55,408 nucleotides of DNA from a virus (Duplodnaviria; Caudoviricetes). The notes beneath the pieces are model-generated. The model was not told the origin of the DNA and made no database searches. It saw only the letters and a list, made by a program, of their open reading frames with translations. Below are positions 1 to 55,408 of the stretch, in pieces. Location of the stretch: IMG/VR virus record IMGVR_UViG_3300036398_002939, positions 1 through 55,408 of that record; one strand, given 5' to 3'. Both the position numbers and the translations under genes were made by a program. The stretch's first letter is position 1. Each line of letters starts with the position of its first letter.

Positions 1-2
1 CT

Positions 3-152
3 GGTAAACCCAATGGACGCAAAACAACATGGACATCATCTGATGGAAAGAGAGTTTCTATCGCATCCATGAATGTTGGCTATCTTCGCAATGCACTTGC
101 TTCTATCGTTACCCCATCCGGTAAGTTTAGAACAAGTACAACATCACGCTAA
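3..152 (+). CDS. 3' end of a hypothetical phage protein (truncated by window start)
   Basis: Open frame GKPNGRKTTWTSSDGKRVSIASMNVGYLRNAL...TSR ending TAA at 150-152; own translation. Confidence 0.6.
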   Translation, partial: GKPNGRKTTWTSSDGKRVSIASMNVGYLRNALASIVTPSGKFRTSTTSR

Positions 153-164
153 TCATGCGTGGTG

Positions 165-378
165 TTGATAGGTGAACCTAAGAGGACTCTAAGAGTCAAT
201 GGTTGGCAGTAACCTATCTGGTCGGACATGATGGAAGGCAAGTATTACGGTTTCGTTTACTGATGGTTTCGATTACCTCCATGTCCGCAAATGAACTCCT
301 TAGAAAACAATACCGGTGTAGACGGCACGGCTGATGGCTCCCCTGCCACAATCTATAAGGCTTCTTCATCGGTATTTC
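165..378 (+). ncRNA. Candidate structured intergenic RNA (three consecutive stem-loop domains)
   Basis: GATAGGT(167-173)/ACCTATC(212-218) enclosing GACTC-TAA-GAGTC; CGGACATG(223-230)/CATGTCCG(280-287); AATACCGGTG(309-318)/CATCGGTATT(367-376) enclosing GGCA/TGCC; followed by a U-rich tract. Confidence 0.4.
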
Positions 379-407
379 TTTTTAATTTACCGTAAGGAAT
401 AACAACC

Positions 408-545
408 ATGAGCAAGAAGAAAGAGAAGAAAGAAGAAACAAAGAAAGAGAAGAACTATGAAGCAGAAGTAGTATATTGCTACTTTAGCGATTTAATCCCC
501 AGTGGTGGCAAACAACCATTCCATACAATTAAGATAAGACGGTAA
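408..545 (+). CDS. Small Lys/Glu-rich hypothetical protein (45 aa)
   Basis: MSKKKEKKEE...KIRR*, preceded by the recurrent leader AAGGAATAACAACC-ATG; own translation. Confidence 0.6.
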   Translation: MSKKKEKKEETKKEKNYEAEVVYCYFSDLIPSGGKQPFHTIKIRR

Positions 546-579
546 CTATATTACATATACAGTATAAGGAATAACAACC

Positions 580-1569
580 ATGTCCAACGGAATCTATCTA
601 ACTCTTGAACAATACAAAGACAAAGACTTACCCATTACAATAACGATCAATGGGCATACATACCATTCTCAATTTGCACTTGCCACTACACAAACTACTT
701 GGTTTGAAATGGGGAAACAACATGGTATGGAATTGGGTAGTGACAATACCTATTCCGATAATGAAATGTCTAATATGCATGATGCATGGTTTGACGAAGG
801 ATATACGAAAGGATATGAAGCCGGATATGACGCTGGCATAGACCATGGAATTGAAAAGACACTACAAGACGATCGTGTGAAAGAAGAATTGGAACGAACT
901 AAACAGACATGGTATGCTAAAGGAAAGGAAGAAGGATATGAAGCCGGTAAGTGGGATTTGCCGGCAGGTGATTCAGGAGTGGAGAATCTGACATACAAAC
1001 ATGGATGGTCTTGCGGATACAATGAAGGATTTGAGATTGGTAAGAGTGCAGGATACAATGATGGATTTGAAGAAGGTAAGAGTGAAGTATTTGAAGAAGG
1101 TAAGGAAGCAGGATATGGTGAAGGATATGAAGCCGGTAAGGTAGAAGCCCTTGCAGAAATAGAAGTGGAGTTTCCCACATACAAACATGGATGGTCTTGT
1201 GGTTACAATGATGGATTTGAAGAAGGTAAGAGTGAAGGATATGATGAAGGATATGAGATTGGTAAGAAAGCCAACGGTATCAGTAAAAAAGAAATACCCG
1301 GTGAATACCTTTCCCGTATAGAAGAAGCATACGATGATGGATATAAGGAAGGATATACGGATTGTAGAGAAGTGGCAAAGATGCTGAATAAATACGGTAT
1401 AGATGAAGATGGTCCCTGCAATGACTGTAAAGAAGAACCAGGTAGGGATGAAGAAGATGGTGATTATGTTGGTCCCGAACATCCTGAATACGATAAGGGA
1501 TATTACGCCGGTTGGGAAGATGGGAAGAACCATATTATGCAATTCATTGGAAATGAAAGTAGTCGATAA
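580..1569 (+). CDS. Acidic GxxxG-repeat protein (Yae1/FliH-like G-Y-x-E-G repeats)
   Basis: Many GY(D/E)xG(Y/F/K) units, duplicated TYKHGWSCGYN block, strong leader. Confidence 0.8.
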   Translation: MSNGIYLTLEQYKDKDLPITITINGHTYHSQFALATTQTTWFEMGKQHGMELGSDNTYSDNEMSNMHDAWFDEGYTKGYEAGYDAGIDHGIEKTLQDDRVKEELERTKQTWYAKGKEEGYEAGKWDLPAGDSGVENLTYKHGWSCGYNEGFEIGKSAGYNDGFEEGKSEVFEEGKEAGYGEGYEAGKVEALAEIEVEFPTYKHGWSCGYNDGFEEGKSEGYDEGYEIGKKANGISKKEIPGEYLSRIEEAYDDGYKEGYTDCREVAKMLNKYGIDEDGPCNDCKEEPGRDEEDGDYVGPEHPEYDKGYYAGWEDGKNHIMQFIGNESSR

Positions 1570-1887
1570 TATACTGTATATGTGAATGACATACCATTCG
1601 GTAAGTGAGTATATCGGTGTTAGTGAATGAGACATCATACGGCAATGGTGTTCCCTGGAAGGTAGAGCCAGTCTGTTATGCGCGTATGCGCGAGGCAGGA
1701 CAGGAGGACAGGGCTGATCACACACCAGTTCCAATTTCTCCCACATTCACCCACAGTATCATACTTACTACCCACAGGTGTCATATTCATAAATGCCGCA
1801 ATAACAAAAACACTAACACATTATCTTTTATTTACATATAGGTAAATGATTGATTGGGCAGTGCTAAAATAATAGTTATGTAAGTAT

Positions 1888-2103
1888 TTGGTCAGTATCA
1901 TAAAACTATTATTTTGGAGTATTCCTTTGGAAGTATTAAGCATATTGCAGATTGGTGGATGGATTAGTTTGTTATTTTGGTATTGTTATAGATGGATGTG
2001 GAGGAGTAATAATCGTATAGGTCTTCGTTGGACTGTTCTATCGTATCTTCTTATCCTTATTCTTGTATGTGGGTATAGTATGTATCGTTTGATATTCATA
2101 TAG
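1888..2103 (+). CDS. Possible small membrane protein
   Basis: Two hydrophobic stretches; TTG start, no clear RBS. Confidence 0.3.
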   Translation: MVSIIKLLFWSIPLEVLSILQIGGWISLLFWYCYRWMWRSNNRIGLRWTVLSYLLILILVCGYSMYRLIFI

Positions 2104-2196
2104 TATCTATATCTTATCCATATTTTGATCTTATATCTGTATTCCTTATATTAGCATATACAGTATTTTTATTTTATGTACCGTTGGAGTTTTGTT

Positions 2197-2409
2197 ATGG
2201 TTTTGTTTGAAACAATAAATCCCTATAATAATATGGTGTCTTACATAAATCCAGAATACATTATGGATATAGGAGACTACCGTGATAGTGTCAATAAGGT
2301 ATATGCCGGTAGTAAGATTCATGTACAAGGTGCTATGATTACAACTTACTATGATTATCGTACACCACAAGAGATAGCAGAAGCTATCAACAAATTACAT
2401 GGAAGATAA
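2197..2409 (+). CDS. Small hypothetical protein, paralog of 3059-3289 (FlbD-like pattern)
   Basis: INPEYI...GSKIHV...YDYRTPQEI; start placed after the repeated leader. Confidence 0.7.
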   Translation: MVLFETINPYNNMVSYINPEYIMDIGDYRDSVNKVYAGSKIHVQGAMITTYYDYRTPQEIAEAINKLHGR

Positions 2410-2467
2410 TTTTACATACCGTTGGAGTTTTGTTATGTCTTGGTTTACAAATAAAAAAAATTGATTT

Positions 2468-2743
2468 ATGAATAAAGAACAAAAAGTAAATTACGTAAAA
2501 TGTTGGTTACAGAAATTTGGTAATCGAGATAATGAAACATTTAACACTGAAGTAGTAGTGGGTGAAACCACTTGGAGAATATCACTTCAATACAACTTTG
2601 ACGATGAAGGTGACCAATGTGACCCATATGACTGGTGTAGTCGTGGTTTCAAACACGTAAATGATAACCAAATTTCAGATAGAACAGATGAAGAGTTGGA
2701 TGAGATAATAAATCAATTAAAATCAAAACAATTTTTTTATTAA
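2468..2743 (+). CDS. Hypothetical protein
   Basis: 91-aa ORF co-oriented with the early cluster. Confidence 0.6.
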   Translation: MNKEQKVNYVKCWLQKFGNRDNETFNTEVVVGETTWRISLQYNFDDEGDQCDPYDWCSRGFKHVNDNQISDRTDEELDEIINQLKSKQFFY

Positions 2744-2813
2744 CCATATACACGATACTAACATTAGTCAATACACAATTACAATTATTTTTTTAGTTAC
2801 CGTTGGAATCCTT

Positions 2814-3026
2814 ATGAAACACAAACTCATTGGTTATGGATTGGCCATAGCAACATTGACCGTATTCTATATTGTGCCTGCAACAAGTGGGTGGAATGTC
2901 CTAACAGGTTTGGTATGTCTCATTGCCGGAGCATACTATATCTATAAGAGTGAAGCCATATTGGGAAACATATTGTTATTGATTTCATTGATGGTTAATA
3001 TAGTATTTAATTGGTATGTAGTATAA
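2814..3026 (+). CDS. Small membrane protein
   Basis: Three hydrophobic segments; repeated leader upstream. Confidence 0.65.
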   Translation: MKHKLIGYGLAIATLTVFYIVPATSGWNVLTGLVCLIAGAYYIYKSEAILGNILLLISLMVNIVFNWYVV

Positions 3027-3058
3027 GCATTATTTTAGTTACCGTTAGGATTTTAGTT

Positions 3059-3289
3059 ATGAAGTTTTTTACAATAAGACTAACCCCATCCGGCAGTGTT
3101 GGTGTTGTTAATATCAATCCACAGTATATTGTATCTATACAACCGGCAGGTCTAGCAGATAACAATATAGGCAGTAGAATCCGTGTGCATGGTGGCGGAG
3201 GTGACTTATACCACGATTACCGTAAACCAGAAGAACTACTGGAGTTATTGAGTTCGTATCATCACCAATCAAGTTTCCTTTCCCTATGA
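3059..3289 (+). CDS. Small hypothetical protein, paralog of 2197-2409
   Basis: INPQYI...GSRIRV...HDYRKPEEL; start MKFF after the leader. Confidence 0.7.
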   Translation: MKFFTIRLTPSGSVGVVNINPQYIVSIQPAGLADNNIGSRIRVHGGGGDLYHDYRKPEELLELLSSYHHQSSFLSL

Positions 3290-3513
3290 AAGAGTTTCCG
3301 AAACAATGGCGGATTTGGAAGATAAGAAGTAGACCGGTTCATTTCCCTTATGAATGGAATAAGGATGAAGTCATGGACTGGCTTAATGATAGTCAGTATA
3401 GAATATGTCCGTTCTGCAATAGAAGGGATGTTAAGTATGACCATTTCAATATATGTGATCCAGAAGAAGAAAGAATACATAGATTGAATAATAATATGAA
3501 TGAAGGTCTCTGA
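3286..3513 (+). CDS. Hypothetical protein with CxxC motif
   Basis: CPFC...HFNIC; ATGA overlap with the upstream stop. Confidence 0.6.
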   Translation: MKEFPKQWRIWKIRSRPVHFPYEWNKDEVMDWLNDSQYRICPFCNRRDVKYDHFNICDPEEERIHRLNNNMNEGL

Positions 3514-3546
3514 TAGTTTTATTTTAGTTACCGTTGGAGTTTTGCT

Positions 3547-3789
3547 ATGGATATTAGAGAAGAAGTAAACAGTTGTTTAACGAAAAACAAACACGGTTTC
3601 ACCCGTGATGAATATATGAAACTGCTAGAGAACTATCCTGGCATAAACATGGACAGATTTTGGGATGCACTCAATGGTATTACCTGCATGAGTATTGATG
3701 GCGAAACCGTTGTGTTCCACCGTGATATTGAGTTGGCTATCCGTTGTGGTATGGAAGATAGAAGTCCAACCATATCAGAATGGGATTGA
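3547..3789 (+). CDS. Hypothetical phage protein
   Basis: 80 aa; repeated leader upstream. Confidence 0.7.
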   Translation: MDIREEVNSCLTKNKHGFTRDEYMKLLENYPGINMDRFWDALNGITCMSIDGETVVFHRDIELAIRCGMEDRSPTISEWD

Positions 3790-3821
3790 TTTTTATTTTA
3801 GATACCGAAGGAACCATAACC

Positions 3822-4079
3822 GTGAACAGAACTATAAAGGATTTCATTACAAATAACTCTATGCACCTGTTTCTCGGTTATCATGTCCCCGGTTCCTTGG
3901 CAGACCGTTATGTTTCCTACATGGGAAAGACATACGAGAAGATGGCAGACAGAAGAAGACAGAACACGATAAACTATTTCAATGGTGATGGTGAACATAT
4001 TGCAACCATTGTCCGTAATAGTGAAGGTATTTTCAAAATGTATTTCGATGATATTACAATAATTCAAATTGAGGAATAA
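3822..4079 (+). CDS. Hypothetical protein
   Basis: GTG start after AAGGAACCATAACC leader variant. Confidence 0.55.
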   Translation: MNRTIKDFITNNSMHLFLGYHVPGSLADRYVSYMGKTYEKMADRRRQNTINYFNGDGEHIATIVRNSEGIFKMYFDDITIIQIEE

Positions 4080-4084
4080 CAACC

Positions 4085-4609
4085 ATGAGTGAAAAACAAA
4101 CATTTGAAGTTGAAGTTGGCGTTAGTTGGGACGGTGGTGAAACTGTTTCAATAGTTGTGATTGATGGAGACACCTACGACTATGATGACATTGTATCAAC
4201 GGCATTCAAAGATGCCAAAGACAATGGTGAACTTGATGGGTTTGAACATATATCAGAAGACGATTGTAAATATGATATTCGGATAACCGATGGTTATTTG
4301 AATGACATCGGTATAACCAATTCGGATGAATTAAAAGACTTTGGTGATGTATTCTATTCCGATGATAATTACCACGATATAGATGTATTTGAAGCGGCGT
4401 ATGCTTGTGATATTCCATTCGAGGATATTGACGAATGCTACAACGGTGCTTGGGATAGTGACGAAGACTTTGTTCAAGACTTGTTGGAATCAACAGGAGA
4501 CTTACCAAGTGATTTACCGCACTATATTCACATTGATTGGGAAAGCACTGCCCGTGATATTATGATGGACTATTGTGAACACAATGGTCATTATTTTAGA
4601 ACGAATTAA
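4085..4609 (+). CDS. ardA: ArdA-family antirestriction protein (DNA mimic)
   Basis: Very acidic; C-terminal YNGAWDSDEDFV...LPHYIHIDWESTARDIMMDY...GHYFR matches the ArdA C-terminal pattern. Confidence 0.8.
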   Translation: MSEKQTFEVEVGVSWDGGETVSIVVIDGDTYDYDDIVSTAFKDAKDNGELDGFEHISEDDCKYDIRITDGYLNDIGITNSDELKDFGDVFYSDDNYHDIDVFEAAYACDIPFEDIDECYNGAWDSDEDFVQDLLESTGDLPSDLPHYIHIDWESTARDIMMDYCEHNGHYFRTN

Positions 4610-4618
4610 GAAACGGTT

Positions 4619-4728
4619 AGTTAGGTGGCGTAATTGGTTAAACGCATGGACAGTAGGGTGAGATAGAATCAACCCCAGCTTATGAAAGAGGCTCCCAAAC
4701 TTTGCAGGTTCAAGTCCTGCCCTAACTA
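4619..4728 (+). ncRNA. Atypical tRNA-like RNA with expanded, two-hairpin anticodon region
   Basis: Acceptor AGTTAGG/CCTAACT, D arm GCG-TAATTGGTTAAA-CGC, T arm GCAGG-TTCAAGT-CCTGC; about 57 nt between D and T arms. Confidence 0.75.
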
Positions 4729-4750
4729 CAAAATAAAAGTTAAAAAATAT

Positions 4751-5521
4751 ATGATAGTAAAATATACTGATTTGATTCATAGTGTAAAGGGATTAGGTGT
4801 ACCGAAACCATTATCTGGAACTCTATCTGGCCATGCAGCCGGAGAACCCTTTGATAAAAGAGTCTATACGGAAATAAAAAATAAATTTCCTAAAAATACA
4901 TTCAGACAGTATGAATATTTAAATAAGTTATACATTGAAAATCAAAATGTAATATCGTATAAAGATAGAAAAGAATTATTTGAATCTTCAGTTATCCACT
5001 TTTTACTTACAAGAGGAAAGGATGCAACAAAAAAATGGAGAACAGATAATCTTTTTGAAGAAAAACAAAACGATACCGCAGATATATTAGTTGTAAAAGA
5101 TGGTTTATATGAGATAATAGATATTAAAACTCGTAATATTTCTAAGAAAGCACAACCACCAAATATAATTTCTGCATTCAAATTGGCACAAATGTGTTCT
5201 ATAATGATTGATGATAAAAAATTTAATGAGTTTACCATCAATTATTTTCAAGTTGATTGGAAGTTGGTCAAAGATGAATTAGTATGTACTGATGCATACA
5301 ATGCTTGTCTATTCAAGACAAACCCCAAAAATCTATACATAAATTGGGCAGCTGCTATGCAAATACAATTTCATGTATCTGAATTGGACCAATCTTTTCC
5401 AGGAACTATGGAAGATTGGGCACACACCTATCTTGAACATTTTGTCAGTCATGTGTACAAAAGATCTGAATACATGGTAAATAAATTTGCAAAACCCTTT
5501 GAAAATAAAGGACTTACATAA
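4751..5521 (+). CDS. HincII-family type II restriction endonuclease (no adjacent methyltransferase)
   Basis: GTLSGHAAGEPF, EEKQNDTADIL, DIKTRNISKKAQPPNIISAFKLA and LYINWAAAMQIQFHV closely match HincII as I recall it; the ORF-track start at 4682 lies inside the tRNA-like RNA, so start placed at 4751. Confidence 0.92.
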   Translation: MIVKYTDLIHSVKGLGVPKPLSGTLSGHAAGEPFDKRVYTEIKNKFPKNTFRQYEYLNKLYIENQNVISYKDRKELFESSVIHFLLTRGKDATKKWRTDNLFEEKQNDTADILVVKDGLYEIIDIKTRNISKKAQPPNIISAFKLAQMCSIMIDDKKFNEFTINYFQVDWKLVKDELVCTDAYNACLFKTNPKNLYINWAAAMQIQFHVSELDQSFPGTMEDWAHTYLEHFVSHVYKRSEYMVNKFAKPFENKGLT

Positions 5522-5564
5522 ATCGATAAGTCCTTACAAATCAAAGACTTACATAACCCTCCTT

Positions 5565-5583
5565 ATTTAGATTCAGTCTAAAT
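5565..5583. promoter_or_regulatory. 19-bp palindromic operator ATTTAGA-N5-TCTAAAT (Fur-box-like)
   Basis: ATTTAGATTCAGTCTAAAT; second copy at 12744-12762. Confidence 0.5.
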
Positions 5584-5600
5584 ATAAATTTCATTCCCAT

Positions 5601-5641
5601 AAAATAATGCTTTGATCTTTCATGCCAACGCCTTATATTTG
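5601..5641 (+). promoter_or_regulatory. Host-type early promoter P1
   Basis: AAAATAATGC-TTTG(5611)-N19-TATATTTG(5634-5641), the Bacteroidota -33/-7 consensus. Confidence 0.85.
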
Positions 5642-5878
5642 TATTGTAAGTTAAGGTGAATGATATGAAACAATGTATAAAATTCTTTCCATTAGCAATA
5701 ACAGTAGGCGTATTGGTTCTTCTTGGTTTGGGTTACCAGAAACACGAATTGCCTAACTTGTTGAACCTCAACGACTTAAACAAAAAACTCCGTGTCCTCC
5801 AAACTACTTCTCGTAAGTCATTGGTAGATAATGAGTTAGCAGAACAGTTGGTAGAACAAAAAAATTATTCGTCAAAGT

Positions 5879-5919
5879 AAAATAATGCTTTGATCTTAAT
5901 GCGCAATTCCGTATATTTG
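5879..5919 (+). promoter_or_regulatory. Host-type early promoter P2
   Basis: TTTG(5889)-N19-TATATTTG(5912-5919). Confidence 0.85.
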
Positions 5920-5973
5920 TATTGTAAGTTAAGGTGGTGGTAATTGAGACCAAAAACAATTCCACAAAAATAA

Positions 5974-6014
5974 AAAATAATGCTTTGATCTTACAAAAAA
6001 AGTTCGTATATTTG
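5974..6014 (+). promoter_or_regulatory. Host-type early promoter P3
   Basis: TTTG(5984)-N19-TATATTTG(6007-6014). Confidence 0.85.
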
Positions 6015-6048
6015 TAATGTAAGTTAAGAACAACCAAAGGAAACAACC

Positions 6049-6273
6049 ATGTTATTCTCGAAAACACTAACCGATAAACTATCAGATGCTTGGTCTGACT
6101 ATTCAAAGCTCATCCGTGAAAGAGAAACCCGCGTCAATCCAATGACATTAGAGGAATCAATGGACTATATGGACCGCAAGGAATCAGTCTTGTATCGTAT
6201 TGCTTTATTGTCCGAAGCCGTGGACATAGTAAAAAATGGTGCAGGTATTTCATCTTCAAAAATAATGCTTTGA
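6049..6273 (+). CDS. Hypothetical early protein
   Basis: Leader AAGGAAACAACC-ATG downstream of P3. Confidence 0.7.
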   Translation: MLFSKTLTDKLSDAWSDYSKLIRERETRVNPMTLEESMDYMDRKESVLYRIALLSEAVDIVKNGAGISSSKIML

Positions 6274-6299
6274 TCTTATCTAAAAATTCCGTATATTTG
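6259..6299 (+). promoter_or_regulatory. Host-type early promoter P4
   Basis: TTTG(6269)-N19-TATATTTG(6292-6299). Confidence 0.85.
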
Positions 6300-6321
6300 T
6301 AAAGTAAGTTAAGGACACAAA

Positions 6322-6444
6322 ATGAAACGCTTAAAACACATTCTCAAAGAGACTGTAATCATTACCGGTATCATCCTGTTTGTTCTCATTGCATCCAGTA
6401 TTGATAGTCTCCTCGATATTGCTATGAATCATTTTTGTAAATAA
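6322..6444 (+). CDS. Small membrane peptide (40 aa)
   Basis: MKRLKHILKETVIITGIILFVLIASSID...; AAGGA RBS after P4; own translation. Confidence 0.55.
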   Translation: MKRLKHILKETVIITGIILFVLIASSIDSLLDIAMNHFCK

Positions 6445-6460
6445 CCACAAGGAAACAACC

Positions 6461-6667
6461 ATGAATAACCCCAATCACATTCGCGAATATGTAGTCACCG
6501 TTTCTGGTGTTTACAATAACAAAGTAGTTTCAATTCCAGAACGCAAGATTCATGCCTATAGTTTTGGAGAAGCCAGTGACATTGCAAACGCTTCGTTCCA
6601 ACAAATCTTCGGTGTAGAAAATTCGATCACATCTAGTATCTATATCAATACATACAACAACCAATAA
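6461..6667 (+). CDS. Hypothetical early protein
   Basis: Leader AAGGAAACAACC-ATG. Confidence 0.7.
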   Translation: MNNPNHIREYVVTVSGVYNNKVVSIPERKIHAYSFGEASDIANASFQQIFGVENSITSSIYINTYNNQ

Positions 6668-6679
6668 GGAACAAAAACC

Positions 6680-6850
6680 ATGAGCACACTTGATGCAATT
6701 ATGAATATAGAATGCAACCCAGAATGTACTGAAGAACTATGGATCCAATCATTTCAGTCACTAATTGATAGTGGCGATGTTTGGGGATTGCAGGGCTGGT
6801 ATCGTAGAATTGCAGTTACATTGATTGATGCCGGTATTTGTACACGATAA
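6680..6850 (+). CDS. Conserved small phage protein (FQxLIDxGxxWxLQG motif)
   Basis: MSTLDAIM...FQSLIDSGDVWGLQGWYRRIAVTLIDAGIC; own translation; RBS present. Confidence 0.75.
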   Translation: MSTLDAIMNIECNPECTEELWIQSFQSLIDSGDVWGLQGWYRRIAVTLIDAGICTR

Positions 6851-6875
6851 ACTATAAACTATAAGGATAACAACC

Positions 6876-7118
6876 ATGATAATGACATATAAAATGAGAG
6901 CCGAAGGCGTCAATGATGTTTTTGAATTTGTGAGAATGTTTAGTAAAAATATCAAAGAATACCGCATCATTGGTAATACTATCATTCCAGATGTTGAATT
7001 TGAATTTGAAACCAAAAAAAGTTTACATATTGTCTTGAAAACTTTGCGTCAAATTCCTGACAGTCATGTAATGGTAGAAACAGTCAAACCAATTTCAGAA
7101 TATACAGGAGTTAGATGA
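6876..7118 (+). CDS. Hypothetical phage protein
   Basis: Leader AAGGATAACAACC-ATG. Confidence 0.7.
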   Translation: MIMTYKMRAEGVNDVFEFVRMFSKNIKEYRIIGNTIIPDVEFEFETKKSLHIVLKTLRQIPDSHVMVETVKPISEYTGVR

Positions 7119-7477
7119 TAAATATGAATAAAATTATTTTTGTGTGTCTAATTCTATTGGGCACCATAGGACTAACCAATGTTATAGAATCAAAATCCTA
7201 TACAATCATTACTGTATCGGGAACTGTTACAGACTACAAAACAAAAAAACCAACAAGTGTTACTATATCATTCTATGATTTATACAATAAACGGATAGGT
7301 TGGTCAAAAAGTAATTCAAAGACTGGCTCCTATTTAGTTACCGGATTAAAGCCAGGTGAGGCATACATAATACGCATTGAATCCATTGACTATATGAGAG
7401 ACGAGTATGAAGTAATAATGCCAAATGTCAATAGTCATATAGAATTAAATAAAGATTTTGAAGTTATACCGAGATAA
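7115..7477 (+). CDS. Exported carboxypeptidase-regulatory-like (beta-sandwich) domain protein
   Basis: Signal-peptide-like N-terminus, VSGTVTDYKTKKP...GSYLVTGLKPGEAYIIRIE pattern. Confidence 0.7.
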   Translation: MINMNKIIFVCLILLGTIGLTNVIESKSYTIITVSGTVTDYKTKKPTSVTISFYDLYNKRIGWSKSNSKTGSYLVTGLKPGEAYIIRIESIDYMRDEYEVIMPNVNSHIELNKDFEVIPR

Positions 7478-7502
7478 TTTAAAAACGAACAAGGAAACAA
7501 CA

Positions 7503-7862
7503 ATGAATACAACAACTCAAACACCCAGTCTTGTATCTGCTATTGGGTTTTTAGTAAACCACAAACTACCAGAACTTGATACAAACAAAACATGGATGTA
7601 TTCAGTCCAATACGGAAACAAGTATGCTAAGATTATTTCAGAAACTAACCGTGGTCCTGCCGGCGGAGTAAAGTCTGTTTGGGGTTTTGTTGCCCTACAA
7701 GACATGACTGTGAGTGGCATACCATACAAACGAGGAGACTTGCTCAAAGCTGCATCATTCAAGGCACCTGCAAAACACGCTCGTGGTAATCTGTTAGAAG
7801 GAACAGCCGAATACGATCTATACGGACCCGCTTACCTAAACAACCCGAGGTCATCATGGTAA
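7503..7862 (+). CDS. Conserved phage protein (GDLLKAASxKAPAKHARGN motif)
   Basis: Motif recurrent in large-phage early genes; leader AAGGAAACAACA-ATG. Confidence 0.75.
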   Translation: MNTTTQTPSLVSAIGFLVNHKLPELDTNKTWMYSVQYGNKYAKIISETNRGPAGGVKSVWGFVALQDMTVSGIPYKRGDLLKAASFKAPAKHARGNLLEGTAEYDLYGPAYLNNPRSSW

Positions 7863-8092
7863 GGAAACCGCATATCCGAGACAAACGATCCCACCATGTT
7901 AAGCGTGGCACCAGATTCCAATGGTATTGTCCAAGTAGGGGCAAGTGGATTGACTGCACTGTGACTGGAACAAATCGTTCTTGGGTGCGGTATATTGAGA
8001 ATCACCGAACCGGTGCTGCATTCGATGGTGAATTTAATTTTACCCGCAGAGACTTTAATGAATTTACGAATATCAAAATTACCCAATGGTGA
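7856..8092 (+). CDS. Small basic hypothetical protein
   Basis: Tightly coupled ORF. Confidence 0.55.
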   Translation: MVRKPHIRDKRSHHVKRGTRFQWYCPSRGKWIDCTVTGTNRSWVRYIENHRTGAAFDGEFNFTRRDFNEFTNIKITQW

Positions 8093-8095
8093 ACC

Positions 8096-8341
8096 ATGTT
8101 TTTACAAGATGACCATGCATACGAACTTGCAACAGACTTGTTGGTAAAGTATCACAATGCTAGTGAAACCTATGATGCATTGAAGGATATTCTGAACCAC
8201 GAAGAACCCGATACGGAAAGGTATGAACTTATCCGTAGGGAATACCTGAAGGCAGCTGAATACGCAAAGATAAGACATACACACGCGATGATTATATCAT
8301 GTGACATTATACAATCTATACAAGAATACCGTTGGAATTAA
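8096..8341 (+). CDS. Hypothetical protein
   Basis: Tightly coupled ORF. Confidence 0.6.
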   Translation: MFLQDDHAYELATDLLVKYHNASETYDALKDILNHEEPDTERYELIRREYLKAAEYAKIRHTHAMIISCDIIQSIQEYRWN

Positions 8342-8366
8342 ACATTAACAATTAAGGAATAAAACT

Positions 8367-8792
8367 ATGTCTATGCCGCATCCATCACAAATTGATTGGC
8401 AAGGAATTGAGAAGAAAATGAATGAACTAAAGACTACGCCTACTCACAGTAACGGTGAGGAATGGCGAGAAGGTTATACAAAGATTGAACATCCCGAATG
8501 GGGAACTGCATTTGTCCGTAGGATTGAAAGGGCAAAGGCAATCGATACATTGCGTGAATGGAACTCAGAGAGATTTAATCCATACGATATAGATGTTCAC
8601 GATATGATAGAATACTATCTTGATATGATGGAATCTGGTGTCAAAGGTTGGGTGGAATATACCAACGAAGAACTTGCTGAGGAACTGAATAGAATGAACA
8701 CGGATGCTGACTGGCTCTATGAAAATGAAGAAGATGAAAACGGTGAGGAATGTCCAGTTATTTTTGAAGTTTACAATGGGGAACATAGATGA
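8367..8792 (+). CDS. Acidic hypothetical protein (GxxG-ExLxE family, copy 1)
   Basis: MMESGVKGWVEYTNEELAEE. Confidence 0.7.
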   Translation: MSMPHPSQIDWQGIEKKMNELKTTPTHSNGEEWREGYTKIEHPEWGTAFVRRIERAKAIDTLREWNSERFNPYDIDVHDMIEYYLDMMESGVKGWVEYTNEELAEELNRMNTDADWLYENEEDENGEECPVIFEVYNGEHR

Positions 8793-8995
8793 TAAATACC
8801 TATCAAGAATGGATGGTCATACTTGAAGATGACCACCAGGAACTGTTTACCTATGCAACTTGGGCATCTTGTGAGAGAGACGCCGAAGAGGATGCGGTAT
8901 TCAACACGAACTTACAAGGTGTCCGTAATGTGACTGTAATACCAATGGATCGTTATAGACTTGCAATGAGGACAACACATGAAATGGGAACCTAA
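8789..8995 (+). CDS. Hypothetical protein
   Basis: ATGA overlap with the upstream gene. Confidence 0.55.
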   Translation: MINTYQEWMVILEDDHQELFTYATWASCERDAEEDAVFNTNLQGVRNVTVIPMDRYRLAMRTTHEMGT

Positions 8996-9536
8996 AATAC
9001 TGGCGGTATGCATATTTTATTTTTTGTCTGTTAGTAATTGTTTATTTGGACAACAACTATCTGACGAAGAAACAAAACTATATGACATGATAATGGAATA
9101 CCGTGCATCCAAAGGATTGCCACCCATACCATTATCAGAAAAACTAAATTATGTTGCAAGAACTCATGCACAAGATTTATTCCACAACAGACCAGATACA
9201 GGAGAATGCAACTTACATAGCTGGTCTAACAAAGGAAACTGGATATCAGTATGTTACAAATCAGACCACACTGGTTCAGAATATGCAAGAATGAAAGGAC
9301 GAGAAATCATTGGCTATTCTGGATCATCTTATGAAATTGTGGCAAAACTTATCCCAACAAATGATATTGGTGTAAATATAACGGCAGAAATTGCTCTTGA
9401 CGGATTCAAAAAAAGTCCACCACATAATGCTGCTATTGTAAATTTAGATAATTGGAATGACAATTATTGGAAAGCGATTGGCATTTCAATCTATGCCAAC
9501 TATGCGTGTGTTTGGTTTGGTGAATATAAAAAATAA
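8979..9536 (+). CDS. Secreted CAP/SCP-domain protein
   Basis: Signal peptide, YRASKGLPPI.LS.KL..VARTHA, E...S.PHNAAI, AIGISI...WFG. Confidence 0.8.
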   Translation: MKWEPKILAVCIFYFLSVSNCLFGQQLSDEETKLYDMIMEYRASKGLPPIPLSEKLNYVARTHAQDLFHNRPDTGECNLHSWSNKGNWISVCYKSDHTGSEYARMKGREIIGYSGSSYEIVAKLIPTNDIGVNITAEIALDGFKKSPPHNAAIVNLDNWNDNYWKAIGISIYANYACVWFGEYKK

Positions 9537-9570
9537 TGCTTTGATCTCATAGAAAGATTACTTATATTTG
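9530..9570 (+). promoter_or_regulatory. Host-type early promoter P5
   Basis: TTTG(9540)-N19-TATATTTG(9563-9570). Confidence 0.85.
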
Positions 9571-9592
9571 TATAACAATAAAGGATAACCGA

Positions 9593-9838
9593 ATGGAACA
9601 CTACATTGAAGAATACTATGATGTTGGACAGAAATACAAAGATTATTTCATAAAGGAAAATGAATGTCCAGAATGTCATTCGGATGGGGACATTGAATAT
9701 CTTGATAGTGGTATCGGTGACGAGTTTTATTTCTATGAAATGGAATGTGGTTGCGGTGCCCGTTGGACAGAATTTCACAGACTTGTTTTTGACAGTATCA
9801 GAATTGACCAGCCCGTAAATAACACAGAAACAGAATAG
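9593..9838 (+). CDS. Acidic zinc-ribbon protein
   Basis: CPEC...ECGCGARW. Confidence 0.7.
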   Translation: MEHYIEEYYDVGQKYKDYFIKENECPECHSDGDIEYLDSGIGDEFYFYEMECGCGARWTEFHRLVFDSIRIDQPVNNTETE

Positions 9839-9877
9839 TCGGTATCATTTTTTATTTTTACTTAAAGGATTATCTTT

Positions 9878-10228
9878 ATGCCAAAAGGAATTTTTTACAA
9901 CGGAATGAGCAAGAAAGAAGTTGCTCACAACACTGCTGTTTTCACTATCATTCTATCGAATGAAGAAAATGCATTGACAAAAGGCCTAATGAAGTTAGGT
10001 AGTTTTGCAAATAAATTGTGGACATCCGAAGAAGATGAATTGCTAAGTTTATATCAAGAGTATCGTGATAAGGTTGTTGATAAATTAGCAGAATTGAACT
10101 CGAAAAGAATGCCCACAACCGCTTTGAGTGAAATAATCAAAAATGGTTATGTTGGTATCACAGATTGGAATGACAATGAAATCATTGAGTTTGCTATGGA
10201 CAATTACGATGAAGTAAAACAAAATTAA
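9878..10228 (+). CDS. Hypothetical protein (GxxG-ExLxE family, copy 2)
   Basis: IIKNGYVGITDWNDNEIIE. Confidence 0.7.
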   Translation: MPKGIFYNGMSKKEVAHNTAVFTIILSNEENALTKGLMKLGSFANKLWTSEEDELLSLYQEYRDKVVDKLAELNSKRMPTTALSEIIKNGYVGITDWNDNEIIEFAMDNYDEVKQN

Positions 10229-10243
10229 ACTTTGAGGATAAAC

Positions 10244-10525
10244 ATGAAACATGAAAACGAAAAGAACTTTCATCATGGTCACACAAGACAAGAGATAGTG
10301 GATGCTATCATTGACTTTGAATTGGACAATGATATTCTACCCGATTGGCGTGAGATATTGGAATATGGTTGGGCTGGATATGCTTATACCGATGAAGATG
10401 CCCTCCGTGAACTGTATGATGAATACTTTACGGAACCTGAAAGGGTTGCTGAGGAATCACCTGAGGATTCATGGTGGTACGATGATCTCGGAACCGCAAC
10501 CGATGGCCGAGGTAATCATGTTTAA
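10244..10525 (+). CDS. Acidic hypothetical protein (GxxG-ExLxE family, copy 3)
   Basis: ILEYGWAGYAYTDEDALRELY; GAGGA RBS. Confidence 0.7.
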   Translation: MKHENEKNFHHGHTRQEIVDAIIDFELDNDILPDWREILEYGWAGYAYTDEDALRELYDEYFTEPERVAEESPEDSWWYDDLGTATDGRGNHV

Positions 10526-10730
10526 CCCAAGTCTCGAATATCTTATCGGATTGTCAAAGCTCTCCGGTCGTTCATTTAATCAAACGATGGCGAGAATCAT
10601 CGAAGGTCTTCCGGAAGCCGATAGACCACATCTCTTTGTCCGTGACGATGACGGTAGTCTTATCTCAGCTCAACAAGTGCTTCAAGAACATTTTGCACCC
10701 AAGCCCATTGGGTTTATCACCAATCAATAA
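10518..10730 (+). CDS. Hypothetical protein
   Basis: Start MFNPS after GAGG RBS (3' part of the 10302 ORF). Confidence 0.6.
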   Translation: MFNPSLEYLIGLSKLSGRSFNQTMARIIEGLPEADRPHLFVRDDDGSLISAQQVLQEHFAPKPIGFITNQ

Positions 10731-10741
10731 GGAATCATATA

Positions 10742-10933
10742 ATGGAATATCTAACATTCACCTTACTCTTTATCGCAGCATGGGCGGGTGTCTCCGCAAC
10801 CGTACTATCTATCATCCAATACATTAAACCAAGATTGACTTGGACACAAAGGGCAATATGGATTCACGCGGACATTTGTAAGTATGCACTTTGGGCTTCT
10901 ATCCCAACCAGTATATTGGGGTTATACCTATGA
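10742..10933 (+). CDS. Small membrane protein
   Basis: Hydrophobic; AAGGA RBS. Confidence 0.6.
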   Translation: MEYLTFTLLFIAAWAGVSATVLSIIQYIKPRLTWTQRAIWIHADICKYALWASIPTSILGLYL

Positions 10934-11103
10934 GTGAACTAGTATCATCCGTTCTGCTCACGATTGCACTTGTCTTGGGTGTAACAAGTTTCATTGATTG
11001 GATAAATCGTGTTCGTATTCTTTGGAACACCAAACGAAAGAGTGGTAATCAAACCCATACGGATTGGGAATTTATTAAACATATTTTAAGGAGGCACCGA
11101 TGA
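10930..11103 (+). CDS. Small membrane protein
   Basis: MSELVSSVLLTIALVLGV..., ATGA coupling. Confidence 0.55.
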   Translation: MSELVSSVLLTIALVLGVTSFIDWINRVRILWNTKRKSGNQTHTDWEFIKHILRRHR

Positions 11104-11237
11104 AAGTCTATGTGCTTTACAACCAAAGATTTTGTGAGATTCGTGGTGTTTATTCATCACACGATTTGGCCATGGAGAATGCAGAATACGGAACAGACTT
11201 TGTATTTGAATGTGAACTTGACGAGGTTTTCGCATGA
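11100..11237 (+). CDS. Small conserved phage protein (MKVYVL...GVYSS...ELD)
   Basis: Own translation; AAGGAGG RBS; ATGA coupling. Confidence 0.65.
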   Translation: MKVYVLYNQRFCEIRGVYSSHDLAMENAEYGTDFVFECELDEVFA

Positions 11238-11380
11238 ACAGACAAGATGATAATAGAGACGAAAGAATAACAAACTGGATAATTGGTTTAGGTATTGCGT
11301 CCGCAGTTATATGGATATTCAATGCATATAATTTGGTGGAACTATATCGTCAGATAGTAAAAATATTTATTATGGAATAA
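11234..11380 (+). CDS. Small membrane peptide
   Basis: Own translation, one hydrophobic helix, ATGA coupling. Confidence 0.45.
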   Translation: MNRQDDNRDERITNWIIGLGIASAVIWIFNAYNLVELYRQIVKIFIME

Positions 11381-11383
11381 CCG

Positions 11384-11713
11384 ATGAAAAATATTTCCGC
11401 AGATACAATTCGTAATTGGATTGACCAATGTGATTCTCAACTGAAACTATTACAGAACGCAAAGGATTTCATTCATCGTGAATACTACGAGAAGGATTCT
11501 ATAACATATTCGGTAGAAGAAGGTTTACAGTTTTATTTCGGAAATCTTATTCGTGACCATAAGACAAAGAAGCAAATCTTGGAGCAGATGTTGATTCATT
11601 GTGAAACTGAAAACATTGTGGAAATGTTTGGTTATGTATTCGAGGACAAGATAGTGGATAAACTTCCCGAATACTTACGGAAAGAATTTTACAATTTCGT
11701 ATACGAGATTTGA
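11384..11713 (+). CDS. Hypothetical protein
   Basis: 109-aa ORF with RBS. Confidence 0.65.
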   Translation: MKNISADTIRNWIDQCDSQLKLLQNAKDFIHREYYEKDSITYSVEEGLQFYFGNLIRDHKTKKQILEQMLIHCETENIVEMFGYVFEDKIVDKLPEYLRKEFYNFVYEI

Positions 11714-11719
11714 TTGGAT

Positions 11720-11802
11720 GGTCCGGTGGCGAAATGGCAGACGCACAAGACTTAAAATTTTGGGAAGGCAACTTCGTGTGGGTTCGAGTCCCACCCGGAC
11801 TA
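11720..11802 (+). tRNA. tRNA-Leu(UAA), CCA not encoded
   Basis: GGTCCGG/CCGGACT acceptor, anticodon loop CT-TAA-AA, long variable arm, GTGGG-TTCGAGT-CCCAC T arm, discriminator A. Confidence 0.95.
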
Positions 11803-11808
11803 CAATCA

Positions 11809-11843
11809 ATGGGCAGTGGTTTTTAATCACTGCCCATATTTAT
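11809..11843 (+). terminator. Hairpin after tRNA-Leu, overlapping an ATATTTAT motif
   Basis: ATGGGCAGTG(11809-11818)/CACTGCCCAT(11828-11837). Confidence 0.6.
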
Positions 11844-11882
11844 TATGGTAGTTATGTTTTATTTATTATATGAGGTTATATC

Positions 11883-12146
11883 ATGTTAGATACCTTAAAG
11901 ACATTTACACCATTACTTGTTTTGTCCGTCATCGCAATCGGTGCAACATTTGGGGATGGTAACTTCAGCACATTCGCTGTTGGTTTAAGTAAGTATGCAC
12001 TTGCCGTTGGAGCTGCATGGTTTGTTGATTCATTCTTGATTAAGGAGGTGAAGACTCGTGAGATACTTGCAGAAAATCCTGTTGCTTACGCTATTTGGTT
12101 GTTTGCTAACATCCTCACCGCTGCTCTCTGCTTCTCAAACAGTTGA
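11883..12146 (+). CDS. Putative holin-like membrane protein
   Basis: 87 aa with about three hydrophobic helices, directly upstream of a peptidoglycan hydrolase. Confidence 0.6.
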   Translation: MLDTLKTFTPLLVLSVIAIGATFGDGNFSTFAVGLSKYALAVGAAWFVDSFLIKEVKTREILAENPVAYAIWLFANILTAALCFSNS

Positions 12147-12639
12147 ACAGACAGACGGTGAAAGGGTTAGAAACATTGCTTACGGATTCGTTGGAACGAA
12201 AGAGGAAGGAAACAACGGAGGATATTGGGTAACTCGTTATCTAAAATCAGTTGGACTGAGACCTGGAAATCCTTGGTGTGCAGCATTCGTTTCATTTTGT
12301 CTTGATAGTGCTAAAATAAAAACTATGCGTGTTCGTTCTGGTTTAGCCAGACACTTCATCACGAAGAACAAGACAATCCGTGCTACGAAAGTTATGAACT
12401 CAAACATGGACATTCCTACCGGAACCGTAGTGGTTTGGCGTAGGGGAACAACAACATTTGGTCATGTTGGGTTTGTTGATAAATGGAAAGGTAAAGCCGG
12501 AACAACGATTGAAGGCAATACCAGTTCCGGTCGTAGTGGTAGAGAATGGGATGGTGGTGGTGTATGGTATCGTAAGAGAACAATCAATCCATACAATCAT
12601 TTCAGAATAACAGATTTTGCCCTATTAGACCAAAAATAA
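12058..12639 (+). CDS. CHAP-domain peptidoglycan hydrolase with signal peptide
   Basis: PWCAAFV, GHVGFV, TIEGNT; GTG start with AAGGAGGTG upstream. Confidence 0.88.
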   Translation: MRYLQKILLLTLFGCLLTSSPLLSASQTVEQTDGERVRNIAYGFVGTKEEGNNGGYWVTRYLKSVGLRPGNPWCAAFVSFCLDSAKIKTMRVRSGLARHFITKNKTIRATKVMNSNMDIPTGTVVVWRRGTTTFGHVGFVDKWKGKAGTTIEGNTSSGRSGREWDGGGVWYRKRTINPYNHFRITDFALLDQK

Positions 12640-12644
12640 TCATA

Positions 12645-12668
12645 GGGGAGCCCACGCTCCCCATTTTT
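12645..12668 (+). terminator. Intrinsic terminator
   Basis: GGGGAGC-CCAC-GCTCCCC followed by ATTTTT. Confidence 0.7.
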
Positions 12669-12678
12669 ATTCCAGTCG

Positions 12679-12820
12679 TAACCCCTTGAAAATAAAGGAC
12701 TTAGGCCCGGTCGTAACTCTTTGCGGGATAAGGACTTAGCACTATTTATATCCAGTCTAAATAAGAATTAGCGGTAAATAAAATAATGCTTTGATCTTAA
12801 TGCGCAATTCCGTATATTAG
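12679..12820 (+). promoter_or_regulatory. Regulatory module: two 25-bp palindromes, Fur-box-like palindrome and promoter P6
   Basis: Palindromes 12679-12703 and 12714-12738, ATTTATATCCAGTCTAAAT 12744-12762, TTTG(12790)-N19-TATATTAG(12813-12820). Confidence 0.8.
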
Positions 12821-12862
12821 CACTATAAATTAATCAACAACCACATTATTATAGGTTTATTT

Positions 12863-13285
12863 ATGAAAAACATCACATTAAACATCGTCTTTTTGATGAC
12901 ATTGTTCACATTTATTGGTTGTGAACAGTCACCAATTTCACCCATAACAGAGACTAATTATAGTGTAACTGTTGGTGAAAACCAAATAGAAAATATTGTT
13001 GTAAACAAATCAACAGATTCGGTTAGAGTAGTTATTGATTGTTTGAATTTAACACGTGATCAACATATTCGTATTATGATTATAGTGACAGAGTATGAGG
13101 GAATGATTCAATGGTTAAAGGCAAAACAAAAAAATACAACACCAACAATAAATGAAATGTATAAATCAATAAGAATTATTTTATCACCAGAACAACAAAT
13201 ACTATGGGATAATTGGGTTGCAACCGGTACTATCCCATGTGAAATAAAACCAGATATTTACAAACAACAAACGGTATCAAAATAA
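12863..13285 (+). CDS. Lipoprotein with Spy/CpxP-like LTxxQ motifs
   Basis: Lipobox-like FIGC; LNLTRDQ and ILSPEQQ. Confidence 0.6.
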   Translation: MKNITLNIVFLMTLFTFIGCEQSPISPITETNYSVTVGENQIENIVVNKSTDSVRVVIDCLNLTRDQHIRIMIIVTEYEGMIQWLKAKQKNTTPTINEMYKSIRIILSPEQQILWDNWVATGTIPCEIKPDIYKQQTVSK

Positions 13286-13287
13286 AC

Positions 13288-13614
13288 ATGGAACATTATT
13301 TTTCAGTACACATCTGGCGGATTCGTTCACTACAACGGGGCCCCAAAAAAACTAAAAACTCATACATCGGTTGGTTTCGTTCACACGATTCATCATATCC
13401 CGATTGGGAAGGGGCGATAGCCCGTGTTCAATCCCTTAAAGATTTTCTTCGTGGTGAGGCCGGTGATTTTTCGGATGAACAGATTATTACCGCCCGTGGT
13501 GGTTCATATAACTGGTCATGGCGGAATGTGAGTAACGATTGTATCATTGAGATTACAAAGATAGATTTTGGGAGGGTGTATGATTGGGACGATGTAGGAC
13601 CTGGTGTTGGGTAA
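13288..13614 (+). CDS. Hypothetical protein
   Basis: 108-aa coupled ORF. Confidence 0.6.
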   Translation: MEHYFSVHIWRIRSLQRGPKKTKNSYIGWFRSHDSSYPDWEGAIARVQSLKDFLRGEAGDFSDEQIITARGGSYNWSWRNVSNDCIIEITKIDFGRVYDWDDVGPGVG

Positions 13615-13702
13615 CGGGAACTATTTGAACTGTGTATATGTTGTGGGTATGTTTGACAATCCGACTTGTTCGGAATGGGAAACATACCTTAAACATTTTT
13701 TA

Positions 13703-13734
13703 CTTGACTAGTATCTAAAAATTTCGTATATTTG
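13703..13734 (+). promoter_or_regulatory. Host-type promoter P7
   Basis: CTTGAC...CGTATATTTG(13727-13734). Confidence 0.7.
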
Positions 13735-13762
13735 TTCATCATTCACATTACGACAGAAAACT

Positions 13763-14047
13763 ATGGCAAAGATGAATTGGGAGAAGGCAAAACGATATAG
13801 GCCGACACAAGAAGAACTTGAACGATGGAAAAGAATAAAAATGGAAAAGGAGAAACTGAAGGCATCTCGCAAAAAAAATAAACCGATTAAAAAACCCGGA
13901 ATGGCGACTCCAAAACAAATGAGATTTCTCCGTAGGAATAAACTGATAAAACCTACAACAAAAGAAGTTTCTTTTGGAACTGCAAGTAATCTTATAGATA
14001 GATTCATCAGAAAACAAAAAAATATTTTGAAAAATAAAAAGGTTTAA
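13763..14047 (+). CDS. Highly basic protein, possible nucleic-acid binding
   Basis: K/R-rich; ATPKQ...ASNLID motif. Confidence 0.65.
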   Translation: MAKMNWEKAKRYRPTQEELERWKRIKMEKEKLKASRKKNKPIKKPGMATPKQMRFLRRNKLIKPTTKEVSFGTASNLIDRFIRKQKNILKNKKV

Positions 14048-14051
14048 AGTT

Positions 14052-14597
14052 ATGATTTATTATTCCATTCCATATTCATTAGATAAGAATATTGGAAATT
14101 ATTACAATTCAGTTATGGAATCCATACCAAACGATGATGATTTTGTTTGTTTCGTGGATGGTGATACAATTTTCACTACAAATAATTTTGGAAGTCAAAT
14201 TGCATCATCCGTAAAAAGATATCCAGAATGTAAATTTTTTACCTGTTATACAAATAGAATATCATCAACAACACAAAATTTACCAAATGTAGATAAAAAT
14301 AATAATGACATTCACTACCACAGAATTTTGGGAAAAAATTTACAGGAAAAATACTGGGATGAATGTTTTAATATTGGTAATGATATGAAAGACGCAATAA
14401 GTGGTGTACTAATGTTAATACGAAAAGATTTGTGGAAAGCAGTTGGTGGTTTTAAAACAGAAGGAATGTTAGGAGTTGATAATAACTTTCATATAAAATG
14501 TATACAAATAGGAGAACCAGTTTATATTATGAAGGGCGTTTACATTTATCATTGGTATAGATGGCCTGATTATACAAATAAAGATCACTTGATATAA
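14052..14597 (+). CDS. GT-A (family 2-like) glycosyltransferase
   Basis: FVCFVDGD (DxD), MLIRK.LW..VGGF, GVD. Confidence 0.7.
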   Translation: MIYYSIPYSLDKNIGNYYNSVMESIPNDDDFVCFVDGDTIFTTNNFGSQIASSVKRYPECKFFTCYTNRISSTTQNLPNVDKNNNDIHYHRILGKNLQEKYWDECFNIGNDMKDAISGVLMLIRKDLWKAVGGFKTEGMLGVDNNFHIKCIQIGEPVYIMKGVYIYHWYRWPDYTNKDHLI

Positions 14598-14613
14598 TTA
14601 AAAGGAGATAAAA

Positions 14614-14970
14614 ATGGCAAGACCAAAAACAATAATACTCGACATAGACGGAACACTAGTGGAACACGCACCACCTAATGTTGCACAAGGTTACAATCAT
14701 TGTATGACACTATTGGATGGAACGATAGAGAAATTGATAGAGTGGGACAAGAAGGGCTATAATATAATTCTACTTACCGGCAGGCGTGAATCACTACGAC
14801 AACAAACAGAAAGACAACTCACGGAGGTTGGAATTTTTTACGACCAATTAATTATGGGTGTTGGTGGTGGATGCCGTGTATTGATTAATGATAAGAAGCC
14901 AGATGGTGAGGTCACATCTATTGCCTTTAATCCAGAAAGGAATGAAGGAATTTCAGATATTGAAATTTAA
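14614..14970 (+). CDS. HAD-superfamily phosphatase
   Basis: ILDIDGTL, LLTGR, LIND. Confidence 0.85.
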   Translation: MARPKTIILDIDGTLVEHAPPNVAQGYNHCMTLLDGTIEKLIEWDKKGYNIILLTGRRESLRQQTERQLTEVGIFYDQLIMGVGGGCRVLINDKKPDGEVTSIAFNPERNEGISDIEI

Positions 14971-15019
14971 AAATAATACATATTTATAGATATGTTTTAG
15001 TGTTATGAGTTAGTATGTT

Positions 15020-15715
15020 ATGAAAGGAAAAAAAGGTAGACCACCTTTGATATTAACGGAAGCACAAATCCGTTATGCAATGCAAAACAGTTTCGGTAAT
15101 AAAGATGCGTCAAGATTTCTTAAAGTTGATTATAGAACATACAAGAAATGGGCAAAGGAACATATCGACAGTGAAACTGGTAAGACTTTGTTTGAACTAC
15201 ATTCAAAGATTGGTATTCCACTCACAAGAGAAAAGAAAGATGACAAGTGGAATGGTAAATCATTTGATTGTAACAAAGGTTACAAAGAAAGATTAGAGGA
15301 TATTCTAGATGGAAAGTATCCTGGTTATGATTCAAGAAAGTTACGAAAAAGATTATTACTATCAGGATGGATTCCGTGTGTTTGTGCAGCGTGTGGTTGG
15401 GACGAACCACGAATGACTGATGGTAATTATCCCCTACTGATAGACTTCATTGATAACAACTGGCGAAATACTCACCTAGAGAATCTTCGTCTGTTATGTT
15501 TTAATTGTTACTTCAATCTTGTAAGGACACCATCGACATCATATCAAGGATGGACATATGGAACAGTATCAAAGACACCCTGGTATGGTGAGAAACGTCC
15601 AAGAGACGGCAGATACCGTAGAAGATTAGAGGAACGAATCAGACAACAAGAGGAAAAGAAAAAACAAGAACAAGAAAAGTTTTTTGATTGGAAGGATAAT
15701 GAAAATGATAACTAA
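15020..15715 (+). CDS. HTH plus degenerate HNH/zinc-finger protein
   Basis: ASRFLKVDYRTYKKWA; CAACG...IDFIDNNWRN..LENLRLLCFNCY. Confidence 0.7.
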   Translation: MKGKKGRPPLILTEAQIRYAMQNSFGNKDASRFLKVDYRTYKKWAKEHIDSETGKTLFELHSKIGIPLTREKKDDKWNGKSFDCNKGYKERLEDILDGKYPGYDSRKLRKRLLLSGWIPCVCAACGWDEPRMTDGNYPLLIDFIDNNWRNTHLENLRLLCFNCYFNLVRTPSTSYQGWTYGTVSKTPWYGEKRPRDGRYRRRLEERIRQQEEKKKQEQEKFFDWKDNENDN

Positions 15716-16316
15716 TAGCGAAACAAAAATAACATTTATATTACCAACAATAGCAAGAGTATCACTATATTGTGCCGTTGATTCTTTGTTAAAACAATCA
15801 AATCCAAATTGGAAATGTGTAATAATTTTCGATGGAATGGATGTAATAGATGGATTGGCTCACGAAGATAATCCTCCGATAACATTGATAACAGATGAAA
15901 GATTCACACTTGTCAGTACACCCAAAACAGGTGCGTTTCATAAATTCGGTGGAAACGCAAGTTCAGTTAGAAATGTTGGATTGGATTATGTAACAACAGA
16001 ATGGATTGGATTTTTAGATGATGACGATACATTACATCCTGATTATGTTCAAACATTATACGAAAAATATCAAAACTACGATGTTGTTGTTTGGCGAATG
16101 AAATATAGAAATGGATCAGTTCTACCCCCACATGATTTAAATGAAATCATAGGCGGGAAGGTTGGGATTTCATATTGCTATAAAAACCAACCAGATATGA
16201 GATTCATAGATACAAACGGTTCAGAAGATTATCATTTCTTAAAAAAATTGGTAGAAAATAAAAACAACTATGTAATAACCGATGAAGTATTCTATAATGT
16301 TGAACATTATTTTTAG
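15699..16316 (+). CDS. Glycosyltransferase family 2
   Basis: FILPT, RNVGLDYVTTEWIGFLDDDD, SED. Confidence 0.85.
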   Translation: MKMITNSETKITFILPTIARVSLYCAVDSLLKQSNPNWKCVIIFDGMDVIDGLAHEDNPPITLITDERFTLVSTPKTGAFHKFGGNASSVRNVGLDYVTTEWIGFLDDDDTLHPDYVQTLYEKYQNYDVVVWRMKYRNGSVLPPHDLNEIIGGKVGISYCYKNQPDMRFIDTNGSEDYHFLKKLVENKNNYVITDEVFYNVEHYF

Positions 16317-16408
16317 GAACTAATATGAAAGTAACAAAAATTACCGGAGACGGTAAAGTATCACAACAATACATAAATGATTCAGTAACAATTTACAAAG
16401 GAGGTAAT

Positions 16409-16702
16409 ATGGGAATCTCGCCCCTATATGACAGAGTTTTGATTAAACCATCAAAGCCAGAAGAAGTTAGTTCCGGAGGTATTATTATTCCAGATACCGC
16501 TAGAGAAGGTTCAATTCGAGGAGAAGTTATTGCAGTTGGTGAAGGTAGAGTAAATCAAGATGGAACAATCTCACCATTGAGAGTTAAAGTTGGTGACAAT
16601 GTAATTTATTCAAAAAACAAATTCGATGCATCAAATATAATGATTGATGGTGAAGAATTTGTTGTTATGAGAGAAATAGAAATAATTGGTATTGTACAAT
16701 AA
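16409..16702 (+). CDS. groES: Co-chaperonin GroES
   Basis: PLYDRVLIK...GGIIIPDTA...GEVIAVG.G...VKVGD; GGAGG RBS before 16409. Confidence 0.97.
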   Translation: MGISPLYDRVLIKPSKPEEVSSGGIIIPDTAREGSIRGEVIAVGEGRVNQDGTISPLRVKVGDNVIYSKNKFDASNIMIDGEEFVVMREIEIIGIVQ

Positions 16703-18364
<1,662 letters not shown>

Positions 18365-18383
18365 AACATCAAATTTGATTGTC

Positions 18384-18413
18384 AAAAGCCCCTATCAAAT
18401 AGGGGCTTTTTTT
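18384..18413 (+). terminator. Intrinsic terminator after groEL
   Basis: AAAAGCCCCTAT-CAA-ATAGGGGCTTTTTTT. Confidence 0.9.
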
Positions 18414-18421
18414 ATAGCACC

Positions 18422-18429
18422 ATATTTAT
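18422..18429 (+). promoter_or_regulatory. Putative late-promoter motif ATATTTAT
   Basis: Lies right after a terminator, 4 nt before the ATG; same motif heads other units (11836, 14980; minus strand 30352, 34847, 51467). Confidence 0.55.
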
Positions 18430-18433
18430 TGGT

Positions 18434-18664
18434 ATGATAAAACTAATAGACATATTGAATGAAAGTAGAGAGTATGTTCGTAACAATACTGGCAAAGTAA
18501 TAGGCCATGTAACAAAAGGTTCGGATGGTAAATTTATTTTTAGAGATACCGAAGGAACTTTGTTGGGAACATATGATTCAAAATACAACTACACAAAAGA
18601 TAGAACTGGCAAAGTTGTTGGTAGAGGCAACATATTGGGTTATTTGATTAAGGCATACAAATGA
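18434..18664 (+). CDS. MIKL-tag protein with three beta-hairpin repeats
   Basis: MIKLIDILNE; RNNTGKVIG, RDTEGTLLG, KDRTGKVVG. Confidence 0.75.
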   Translation: MIKLIDILNESREYVRNNTGKVIGHVTKGSDGKFIFRDTEGTLLGTYDSKYNYTKDRTGKVVGRGNILGYLIKAYK

Positions 18665-19575
18665 TTAGATTGAAACCATTGTTAGAACAAACACTATTAC
18701 GGGAATATGTAGACACCGACATAGTAAAACTGTGGAAGTATCTTGATGGGACATTGGACAATACTTTTGGTAAGTTCGGTAGGTTTGGTGAGGTTGCAAG
18801 GAAGATAGGTTATCGGAACATGATGGAGTATTTCATAGAAAATTCAGATGATACATGGTGGGGTAGTTATGATTTCTCCGATGAAGGAACTCTCAGCACT
18901 ACTTTAATCAGGTATTCAACATTCAAAGAATTAGAAACAAAAAAGAAACGTGTCTATAAGTTGGTGCTCAAGTGGTATGAAGATGTGTTTGATAACAAAC
19001 CTGGTTATATTCAGGAACTATATTCATTATACGGTGGTGGTGCAGAGTATATGCCATCATGGATATTCTTGAAGAATCCAGAATTAGTTAAGAATCAATG
19101 GTTAGTTCATGGAACAAGAATGATAGATGGTGCAAGGATGGCAAGTCAAGGATTCATTAGGGGTGTAAAGGATTTTAAAAAATTAGGATTGACTACATTT
19201 TGGACAGGTGAACAAGCTGAAAAGAAAGCAGGTGGATATAACTTTGCATTTACACCCACTGATTTTGCTATGTATGGTATGGATGAAAGTGATCCAATTT
19301 ATGGTGATGGAACACTATTAGTATTCCGTGCTTCTGGTATACGGTCTTATCATGTATCAGACGACCAATATCAAACTATATTCAATGGTAAGACTGCAAC
19401 AGACATTGTTCTGATATATGAGACAATGGGAACTTATACGATATATTCCAAAGATAAAAAGAAATTATTTCAGACATCCACCGAAGGTCAAAGTGGGGCA
19501 ATAGAAGCGATAAATTGGGTGATCAATAATTATGATCAATATAGACAATCAATAGGATGGAATAAACCGGTATGA
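18661..19575 (+). CDS. MIKL-tag protein with putative ADP-ribosyltransferase-like domain
   Basis: MIRLKPLLE; WLVHGT...GF...GGYNFAF...YG...DDQYQTIF. The fold call is tentative. Confidence 0.55.
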   Translation: MIRLKPLLEQTLLREYVDTDIVKLWKYLDGTLDNTFGKFGRFGEVARKIGYRNMMEYFIENSDDTWWGSYDFSDEGTLSTTLIRYSTFKELETKKKRVYKLVLKWYEDVFDNKPGYIQELYSLYGGGAEYMPSWIFLKNPELVKNQWLVHGTRMIDGARMASQGFIRGVKDFKKLGLTTFWTGEQAEKKAGGYNFAFTPTDFAMYGMDESDPIYGDGTLLVFRASGIRSYHVSDDQYQTIFNGKTATDIVLIYETMGTYTIYSKDKKKLFQTSTEGQSGAIEAINWVINNYDQYRQSIGWNKPV

Positions 19576-20189
19576 TAAAATTAAAAGACATACTAACCGA
19601 AAGAATATCAGATATAGTATATCACTTCACTACAACAGAAGCGGCAAATCTTATCATCGGAAAGAACAAGTTTAAGTTACAACCTATTCCGGTTGAAATG
19701 AATGTTGAACCTGGCAAGAAGTATCAAGACGGTTACTATATGTCCGTTGCAAGAACAAAGATTGAGGGTTATACAAGAGATACAAGTGACTTCCAATGTT
19801 ACTTTGTTCGTTTTGAATTAGATGGTGGTAAGTTAAACAATAACCTTAAAGGCGGTGCTTACAATTACTTTCAACATCAACATGGAGACGATGACTATGA
19901 AGAATACGAAGATAGAATATATTCACGAAAGCAATACATAGACAATGCAATTAGATATATCAAGAGAATGGATGTTGATGTCAGTCGGAAATGTAAATCC
20001 TTTAATAACGGACTCTACTCACGTCAAACGGGATTTAATACATCTAATCTGATTAAAACTGCACTATCATCCGGTATTCCAACATTTCTATTCCCAAGTA
20101 GAGAAAAGTGGGGGCAACAATCCGGCGGTGTTGGTATTAAAAGTTTAGATGACTATAAAAATTTTTTACAATCTATCGGTAAAAAATAA
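19572..20189 (+). CDS. MIKL-tag protein with putative ADP-ribosyltransferase-like domain
   Basis: MIKLKDILTE; VYHFT...YMSVAR...VRFELDG.KL...EYEDRI. The fold call is tentative. Confidence 0.55.
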   Translation: MIKLKDILTERISDIVYHFTTTEAANLIIGKNKFKLQPIPVEMNVEPGKKYQDGYYMSVARTKIEGYTRDTSDFQCYFVRFELDGGKLNNNLKGGAYNYFQHQHGDDDYEEYEDRIYSRKQYIDNAIRYIKRMDVDVSRKCKSFNNGLYSRQTGFNTSNLIKTALSSGIPTFLFPSREKWGQQSGGVGIKSLDDYKNFLQSIGKK

Positions 20190-20947
20190 TGAATATGCCT
20201 AAACTAAAAACTCTATTGGAAAATACTAATCTATCTGGTAATGTTACCGATACGATAAACTATCTATCATCAAAGAAAGATAGTAAGGTGTTATTCATAA
20301 CAACATCAACTCGTTATCCTTTCAATACCGGTTATGACAAAGGTGGAGTGGATGATGAATTACCAAAATCAACTGAACTTGCACTACACATTAAAAAATC
20401 TATACCGAATAAATCTAAATGGATTGATATACCACAGTTGAAAATTCTACCATGTGAGGGCAATGTATCACATAAAAGTGGTAATTCTTGTGGTGTAATG
20501 GACGCCAAATTGAATAGCAAGGACAAAAACCCCACAGGCCACCACAGATGTTGGGCAAGCGTAAATGACTCATCAGATCAACTTTGGCAAGTCTCCAGGG
20601 ACATATTTAACTCAAATATTGTCCTATTTTTCTCCTCTATCCGTTGGGGACAGACTAATTCCGAATACCAAAAGTTGATTGAAAGATTGACTTGGATAGA
20701 GAATCGTCATAGCACTTTGGGTGAAGATAATATCATCGGTGATAAAGAAGCCGGTTTTATTTGTGTAGGACAGAATTGGAACGGGACAAATGTTGTTGGT
20801 GTTCAAAAGAAAGTTTTAAACTTTTATGGTTTCAAAACTCCAGATAACTTATTTTGGAACTGGCAGTATACAGACAATCCAAAAGATGAAACACAAGAAT
20901 CATATAAAAAATCATATAATGTATTTAGAAAGGAGATTGGGAAATGA
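20189..20947 (+). CDS. Tagged flavodoxin-like / iron-sulfur flavoprotein (NADPH-dependent FMN reductase fold)
   Basis: MPKLKTLLE; TTS.R, S..LA, PCEGNVS...C...CWAS...D, S.IRWG...KLIERL. Confidence 0.75.
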   Translation: MNMPKLKTLLENTNLSGNVTDTINYLSSKKDSKVLFITTSTRYPFNTGYDKGGVDDELPKSTELALHIKKSIPNKSKWIDIPQLKILPCEGNVSHKSGNSCGVMDAKLNSKDKNPTGHHRCWASVNDSSDQLWQVSRDIFNSNIVLFFSSIRWGQTNSEYQKLIERLTWIENRHSTLGEDNIIGDKEAGFICVGQNWNGTNVVGVQKKVLNFYGFKTPDNLFWNWQYTDNPKDETQESYKKSYNVFRKEIGK

Positions 20948-22101
20948 TTAAATTAAAAAGTTTATTGAAAGAAGATACCAAATCAATGCAAGACAGAAAA
21001 ACTAAATATCGTAGAATAAATGAAGGTGATGTTGAAGTTGAATTGAATGGTGTGCAAATAAAACAAATTGATAAGATGTTTTCTAGATTCGGATTCGATG
21101 TTAATACTGCTATTGATACTCAACTCGAAGAAAAAGAAATGAACTATACTCAAATGTCTCAGGAAGAATTAGAGAATGTAAAAGGGGTTTTGAAAGTAGA
21201 CGAATCAATCATGGATGGTATTGAAGAATTGCTAGAATTGGGCGGTGAAGCAAAATCTTGGTATGCTGAAATGAATAAGACTATATTAGAAACATTCGGT
21301 GATACGGAAGGAACAATATTTTTAACGTTACTTGCTATATTTTCACCGAGAAATCCTTTGAAACAAAATTTCAAATTGGCTGCTCAAACATTTCGTGGTC
21401 TCAAAAAAGATTTATCGGATGAAAGTAGTAAGACAAAGTTAGAAGAAATGATGGAGATTGAACCAACAACATTATACAAAATGATGAAAGAACAAGATGC
21501 ATACAAAGACCTTGCAACTGTTCGTGGTATGATAAAAGGAAACATGGGTGTTAATACATACTTACCAAACATTCTTCGTTTCTTGAAACTGTTAAAGGCG
21601 AATAACTATGAACTATCAAGAGATATTGCAGTTCAAGAAATTGCTAAACATATTAAACCAAGTGGTGCATTACAAGATTCATCTGTTATATCCGCTGAAA
21701 AAGTATTTTCTTTTACACTCAATCTTTTGGATCCAAACTACAAGTTTGAAGATTTAGGATGGGTTCCAGTAACAATGGACACATGGATGGCATCATTCTT
21801 CTATCCACAGTTGGATAAGAAACAAAAGAACAAAGTATTGGCAAAGACACCGAACTATGTTTATATTGCAAGACTGACACAGCAATGGGCAGAAAAATAT
21901 GGGATGACACCACCTGAATTTCAAGCTGCTATTTGGGTTGGTATGATTAAAAAGGCAAAGGGTGAAAACTATGACAATACATTCCTAACTGCAATAGATA
22001 ACAACTTAAAAAAACTAAACATAAAAATAGAAGAAATAAAAAATGCAGATAACTTCTTCAAACGGGCAATAGCAATAGTTGGTGATAAAGGAATCAGATA
22101 A
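20944..22101 (+). CDS. MIKL-tag protein with HhH-GPD/endonuclease III-like domain
   Basis: MIKLKSLLKE; WY...LAIFSPRN...N, KVFSFTLNL, VTMDTWM, QAAIW. Confidence 0.6.
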   Translation: MIKLKSLLKEDTKSMQDRKTKYRRINEGDVEVELNGVQIKQIDKMFSRFGFDVNTAIDTQLEEKEMNYTQMSQEELENVKGVLKVDESIMDGIEELLELGGEAKSWYAEMNKTILETFGDTEGTIFLTLLAIFSPRNPLKQNFKLAAQTFRGLKKDLSDESSKTKLEEMMEIEPTTLYKMMKEQDAYKDLATVRGMIKGNMGVNTYLPNILRFLKLLKANNYELSRDIAVQEIAKHIKPSGALQDSSVISAEKVFSFTLNLLDPNYKFEDLGWVPVTMDTWMASFFYPQLDKKQKNKVLAKTPNYVYIARLTQQWAEKYGMTPPEFQAAIWVGMIKKAKGENYDNTFLTAIDNNLKKLNIKIEEIKNADNFFKRAIAIVGDKGIR

Positions 22102-22104
22102 AAC

Positions 22105-22131
22105 AAACCCCTCGAAATCGAGGGGTTTTTT
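22105..22131. terminator. Bidirectional terminator at the convergence of the two gene blocks
   Basis: AAACCCCTCGA-AA-TCGAGGGGTTTTTT. Confidence 0.9.
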
Positions 22132-22132
22132 A

Positions 22133-24784
22133 TTATATGTTTAATTTTACTTTTACAACAAATTCTGTATCTGATGATTTCTTTATTGGTTTACTTAACT
22201 TAGCAACAGCAAGTAAATCATCTTCATCATTATACAAACCAATGGTAGTTACGTATGTGAATGGATTTGAATTGTTTTTTAATTTATCCTTTACTATCAA
22301 TCTATCCTCATCAAAATAAAAACTCGGATTAAATGTATTGTTAAATTCACCATTTCCTATATTTAAAAAACAATACGTTGGGGACATAACCTCTACTGTT
22401 TTTGCAGTAAATGGTTTACCAACAGACATTGCTCCACTGATAGATGTAAACAAAACATCGGCATTAGATGATGTATAAAATGCACCACTTGCAGTTGGTT
22501 CCGTTCTTCTGGTTTTTATAGATGCTGAAGCTAATAGTAGTTCACCGTTTAATACTATCAAACCGTGGTACGGGTAAATTAATCCATACGGCTGTGTTTT
22601 TGCACTACTATGTATTCCATTTTGTAAACTACCACTATAAATTCCATAAACAATGGAAGTATTATTTGTTGGAGAATATATTGGATATTCGTCTGATGTT
22701 CCGATTAGATCAACAGTTTCATCTACAAGTGTTGTTATTTTAGTTGTATCTGCTATTGGATTTCTATTTACATCATAATCTACTCCCGCCAAAGATAACT
22801 CCCACGAACCCGCATTTAATTTATCTCTGAAATTTTTTCTTGGGATGTTTATTACATAAATATCTTCTGACTTAATACTGGTTCGTCTGTTGTCCACTTC
22901 ACCTATTGATGCAAAAGTCATAAATTGACTTGTTGCTACATTTGTCCAACCTGTGATATTTGTTATTTTAGTTGGAGATGTATAGACATTAAGTGCACCT
23001 GAACCTCTACCTTGTTGATCATAATCGTTAGCACCCCAACCATATATTTCACTTGAGATTTTTTTTGCTATGGTGTAATTAAATCCACAATGAACTGATT
23101 CCCAATCTTCATCTGTTCCTATTTGTTCAGCAACTGTGTTTACAAAAAACGAACCACCTAATCCAAGTTCACTATAATTTGAATTGGCTCCCCAGCTGTA
23201 TAGTGTATTTGCACTATCCATTATTGCTATGATGAAACCATCTCCTGCTGAAACATCCTTCCACATAGGGTATGAATTATCACCCATAGGATCCATTAAA
23301 TATGGTTCTTTTTGTATTTCTGAGAAAGCTAAATCGGTACTTATTTTAAAGTTACTATTTGATCCCCAACCATACATCTGTCCATCTGTTTTAATTCCTA
23401 AAATAGTATGTTCGGTGGAAGATCTTTCTAAAACATTTGAAACGGTAATTTTTTTCCAAGTATCTGTTCCTATTCTTTCTGGAGTTGATCTGTTTGAATT
23501 ATCGTTAAATCCTAGTAATCCGGATTGATTGTAACCCCATGCATAAAGTTTTCCACCGTCTCTTAATCCAAAAGATATTTCGTTACCAGCAAATACGTAT
23601 TCCCAATCATTAAAGTTTCCAACCTTCGTTGGTGAATCAAATGTTTGATTTGAACTAAACCCAATACCCAACTCACCATAATAATTGAATCCCCAAGACC
23701 ATAAAGTTCCATCTTCTTTTATTGCAAGTTGGTGATTTGCACCAACAGATATTTGTTTCCAATTACCAGAAGATTCAAATAATTCCACATTTGGATAATT
23801 TCTAAATAAATTACCTTCCGAATTAATAAAATATATTTTCTGAACACCAACGTTGTGCTCTATTTCAGTTGAACGTATTCCCAAACTTTTTATCATGTTT
23901 AATCTATATGATTTAACATTTGGTATAGATACTCTGGTTGGTGAACTTAAAGATGTATTAAACAAATAATTAGTTGATCCCCAAATATAAGGACCAACAT
24001 CGGTATTACCCAATCCTCTAAAAACAAAACTTCCACTTATTAAAGTATTGGTTGTCTCGTAATCAGACAAAAGATTTCTATATTGAACATAGTTTGTATG
24101 TGATTCACGAGATTCAACCGTAAATGTTGGTGATACTTGTACGGAAATATCCTCGAACCTGACATCACCGGTGATTTGTTGTTCAACAAATTGAACTGGA
24201 ATGTCCCAATACTTATCTTGAACTGAAACTGGAGTTCCAGTTATTTTCCATATTTGATAATTTTCTTGATTTTCGTGGTCTCTTACAGTTATTGTTTGAC
24301 CAGATTTTATTTCTGCAAGAGTGTAGTAAATGTCATTTTTATTATTAAATATAAAAGTTTCTGGATCAAAAAAAGTAAATCTACTCAAACGAATACGAGT
24401 GGAATCTTGTATTGTGGTGTACTGATTCCAACCAATAGTACCATTTGTTATATCATTTGCATTTGTACTTCCAGTTGCATAATATCCAAATTTCAATAAT
24501 TCATCAGTATAATCTATTAGACCAAATGATGCTGTACTAGAACCACTGTTTAATATATTACCATATGCAATACTAAATTCAACATCCATGCTAGATGTGT
24601 TTATTTTATTTGAATAAACATTTCTATAATATATTTTCTGATGATGTGGTTGATTTGAACTAGTACATATTCCCAATAAATTTTCTTTATCGGTTGTCCA
24701 TAGTGGAGCAGTAACAACTTCTTTTCTATCATATAAGAAAGATGCTTCTTGGTCTATTTTCTTTTTTATGTAAGTTGAACTCAT
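22133..24784 (-). CDS. Virion structural (tail/baseplate-type) protein with inserted RCC1 repeats
   Basis: RCC1 units (LAIKEDGTLWSWGFNYYGELG); C-terminal TTIGLYNDEDDLLAVAKLSKPIKK. Confidence 0.75.
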   Translation of the reverse strand: MSSTYIKKKIDQEASFLYDRKEVVTAPLWTTDKENLLGICTSSNQPHHQKIYYRNVYSNKINTSSMDVEFSIAYGNILNSGSSTASFGLIDYTDELLKFGYYATGSTNANDITNGTIGWNQYTTIQDSTRIRLSRFTFFDPETFIFNNKNDIYYTLAEIKSGQTITVRDHENQENYQIWKITGTPVSVQDKYWDIPVQFVEQQITGDVRFEDISVQVSPTFTVESRESHTNYVQYRNLLSDYETTNTLISGSFVFRGLGNTDVGPYIWGSTNYLFNTSLSSPTRVSIPNVKSYRLNMIKSLGIRSTEIEHNVGVQKIYFINSEGNLFRNYPNVELFESSGNWKQISVGANHQLAIKEDGTLWSWGFNYYGELGIGFSSNQTFDSPTKVGNFNDWEYVFAGNEISFGLRDGGKLYAWGYNQSGLLGFNDNSNRSTPERIGTDTWKKITVSNVLERSSTEHTILGIKTDGQMYGWGSNSNFKISTDLAFSEIQKEPYLMDPMGDNSYPMWKDVSAGDGFIIAIMDSANTLYSWGANSNYSELGLGGSFFVNTVAEQIGTDEDWESVHCGFNYTIAKKISSEIYGWGANDYDQQGRGSGALNVYTSPTKITNITGWTNVATSQFMTFASIGEVDNRRTSIKSEDIYVINIPRKNFRDKLNAGSWELSLAGVDYDVNRNPIADTTKITTLVDETVDLIGTSDEYPIYSPTNNTSIVYGIYSGSLQNGIHSSAKTQPYGLIYPYHGLIVLNGELLLASASIKTRRTEPTASGAFYTSSNADVLFTSISGAMSVGKPFTAKTVEVMSPTYCFLNIGNGEFNNTFNPSFYFDEDRLIVKDKLKNNSNPFTYVTTIGLYNDEDDLLAVAKLSKPIKKSSDTEFVVKVKLNI

Positions 24785-24797
24785 GTTAATATAACCT

Positions 24798-27107
24798 TCA
24801 ATTTTTTATTCTTACTTTTACAACCAACTCTGTGTCTGGTGTTTTTCTTATTGGTTTACTCAATTTAGCAACTGCAATTAAATCTCTATTATCATCGTAT
24901 AAACCTATGGTTGTTATGTAAGAAATCCCATTACTATTTTTTGTAATATCTTTTCTTACAAAACTTGATTGTCCGGTAGTATATGATGGATTATTTGTGT
25001 AATTAAATTCGTCTGATAGTATTCTTACAAATGCGTATATGTATTCTGACCTTTCAAATGAAGTTGCTTTGAAAGGATATAATTCAGAATCAGTTTGAAT
25101 TGCACCATTTATAGCAGTGTATATCTTATCAATAGGTCTTTTAGATTCCTCATCGATAATTATTGGTGCAAATGAATGTAAAGATTTACCATTTAAAACT
25201 ATAATGCCATTGTTTGGATAGAATAATCCGTATGGTATGGAATATGATCCAGTGTATAAACCATTTGATATACTACCACTATAAATATTGTAAACATCTT
25301 TTCTATCTATTCTTTTGTCATATAGTATTGAATCATCTATCAAAGTTATTGGTTCAATTTCTTCTATAACGTTTGTATCTTTATCAACTGATTTCAATGA
25401 TAGCTCCCACATTCCAGGTTCGATACCATCTCTTAAATTTGAAGAATCTACGTTTATACAATATATGTTGTTTGAATCCGTATAATCTATTTCAATTAAA
25501 TCATATTCTGCCAAAAAAGAAAGTTGATAGTGTTGAACCATATTTGATATTTCATCGTAAAAATCTGAAACACTGACATATCTTCCTATCTGATTTGTAT
25601 ATTTTTCTTCGTATGGTTTGTAATTTAATAAAAATATTTGTGGAGCAAGTAAAGAATCGTTTCCCCATTTGTAAATAACGTTATTAGTTTTTATTCCCAT
25701 AGAGTTTTTTATGGAAGTATTTACAAATGACCAGTTGTCACCATCTAAACTATTTTTAGTAGGAGTAGTTATTGTTGCAGATGATAATTCTCCTAATGGA
25801 TTATTGATATTATACCCCCAACCATATAACTCTCCACTTGTTTTTACACCAAGACAGTGTGCAGATCCTACCGAAATCATTTTCCATTCATCACCATCTA
25901 TTAAAGTTGGTGTGTATCTATCGGTTGTATCATCCAATCCAAGCTGATACTGATCGTTTGAACCGAATCCCCAAATACTACCATCATTCAATATACCAAC
26001 TGCAAATCCATCACTTCCTGTTTGACAACTGGCATATATTTTTTCCCAATTTTCTCCCAATGCCTGTGCCGGAACTATGTTACTTGTTCCTGGAAGATTG
26101 TTACCCAACTGACCACGTGAATTATCACCCCAAGTCCAAAGTGTACCGTCTGGTTTTATTGCACATGAAAATCTATTTCCAGCTGATACAAAATTCCATT
26201 CATCTGAATCTATTAAGATTGGTTCATTTGAATCTGTCAATGTCCCATCACCCAACTGTCCGTAATTATTTCTGCCCCATGACCACAACGTACCATCTTT
26301 TTTTATTGCAAGTGTATGTTCAGGACCACAAGATAGCATTTTCCATGATTTTGAATAAGAAATTTCGGTTGGATAGTATAAAGATGAAATAGAACCTTGT
26401 GCTATTTTTCCGTAGCTATTATCACCCCAAGTTACTATTGTTCCATCTTTTTTTAATGCAGCAAAATAATTGTATCCAGAACCCATCATTTCATAGTCAT
26501 CCAATTTCATTGAATAATACAAATCTGTTTCTGTGCTATTACCGAAAGAACCACTAACATTTGTCCCAACAACATATATTCTTGAGCCAGTTGAAATAGA
26601 TTTTTCCCAAGATGGATAGTTAAATAAAAATTTTAATCTTTTTGGTTCATTTAATAAATTGTTATACTGTGAATAAATCACCTTTGATTCTAACATCTGT
26701 GTGTTTGAATTGGATATTGATTTTGTAGTATAATAAATTCCACTATAATCACCACAAGCGATACTAAATTGAATAGAAGAAGTAGATTCTGAATCAACGA
26801 ATACATTTTTAAAGAAAGAATCATTTGTTTGATTTGACTGTGTGAATACTGATTTCAGACTAGAAGAATTATTCAACCATAATCCATAAGTTAAATTCTC
26901 ATGTTTATCATAAATATAAGAGTTTATAGTTGAATCAGAACTCAACATTTTTTTGTATACAAGCGATTCCGCCGATAGCTGTAATGATATGTAATCCATT
27001 CTATTCAATCCGGTAGAATTTGGATCTGCAGAATCTTTGATTATATCAAGTAATGTTTTTGATTTTGGATCTTTTATGTTTGGATCTATTATATCAACTC
27101 GTTTCAT
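24798..27107 (-). CDS. Paralogous structural protein with inserted RCC1 repeats
   Basis: HTLAIKKDGTLWSWGRNNYGQLG repeats; C-terminal TTIGLYDDNRDLIAVAKLSKPIRK. Confidence 0.75.
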   Translation of the reverse strand: MKRVDIIDPNIKDPKSKTLLDIIKDSADPNSTGLNRMDYISLQLSAESLVYKKMLSSDSTINSYIYDKHENLTYGLWLNNSSSLKSVFTQSNQTNDSFFKNVFVDSESTSSIQFSIACGDYSGIYYTTKSISNSNTQMLESKVIYSQYNNLLNEPKRLKFLFNYPSWEKSISTGSRIYVVGTNVSGSFGNSTETDLYYSMKLDDYEMMGSGYNYFAALKKDGTIVTWGDNSYGKIAQGSISSLYYPTEISYSKSWKMLSCGPEHTLAIKKDGTLWSWGRNNYGQLGDGTLTDSNEPILIDSDEWNFVSAGNRFSCAIKPDGTLWTWGDNSRGQLGNNLPGTSNIVPAQALGENWEKIYASCQTGSDGFAVGILNDGSIWGFGSNDQYQLGLDDTTDRYTPTLIDGDEWKMISVGSAHCLGVKTSGELYGWGYNINNPLGELSSATITTPTKNSLDGDNWSFVNTSIKNSMGIKTNNVIYKWGNDSLLAPQIFLLNYKPYEEKYTNQIGRYVSVSDFYDEISNMVQHYQLSFLAEYDLIEIDYTDSNNIYCINVDSSNLRDGIEPGMWELSLKSVDKDTNVIEEIEPITLIDDSILYDKRIDRKDVYNIYSGSISNGLYTGSYSIPYGLFYPNNGIIVLNGKSLHSFAPIIIDEESKRPIDKIYTAINGAIQTDSELYPFKATSFERSEYIYAFVRILSDEFNYTNNPSYTTGQSSFVRKDITKNSNGISYITTIGLYDDNRDLIAVAKLSKPIRKTPDTELVVKVRIKN

Positions 27108-27114
27108 ATTTCAC

Positions 27115-27396
27115 TTAGAATATATTTGATTTTAATTCATTTACAACAGAATTTAAATAATCAACTCCTCGTAAACTCAAACTACAATTATTTATTTTTA
27201 TATTATTTTTCATCATTTCTATTATTTTGTAATCATAAGATTTTTTATCTTTTATTTTGTACAACTTCAATATAACCCAGTCTAGTTTCTCAACAACTTC
27301 TTCTTTGTGTTCTTCTGATTTATACGGTTCGTCACTAATATACTGCATTATATTAGTTTCATCAATCTCTATACTAGACCAAAACGATTCTAACAT
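27115..27396 (-). CDS. Hypothetical protein
   Basis: Coupled 93-aa ORF. Confidence 0.6.
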   Translation of the reverse strand: MLESFWSSIEIDETNIMQYISDEPYKSEEHKEEVVEKLDWVILKLYKIKDKKSYDYKIIEMMKNNIKINNCSLSLRGVDYLNSVVNELKSNIF

Positions 27397-27397
27397 A

Positions 27398-29029
27398 TTA
27401 AACAGCTTTCAATTCTGAAACTTCTATATTAATTGCCTCACCTGCATATCTAAAATCGAGGGAAACTTTGTATTTGCTAACAGGTTTAGTTGATTTACTT
27501 TCATCTAGTTTTACAGTTGTAACAAATTCAACAAAAAATCCTTTACGATTGGGAGTATCACCTATAATTACTTTTTGTTTTTCATCCAAATTTAAAAATC
27601 CAGAACCATAAAATGTTTCCAAATGTGCAGTACCACCTTTTGAATTTCCAATCATCTTAAAAAACGTTGGCGATATTCCAGCCATCCCTATTGCATATGC
27701 AGTCATTGCAACGAATGCATTTTTTTCTTTGATTATAGTTTGATACACTTCTGGTATATTTAGTTTTTTACTATTAATACCGTCCAATACCCAAGCAGCA
27801 ACCATATAACATGATGTTTTTTTAAGAACAGTTTCGATATTCATAGATTTTAAATCTGGCGTTTGTGCTGGTATATCCATACCATTTTTTGTTAATACAC
27901 TTAAAAAATCTTTTCTCGATTTCCTATATTCTGTTTCTGATTTTTTTCTAACAGAGTCAAATAATTTTTTTATATTATTCTCAACACTACTCGGTATGAC
28001 AAATGAATTTAGATTTTTACTTGTAAATAACTCTCTAGTAGTATCTTTATCGTATCTACCTTTTGAATTTTTTATACTATTTAAATCTTTTGTACCAAAT
28101 GTTGTTTTTAATATTTTAAGTAAATCATTCTTAACTACATCGGCTTCTTTCAATTTTGATGAAAGTATTTCTGCGGAAGCGTGAGCAGTTGCAATATAAC
28201 CTATTGCCTTCTTTGCATCTTTTTCTACACTATTTAATGCTTGATTAAAATTATATGCAATGCTTAAAACATACTTTGAATTCCCAGTTAAAGCCGGTGC
28301 AGTTGGATAATTTTCTTCTCTCTTTAATGTTTTAAAAAAAGAAGTTGCCTTTCCGGCCTGTGCCTTTTCTTCTTTGAGAGAAATACCAATTAGCCCATCC
28401 GATGTGCTTTTTATATCAGATTGAAAGTAAGCATTAAAAGAATCGTCTCCAACATTTAATGTTTCAGCTGATAACATTTTTGATGCAACCGAATCATCAT
28501 TGTATATGTATATGTCTGCTGGACACCATTTATCTGGTGTTAATGAAATATCGTATCCGGTTTTTATCAATTCAACTGCTTTATTTCTCAATTTTGAATA
28601 TGTTTTATCTCCTCTGTCTGCCTGTACTGAACCATTAAATATTTCCTGTAATTTTTTTGAGACGGATAATGCATTGTAGTAGAATCCCTTTTCACTGCTT
28701 TTAACTATGTCATCTGATAAATGTTTAATCGCGGTTAATACAAGACCATAAGATTTTCCACCATAATATTCATCATCACTTGGTTCCGGCAGTGATATTT
28801 TTTTCTGATTTGTTTCTGGATTATTCAGTTTATCTTCAATCTGTTTCAGTTTTGCAGATGGTAGTGATGCGAAATAAACAACCAAACCCTCTTTAAATTC
28901 TGGAGTGTTTGTTTCTCTCAAAGTAGTTACTTCATCTATGATAGAATCTTTTGAAGATTCCTTCAAAATGTTTCGTATGGATTGAAGTATTATATTTTCA
29001 TTCTGTAAAAGATTTTTATAGTTACCCAT
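27398..29029 (-). CDS. Putative PD-(D/E)XK-type nuclease domain protein
   Basis: PDKWCPADIYI...IGISLK motif. Confidence 0.55.
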   Translation of the reverse strand: MGNYKNLLQNENIILQSIRNILKESSKDSIIDEVTTLRETNTPEFKEGLVVYFASLPSAKLKQIEDKLNNPETNQKKISLPEPSDDEYYGGKSYGLVLTAIKHLSDDIVKSSEKGFYYNALSVSKKLQEIFNGSVQADRGDKTYSKLRNKAVELIKTGYDISLTPDKWCPADIYIYNDDSVASKMLSAETLNVGDDSFNAYFQSDIKSTSDGLIGISLKEEKAQAGKATSFFKTLKREENYPTAPALTGNSKYVLSIAYNFNQALNSVEKDAKKAIGYIATAHASAEILSSKLKEADVVKNDLLKILKTTFGTKDLNSIKNSKGRYDKDTTRELFTSKNLNSFVIPSSVENNIKKLFDSVRKKSETEYRKSRKDFLSVLTKNGMDIPAQTPDLKSMNIETVLKKTSCYMVAAWVLDGINSKKLNIPEVYQTIIKEKNAFVAMTAYAIGMAGISPTFFKMIGNSKGGTAHLETFYGSGFLNLDEKQKVIIGDTPNRKGFFVEFVTTVKLDESKSTKPVSKYKVSLDFRYAGEAINIEVSELKAV

Positions 29030-29636
29030 TTAAAATAACTCCGAGTATTTTTCCAAACTTGATGGTATATTTTATTCTGTCCTGTAAACCGTTTGTTCCA
29101 CCGTTTATTTTTTTGGTCAATTCGGTGATAACACTTTCATTTAATCCTTTATCTGATACGGAATTTAACTTATTTTTATGAAAAAACCAAGCAGCAGATA
29201 ATAAAGGATATTTTTTAGAAACCAAATCTGGATTGGATATTATATCATCTTTAACAAAAGTATCAAATGCAGAATAATTATTTTTTCCTGTTAATTGAAT
29301 ATATCCTCTGCCCCTAAATTTCCAACCATCATGTGTTCCTTCTGCACCATTTCCCATTCTATTAGCATAAACTCTTGATGCAATTCTCTCTGGATTTCTT
29401 GCATATGCCTCAGCAAGACCAGGTTGTTTAAAATACTTTGGGAAAACTGTAATCAAACCCTTTGAAGAATAGTTTAGATTTTCTGTATTAAATTTAAAGT
29501 TACCACTTTCGTGTGCACATTGTCCCAAGAAATGTGATAATCTTATTGAAGTATTTATTGTAAAAGTATCAATTACAGACTGTATTTCATTATAGACTGA
29601 ATCCGGTATCTGTCCTTTTAATTTTCCAACATCCAT
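29022..29636 (-). CDS. GH19 (chitinase/lysozyme-like) endolysin
   Basis: FLGQCAHESG, ENLNYS, YANRMGNG, FRGRGYIQLTGKNNY, INGGTNGL. Confidence 0.93.
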   Translation of the reverse strand: MDVGKLKGQIPDSVYNEIQSVIDTFTINTSIRLSHFLGQCAHESGNFKFNTENLNYSSKGLITVFPKYFKQPGLAEAYARNPERIASRVYANRMGNGAEGTHDGWKFRGRGYIQLTGKNNYSAFDTFVKDDIISNPDLVSKKYPLLSAAWFFHKNKLNSVSDKGLNESVITELTKKINGGTNGLQDRIKYTIKFGKILGVILNG

Positions 29637-29637
29637 A

Positions 29638-30000
29638 TCAATCACCGGTCCAATGTTCAACTCTAACTGGAACTACTATCGTATCTTCGTTTTGTTCCGG
29701 TCTACCTGAACTGTAAGATGTGTTGTAGTTCTCTAACTTATCACATATATCTCTTGCAATTATAGATGCATCTTTAATAAGTTTATCTCTATTAAATTCA
29801 TCTGTCATACCAACAGACTTCAATCCAAATATGATTTGCATACGTGTTGTTCCTCTGTTAGAAGAAAATCCACCCTTATCGTGTTCTATTTTTAAAATAG
29901 TTAGTACCGGATGATTTATTTTGTAGTGTTCATCCGCCTTTGAAGGACCGGTTGGCATATCTGTATTATCTTCTTTTAATATATCTTTTAATTTAATCAT
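29638..30000 (-). CDS. MIKL-tag hypothetical protein
   Basis: MIKLKDILKE. Confidence 0.75.
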   Translation of the reverse strand: MIKLKDILKEDNTDMPTGPSKADEHYKINHPVLTILKIEHDKGGFSSNRGTTRMQIIFGLKSVGMTDEFNRDKLIKDASIIARDICDKLENYNTSYSSGRPEQNEDTIVVPVRVEHWTGD

Positions 30001-30020
30001 AATCTTCTCTTTATTTTTAT

Positions 30021-30314
30021 TTAATCAAATTGTGGATATAAACCTTCTGTTGCAATATAGTATGGGATATATGGTTTTCCGTTATACATATCACCGGTAT
30101 TCAAGTGTATTGGATTACCATGTTCATCCTTTGGTCTTAAATCTGGAACAGCAAAGTGGTCACGACCATCGCCACCAAATTGAAATCCGATTAATGAAAA
30201 CAATGCCTCATGGTTTTTAACCGGTAAAACTTGTCCATTACAATGAGCCCAACCAATCAAATCTCTATTAACATAATATGCAAATTGCATTACTGTTCCG
30301 ATGTAAATATCCAT
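30021..30314 (-). CDS. Phage tail-collar domain protein
   Basis: YIGTVMQFA...GWAHCNGQ.L...ALFSLIG..FGGDG...FAVPDLR. Confidence 0.88.
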   Translation of the reverse strand: MDIYIGTVMQFAYYVNRDLIGWAHCNGQVLPVKNHEALFSLIGFQFGGDGRDHFAVPDLRPKDEHGNPIHLNTGDMYNGKPYIPYYIATEGLYPQFD

Positions 30315-30380
30315 ACTATAACTCCATATATTAAATGTGAAACTAACACATATAAATATCAATGAAATACAAAATAAACA

Positions 30381-30409
30381 GAAATCGCCAGACATAATCT
30401 GGCGACTTC
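30381..30409 (-). terminator. Intrinsic terminator
   Basis: TCGCCAGA-CATAA-TCTGGCGA with a U-rich tail on the minus strand. Confidence 0.7.
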
Positions 30410-30440
30410 GTAACTCCATTAACACATGGTTATTGAGATA

Positions 30441-31628
30441 TTATTCTACAACTACCCAATCAGTTCCGTTGAACCAAAGTGTTCTGGATTGATTTGGCCA
30501 AAGTGTATAATCAAGGTTAGTATCAGTTCCCCAAACACTATCCTTAATAGTAAGATTGTTTGCAGTTGAACCATTGAAGATTGTTACAAGTTGTCCAGTG
30601 GTTGGTGAAGTGACAGTTGCAATATTGTAATCAACAGCAACACGACTTACGACCCAACGAGAATCACTTGGCAGTGATAGTGGAGCAGTAGTATAAACTA
30701 CAACACTATTTGTTCTATGTTGTGGATTCACTTCCCATGTGATTCCAAGTAAACCACGAGTGGCATAAGAACCGATTGGAGCAGTTAGACTACCTTCGAG
30801 TGATGAAAGTCTAACAGATTCAGGTTGAAAGTTACGATGTTCTATTGAATTATCAACTAACGTTTTTGCCGTATCTGCAAGGACTGAGCGAGCAGAGTTT
30901 GTTGCAAAGGCAGATGTGGATGCAAAATTTGCATGGTCTGCATCATAAGCGAATACTGATGTGTCTGCATCAAAAGAGTGACGTGCATCTAAAGCAAATC
31001 TTGATGTATCGGATTTAGCAGAATGTGCAGCCGTTGAGGCATAGGTTGCCAAGTCTGAAAGAGTTGCCTTACCAGCGGCTCTACTTGTATCTGAATATTT
31101 ACTTGTATTTGAATGATTACTGACTGCAGTTGAATCTGCAAATGTTGCAGTCACAGAAGAACCCGCATTTCTAGCAAAAGTAGAAGTATCAGCCTTCTCA
31201 GCGGTTTTTGCAGAAACTGCATTTGTTGCATTAGTTGCCAAATCCGCATTAGTTGAGAATTTCGATTTTAAAGCATAAGGGACTCTATACATAGGCAATC
31301 TACCAATTTTCTGTCCATTGACATACGCATAAACGAAAATATTAGATTGATTATCAACTAAAATATTATCCGGAATATCTTTTAATGTATAATTAACAAT
31401 TCCGTTTGAAACTTCAATATCAACGTTTTCTACATACCAAAGTGCAGATGCATTAAGATGTGAGTTTTCATCAAATGTATCGTCTGCCAAATAAACAGAA
31501 AACTTCGACTGATTAGGCGTTCCAGCTGGAACATGAGCTTGATATTGCAAGCTAGTTTGTGCAGAAAGATTTACTGCAAAGATAAACGAAAGTGCGAGAA
31601 TAAAATAACGCATAACTAAATTCCTCAT
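30441..31628 (-). CDS. Secreted fibre-like protein with Ala-x-x repeats
   Basis: Signal peptide ending LSA-Q; YQA...LW..E...NG...VPYAL, then A-x-x-A repeats. Confidence 0.75.
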   Translation of the reverse strand: MRNLVMRYFILALSFIFAVNLSAQTSLQYQAHVPAGTPNQSKFSVYLADDTFDENSHLNASALWYVENVDIEVSNGIVNYTLKDIPDNILVDNQSNIFVYAYVNGQKIGRLPMYRVPYALKSKFSTNADLATNATNAVSAKTAEKADTSTFARNAGSSVTATFADSTAVSNHSNTSKYSDTSRAAGKATLSDLATYASTAAHSAKSDTSRFALDARHSFDADTSVFAYDADHANFASTSAFATNSARSVLADTAKTLVDNSIEHRNFQPESVRLSSLEGSLTAPIGSYATRGLLGITWEVNPQHRTNSVVVYTTAPLSLPSDSRWVVSRVAVDYNIATVTSPTTGQLVTIFNGSTANNLTIKDSVWGTDTNLDYTLWPNQSRTLWFNGTDWVVVE

Positions 31629-31633
31629 AAATA

Positions 31634-32074
31634 TTAATTAAAAATTACTGTTGATGACTGAACTAAATTTTCTTTATTGGTAACACGAACAATATAAACT
31701 CCCTTATTAGGCAAAGTAATTGTTTCTCCAGAAAAGTTAAAATAACTAGCAACGACTTTACCATTCAGGTCAAATACCCGAACATCCTTAATGTTTTCTG
31801 CATTCAAATTGAATCCACCACTGTTTGTTGGATTCGGATATACAGAGACATTAAATTCTGACAGTTGGTAGTTTTCCTCGTTACCAACAGAAAGCGCAAC
31901 TTTACTCGGAATACGTATTCCAACATGGAATCCGTTAGAGTAACCACCAATCACTTGTCCAAGTGACGCATTTTTGTTTCCACCAACAACTATCTTTTTC
32001 AGAAGATGTGGTGATGTTTCATTTGATATACTTATCGTATAACAAATAAGAAGAGCAATGATATACTTCATCAT
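31634..32074 (-). CDS. T9SS (Por) C-terminal sorting-domain protein
   Basis: Signal peptide; VYPNP...VFDLNGKVV...GVYIVRV. Confidence 0.85.
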   Translation of the reverse strand: MMKYIIALLICYTISISNETSPHLLKKIVVGGNKNASLGQVIGGYSNGFHVGIRIPSKVALSVGNEENYQLSEFNVSVYPNPTNSGGFNLNAENIKDVRVFDLNGKVVASYFNFSGETITLPNKGVYIVRVTNKENLVQSSTVIFN

Positions 32075-32202
32075 TAAAACTCCATATTGGTTAATAATAC
32101 TGTAATTAATATGTTTTTGATTCAATACAAATATATTGAATTTAGATGAATCTACAAAGCATTTTTTTATATTTTTGGTTGGCAAAATATGTATATTTTG
32201 TA

Positions 32203-32535
32203 TTATGGGTTTGGGTTGGCATCTATTATTTTCTCACGAATCCAATCGTAAGTCTCTGATGATTGGCTATTAACTCTCCATTCTTTAACTTGTTTGTAAT
32301 CCAAATCGTTTGAACCAAATGGTCTAACATCGGATATTTGAACAGTCTGACCTCCTTCAAATTCTATTGTCCATGCACATTTTTCTATACCATCAAATTC
32401 ATCACCGTAGTCTGTACAAAATGTTGGTTGTCCAAATGCCTTTAATATGTGTCTGTATTCACACCCAATAACGCCTATTTGTGGTGCAAGTTTTACTGAT
32501 ACATTTTTGCTAACTCTGTGTTTTGGATAATTCAT
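32203..32535 (-). CDS. Conserved phage hypothetical protein
   Basis: FGQPT...K..WTIEF..G...I.D...W pattern. Confidence 0.7.
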   Translation of the reverse strand: MNYPKHRVSKNVSVKLAPQIGVIGCEYRHILKAFGQPTFCTDYGDEFDGIEKCAWTIEFEGGQTVQISDVRPFGSNDLDYKQVKEWRVNSQSSETYDWIREKIIDANPNP

Positions 32536-32723
32536 AATAACCTCAAATATTCATTTGTTTAAAAATTAAATTAGTTGCCATATTGATAAAATATATTCCT
32601 ATTGCAAATGGTAAGCCAAACAAAAATGTAAATAATATAACAGAAATAAAATATATTAAATATATTATCGGTGTAAATATACCATAAGAAATAAATTCAA
32701 AAAAACTATTCTTCATAAAACCC

Positions 32724-33017
32724 TCAATTCTTTGTAAGATAATCTATAACTTCTTTGTAATCTACTTTGTCCAAATCTAACATCTTTTTTAAGAATACTA
32801 GATCCAGTTTTTTCAATTCTGTTTTTATGAATTGCTTCATATGGTCTTTTAATATAGGAGTGAGTAGTTCCGCAAACGTATCTTCTGTAAATCTTTCGTC
32901 CCCATCAAATAACAAAAATTCTTCATCTATTGAAGATTGCATTTTTTCTTTTAAATTTACATCGAGATATATTAAATCCGTAACCGTTCTTGTATCAAAA
33001 TTCATAGTATTAATCAT
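32724..33017 (-). CDS. Hypothetical protein
   Basis: Co-oriented ORF. Confidence 0.6.
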   Translation of the reverse strand: MINTMNFDTRTVTDLIYLDVNLKEKMQSSIDEEFLLFDGDERFTEDTFAELLTPILKDHMKQFIKTELKKLDLVFLKKMLDLDKVDYKEVIDYLTKN

Positions 33018-33207
33018 GTGTCTTTTCAAACAAATAATCTTCTAAAACTGGAGTATTAGTTAGTAAAGTATAAGCTGCTATTTTTATATCACTATCGGTC
33101 ATTCCTCTTTTTTTAGCTTCCTTTAAATCTTTTTTTAGTATCTTGGTTTTATTACCGTTGTTACAATAAAGATTCAGTCCATCAATGAAAACAAAAAAAT
33201 CACGCAT
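33010..33207 (-). CDS. Hypothetical protein
   Basis: Co-oriented ORF. Confidence 0.55.
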   Translation of the reverse strand: MRDFFVFIDGLNLYCNNGNKTKILKKDLKEAKKRGMTDSDIKIAAYTLLTNTPVLEDYLFEKTHD

Positions 33208-33216
33208 ACAAATACT

Positions 33217-33804
33217 TTATTTAATTAAAAAATCATCTTCATCTTCATCTTCAAATTCGTCTTCCTCAAAATCTTCATCATCCCAATCATAATCTTCATC
33301 GTCTTCAAAATCTAATTCATCTTCTTCAACATCATCCCAATCATAATCTTCATCGTCATATTCTAATTCATCATCTTCAATTTCATCGTTTTTCATATGA
33401 TTTTCTCCATTAAAATATTTTAAATAACCATTCACTGCCCGTAAGTAATCTTCGGCAATAGTGACTTTTGATTGTAACCAGTCTTCAAATGTATCACTTT
33501 CATCTATCATATGATAAATGCGTTCAGCATTCTCCATTATAGATAACAACTGTGCTTTAAGCATTTCACCTTCACCTTCAAAGGATTCGTTGTATTTTTT
33601 GTATTCTTTTTTCAAACGATTTTCAATTAACTTAACCACTTTACTTGCAGTTTCATATTTTTTTGAATTTACATTTTTTAAACTAGATGCCGTATTTACA
33701 GCTTCAACAAGTGTCTTATTTAAGTTATTTATTTTCATTCTAGACATTTCTTGATTTACTGCAGTCTGTATTTCATTCTGTAAAAATTCTTTTAATGAAT
33801 CCAT
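33217..33804 (-). CDS. Phage protein with WxQSK(V/I)TxAxDYL domain and acidic repeat tail
   Basis: EGEMLKAQL...EDWLQSKVTIAEDYL; duplicated DDEDYDWDD. Confidence 0.75.
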   Translation of the reverse strand: MDSLKEFLQNEIQTAVNQEMSRMKINNLNKTLVEAVNTASSLKNVNSKKYETASKVVKLIENRLKKEYKKYNESFEGEGEMLKAQLLSIMENAERIYHMIDESDTFEDWLQSKVTIAEDYLRAVNGYLKYFNGENHMKNDEIEDDELEYDDEDYDWDDVEEDELDFEDDEDYDWDDEDFEEDEFEDEDEDDFLIK

Positions 33805-33870
33805 TACTTTCTCCAAACATAGAATACCTCAAATAATATAAGGAATTTCTATTAAATTGCAAAATATATT

Positions 33871-34242
33871 TTATTCTTTTTCTTTTTCATCCGAAGATTC
33901 TTTCTTTTTGAAACCAATTATCTTTGTTTGTTTTTTGTAATCATCCAAATCTACTGTTGGTTCAAAATCGTTTTGAGCAACTCGTGTGTCCAAATCTACA
34001 AATGCATCAAGAAACTTATCTTTGTTTTTGGGTATTATAGATTTTTTATTCATAAGTGGTTCTACCGTATCAACATAATCTTGTTTTTCAGAATCAGAAG
34101 TAGGTTGAGATAATTTATTTTTTAATTTCGATGTATCTTTTGGTGAGTATGAAGTTACCCTATGACCAAAAACATCTTCCATCATTTTGATAATCTCTGC
34201 AGTTTCTTTTATTTCTTTGTCATATGTTTTATAGTTTTTCAA
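33871..34242 (-). CDS. Charged hypothetical protein
   Basis: Co-oriented ORF. Confidence 0.6.
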   Translation of the reverse strand: MKNYKTYDKEIKETAEIIKMMEDVFGHRVTSYSPKDTSKLKNKLSQPTSDSEKQDYVDTVEPLMNKKSIIPKNKDKFLDAFVDLDTRVAQNDFEPTVDLDDYKKQTKIIGFKKKESSDEKEKE

Positions 34243-34245
34243 TTA

Positions 34246-34434
34246 TTAACTCTTATATGGAAATAAATCATTTAATTTCTGGCGTCTTTTATTACATCCA
34301 CAATCTTCTTTACCCATAGACTGTGCTATGTTTTCTGCAACTTTGTCCAACCCAACAGCATGAGTAACCTTTGCAATAGTATCGCCAAGACCTTTCGATT
34401 GCTCATTTTTTGTTTGTTCTGATTGTTCACTCAT
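34246..34434 (-). CDS. Conserved small phage protein (GLGD...DCGC..R..LN)
   Basis: SKGLGDTIAKVT...EDCGCNKRRQKLN. Confidence 0.75.
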   Translation of the reverse strand: MSEQSEQTKNEQSKGLGDTIAKVTHAVGLDKVAENIAQSMGKEDCGCNKRRQKLNDLFPYKS

Positions 34435-34455
34435 AATAACCACCTTCAATTAGTT

Positions 34456-34812
34456 TTACTTTAATGTAATTAAGTATTTAAGTTTATTAAATTCCGCTAA
34501 CATTTCATCTCTGATATTCAATAAGTCTGTATCTGTCTGTGAATCAAGTACGTTATCGAGATTCAATAAATATAAAACAGTTTCATCTATAAAAGAAACA
34601 ACATCTTTTTCATTTCTATTGTATACTTTGAATGGCAATGCAGGAACTCTACCGTATTTACCCATAAGAATTTCAACAAAACCATCAATTAAACCGTCCA
34701 TTGCATCATATGTCCCACCATATGCTTGATGACGAGCATATGATTTTGTTTGCCAATGAAAGAATCTTAATTGTGTTTGTATTGCAACTAGTGTGCTTGC
34801 TATTTCATGCAT
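34456..34812 (-). CDS. Ferritin/Dps-like four-helix protein (DUF5856-like)
   Basis: HWQTKSYARH...Y..M..LID.FVE...LLNIRDEM....KLKYLITL. Confidence 0.8.
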   Translation of the reverse strand: MHEIASTLVAIQTQLRFFHWQTKSYARHQAYGGTYDAMDGLIDGFVEILMGKYGRVPALPFKVYNRNEKDVVSFIDETVLYLLNLDNVLDSQTDTDLLNIRDEMLAEFNKLKYLITLK

Positions 34813-34888
34813 TAAACCACTCCAAAATAAAAAATACCATACTCATATAAATATATGGTTTAAAAATAAAAATTGTTTATTATTATTT

Positions 34889-35713
34889 TTAACAAAAAGT
34901 ATTTAAACAATAGTTGTGAAAGTCCACAACAGTTTTCATAGACTTTTCATAAATATCATTTATATGATTCTTAACCAAATGTTTAGTTTCAATAGACCAT
35001 TTTTCATTTTCAAAACCATATGATATTCCATATTTTACAAATTCATTATCATAATATTGTTTAGGTGAAATATCTAAATCCGGTATAACTATACTTGTAC
35101 ACCCACACATAGCAGCTATAATAGAATAATATGTATGTACATCGTAGGAAATGAATCGTTCATATTTATTAAACGTATTCAATAAAAATTGATCAGTAAA
35201 TTCACCATGTAAAAACTCATCAATATAAAATCCTTCTATCCTATCAACCGGTTTGTGATTTCCTTTTTTTATCAAAAAACAATCACCATGCCTTTCATCC
35301 TTTTTATCATAAAAAAAATTTGTTTTTGTATCAAATATATTTAGTATGATATTATTGGCATATTTAGTACCGATGCCATATTCTTTATGATACAAAAAAA
35401 CGTGTTCTGTTTCGGAATACTCTTTTGTCCCACCATGTATTCCTGGATAATACAAAACCCATCTTACAACATTCTTTGCATTCAATATATTATGTAAAAC
35501 AACTTCTGGATATATTACAACACAATCTTTTTCAGAAGCAAGACGATATGAGTCATTGTGAGATATAACATTTGCCTTTGATTCATCAAATGTTTTATCA
35601 CAAACAACATATGTTTCTGAATTTAAACTCGATAGTACGTCAGCCAACTTGTGTAAAACTACTACACCACCCATGTTTTTATTGTAATCTAAACCATAAA
35701 CTAAATATTTCAT
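34889..35713 (-). CDS. GT-B-like glycosyltransferase (WavQ-like)
   Basis: GGVVVLHKL, VIYPE...N.L.A..VVRW.L, FISYD..T...AAMCGC.SIVIP. Confidence 0.7.
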   Translation of the reverse strand: MKYLVYGLDYNKNMGGVVVLHKLADVLSSLNSETYVVCDKTFDESKANVISHNDSYRLASEKDCVVIYPEVVLHNILNAKNVVRWVLYYPGIHGGTKEYSETEHVFLYHKEYGIGTKYANNIILNIFDTKTNFFYDKKDERHGDCFLIKKGNHKPVDRIEGFYIDEFLHGEFTDQFLLNTFNKYERFISYDVHTYYSIIAAMCGCTSIVIPDLDISPKQYYDNEFVKYGISYGFENEKWSIETKHLVKNHINDIYEKSMKTVVDFHNYCLNTFC

Positions 35714-35722
35714 ATATTAATC

Positions 35723-37033
35723 TCATTTGAAAATACAAATTGGATCTTTAATCAAATAATTCCAATTCGGATTCATGTGTTTCAAATTATTTATTCTATT
35801 GTTCTTTTCATTTATTTGAAACCGAATACCTTCATATTCGTATAACCCAATGCTTGCATCGTGTATCATTTCTTGAATATTAAAAAATACTTTTGAATAT
35901 GAATCAAATGACTTAACTAAATTAGAATGTTTACAATATATCATTATATCATCTTTTATATCCGTTCCATCTGAAAATAGTATCTTATTTTTAAAATCCG
36001 TTGGATTAAACTTATGAGAAACACTATCCCAATAATCTTTTGAATAGTTCCACCTTAAATTACTATAATAGTTAGAATTAAATTCTAATGTATGTATCAG
36101 ATAATCAACAACAGATTTATCATTAAAATACAATCTTGATACATATGGCTCTATTGATAACACAAAATTTAAATCTACGAAAGAATCCATTTCTATAAAA
36201 CATCCAATTTCATATACGAAATCTATTTTATGACCGAACCTTCCCCATTTTCTAATGAACCGAAATACTTCTTGAATATCTGCATTTTTTTGTAATTCGT
36301 TTTTGTATTTAGAATCATCATCATTTTTATACCAATCTTTTCCTCTGGAAGAAACACAAGTAAAATGATAAACTATTGTTTTCCAAGATTGTATTAATTT
36401 TATATCATTTAATTTACATCTAACTACAAAATCTGAATCTTCTCTTGAACATCTAAACTGTGTATCGAATCCACTTACAACATCAAACCAAGTTTTTTTG
36501 AACAATGCAAATGGTGCAAAATATACATCATTCATAATAGTTCTATCTTCATTTTGAATATCTTTCACTATTCTATTGAATTTATCAAAATTAAATTCTT
36601 CTGGAGTTATACCAATATTCTCAACTATCTTTTCCGGAGAAGGTGGATGTAGCGGTGGTTCAATTCTTGTAAATGATAAAACAGTATTAACATCGGATAA
36701 ATCATTTCCAATGTGAACATCTAAATCCTTTCCAACTACCATATCGGATTGTAAATAACAAACTATATCATTTTTTGCTGCATCAAACATTACAGAAACA
36801 TTTCTTTGACTTCCAAATGGATAGCCAGTTTCATTACGATATATTTTCATATTTGGAAATGTCTGTTTCTTTTCTATTAAAGTATCGTATGTATTTTGAT
36901 TATCTGAATCTACAAAAATTAAAATCTCATGGTTTTCTATTTGAGTATTATTCTTTAAAGATTCTAACAATAAAATCGTATAATCTTTTTCATTATTTGC
37001 AGTCGGTATACAAAATGTTATCGGTTTAATCAT
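35723..37033 (-). CDS. Glycosyltransferase family 2
   Basis: ITFCIP, SDM, GFD..F...EDSD, YHFT. Confidence 0.8.
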   Translation of the reverse strand: MIKPITFCIPTANNEKDYTILLLESLKNNTQIENHEILIFVDSDNQNTYDTLIEKKQTFPNMKIYRNETGYPFGSQRNVSVMFDAAKNDIVCYLQSDMVVGKDLDVHIGNDLSDVNTVLSFTRIEPPLHPPSPEKIVENIGITPEEFNFDKFNRIVKDIQNEDRTIMNDVYFAPFALFKKTWFDVVSGFDTQFRCSREDSDFVVRCKLNDIKLIQSWKTIVYHFTCVSSRGKDWYKNDDDSKYKNELQKNADIQEVFRFIRKWGRFGHKIDFVYEIGCFIEMDSFVDLNFVLSIEPYVSRLYFNDKSVVDYLIHTLEFNSNYYSNLRWNYSKDYWDSVSHKFNPTDFKNKILFSDGTDIKDDIMIYCKHSNLVKSFDSYSKVFFNIQEMIHDASIGLYEYEGIRFQINEKNNRINNLKHMNPNWNYLIKDPICIFK

Positions 37034-37878
37034 ATGGTTTCCTTTATCCTATTGTAAATTATTTTTATAGACTCCTGCAATCCTATAAATTTTATACCCA
37101 AATCAAAATAATTACCAACATAATCACCATTGGTTGAATTTATTTTGTTTATAGATTCATCTTCCATTGATACTATCTCAACTCGGTCATCATCTACATC
37201 ATTTATCATTTCTAATATTTCTTTCAATCTAAACGACTTTTCATAAACACAATCTATTGTTTTTGGAAAACGTGTGTAATCTATCAAAAATTCATCTATC
37301 ATTTTTGCTAAATCATCTATGTAAAAGAAATCCATCAGTCTATTTGAAAACAATGTCATTGGTAATCCATTTATTTTTTTTTCTATATTACCACGAATCA
37401 ATCTGTCTGAATTTTCATCAGTACCAAAACAATTAAATATTCTGAAATTATACATCTTATCTTCTATTAAACACAACTTACTTATTACACTTTTTGACAT
37501 ACCATAGTAATCTATTGGGTATCTATCTTTTGAATCGATGTTTATATCAAATCTTCTATCTAATTCTGCACCAGAACCAAATGTTATTATTTTATCAAAA
37601 CAATGTTTATTTGATAAAAGATTATATGTCATCAGAATGTTTTTGTAAAACATTTCTTCCGTATCTGGTTTAGTTCTTCTCCCACCCTCAACTGCAGTAT
37701 GTATTACTAAATCATATTGCTTATCTGAAAAGAATTTTTTTGTAGATTCGTAATCTGTTAAATCTAATTCATTTCTTGAAACCGTATCTATTTTATATTT
37801 TTCGGATAAAAGTTTTGATAAATTTCTACCAATAAAACCATTTGCACCAGTAATTAATATTTTATTTAGAACTTTCAT
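37030..37878 (-). CDS. NAD-dependent epimerase/dehydratase (extended SDR)
   Basis: ITGANGFIG, YGMSK. Confidence 0.9.
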   Translation of the reverse strand: MKVLNKILITGANGFIGRNLSKLLSEKYKIDTVSRNELDLTDYESTKKFFSDKQYDLVIHTAVEGGRRTKPDTEEMFYKNILMTYNLLSNKHCFDKIITFGSGAELDRRFDINIDSKDRYPIDYYGMSKSVISKLCLIEDKMYNFRIFNCFGTDENSDRLIRGNIEKKINGLPMTLFSNRLMDFFYIDDLAKMIDEFLIDYTRFPKTIDCVYEKSFRLKEILEMINDVDDDRVEIVSMEDESINKINSTNGDYVGNYFDLGIKFIGLQESIKIIYNRIKETI

Positions 37879-38402
37879 AGTTTTCTGGCAAAAATAACTT
37901 TACATTCACCATTAGTATGTGTCAAATCTATTTTGTCATATATTTCGTACCCACATGTAGTTAATTTATCAATAGCCATTTTGTATAATTCATCTCCGTG
38001 GGTTTCTATGTAGTATTGTTCTATCTTTGAAAATATTTCATCGGGAACAGAAAGTAGATGTAACTCACCACCTTCTATATCAGATTTGATAATATCTATA
38101 TCATTTTCTTCTATTAATTTTATCATAGTATCAACATTTGATATTAATGTATTTTGAATAGAAAACATATCTAAGTAATCATTCATATTACTTTTCATAG
38201 TTTCCACGTCTTGATTTGATCCATCTACGCCAATTACATAAATTGCACCAAGACCTAAAAAGTATTCCAAAGTTGATGGGTATGTTAAACCACCAATCCT
38301 ACCGAAATCACCACACCCTAAATCCAAAACTCTTTTACCTTTTACAAAAACAGATTCCCAATGTAAATGGGGTTCTTCGCTATTCACTAATCTAAATTCC
38401 AT
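37875..38402 (-). CDS. SAM-dependent methyltransferase (FkbM-like)
   Basis: VLDLGCG, KSDIEGGE, IETH. Confidence 0.75.
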   Translation of the reverse strand: MEFRLVNSEEPHLHWESVFVKGKRVLDLGCGDFGRIGGLTYPSTLEYFLGLGAIYVIGVDGSNQDVETMKSNMNDYLDMFSIQNTLISNVDTMIKLIEENDIDIIKSDIEGGELHLLSVPDEIFSKIEQYYIETHGDELYKMAIDKLTTCGYEIYDKIDLTHTNGECKVIFARKL

Positions 38403-38403
38403 T

Positions 38404-40164
38404 TTAATTCCTCTCAAAAATGTTTATATTCATGTCTGTCAATTCGCCTGGTATTATTTTTCCACTTGCATCTATCCCTTTGGCAACAACTTTTGGTTCG
38501 TGTTGTTCATTAGGATCGGAAAATACTTCTACTATTATTGGAAACAATTTCGTTTCACTGAAAACTCGATTTAATACTGTATCTATTTCTTTATTATTTT
38601 TTATTGAAAAATATTTAAACCCAAAAACATTTGAAAGCAAATCAAATCTTGGTATAGATACACCGGATGATATTTCTGATGCAACAAGATTTCCTTTGAA
38701 AAAAGAATTTTGTGTTAATTTTATTGACAAATAACCATCGTTGTTTATTATGAAAAGAATCATTGGTATATTATTATGACGCACAGTTTCTAGTTCTTGT
38801 AGATTCATCATAATACTGCCGTCACCTTCAATACATATCACTGGTTTATTACATCCATAATGTGCACCAATAGCCGCTGGTAATCCATAGCCCATGGGTG
38901 CCGTACCCTCATTACTAAAAAGTCTCTGATTTGATTTCAGGTTTATAGTTTTTAATGGAACAACATGAGCTGTTCCATCGCTTGTCACAATCACAGAATC
39001 ATCCGATAAATAACTTTCTAATCGTTTTGAAAAAACATAGGTACTAACATAATCTGTCAATAAATTATGTTTTTCTAAAACAAGTTTTTCTTTTGACCTA
39101 ATATCGAGAACATAATTTCTCCATTCGTCTATATTTTGTTTTTCTAAATTTCCATGCACGATTTGAAAAAAATCTTTCAAGTCAATTTCCCATTCAACCT
39201 TTGATTCAAATTTTAATTTTTTCATTTCGTTTGAATCAATATCTACTAAAAATTTTACAGCATTCGGAGCAAATTTACTTTGATCATAACCTATCATTTT
39301 TGGATTCAATCGTGAACCTATTGATATTACTAAATCACTATTTTGGATTATCCTATTCGATGTATATTGCCCCAATAAACCGAAACGACCTGCATAGTAT
39401 TTGTAATCCGTATTTACAACATCAACCGATGAATGTGGACCTGTCATAACAGGTATTTCCAAATCAAAAACAAATTGATTAAACTGTTTCGTAGTTAATG
39501 ATGATCTAACCCCACCACCAACAACTATAACAGGTTTTTTACTTTTATTAAGTAGTTCTTTTAGAGTTTGCAACTTTTCAATATGATTTGTAATCGAATA
39601 TGAAAAATCATTTCTCACTTGAAATCCATCTAACTCTGATGGGTTTATATTTGATGCCTGTATATCAAGTGGTATATCTATCCAAACAGGTCCTGGTCTA
39701 CCATTGGTTGCAAGATGATATGCCTTTTCTAATTCATACCGTATTTTATTTTTATCTGTGACTATGACAGAATACTTTGTCATATTTTTTACAGTATCTA
39801 CTATGTTAAATTCTTGTTGTCCGATTTGTCTACAACCGGTTCCATTTGATAACTGTTCAGTTGGAACTTGACCAGATAAAATAATCATTGGGATAGAATC
39901 TTGATATGCACATAAAACTCCAGTCAATGCATTTGTTCCACCGGGACCGGTTGTAACTAATATACAACCAGGTTTATCCGATGTTCTAGCATATCCTTCT
40001 GCAGCCATTGCACATGCCTGTTCGTGGTGATTGCATACATATTTTATCAATTCGTTTCTACCAAGAGAATCAACAAGGTGCATGCATCCGCCACCAGAAA
40101 CAGTAAAAACTGTATCTATATCTTTTGATGCAATAAAATTAAAAACATAGTCTGATAGTTTCAT
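38404..40164 (-). CDS. ThDP-dependent acetolactate-synthase-like enzyme (YerE-like, sugar branching)
   Basis: HHEQ..AMAAEGYAR, TTGPG.TN, GDGS.MMNLQEL, NNDGYLSI; located in a sugar cluster. Confidence 0.85.
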   Translation of the reverse strand: MKLSDYVFNFIASKDIDTVFTVSGGGCMHLVDSLGRNELIKYVCNHHEQACAMAAEGYARTSDKPGCILVTTGPGGTNALTGVLCAYQDSIPMIILSGQVPTEQLSNGTGCRQIGQQEFNIVDTVKNMTKYSVIVTDKNKIRYELEKAYHLATNGRPGPVWIDIPLDIQASNINPSELDGFQVRNDFSYSITNHIEKLQTLKELLNKSKKPVIVVGGGVRSSLTTKQFNQFVFDLEIPVMTGPHSSVDVVNTDYKYYAGRFGLLGQYTSNRIIQNSDLVISIGSRLNPKMIGYDQSKFAPNAVKFLVDIDSNEMKKLKFESKVEWEIDLKDFFQIVHGNLEKQNIDEWRNYVLDIRSKEKLVLEKHNLLTDYVSTYVFSKRLESYLSDDSVIVTSDGTAHVVPLKTINLKSNQRLFSNEGTAPMGYGLPAAIGAHYGCNKPVICIEGDGSIMMNLQELETVRHNNIPMILFIINNDGYLSIKLTQNSFFKGNLVASEISSGVSIPRFDLLSNVFGFKYFSIKNNKEIDTVLNRVFSETKLFPIIVEVFSDPNEQHEPKVVAKGIDASGKIIPGELTDMNINIFERN

Positions 40165-40168
40165 GTGT

Positions 40169-41248
40169 TTACTTTATATTATTTTTTAATAATGGTTCAT
40201 CTTTTTTCATATCACATATCAAAACGGAATCCTTTTCTATGAAATCCCTCGATGAGATATGTCCTATTTCTTTTTGATATGGTATAGCACCATACAAGTC
40301 TTTAATTTCAACAACTTCACCGGATTTCATATCTCTTTTCAAATACAATCCTCTATAAAGTGATTCTAAGTAAATTGATTCTTTTTCATCAATAACTCTA
40401 CGAACATTAGATGATGTTCCACACATAATAACAGATTTTTTGTATGCCTTAAACCACTCGTCTATTTGATGTGGTAGAGAGCAATAATTTGAAACTTCTT
40501 TTTGTTCATGTCCTTTTGGATATGGAATATCTATATGTCTTTCCCATGTCCTTGCTCCCTTTGCATATGATATTAACATGGAAGAATGCCAATCGTGATA
40601 TTCATGTGTAGATAAACCAACAACCAATTTAGGATATTTCTGTTTTAAATAATCTATTTGATTTAGTTCCAATTCATCATCTTCACTTGGATATTTTGAA
40701 ACACAATGGTTTATTGCCAATGGAATGTTCCTATTAACAAAAAAAGAAACAACATCATCTATTTGTTTATCGTTAGCACCACCAGTTGATATTATTACCG
40801 GTTTTTTTGTTGATGCAATTTTATTCAGAAGAACCCAATCATTTATATCTGAACTTGCTATTTTTATTATTGGTAAATCTAATTCAACACAAAAGTCCAC
40901 GGACTTTTCATCAAAAGGAGTTGCCATTGGAATACAATCGTGTTTTTTTATGTATTCAATTAGCTCTTTAAATTCATCATAAGTCAATTTTGTTTTTGAT
41001 GTTTTTTGTATGTATCTGGTTCTTTTTTTCAAATTAGTTAGTTCTTGACCAGATCCCTCATCTTTGAATTTTTTATGTATAAAATTATCAACATCTCTAA
41101 ATTGTAATTTTATAGAAGCCTTGACTTTATTTTCCTTTACAACCTTTGCAAATTCTCTTATGATTTTCTTTCCTCTTTCAATCGAACCCCAATGGTTATT
41201 GGCCAATTCCAAAACAAATAAGTTTTCAAATATATCACTTCCTTTCAT
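40169..41248 (-). CDS. NeuB-family (N-acetylneuraminate/nonulosonate synthase-like) protein
   Basis: ELANNHWG, TPFD, KIAS, STGG, HCVSKYP, GLSTH, ERH. Confidence 0.9.
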   Translation of the reverse strand: MKGSDIFENLFVLELANNHWGSIERGKKIIREFAKVVKENKVKASIKLQFRDVDNFIHKKFKDEGSGQELTNLKKRTRYIQKTSKTKLTYDEFKELIEYIKKHDCIPMATPFDEKSVDFCVELDLPIIKIASSDINDWVLLNKIASTKKPVIISTGGANDKQIDDVVSFFVNRNIPLAINHCVSKYPSEDDELELNQIDYLKQKYPKLVVGLSTHEYHDWHSSMLISYAKGARTWERHIDIPYPKGHEQKEVSNYCSLPHQIDEWFKAYKKSVIMCGTSSNVRRVIDEKESIYLESLYRGLYLKRDMKSGEVVEIKDLYGAIPYQKEIGHISSRDFIEKDSVLICDMKKDEPLLKNNIK

Positions 41249-41273
41249 TAAAATACCTCTAATCAATGTAAAA

Positions 41274-42227
41274 TTACCATATAAATTTATTTCTATAAAA
41301 TTCCACAATATCTGCAATTTCTTCATCAAAATTCTTTACTGGCTTCCATCCTAGTGAACGCAACTTTGAATCATCTAATGCATATCTAACATCTTCACCC
41401 GGTCTACCTATTGAAAAATCTAAGTGTTCCATAATATCTTCACATTTATTATCATACAATTTAATGATTTTTTCAACAACTTCCAAATTATTTTTTTCTA
41501 AACCACCACAAATATTGTATATTTCGTTTTTTACATCAGATTCCATTATAGTTATCACGGCACTTGCGGTATCATTTGCATGCAACCAATTTCTCACCGG
41601 AGTTCCTTTACTATGTAACGGTATCTTTCTGCCAATACCGAGATACTTACAAGACTTTGGAATAAGTTTTTCTACATACTGACCTATTCCATAATTGTTT
41701 GTTGGTCTAACTATAACATATGAAATACCATAAGTTCTTGCCCACGCCTGTATTAACATATCTGCAGCAGCTTTTGTTGCAGAATACGGGTTGGATGGTT
41801 TTAATAAATCCGTCTCTGTGTGATCACCATCGGTTATGTCCCCATACACCTCGTCTGTGCTAAAATGTAATAAAATAGGTTTCTTATTATTTTCTTGTCT
41901 ATAATTTTTCAACAATTCTAATATTCTATGAACACCATTTATATTAGAATGAACAAAATCGTCACTCTTTACTATTGAGTTTCCAACATGAGTTTCAGCT
42001 GCCGTATTAATTATGTAGTCACAATCATATAAAAATTCCAAATCATTTATATCACATTGAGTAAATACAAAATTTTCGTATTTATTAAATTCATCCAATA
42101 AATCTCTATTAGCAGCATAAGTTACTTTATCAACCCCACGTACATACCACCCTTTCTTTAAACATTCTCTAGTAACATATGATCCAATAAAACCTAGACA
42201 TCCTGTTACATACACTATCTTTCGCAT
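41274..42227 (-). CDS. NDP-glucose 4,6-dehydratase (RmlB/RfbB-like)
   Basis: VTGCLGFIG, AAETHV, STDEVYG, YSATKA, NNYG. Confidence 0.92.
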   Translation of the reverse strand: MRKIVYVTGCLGFIGSYVTRECLKKGWYVRGVDKVTYAANRDLLDEFNKYENFVFTQCDINDLEFLYDCDYIINTAAETHVGNSIVKSDDFVHSNINGVHRILELLKNYRQENNKKPILLHFSTDEVYGDITDGDHTETDLLKPSNPYSATKAAADMLIQAWARTYGISYVIVRPTNNYGIGQYVEKLIPKSCKYLGIGRKIPLHSKGTPVRNWLHANDTASAVITIMESDVKNEIYNICGGLEKNNLEVVEKIIKLYDNKCEDIMEHLDFSIGRPGEDVRYALDDSKLRSLGWKPVKNFDEEIADIVEFYRNKFIW

Positions 42228-42248
42228 ATATTCACTCCTTATCAAATG

Positions 42249-43826
42249 TTAATATGGGTTTGAACCATATAATTTATGTAAATTTTGTTTTTCTATTTGA
42301 GCTTTATCGAGTTGTGTTTTGCTTATGGTTTCTTCGTGATCAAGATAGATACAAAGAACTTCTGGTATCAATTTAAATCTTGAACCGTTTAAAGCAAATC
42401 TAATCCACATTTCCCAATCACCTATTGTATTAAATTGTTGATAGTTAAAATATCCAACCGCATCATGTAAAGATTTTCTCCACATAGGGTCTGGACCGGC
42501 ATAACATGCATTTAAAACATATTTTTCATATTCATCTGGATATTCTAACACATTTATTTTATTTAAATCTATGTTATCAAAATCCAATGATTCGTCTCTA
42601 GTTGGTGCATAATAACTGTATGTCATATCATATTCATTATTTTCCAACAAATCATATTTTATTTTTGTATTTATTGGATGACGTATATCATCTATATTCC
42701 AGTTTGTAATATATTTTGTTGTTGCGTTTTCTATTCCCAAATTCCAAGCGTTGTATACGCCAAGTTTTTCGTTTTCTTTAATAAACTTAAAATTTTCAAA
42801 TCCCTTCAATTCTTCAAATAAATCTGACCATTCGTTGTAAATTATGATATGTTCCGTTTCTTCAAATAGATGTTGCCTTTTCACATTATTTATGTATCTC
42901 GGTATAAATCGACCATATCTTTCCAAAGAACCTATTGCAGTTATTACAGAAACTTTAAATTTATTTATAGAATCTTCTGCATTATTTTTAATATTAAGTA
43001 TATCATATCCCCAATCCCCCAAATTTGGTATTGAATATTTTTCTGTCATTTCTTGTATAAAATCAATTCTGTAATTATTTTTTGTTGCAAGTTCTTCAAA
43101 AATCCAACTTGGTATTTTACACAAAGAGTTCGTATATTCTTCTTCCCAATTAAAATTGTTAATAGATTCATCATAAGCAGAATAACCAACTGTATTTGTG
43201 TTATGTTTGTTTTTTGTTAAATAATCAGTCACTTTCCAAAAATACTGTTTTATAGCAACAAATTTTTTATTCATCCATTGTAGATGTACAATATGTAAAT
43301 CCGAATCGTTAATCGTTAGATACTTTTCGGTTGGTGGTAAATGTGTTGAATGCATCTGTGTTTTTTTAAATTCATATCTTTTTGAATATGAACCAATTCT
43401 ATCTTTAAAATTATTCAGCCATGGACCATCCGTTCTAATTGTATTTACCGATGTGTATTGTCTCCATCTTAAATTAAAAACAGTGTCTTTATTATTTTCT
43501 AATAATGTTTCAAGTTCGTTCTTTTTTAGTTTACCATTCAAATATTCATCACCATCTAAACATATAATTTTATCCGAATACTTTAAACCGGCATCAAATA
43601 AAGTTTGACGCATATCTGTCTCAAATGTTAGATTCTCTACATCTCGTTTTATATGCATTATATCCAATATATTATATTCATCTTTGTATTCTTTCAGATA
43701 ATCGATAACAGAGTCATCACTCGTATCAACATAAAAAACAAATGCATCGGCGTATTCTTTCCATATTGGTAATAATTTTTTTAACAAAATCAAATCATTT
43801 CGTATCATTGAAATCTGAACTATCAT
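42249..43826 (-). CDS. Two-domain glycosyltransferase family 2
   Basis: LDGDE in the N-terminal domain; AWNLGI...NIDD...GDWEMW in the C-terminal domain. Confidence 0.8.
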   Translation of the reverse strand: MIVQISMIRNDLILLKKLLPIWKEYADAFVFYVDTSDDSVIDYLKEYKDEYNILDIMHIKRDVENLTFETDMRQTLFDAGLKYSDKIICLDGDEYLNGKLKKNELETLLENNKDTVFNLRWRQYTSVNTIRTDGPWLNNFKDRIGSYSKRYEFKKTQMHSTHLPPTEKYLTINDSDLHIVHLQWMNKKFVAIKQYFWKVTDYLTKNKHNTNTVGYSAYDESINNFNWEEEYTNSLCKIPSWIFEELATKNNYRIDFIQEMTEKYSIPNLGDWGYDILNIKNNAEDSINKFKVSVITAIGSLERYGRFIPRYINNVKRQHLFEETEHIIIYNEWSDLFEELKGFENFKFIKENEKLGVYNAWNLGIENATTKYITNWNIDDIRHPINTKIKYDLLENNEYDMTYSYYAPTRDESLDFDNIDLNKINVLEYPDEYEKYVLNACYAGPDPMWRKSLHDAVGYFNYQQFNTIGDWEMWIRFALNGSRFKLIPEVLCIYLDHEETISKTQLDKAQIEKQNLHKLYGSNPY

Positions 43827-43837
43827 TTTATCCCTTT

Positions 43838-44515
43838 TTAAATTTTATGATGAATCTTGTTTATATCAGAAAATAATTTTCTATTCTGATAAAGTAAATG
43901 GGGGTTTATTAAATAGACATTTTTTCCAGTATCTATTAAATGATTTATAGCATGGTCTCCCCAAAATTTCTTTTCTTTCAAAACATTAAACAAATCCAAA
44001 TAAACTTTTGAATTTATGGCAATACCATGACAACCTGCAACTAATGGGTTTATATCAGATGAATAATGTCTTCCTTCATTTATTATTTTTTTGAAAAAAA
44101 TTTCTTTTGAATTTTTTCTTGAATCATTGATTCCACCAAGTATAACAATATCCCAATCATCCGGTGGAACTAATAACGAAAAATCCAAATCTTCTTCCCA
44201 TTCGTAAAATATCGTATCATCGTCAAATGCCATGTGGCTTTCCGATTGTTTTGAAATCTCTTGCATTAAAATAAACTCTGATGTTAATTGGTTGCCATAA
44301 AATCCTGCAGAAGCAGGATATTTTATATGATGTCTTCCGTGCATAAAATTGTAATCAGTATCAACAAATTTTGTGCCATCTATTGCCTCTATTCTACTAT
44401 ATGATAATCCTATATTTTTAGCACTATCATCGAATGATTTCATTCTTTCATTTGAGTTATGCAAATTTTTAACATAAGCATTTCCAAATATTTTATTTAA
44501 TGCATTACCTATCAT
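43838..44515 (-). CDS. Glycosyltransferase family 25-like
   Basis: NL....ER...RIEAIDG, FDDD, DWDIVILG. Confidence 0.75.
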   Translation of the reverse strand: MIGNALNKIFGNAYVKNLHNSNERMKSFDDSAKNIGLSYSRIEAIDGTKFVDTDYNFMHGRHHIKYPASAGFYGNQLTSEFILMQEISKQSESHMAFDDDTIFYEWEEDLDFSLLVPPDDWDIVILGGINDSRKNSKEIFFKKIINEGRHYSSDINPLVAGCHGIAINSKVYLDLFNVLKEKKFWGDHAINHLIDTGKNVYLINPHLLYQNRKLFSDINKIHHKI

Positions 44516-44524
44516 AATATATCC

Positions 44525-45517
44525 CTAAATTATTTTAAGCAAATCATCAAAATATTTTTTGAATGATGATAGACTAAAATGTTTTAAATAATTTTCTCTT
44601 GCAATTCTTGAACATTCATCATAAAATTCAGAATCATTCATTAGTTTATTTACCAAAACATTTGCAGAATGTATGTCAGATATATTCACAGACAATTCTG
44701 GAAAACAAATTCTTTGAGTATCTACATCTTTATTGCCTATACATGGTATTCCAAAATAAGCACAGTTCAGATAGAAAGTTCCAGCAGCAACAGTAGGCAT
44801 TAAATGAACCGCATATTTAAATTCAGATAATGATGTCATCCAATCTGTCCAACTTAATCTTGGAAGATGATTTAAATTATCTACAAGTTCCTCATTTTCT
44901 CTCATAGCATGAGAAGTCTGTGTCCATATAGGTAAATTAAAGTTAGAAGCAACTAAATAACTTTCAAACCCACCATACCATCTTGAAAAATTTCCACCAA
45001 CCATAACTTTATTTTCTCTTTTTGGTAAAGTATTTTTTATAGTTTCTTCTATTATCAATGATGGTATTATATTCACTTGTTTATTTTTAAAAAGACCTTT
45101 GTAATAATTAACATCAATTTCATTGTGAACAAATATCCCATCACATTCTGAAATCATATTGTAAAACATTATCTGATCTTCTATTTCATAATTCGTCCAC
45201 CACCAATGTGGACCCTCCTGCACATAAAATACTTTTGAATTATTATCTTTTAATTTTTTCAAAAAGTCTGAGTTGAGTATGTTACTAACAGGATTTACAT
45301 CCGATACCAATTTACTTCCCTCTGCACTTAAAAAGACTCTACCTTTTGGAAATATAATAAAAACAAAATCATAACCAACAATATTTTTGTAATTATAGAT
45401 ATTATCATGTTCTGCATTTAAGGCATTCATCCAAGCAAATTCCGTTCTCATATTTTTATGATGTGACGGAATTTTTCCAGTAAACCCCATTTCTGTTAAA
45501 AAAATAATTTTATGCAT
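44525..45517 (-). CDS. GT-B glycosyltransferase
   Basis: MRTEFAWM; AAGTF.LNCAYFGIPCIG. Confidence 0.7.
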   Translation of the reverse strand: MHKIIFLTEMGFTGKIPSHHKNMRTEFAWMNALNAEHDNIYNYKNIVGYDFVFIIFPKGRVFLSAEGSKLVSDVNPVSNILNSDFLKKLKDNNSKVFYVQEGPHWWWTNYEIEDQIMFYNMISECDGIFVHNEIDVNYYKGLFKNKQVNIIPSLIIEETIKNTLPKRENKVMVGGNFSRWYGGFESYLVASNFNLPIWTQTSHAMRENEELVDNLNHLPRLSWTDWMTSLSEFKYAVHLMPTVAAGTFYLNCAYFGIPCIGNKDVDTQRICFPELSVNISDIHSANVLVNKLMNDSEFYDECSRIARENYLKHFSLSSFKKYFDDLLKII

Positions 45518-45524
45518 AACAATT

Positions 45525-46685
45525 TTATTTAGATATATTATTTAAATATTCTTTTATCTTATCACAGACATAATCTACATCGTCTGTTGTCATTCCATGA
45601 TGTGCACCCAAAAGAAATCCATCTTTCATTATGGTATCTGCATTAGAAAATGTTTCTAAATATTCTCTATAAACAGGATGACGAGTGATATTACCTGCAA
45701 ATGTAACACGAGTTTGAATATCGTTATCTTCCAAATAAGTTAGTAGACCCAATCTATCTTCATATTGAAGTGGGATTGCGAGCCAATTAGGTTTGATACT
45801 ATCGTCTGGAAGACTTATCTCTGAAATATCTTTTAGATTTTCAATATACCTTTCGATATTTTTTCTTCTTATATCAACAAACCTATCTAACTTTTCCATT
45901 TGAACCAAACCAAATGCTGCATTCATTTCAGATGATTTGAAATTGTAACCAAGAACACCATATAAAAATTTGAAATCATATGGTATTCCATCAACTTGAT
46001 GATTGAATCTTTGATCAACTTCCTCAGTATTATTTCCAATTCTGCCCCAATCTCTAAATTGCAAACAAACATCACGGAGTTTTTCATCATTAAACATCAC
46101 CATTCCACCGGAACCACCTGCAGTGATTACATGGGAGGCATAAAATGATGTAGTTGAAATATCAGTTTCTTCCGTATATGTCATTGTATCTGCAGAATCT
46201 TCAATCAATATAATATCGGTTCTACCAATAGAAATTATATGATCACGAATTGCCTTCCAATCTGGTTTATTGCCAATCAAATTTGGAATCATAATAACTC
46301 GTGTATCATCTGTTATTTTTTCCACAATCTGATTAACGGTTGGTACATATGTTGTAAGACCAACATCACAGAAAATTGGCTTTAATCCCAACTGAACCAT
46401 AGGTGCAACAGTGGTTGAAAAAGTACAGGCGGGTGTGATAATATGACTACCCTTTGGTAAATGTAAAGATGCAAGAGCAAGCAAACACGCAGAAGAACCA
46501 GAATTTACAAATACTCCATATTTTTTTCCAAAATACTTTGATACTATATTTTCAAATTCAATTGATCTAGGACCGAATCCAGCTATCCAACCATCACGCA
46601 AACATTGTTCAACTGCTTTAATTTCTTCTTCTCCGTATGATTCAAACTTATTTGGAGCATACCAAACTTTTTTTCTTAAATTCAT
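45525..46685 (-). CDS. DegT/DnrJ-family PLP/PMP enzyme, 3-dehydratase type (RfbH/ColD-like)
   Basis: VNSGSSA.L, IED, TSFYASHVIT (His at the usual Lys position), RDWGR, GYN. Confidence 0.85.
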   Translation of the reverse strand: MNLRKKVWYAPNKFESYGEEEIKAVEQCLRDGWIAGFGPRSIEFENIVSKYFGKKYGVFVNSGSSACLLALASLHLPKGSHIITPACTFSTTVAPMVQLGLKPIFCDVGLTTYVPTVNQIVEKITDDTRVIMIPNLIGNKPDWKAIRDHIISIGRTDIILIEDSADTMTYTEETDISTTSFYASHVITAGGSGGMVMFNDEKLRDVCLQFRDWGRIGNNTEEVDQRFNHQVDGIPYDFKFLYGVLGYNFKSSEMNAAFGLVQMEKLDRFVDIRRKNIERYIENLKDISEISLPDDSIKPNWLAIPLQYEDRLGLLTYLEDNDIQTRVTFAGNITRHPVYREYLETFSNADTIMKDGFLLGAHHGMTTDDVDYVCDKIKEYLNNISK

Positions 46686-46695
46686 GTTTCACCTA

Positions 46696-47319
46696 TTAAA
46701 TATTTCTATAAAATTGATTTTGTTTTTCTTGTTTATCTATTGATTTTATATGATAAAAACAATATGCTTCTTCTTCTGGTAGAGAACTGTAAACCTCATA
46801 ACCCGATAATCTCTCGTGTACTTTATTTACCCAATTTATATTCTTTGAGTTTTTGTATATTCTTGTCTGATAATCTGGCCAATTAATTCGGCCTTCTTCA
46901 TCAAAGTTCCATCCCCATTTTTTTATGTGTTCATCAGTTATATCATCAACAACATTCCATCTTGGCACCAGAAACATATCTACTTGTGAATTTTCTTCTA
47001 GTAAAGAATGTATGTTTTCAATTAAGAATGTTGAAGGAACTTCGTCGGCATCAATATTCACTATCCATTCATTTGAACAATAATTTCTTATATTATTTTT
47101 AAAAGAAGAAAAATCATTTTTCAATGGAAATTTTATGTAAACAAAATTGTTAAACTTATCAATGAAATCTTCTATAACACTTTCAACATCTTCGGTAACT
47201 TTATCTGCATCAGATTGTACAACCACTTCGTCTACATCTTTAATGTATTTTAAAAGGAATGTTAATAGTAATTGTAGTTCATGTGCCTCATTGTAAACGG
47301 TGATAGTATAGCTTATCAT
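46696..47319 (-). CDS. Glycosyltransferase family 2
   Basis: ISYTITVYNE, IDADE, WPDYQTRI, VHE. Confidence 0.85.
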   Translation of the reverse strand: MISYTITVYNEAHELQLLLTFLLKYIKDVDEVVVQSDADKVTEDVESVIEDFIDKFNNFVYIKFPLKNDFSSFKNNIRNYCSNEWIVNIDADEVPSTFLIENIHSLLEENSQVDMFLVPRWNVVDDITDEHIKKWGWNFDEEGRINWPDYQTRIYKNSKNINWVNKVHERLSGYEVYSSLPEEEAYCFYHIKSIDKQEKQNQFYRNI

Positions 47320-47323
47320 AAAT

Positions 47324-48613
47324 TCAATCCGATATTTTATTTAATTTTGGTAATTTTATTTCAGATTTTACTGCGAATTTTGGAACATTTGTATTCATAA
47401 TGCTTTCAAATCTGTCATGCATTTTATTGTAAGACCATTTTGTTTTCATAGAAATTAATGCCAATTTTGATTTTTTCAAAAATGTATTGTACTTTGAAAA
47501 CACATCTTTCATTTTTTCCGATGCTTTTGTGTAATCAACATTAAACCAAGATGATCCTTTATTGATTACTGTTTCCCAAATTGCACTATCGTGAACTTCT
47601 TTTAACTCACCTTCTAGCAAAACATTCACATCTGATTCGATGAAATCTAGATGTCCACTCCATTTTGGAACCATTATTGGTTTTCCGGTTGTCATAAATT
47701 CTGCAATAGGTCTACCATAACCTTCACCTTTGGTAAAAGATATAAATGATTTAATCTTATCGTGGTGATATAACGTATTCATATCCGTTTCATCTAAATC
47801 ACCATTCAACAAATATATGTTTGGTAGTTTTTCCAATTTTACCATGTTTTTAATTGAATCTATTTTTCTTAATATTTCATTTCTTCCTGTTATAGAAAAT
47901 GTTCCCATTGATGTTTTTAATAAAAGTGCAGGTGCATTTTCTTTCCCAGCAAAAGTTTTTAGAAACGTGTAGATTAATCCAGATACATCTTTTCTATCGT
48001 TTCCAAAATCACCCTTTAACCAATGTCCAACAAACAAAAATACAAAATCTTCTTTTATATCATTCAACATATTGGTTACATTCACGTTTTGTTGTGCATC
48101 TTTACCGAATAAATCTGTTCTAACACCTTCATGCAAAACTTCTATTGGTTTTGTTATTCTGTGATTGTCTATCATCTGATTCGTTTGTTTATCCCTCTTT
48201 TCATAAACGGTATTAACAAAAACATCTTTTGCATGTTTTGATGGAACAATTATTAAATCCATTCGGTTACAACCTTCTACCCATTCTGGAGAACAAATAT
48301 TAGTTTCTATACCGGCTGTTATACCTATATTATATTTTCCGACTGGCTGAAACTCTGTTGGTATTGTACATTGAACCCAAATATCAGGTTGGCTAGTCAT
48401 CTGTTCTTTTGCAATTCTATTTAATATTTCTTTATGATCACTATTGTTTTCATCTAAAGCATTCATTGGAGTTTCACCCCAATTTATAGATATAATTTTT
48501 ACATTATATTTATCCATTTTTATTAAAGACAAAACCAAATCTCTTGCATGTGATCCATAACCACTAACAGTTGCAACTGGTCCACAAAATACCAATTCTG
48601 GCTTATTTGACAT
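47324..48613 (-). CDS. Glycosyltransferase family 4 (GT-B)
   Basis: SGYG.HARD, GEGYGRPIAE...GKP...WSGHLDF. Confidence 0.88.
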   Translation of the reverse strand: MSNKPELVFCGPVATVSGYGSHARDLVLSLIKMDKYNVKIISINWGETPMNALDENNSDHKEILNRIAKEQMTSQPDIWVQCTIPTEFQPVGKYNIGITAGIETNICSPEWVEGCNRMDLIIVPSKHAKDVFVNTVYEKRDKQTNQMIDNHRITKPIEVLHEGVRTDLFGKDAQQNVNVTNMLNDIKEDFVFLFVGHWLKGDFGNDRKDVSGLIYTFLKTFAGKENAPALLLKTSMGTFSITGRNEILRKIDSIKNMVKLEKLPNIYLLNGDLDETDMNTLYHHDKIKSFISFTKGEGYGRPIAEFMTTGKPIMVPKWSGHLDFIESDVNVLLEGELKEVHDSAIWETVINKGSSWFNVDYTKASEKMKDVFSKYNTFLKKSKLALISMKTKWSYNKMHDRFESIMNTNVPKFAVKSEIKLPKLNKISD

Positions 48614-48621
48614 ATCTATCC

Positions 48622-50046
48622 TCACGCTAATATTAATTCAAATTTATTTTTAGGTTTAAATACATTTAGTGTATTATCAATACTATCAACAATTCTATTT
48701 GCCATTTCTTTTTTACTCATACCAACTTTACTATCCATGATATAATCTCTACCCATTTCACCCATTCTCTTTCTTTCACTCTTAGGAGTAGTATACCAAG
48801 AATATAATGCATTACCAACTTCTCTATAATCGGCTCTATCATCAAAAATATAAGGAGTTGGAACTGATCCTTGTAATGATATATTTGAAGGCCAAACGGG
48901 TTTAACCCATTCTCCGTGTTTCAAATCAGACCATTCGTATCTATCATGTAGAGTGTGAACTTCAACATAATCCTCGGCTGTAAAATAATCATTTGTTTTT
49001 GGATTAATGAAACCACATTGGTCTTGTAACCCACCGGTGACATTTACTATAATAGGAACGCCGGCTGCCATTGACTCTGCCGTTGCTAAACCAAATCCTT
49101 CATTTGATGACATATTCAAAACAACATCCGCACAATTATATCTAACATTTAAATGTTCGGTTCCAACTATACTATTTGCGAAAATAACAGGATACTTTGG
49201 GGATAAATCACGAATAACGGCAGACAAATCCGTTCCATTATGATCAATTTCTACCGTATGCATATAAAGTAAACAATCATTTACTGCGTCACCACCGTTT
49301 TTATCAACGAGTTCACAAAAATGTTTATATGCCAATATAACATCACCTGGATGTTTTCTGTGGATATTTCTGTTGTTCCACATTATTATGAAACGATTTG
49401 GATTATCGGATCTTAATTCATTATTTTGTTTTGTATAATCATCCCAATATTTGTCACCCTCTTTTATCGGATAAAACATATCGGTATTTATTCCATGTGG
49501 AACATATGTTATTCTATTATTATCTACACTCTCACCCACCCTTTCAAGTATTCTTTTATTTATACCGTATGTTTGTTTTGAAATTGCCATCAATGAATCA
49601 CAACTAGAATATGCCTCTTTATTCCACATTGGATCGGTAGGTGTTCCACCAACAAGTCCTGCACCATCCCATATGTTCAAATACAATAATGGCATTTTAG
49701 TTCTAATTTCATGTTCCATATTGTATAACCATCCCCAAAATCTTGGATCAGTAAAATGTAAAATGGCATCTGGCTTTTCAATTTCAATTAATCGTCTGAT
49801 TAAAAGAGAATCACCATATCCATTGTTGCAATATATTTTTACATATGAATCGTTAATACCACTTATTTTGTTACAATCATCCGATAAATCTAATACCTTT
49901 CCTGAATCAGGATGATTCATCGCTGCACCAACTTGAACCCAATCATATTTATGAACAGTTCCTAATACAATATCTCTCGATACAGTTGCTATTCCAGATG
50001 TAAGTCTCAAATCGTCTGACAGTAATAATATCTTTTTCTTTGCCAT
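48622..50046 (-). CDS. Glycosyltransferase family 4 (GT-B)
   Basis: SDD.RL.SG, YVPHGI, NRNI.RK, SNEGFGL..AES.AAG.PII..TGGL. Confidence 0.9.
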   Translation of the reverse strand: MAKKKILLLSDDLRLTSGIATVSRDIVLGTVHKYDWVQVGAAMNHPDSGKVLDLSDDCNKISGINDSYVKIYCNNGYGDSLLIRRLIEIEKPDAILHFTDPRFWGWLYNMEHEIRTKMPLLYLNIWDGAGLVGGTPTDPMWNKEAYSSCDSLMAISKQTYGINKRILERVGESVDNNRITYVPHGINTDMFYPIKEGDKYWDDYTKQNNELRSDNPNRFIIMWNNRNIHRKHPGDVILAYKHFCELVDKNGGDAVNDCLLYMHTVEIDHNGTDLSAVIRDLSPKYPVIFANSIVGTEHLNVRYNCADVVLNMSSNEGFGLATAESMAAGVPIIVNVTGGLQDQCGFINPKTNDYFTAEDYVEVHTLHDRYEWSDLKHGEWVKPVWPSNISLQGSVPTPYIFDDRADYREVGNALYSWYTTPKSERKRMGEMGRDYIMDSKVGMSKKEMANRIVDSIDNTLNVFKPKNKFELILA

Positions 50047-50055
50047 GTGAAACCT

Positions 50056-51441
50056 TTATATGTTAAAAAACTTTTGTGTTGTAGTTGATGAAACACCGTT
50101 CATGTTAATAAGCATTTTACGGTACGGTTTGAATTTGTAACCCATTTGTTCTAACGAAGAATTAAACCAATCTTCCGAGTAATCATCTTTATTTCTTTTA
50201 CCGTTTGAAACTATTGTTTGCATATCACGAATAAAGTTATCAAGTTTGTTCATATCTCTCGTTAATCGTATCAATCTCAATCTTCGTCTGTTATATTCTT
50301 CTTCATCGTTCTCTAATCTTTGAATCTCTAATATAAGACTTTTTAACGAATTTTCCAAATCATTTATATCATACGATAAAACTAATTCAGCAAATTCTGT
50401 TCCCTTAAACAAATCAATATATGTTTTATCATAGATTGGAATTGTCATCAAGTTCTTCTCTATTTGAGCATATTCAAATCTTGGTGTAATAAACATCCCA
50501 AAGAAAGGCACGTTTGTATTTGTTGTTGATATACTGAATCTACAACCGGTTAAAAAGTCCATCATACTTTCCATCGTGTATGTTCCTGCAAGTATCATGG
50601 GTTTATGGTTATCAAAAACTTTGAATACGGTTGGATCCAAATCATAGTCTGGTAGGAATGTATCATTAAAAGTTTTACGAGAAACATTCGCGTGTTCTGA
50701 TAATATCTTTACATGATTGAAGTAATTTTCGGGTGAATATGTGTTTCCAATATGAACCAATTTCTTACCAGACAAGTCTCTCAGTCCCATCTTACCCATT
50801 GTTTCTACTATTGGTTTGAAGTTCCCATGGCCTTTGAATTTTGCATAGTAAGCACATTCTGAAATGTATGGTAATTCTTTTTTATTCTCCCATGATTTTT
50901 CAATCCACTTGTCATAAATACTCATGTCAATATAACCACCGACTTGAAAAGTATAGTTGGAAGTTCCCCTCATTCCAATATATTCTTTCAAGGCATCTAC
51001 AAAGAATGGTGTGTATGTTAAGTAGTAGTCACTATATTTTATGAATGCAGGAACACAGATAGTATTGAAATGCATGCCCTCATACGGGTATATCTCGTGG
51101 TCAAAGAATGCAGTTATAGTATTCAACTTACAATACATCTTTGCCAATTCGATCAGTCTTTCTCTATGTTCTGGTTTTCTTTTTTGAATACCATCAACAT
51201 CGTAGATAAATTTGTTTAGATTTAAAACAACAATATCATAACCATCTAACTTATCTTTCAATTCAGTTATTTCCATTTCCGAAATATCTATACAGTTCTG
51301 ATATTCAGATTTGAAATTGTTTGTTTCACTTGGGTTAAAATAAAAAGTATCAACACTATCAAGTGATGATATATTTTTAGTAAAGGTATGTATACCCCTA
51401 TAAACAGATAAGTCTATTATTGCAAGTTGAGCTATTTTCAC
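50056..51441 (-). CDS. T4 alpha-glucosyltransferase-like protein (candidate DNA glycosyltransferase)
   Basis: Collinear matches to T4 AGT as I recall it: DIVVLN/DILIIN, FFDHE/YQHDH, YTFQ/YNFQ, RFEYAQIE..TIPIY/SLEYTHLE..TIPVF, YDINDLE/FDENDME; GTG start. Confidence 0.65.
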   Translation of the reverse strand: MKIAQLAIIDLSVYRGIHTFTKNISSLDSVDTFYFNPSETNNFKSEYQNCIDISEMEITELKDKLDGYDIVVLNLNKFIYDVDGIQKRKPEHRERLIELAKMYCKLNTITAFFDHEIYPYEGMHFNTICVPAFIKYSDYYLTYTPFFVDALKEYIGMRGTSNYTFQVGGYIDMSIYDKWIEKSWENKKELPYISECAYYAKFKGHGNFKPIVETMGKMGLRDLSGKKLVHIGNTYSPENYFNHVKILSEHANVSRKTFNDTFLPDYDLDPTVFKVFDNHKPMILAGTYTMESMMDFLTGCRFSISTTNTNVPFFGMFITPRFEYAQIEKNLMTIPIYDKTYIDLFKGTEFAELVLSYDINDLENSLKSLILEIQRLENDEEEYNRRRLRLIRLTRDMNKLDNFIRDMQTIVSNGKRNKDDYSEDWFNSSLEQMGYKFKPYRKMLINMNGVSSTTTQKFFNI

Positions 51442-51500
51442 GAAACACCTAATCAAAACGTTTACTATAAATATCTAGTAATTTTAGAAAACGATAAATT

Positions 51501-52412
51501 TTAGAACGGTAACATATTTCTTTTTTCTTTCGGACAGAGTTCTTCTTTATCGTTAAACTCACAATATTTACAATTTGAATAATCACGACCTGATTCTGCA
51601 GTTTGTATAACATCCAAACGATATTCACCTTCTTCTGTAAAGTTTGTTGTGATAAATTCTGCAATTTCTTTTTTGATATTGTTCTGTGAAACTTTGCCAT
51701 TAGATGGTTCAAATCGTTGAACTCTTTGTTTCATCGCTTCATATTCCGCATCTTCAATTATTTTACGGCGAAGAATTAAATACTCAATATGTATATCTTC
51801 TGGACTAACATCATATTGTTTTGCATAGTATGTTTTGTAAAGTAACAACTGTGATGTTTTTACTTTATCTGCCTTTGCCCATTTGTTCCAACCATTTGTG
51901 CTGGTTTTAAAATCGTATATGTATATTTCACCGGTCTTTGTATTACGAATTACCAAATCAAGAAACCCAACCAACTTTACTGTTGGGTGAGTTTCAAGTG
52001 GAATTATGTTTATCGGAACTTCTATACCAACCAATTCGTAATCTTTCTTTTGGAAGAAATCTGCACGATGGGCTTTGAACCAATTAAGAATCTGAACACC
52101 ATCCGAATAGTATTCTTTTAATTCTCTATCACTAGAAAAATGTTTATCATTATTCTCCGTGAGTAATTTTTTGTATTGGTCACGAATTCCAGACTGTAGC
52201 ATTTCATTGAGGTCAAGTTTATTTGCCTCAACGATTGATTTCTCATAAATATTTTTTACATATTCTTGCAATACTTCATGCATTACCGTTCCGAAAAGAG
52301 CGGCAGTCGATGGTTGAAAAGTATAATGTTTATCTATGTAATTTAGTTTCCATCTATGAGGACATACTTTCCACATTTGATATTGTGAGAAAGATACTTT
52401 TCGGTTTGCCAT
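51501..52412 (-). CDS. PD-(D/E)XK (RecB/Cas4-like) exonuclease
   Basis: SFSQ...CP, FGT..HE, E...GFLD...DFKTS, QL.LY, CKYC.F...C. Confidence 0.9.
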   Translation of the reverse strand: MANRKVSFSQYQMWKVCPHRWKLNYIDKHYTFQPSTAALFGTVMHEVLQEYVKNIYEKSIVEANKLDLNEMLQSGIRDQYKKLLTENNDKHFSSDRELKEYYSDGVQILNWFKAHRADFFQKKDYELVGIEVPINIIPLETHPTVKLVGFLDLVIRNTKTGEIYIYDFKTSTNGWNKWAKADKVKTSQLLLYKTYYAKQYDVSPEDIHIEYLILRRKIIEDAEYEAMKQRVQRFEPSNGKVSQNNIKKEIAEFITTNFTEEGEYRLDVIQTAESGRDYSNCKYCEFNDKEELCPKEKRNMLPF

Positions 52413-52780
52413 TATTTACCCCACTTGCCAGACTGAACAAGTTGTGCAATAATACCATATACTGAAATATCTTTGAATGTATCATCAAGACTTTCACCAA
52501 CTGCATCTTGTGATCCAAACATAATCATTTGTTTGTAACGATTTATTTTATCATTGATACGAAAGAAAAGACCTTGTAGAGAAAGTTTACGGTCTTGTTC
52601 TTTTTCAAGTGTACTACCCATTGATATATTATCTGGACCATAGTTACTTTGCTTTGCACAAAACAATTCATATTGAACCTGTTGAATACGCTTAAATTCT
52701 GCAGTCATAACTGGAAACTTTTCTTCCATTTGTCTAACAACATCGGATTGTTTAACACTCAAATCTATTTCAGATATAGA
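52412..52780 (-). CDS. Nucleotide-modification-associated domain 1 (Nmad1/DUF1599-like) protein
   Basis: KQSNYG..NI, RINDKINR, ESLDDTFKDISVYGII. Confidence 0.8.
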   Translation of the reverse strand, partial: SISEIDLSVKQSDVVRQMEEKFPVMTAEFKRIQQVQYELFCAKQSNYGPDNISMGSTLEKEQDRKLSLQGLFFRINDKINRYKQMIMFGSQDAVGESLDDTFKDISVYGIIAQLVQSGKWGK

Positions 52781-52794
52781 CATTTTTATATTCC

Positions 52795-53247
52795 TCATTT
52801 TATATTTTTTAATTGTTTTTCAAACTTTTTAATATCATCTTCTTTTGTTCCGTACATTTTTAGTATTTCAATAAGTTCATCTGGATTCTCTTTTTTAAGA
52901 AAAACAATATACGGATATACTTCATTTCTACCCAATTCAAAGTGTTTACAAAATATATCAACAAACTCTGGTTCTATCTCAACACGAGTTTTTGATTTGA
53001 TATATTTTAAGAATATTGATTGTTTAGGTAGAACATCGAGTAAAAGTTTATAGTAATCTTTTGAAGTTAAATCACCATTTGAATATTTTTGAAATTCATT
53101 TATAGCTTCAACAAATTGGGATTCCATTGAAAAGAAACGAGCAATCATATAATTACTCCAAGATTTTTTATCTTCTTCTGTGAGTTCTTCCCATTTTGTT
53201 TTACGGAAAGTTATACCTTTAATATGATCAAATAAACTTTTACTCAT
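52795..53247 (-). CDS. Clamp-loader subunit (T4 gp62-like)
   Basis: LFD.I..I...YMIARFFSM...N..Q...YYKLL...LPK...F.KYIK; next to the RFC subunit. Confidence 0.7.
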   Translation of the reverse strand: MSKSLFDHIKGITFRKTKWEELTEEDKKSWSNYMIARFFSMESQFVEAINEFQKYSNGDLTSKDYYKLLLDVLPKQSIFLKYIKSKTRVEIEPEFVDIFCKHFELGRNEVYPYIVFLKKENPDELIEILKMYGTKEDDIKKFEKQLKNIK

Positions 53248-53254
53248 TATATCC

Positions 53255-53518
53255 TCAATCGTTTAATTGTTGTTTTTTTGTTGGCATAAATTCTTCATTG
53301 ATATTTCCACATTCAAGACAGGCATAAGTTGGAATTGGAATAATACCTTCTTGTCCCGTTGGTGAAAGTAAAGCAGAAATCTTTTTGAAAAATGTTACTT
53401 CGTGAAAAAACTTATTACCGCAATTTGAACATTCAATATCAGTTGCTTGATTTATGTCAAGAGTCATTTGTTGCGGTTGTGGCTTTCCACCACCGTTAAT
53501 ATCATATACGCTCATCAT
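53255..53518 (-). CDS. Zinc-ribbon protein
   Basis: CSNCG...CLECG. Confidence 0.75.
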   Translation of the reverse strand: MMSVYDINGGGKPQPQQMTLDINQATDIECSNCGNKFFHEVTFFKKISALLSPTGQEGIIPIPTYACLECGNINEEFMPTKKQQLND

Positions 53519-54456
53519 TACCTCCTTTGGTCAATTTCCATAATAATTTGAATAAACATAGCCATGGCATTTATTTCATGGTCTACAACAAAACTGTCTT
53601 TATACTGTGCTTCAGCAATAATTAGAATAATTGTAGATACGAAACCATTAGCGTATGTATCAACAGTATCATAAAGATAACGAAACATTTGATTAAAGTC
53701 TCTAACATGATTGTCAGCAAGTAACTGACGAATACCATCAAACTTTTCTTTTTTATTTTTATTCGATTTTAAAACATCAACGATAGATGAAAGATAATTG
53801 TGTTCTACCAAAGTTGTTTCATCTAATTTTAAAACACCACCGATAACACATCGTTGAGTTGTGTTGATTACACGGCGAATATCTGGATAAGATTGATTGA
53901 TAATTGTTACAAGATTTTCTTTCTCATATTTTACACTTTCACCTTCAAGAATCTTTACAAGATGTGATGCAACTTCTTTCTTTGAGGGTGGAACAATATT
54001 GAATATCTGACAACGAGATTGAATTGGATCGATAATCTTATCTACATAATTACAAGTCAAAATAAAACGAGTAGTCTTACTGAATGTTTCGATTACATTA
54101 CGAAGTGCCGCCTGAGCGTTTGGTGTCATATAATCACACTCGTCAAGTATAATTATTTTTAGTCCACCGAAACCAATCGAAGATGCAAACTGTTTGATTT
54201 TATCACGAACAGTATCTACGGAGTTTTCATCTGATGCGTTGATGTAAATGTAGTTATCTTTTGCAATAGTATTTGCAACAATCTTAGCAAGTGTGGTTTT
54301 ACCACTACCGGCATCACCGTAAAGAAGTAGATGTGGAACATCACTGGTGTCAATGTATTGTTGAAACGTTGCCTTTACAGTATCATTTCCAACATAAGTG
54401 TCAAGTGTCTGTGGACGATACTTTTCGTTCCAAATTGTGTGTGAGGGGTTAAACAT
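53518..54456 (-). CDS. Clamp-loader AAA+ subunit (RFC small subunit / T4 gp44-like)
   Basis: W.EKYRP, GDAGSGKTT, INASD, LDECD, QAALR, SRC. Confidence 0.95.
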   Translation of the reverse strand: MFNPSHTIWNEKYRPQTLDTYVGNDTVKATFQQYIDTSDVPHLLLYGDAGSGKTTLAKIVANTIAKDNYIYINASDENSVDTVRDKIKQFASSIGFGGLKIIILDECDYMTPNAQAALRNVIETFSKTTRFILTCNYVDKIIDPIQSRCQIFNIVPPSKKEVASHLVKILEGESVKYEKENLVTIINQSYPDIRRVINTTQRCVIGGVLKLDETTLVEHNYLSSIVDVLKSNKNKKEKFDGIRQLLADNHVRDFNQMFRYLYDTVDTYANGFVSTIILIIAEAQYKDSFVVDHEINAMAMFIQIIMEIDQRR

Positions 54457-54487
54457 AACATACCTTAATGTTTGATAAATTCATATA

Positions 54488-54519
54488 CTAATATACAAAA
54501 TTTTTAGATAAGAACCAAA
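54488..54519 (-). promoter_or_regulatory. Host-type promoter upstream of the clamp loader
   Basis: Minus strand TTTG-N20-TATATTAG. Confidence 0.7.
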
Positions 54520-55407
54520 TTATTTTTGAAAAACAAAGATTGGCTCTCTTTTATATCCTGCACCCATGACGGCAGATAGTATCAGTTGCAGGGTATCGGT
54601 GTGAGTAAAGCCAACTAAGTTGGCATACTTTATAGTCATTTCTTCGAGGTCTTTATACTTTGGTGTGTTGGCTATGTTGATTAACATATACCCACCCTTT
54701 TTTAGACCGTGGTAACAGTTCCGAAATGTTCCTTGTAAGAAACCAGAACCCCAATCTTCTCTTGTTGGAAACTTATTGTATGATTGAGTTTCTTCATCTG
54801 CATATTTCTCTGTATCAAAATATGGTGGTGAAGTAAAACATAAGTCTAATGTTTCTGCGTCTGGAAGATAATCTTCTGAACCCATCATTTTTAATTGAAT
54901 ATCCTTACCAAGATAAGCAAAGTCATCACGAAGTTTACATAGTCCTTCAAATGTTTTTGTAGATGGTTCTGTTCCGATATAAGTTTTGATATAGGGTGAT
55001 GCAAGAGCACCCACCAATCTTCCACCCCAACCGCAAGACATATCCCACATAACACCGTCACCACCAAAGTTTTTATAGATAACACCGGCGGCAGTTGGTC
55101 GGAAATTGGAAACACCTTGAACACCAGAATATATTTTAAGTGATTGACGCAAACGGTTTTCTTGAAAAGAACCACCCCAATGTTTTGATAACCATTTCAA
55201 ACATTTACGAATAGTCATTTTGAATGTTTGGTCATTCAAAAAATTATCCATAGGAGACATTTTAGAATTGCCACACTTTACTTCCATTGCATGAGGAAAG
55301 TATGACCACGCCAATCGAAGTCCATTCATGGTTTGAATTATATCACCGTCTTTGAAAATAGAATCATAATCAAACTGTTGAAGTTTTCTCATGTGTTCAT
55401 GTTTTTC
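54520..55407 (-). CDS. Amino (m6A/m4C) DNA methyltransferase, 5'-truncated by window end
   Basis: DMSCGWGGRL SAM motif and FTSPPYF catalytic motif; frame stays open to the window edge. Confidence 0.85.
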   Translation of the reverse strand, partial: EKHEHMRKLQQFDYDSIFKDGDIIQTMNGLRLAWSYFPHAMEVKCGNSKMSPMDNFLNDQTFKMTIRKCLKWLSKHWGGSFQENRLRQSLKIYSGVQGVSNFRPTAAGVIYKNFGGDGVMWDMSCGWGGRLVGALASPYIKTYIGTEPSTKTFEGLCKLRDDFAYLGKDIQLKMMGSEDYLPDAETLDLCFTSPPYFDTEKYADEETQSYNKFPTREDWGSGFLQGTFRNCYHGLKKGGYMLINIANTPKYKDLEEMTIKYANLVGFTHTDTLQLILSAVMGAGYKREPIFVFQK

Positions 55408-55408
55408 T

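Follow-up and report, generated by a model that had tools for sequence, protein, structure and literature searches.

The endonuclease gene and its surroundings

An ORF coding for a HincII-family Type IIP restriction endonuclease of 256 amino acids was identified at positions 4751-5521 (+ strand) of the window, that is, of the whole 55,408-bp stretch of viral DNA analyzed in this study. The ORF matches the Pfam family Endonuc-HincII (PF09226) with 401 bits (cut-off 23.7) over profile positions 3-245 of 247, and it aligns with HincII in the PDB (1kc6_A) with an E value of 4e-93 over residues 7-254 of 257. Identity of the phage protein to the solved HincII is about 60%. The block NDTADI...IDIKTRN...AQPPNIIS is conserved, and within it TADI...IDIK and AQPPN are identical to HincII in the alignment. 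The catalytic PD-(D/E)XK residues of HincII are presumably D114, D127 and K129. The AQPPN segment contains Gln138, described as the intercalating glutamine of HincII, which enters the DNA stack (PMC3025569). The likely start is 4751, since a start at 4682 would bring the ORF into overlap with a tRNA-like gene. An earlier, sequence-only reading of this DNA had described an intact HincII homolog with its catalytic and recognition segments retained, and the profile score, the E value and the conserved block bear this out. Judged by these alignments the phage gene is an intact, full-length member of the family, and GTY/RAC cleavage specificity is predicted for its product from the about 60% identity to HincII.

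Clustering at 90% identity revealed eight members for this endonuclease, coming from several assemblies. All eight are full length and 96-100% identical to the window copy and, despite divergence of up to 4%, all eight keep a phage-specific C-terminal tail and invariant residues in the catalytic block.

An ArdA-like antirestriction gene (4085..4609, + strand; Pfam ArdA 27.8 bits, cut-off 27) precedes the endonuclease gene and forms part of the conserved left flank of a variable slot; its orthologs are 63% identical in relative G001 and 59% identical in G003. When this gene was used as an anchor for scanning, a single protein retrieved nothing and a three-sequence alignment retrieved five loci. 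The ArdA-like gene is followed by the tRNA-like gene (4619..4728, + strand; Rfam tRNA 41.9 bits, gathering threshold 29), whose anticodon arm is interrupted by an insert of about 31 nt and which ARAGORN detects in intron mode only. Early genes are densely packed around the endonuclease gene, which lies on the coding strand, directly after the ArdA-like gene. No Bacteroidota-type promoter motif was found directly upstream of it, and a sigma-70 scan was at background level (14 vs 12.3 expected).

The conserved right flank starts at 5493 (5493..5535, + strand; defined by alignment and an inverted repeat). It contains an invariant TTGAAAATAAAGGACTTAC block, found in 6/6 sequences, and a stem-loop of 10 pairs at 5508-5535 that lies over the stop codon of the endonuclease ORF. 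The first copy of a 76-nt early-promoter-like repeat (repeat family D1, TTTG-N19-TAnnTTTG) occupies 5580..5655 (+ strand), and further copies occur at 5858, 5953 and 6238. The stem-loop and the promoter-like repeats after the slot may resemble the promoter/stem-loop cassettes of T4-type phages. A direct repeat (D2, at 4845 and 5493, 71% identity) was set aside as probably due to chance.

Absence of a cognate methyltransferase from the contig

The gene neighbourhood of HincII homologs was analyzed at 82 loci from viral and metagenome collections and at an independent set of 80 loci from named genomes. An Eco57I-family methyltransferase of 530 amino acids (PF07669, 70 bits) adjoins the endonuclease gene in 78/82 loci of the first set. 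In the named-genome set an Eco57I-type methyltransferase is adjacent in 75/80 loci, and in 71 it lies directly upstream on the same strand. Taken together, 153/162 other HincII-homolog loci have the methyltransferase beside the endonuclease gene. The nine loci without it consist of seven in which the endonuclease gene is at a contig edge (4 + 3) and two N-terminally truncated matches in the named-genome set. Among the 163 loci, the window alone combines a full-length homolog and enough space for a methyltransferase with the lack of one.

Searching the window by tblastn, and with PF07669 at E<=10, revealed no cognate Eco57I-type methyltransferase, with ample flanks present on both sides of the endonuclease gene. 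Six-frame comparison with PF07669, PF02384, PF02086 and PF00145 gave no match. The earlier observation that no methyltransferase neighbours the gene was therefore confirmed, and in terms of Type II R-M completeness no cognate methyltransferase is encoded with the endonuclease in the sequenced 28% record. For the contig as a whole the same result stands with one qualification: an unrelated methyltransferase-like ORF, cut by the contig end, is present at the 3' end (54520-55407, - strand). This ORF has methyltransferase motifs I and IV (CGWGG ... SPPY) and a marginal match to N6_N4_Mtase (26.9 bits, cut-off 26.7). Its orthologs are 95-99% identical in 7/7 close relatives without HincII, paralogs occur in G015, the complete genome of a neighbouring clade, and it belongs to three SPPY methyltransferase-like paralogs located around a split family-B polymerase. 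By this distribution the ORF is a core gene of the replication module, unrelated to the endonuclease, and not a partner acquired with it. NCBIfam has no family for either the endonuclease or these paralogs. The full records of eight relatives contained no Eco57I-type methyltransferase, the one hit (E 0.19) being spurious.

A hypervariable slot in the early region

Five relatives span the syntenic slot (G001, G003, L284, L285 and L286), and none of the five has the HincII gene. Homology on the left to G001, L284 and L285 runs through the ArdA-like and tRNA-like genes and stops 2 nt past the latter, which places the left edge of the variable slot at the 3' end of the tRNA-like gene. G003 has a divergent tRNA-like gene at the slot edge, and the match to L286 ends at the ArdA-like gene. 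On the right, homology resumes at 5493, within the last nine codons of the endonuclease ORF. Judged by these junctions, obtained from blastn and alignment, and by its distribution, the endonuclease gene is a gene-only cassette of about 762 bp (4731..5492, + strand), composed of a 20-nt leader and HincII codons 1-247 and present in one sublineage at a hypervariable early-region slot.

The C-terminus of the family, KPFEKYIK, reads KPFENKGLT in the phage protein; the end is read from the phage flank, and the last five residues are replaced. Since the flank resembles the expected 3' end of the native gene, it is plausible that the cassette was joined by recombination through short microhomology.

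The same slot in the five relatives is occupied by 1.3-2.3 kb of other genes. The variants found were an M15 peptidase together with a sub-threshold GmrSD_N-like gene (26.5 bits, cut-off 33.2), a 295-aa protein with a DGQNR motif and no Pfam match, and a secreted-looking 229-aa protein. In view of these occupants, the idea of a nuclease-specific slot was rejected. The five slot-spanning loci (49 kb) contain one GTYRAC site against about 43 expected. A homing-type selfish endonuclease was also rejected, as the five relatives are nearly without target sites and their slots are filled, not empty.

Depletion of GTYRAC in the window and in its relatives

A total of zero GTYRAC sites was counted in the 55,408 bp of the window, which confirms by exact count what the sequence-only reading had claimed from a scan by eye. 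In 100 dinucleotide-preserving shuffles the mean was 42.89 (sd 6.65), and Markov models predicted 42.8 (order 1), 29.6 (order 3) and 18.9 (order 4) sites. The order-1 expectation is made up of GTCAAC (12.0), GTTGAC (11.5), GTTAAC (15.8) and GTCGAC (3.5). Site variants differing at a single position occur at 65-116% of expectation, consistent with their abundance noted earlier. GTYRAT/ATYRAC was found 155 times (193 expected), GTYRAA/TTYRAC 133 times (198 expected) and GTYRAG/CTYRAC 46 times (71 expected); GTRYAC was found 26 times (31.5 expected). Among 2080 hexamer classes, 23 occur at most once with at least ten occurrences expected; of the non-palindromic ones, GTCAAC/GTTGAC (0 vs 23.5) has the highest expectation and is missing most strongly. 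The near-normal variants and the missing non-palindromic GTCAAC/GTTGAC indicate that the depletion is real, that it is located at the degenerate HincII site and that it extends beyond palindromes alone. Protection of the sequenced DNA from the enzyme would come from its lack of GTYRAC.

The window is the entire viral record, a linear contig with a G+C content of 32.6% (about 30% in the earlier estimate) and a CheckV completeness of 28%. It represents about 28-31% of a phage genome of about 177 kb, a relative with 100% completeness being 177,312 bp long. Site count, Markov expectation and CheckV describe the whole contig (1..55408, unstranded) as a GTYRAC-free fragment, and the earlier claim of site loss from the phage DNA as a whole is to be narrowed to this fragment; the other part of the genome may contain GTYRAC sites or a protective methyltransferase.

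Relatives were gathered with GroEL-like and clamp-loader proteins, giving 160 loci and 2.07 Mb, in which neither a HincII homolog nor an Eco57I-type methyltransferase was found. The whole records of 20 relatives also had no HincII homolog (0/20); apart from G015 these records are fragments, 16-70% complete, and absence of the gene refers to their sequenced parts. Analysis of GTYRAC in seven close relatives without HincII revealed the following observed/expected counts: G001 3/90, G002 3/95, G003 2/57, G004 4/57, G005 0/43, G006 1/35 and G007 1/36. Their sum over 526 kb is 14 sites, where 413 would be expected, and each record retains 0-4 sites per 36-124 kb. The same was observed for 50 loci with 93-98% clamp-loader identity, where 13 sites were found against 457.5 expected (ratio 0.028). 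The ratio is 0.55 for 17 loci at 87-89% clamp-loader identity and 0.63 for 13 loci at 77-81%. G015 has 82 GTYRAC sites against 144 expected, and no HincII.

At the residual rate of the close clade, 1.45 sites are expected in the window and the probability of observing none is 0.235; the zero of the window is thus not distinguishable from the counts of relatives without the gene. As a separate observation, the count of 0 lies below the 1-4 of most relatives. Added selection by the gene would shift the count this way, but the difference is not significant (P = 0.235).

The counts in relatives show a GTYRAC purge that extends across the clade and does not depend on the gene. The sequence-only reading had proposed that the purge is the phage's own means of self/non-self discrimination. 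This proposal is not sustained by relatives lacking the gene, in which depletion is near-equal (14 vs 413 in the seven, with P(0) of 0.235 for the window), by the slot-spanning relatives (0/5 with the gene, 1 vs about 43 sites) or by the purge of at least ten other palindromes in the clade, for which the contig has no matching phage enzyme. The alternative mentioned in the same reading, avoidance of a host HincII-type system, better explains the origin of the depletion.

Avoidance of other palindromes

GTYRAC is not the only depleted site, and zero counts were obtained in the window for many other palindromes. In the close clade as a whole, TTATAA, TATATA, TCATGA, ACATGT, TTCGAA, CTTAAG, AAGCTT, GAATTC, GATATC and AGTACT have counts of zero or close to it. 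Observed/expected counts there are, for example, 0/61, 0/111 and 0/117 for TTATAA and 0/44, 0/72 and 0/72 for TATATA. Counts of the control palindromes ATGCAT, CATATG and GTATAC are close to those expected. The neighbouring-clade genome G015 keeps TTATAA, TATATA, GAATTC and CAATTG and avoids others, and avoidance of CAATTG varies inside the close clade. No phage enzymes matching the other purged palindromes were seen in the contig. Such shifting avoidance of many sites is the pattern that host restriction systems would produce. A HincII-type system in the host is suggested by the avoidance itself and by the taxonomic distribution of the family.

The endonuclease gene contains none of 12 site types purged in the clade, and the genes of 80 homologs contain an average of 3.08 per gene. 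Homolog genes with none of the 12 site types number 8/80, and 3/61 among low-GC homologs. A gene that is free of purged sites and has been kept intact suggests, modestly, that the cassette has spent some time in the phage under phage constraints and has been maintained there.

Host and origin of the endonuclease gene

Taxonomic placement of the endonuclease was obtained from ranked hit lists. Among 1278 homologs, the nearest identified ones are from Bacteroidota: a Flavobacterium MAG protein is in the 75%-identity cluster, Flavobacterium croceum is 69-70% identical, and Bacteroidales, Flavobacteriaceae and Cytophagales families are 64-67% identical. Scanning of IMG/VR revealed only two viral homologs, each 51% identical and each with a methyltransferase. 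INPHARED phage records gave no match by megablast (8 kb of the window) or by tblastn (endonuclease protein).

The contig encodes a GroEL-type chaperonin, RCC1-repeat proteins, a PD-(D/E)XK nuclease and a clamp loader, along with a large sugar/nonulosonic-acid and glycosyltransferase island. One contig protein has a type IX secretion (T9SS) sorting domain. The motif TTTG-N18-20-TAnnTTTG, which we take to be the Bacteroidota promoter consensus, occurs 11 times in the contig against 2.43 expected, a count reached in 0/100 shuffles. A DegT-like sugar gene provided no clue to the host, its best 120 matches all being relatives from the phage clade (85-94% identity). Based on the T9SS sorting domain, the promoter motif and the taxonomy of the endonuclease relatives, the host phylum is probably Bacteroidota.

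Interpretation

Overall, our analysis favours the reading that site avoidance came first and that one sublineage captured the solitary HincII gene afterwards, which we consider probable though well short of certain. A clade of phages of about 177 kb, under selection by host R-M systems, would have purged GTYRAC together with no fewer than ten further 6-bp palindromes. One sublineage would then have captured a lone endonuclease gene, probably from Bacteroidota, with the upstream methyltransferase left behind. The gene would have landed in the hypervariable early slot that opens at the 3' end of the tRNA-like gene, downstream of the ArdA-like gene. An enzyme without a methylase would be harmless to the phage and able to persist because the genome offers no sites. 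If expressed early with the ArdA-like gene, the enzyme would cut unmethylated DNA bearing GTYRAC in the infected cell; candidate targets are a host chromosome without HincII-type methylation, co-infecting phages and other mobile DNA. A related clade, at 87%, has 82 GTYRAC sites per genome and is a possible competitor. Use of the enzyme as a weapon can reasonably be inferred from its early-region position beside an antirestriction gene and from its maintenance. More tentatively, avoidance may have acted as a pre-adaptation that allows the phage to turn its host's enzyme, early and with no methylase, on unmethylated host chromosomes or competitors; we hold this to be possible and give it clearly less weight than the order of events itself.

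Zero sites beside a matching enzyme gene are no evidence that the enzyme caused the purge. Had the phage enzyme driven it, HincII would be ancestral to the close clade and would have been replaced later by other cassettes in the sampled relatives. This would agree with 0 sites in the window and 1-4 in most relatives, with a hypervariable slot from which loss is easy, with gene variants that have diverged by up to 4% and are thus not brand new, and with a gene that carries none of the purged sites of the clade. However, the gene was found in 0/20 records, 0/160 loci and 0/5 slot-spanning relatives, the only two viral homologs in IMG/VR stand at 51% identity and both have a methyltransferase, the zero is not significant against the residual rate of relatives (P = 0.235), and the purge in the clade takes in ten or more further palindromes for which the contig shows no corresponding phage enzyme; such a history appears very improbable. 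We assign a similarly low probability to a separated R-M system, in which a methyltransferase protecting GTYRAC would be located elsewhere, in the remaining 120 kb or so or among the SPPY paralogs. A contig that is 28% complete leaves space for such a gene, the ORF at 54520-55407 is methyltransferase-like with three such paralogs in relatives, and separated R-M systems are documented in prokaryotes, as described in PMC3488263. Nevertheless, the paralogs do not belong to the Eco57I family, which accompanies HincII homologs in 153/162 loci. They are conserved both in G015, which has 82 GTYRAC sites and no HincII, and in relatives without HincII, and the full records of eight relatives lack an Eco57I-type methyltransferase. 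Moreover, the sequenced part has no sites and so nothing to methylate.

The gene could also be a neutral passenger, brought in by illegitimate recombination and costless without sites, or it could be catalytically dead or not expressed. All 8/8 variants, however, are full length with an invariant catalytic block despite up to 4% divergence, the gene is placed among closely packed early genes, is read from the coding strand and follows directly on the ArdA-like gene, and it has 0 of the 12 purged site types where homolog genes have 3.08 on average. We consider this possibility unlikely, although less so than the two preceding ones, and its confinement to one sublineage, the unrelated accessory genes in the slot of relatives, the replacement of native C-terminal residues by flank sequence and the lack of a promoter motif of its own are what speak for it.

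Avoidance followed by capture would, with an active enzyme, join restriction-site avoidance and solitary restriction genes in that order and add sequence-specific restriction to the tools that phages may use for host takeover or inter-phage competition. If the enzyme is active, it would be a natural phage Type IIP enzyme without a methylase, made safe solely by the composition of its own genome. If this is general, offensive and counter-defence cassettes would be exchanged within an abundant clade at the slot 3' of the tRNA-like gene.

Comparison with known systems

The closest known system is the HincII/HindII Type IIP R-M system, composed of a PF09226 endonuclease and an Eco57I-family gamma-class m6A methyltransferase. 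The phage gene resembles it in its full-length endonuclease, catalytic block and Gln position. It differs in that it has no methyltransferase, is found in a virulent-looking large phage and not in a bacterial chromosome, and encodes a protein whose C-terminal five residues come from the flank.

The site of PacI is 8 bp long and consists of A and T only. PacI of Pseudomonas alcaligenes is described as a solitary endonuclease whose host genome is without its recognition sites (PMC3488263). Its protection, as presented in that source, comes from missing sites and not from methylation, and the phage case may be alike; the phage count is 0 in 55,408 bp of a record that is 28% complete, and close relatives retain 0-4 sites per 36-124 kb. 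Unlike PacI, which is bacterial, the phage case concerns a degenerate 6-bp site of which about 43 are expected in 55 kb of AT-rich DNA, and the phage sites are missing through an active avoidance common to the clade.

Oliveira et al. 2014 report 12 solitary REases in 831 phages, seven of them in virulent phages (PMC4176335). Given these 12 cases, a phage REase without a methylase is not unprecedented. The part of that survey used here provides counts only and does not link a phage REase to site absence or cassette capture. In the full texts searched, the supplementary tables of PMC4176335 and PMC3488263 aside, no solitary Type II endonuclease of a phage combined with absence of its site was found.

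Restriction-site avoidance in phages is similar in its clade-wide purge, with a neighbouring clade avoiding a different set of sites. What sets the present case apart is that the phage also encodes an enzyme predicted to have the very specificity that it avoids. The T4 enzymes EndoII and EndoIV degrade host DNA while the phage DNA is protected by hmC, and the R-M enzymes of chloroviruses are comparable. The logic proposed for the phage studied here would be alike, with a nuclease attacking DNA that lacks the protection of the phage. It would differ from T4 and the chloroviruses in that protection comes from absent sites and not from base modification or methylation.

Avoidance of palindromic sites in the close clade

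Analysis of hexamer counts in the window and in seven close-clade relatives without a HincII homolog in their records (G001-G007) revealed palindromes that are fully or almost fully purged, and this purge is common to the close clade. Observed against expected counts in the window were 0/61 for TTATAA, 0/44 for TATATA, 0/34 for TCATGA, 1/27 for ACATGT and 0/19 for TTCGAA; CTTAAG, AAGCTT, GAATTC, GATATC and AGTACT were likewise purged in the window and in G001-G007. We know of no restriction site with the sequence TATATA. Avoidance of CAATTG was found to be polymorphic inside the close clade (window 2/34, G001 3/72, G002 59/81 and G005 37/39), and the set of avoided sites differs in the neighbouring clade, represented by the complete genome G015.

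Directly upstream of the endonuclease cassette lies a gene for an ArdA-like antirestriction protein (4085-4609, + strand; 27.8 bits, cut-off 27), 59-63% identical to the versions in relatives. That an ArdA-like anti-Type-I function occurs side by side with wholesale avoidance of Type II sites suggests that the anti-restriction strategy is layered.

Borders of the variable slot

The left boundary of the variable slot is a tRNA-like gene (4619-4728, + strand; Rfam tRNA 41.9 bits, gathering threshold 29) that is kept in G001 and in the relatives' loci L284 and L285. Its anticodon arm carries an insertion of about 31 nt, and ARAGORN called it in intron mode only, as Pro(agg); possible readings are a tRNA with an intron, a disrupted tRNA or a decoy. 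On the 3' side of the slot, a 76-nt intergenic repeat that carries TTTG-N19-TAtaTTTG is present four times (5580-5655, 5858-5933, 5953-6028 and 6238-6313, + strand), upstream of small early genes. The window holds 11 motifs of the type TTTG-N18-20-TAnnTTTG, where 2.43 would be expected. The repeats probably serve as early promoters of Bacteroidota type; they are possibly also recombination substrates in cassette exchange.

Other genes of the window and its relatives

Three paralogous methyltransferase-like genes (371, 540 and 408 aa) were found at 9693-17750 (- strand) of L246, the 40001-60000 segment of G001, where they lie around a family-B DNA polymerase of the replication module that is split between ORFs of 609 and 304 aa. 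Their N6_N4_Mtase motif-IV matches are marginal (24.5-30.4 bits, cut-off 26.7), with the 408-aa paralog under the cut-off. The counterpart of the first gene occupies window 54520-55407.

An island of about 11.8 kb (~34,900-46,700, - strand) encoding NeuB, a DegT-type aminotransferase, epimerases/dehydratases, a TPP enzyme, an FkbM methyltransferase and several glycosyltransferases is a second hypervariable island of the window. None of eight relatives gave a nucleotide match to this sugar and nonulosonic-acid island; the same flanks there enclose 1.5-13 kb of different DNA instead. The window also encodes a GroEL-type chaperonin (16724-18364, + strand; 268 bits), two large proteins with RCC1 repeats (883 and 769 aa; 22133-27107, - strand) and a protein of 183 aa (31634-32185, - strand) with a type IX secretion sorting domain at its C-terminus.

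Comparison with a canonical HincII-type system

The viral contig L002, whose HincII homolog is 51% identical, carries a complete HincII-type restriction-modification pair (3451-5851) in which M overlaps R. A serine recombinase and an HhH-GPD glycosylase adjoin the pair, and L002 is probably an integrated element or a temperate phage. Its arrangement is the canonical one, M with R, against which the window can be compared.
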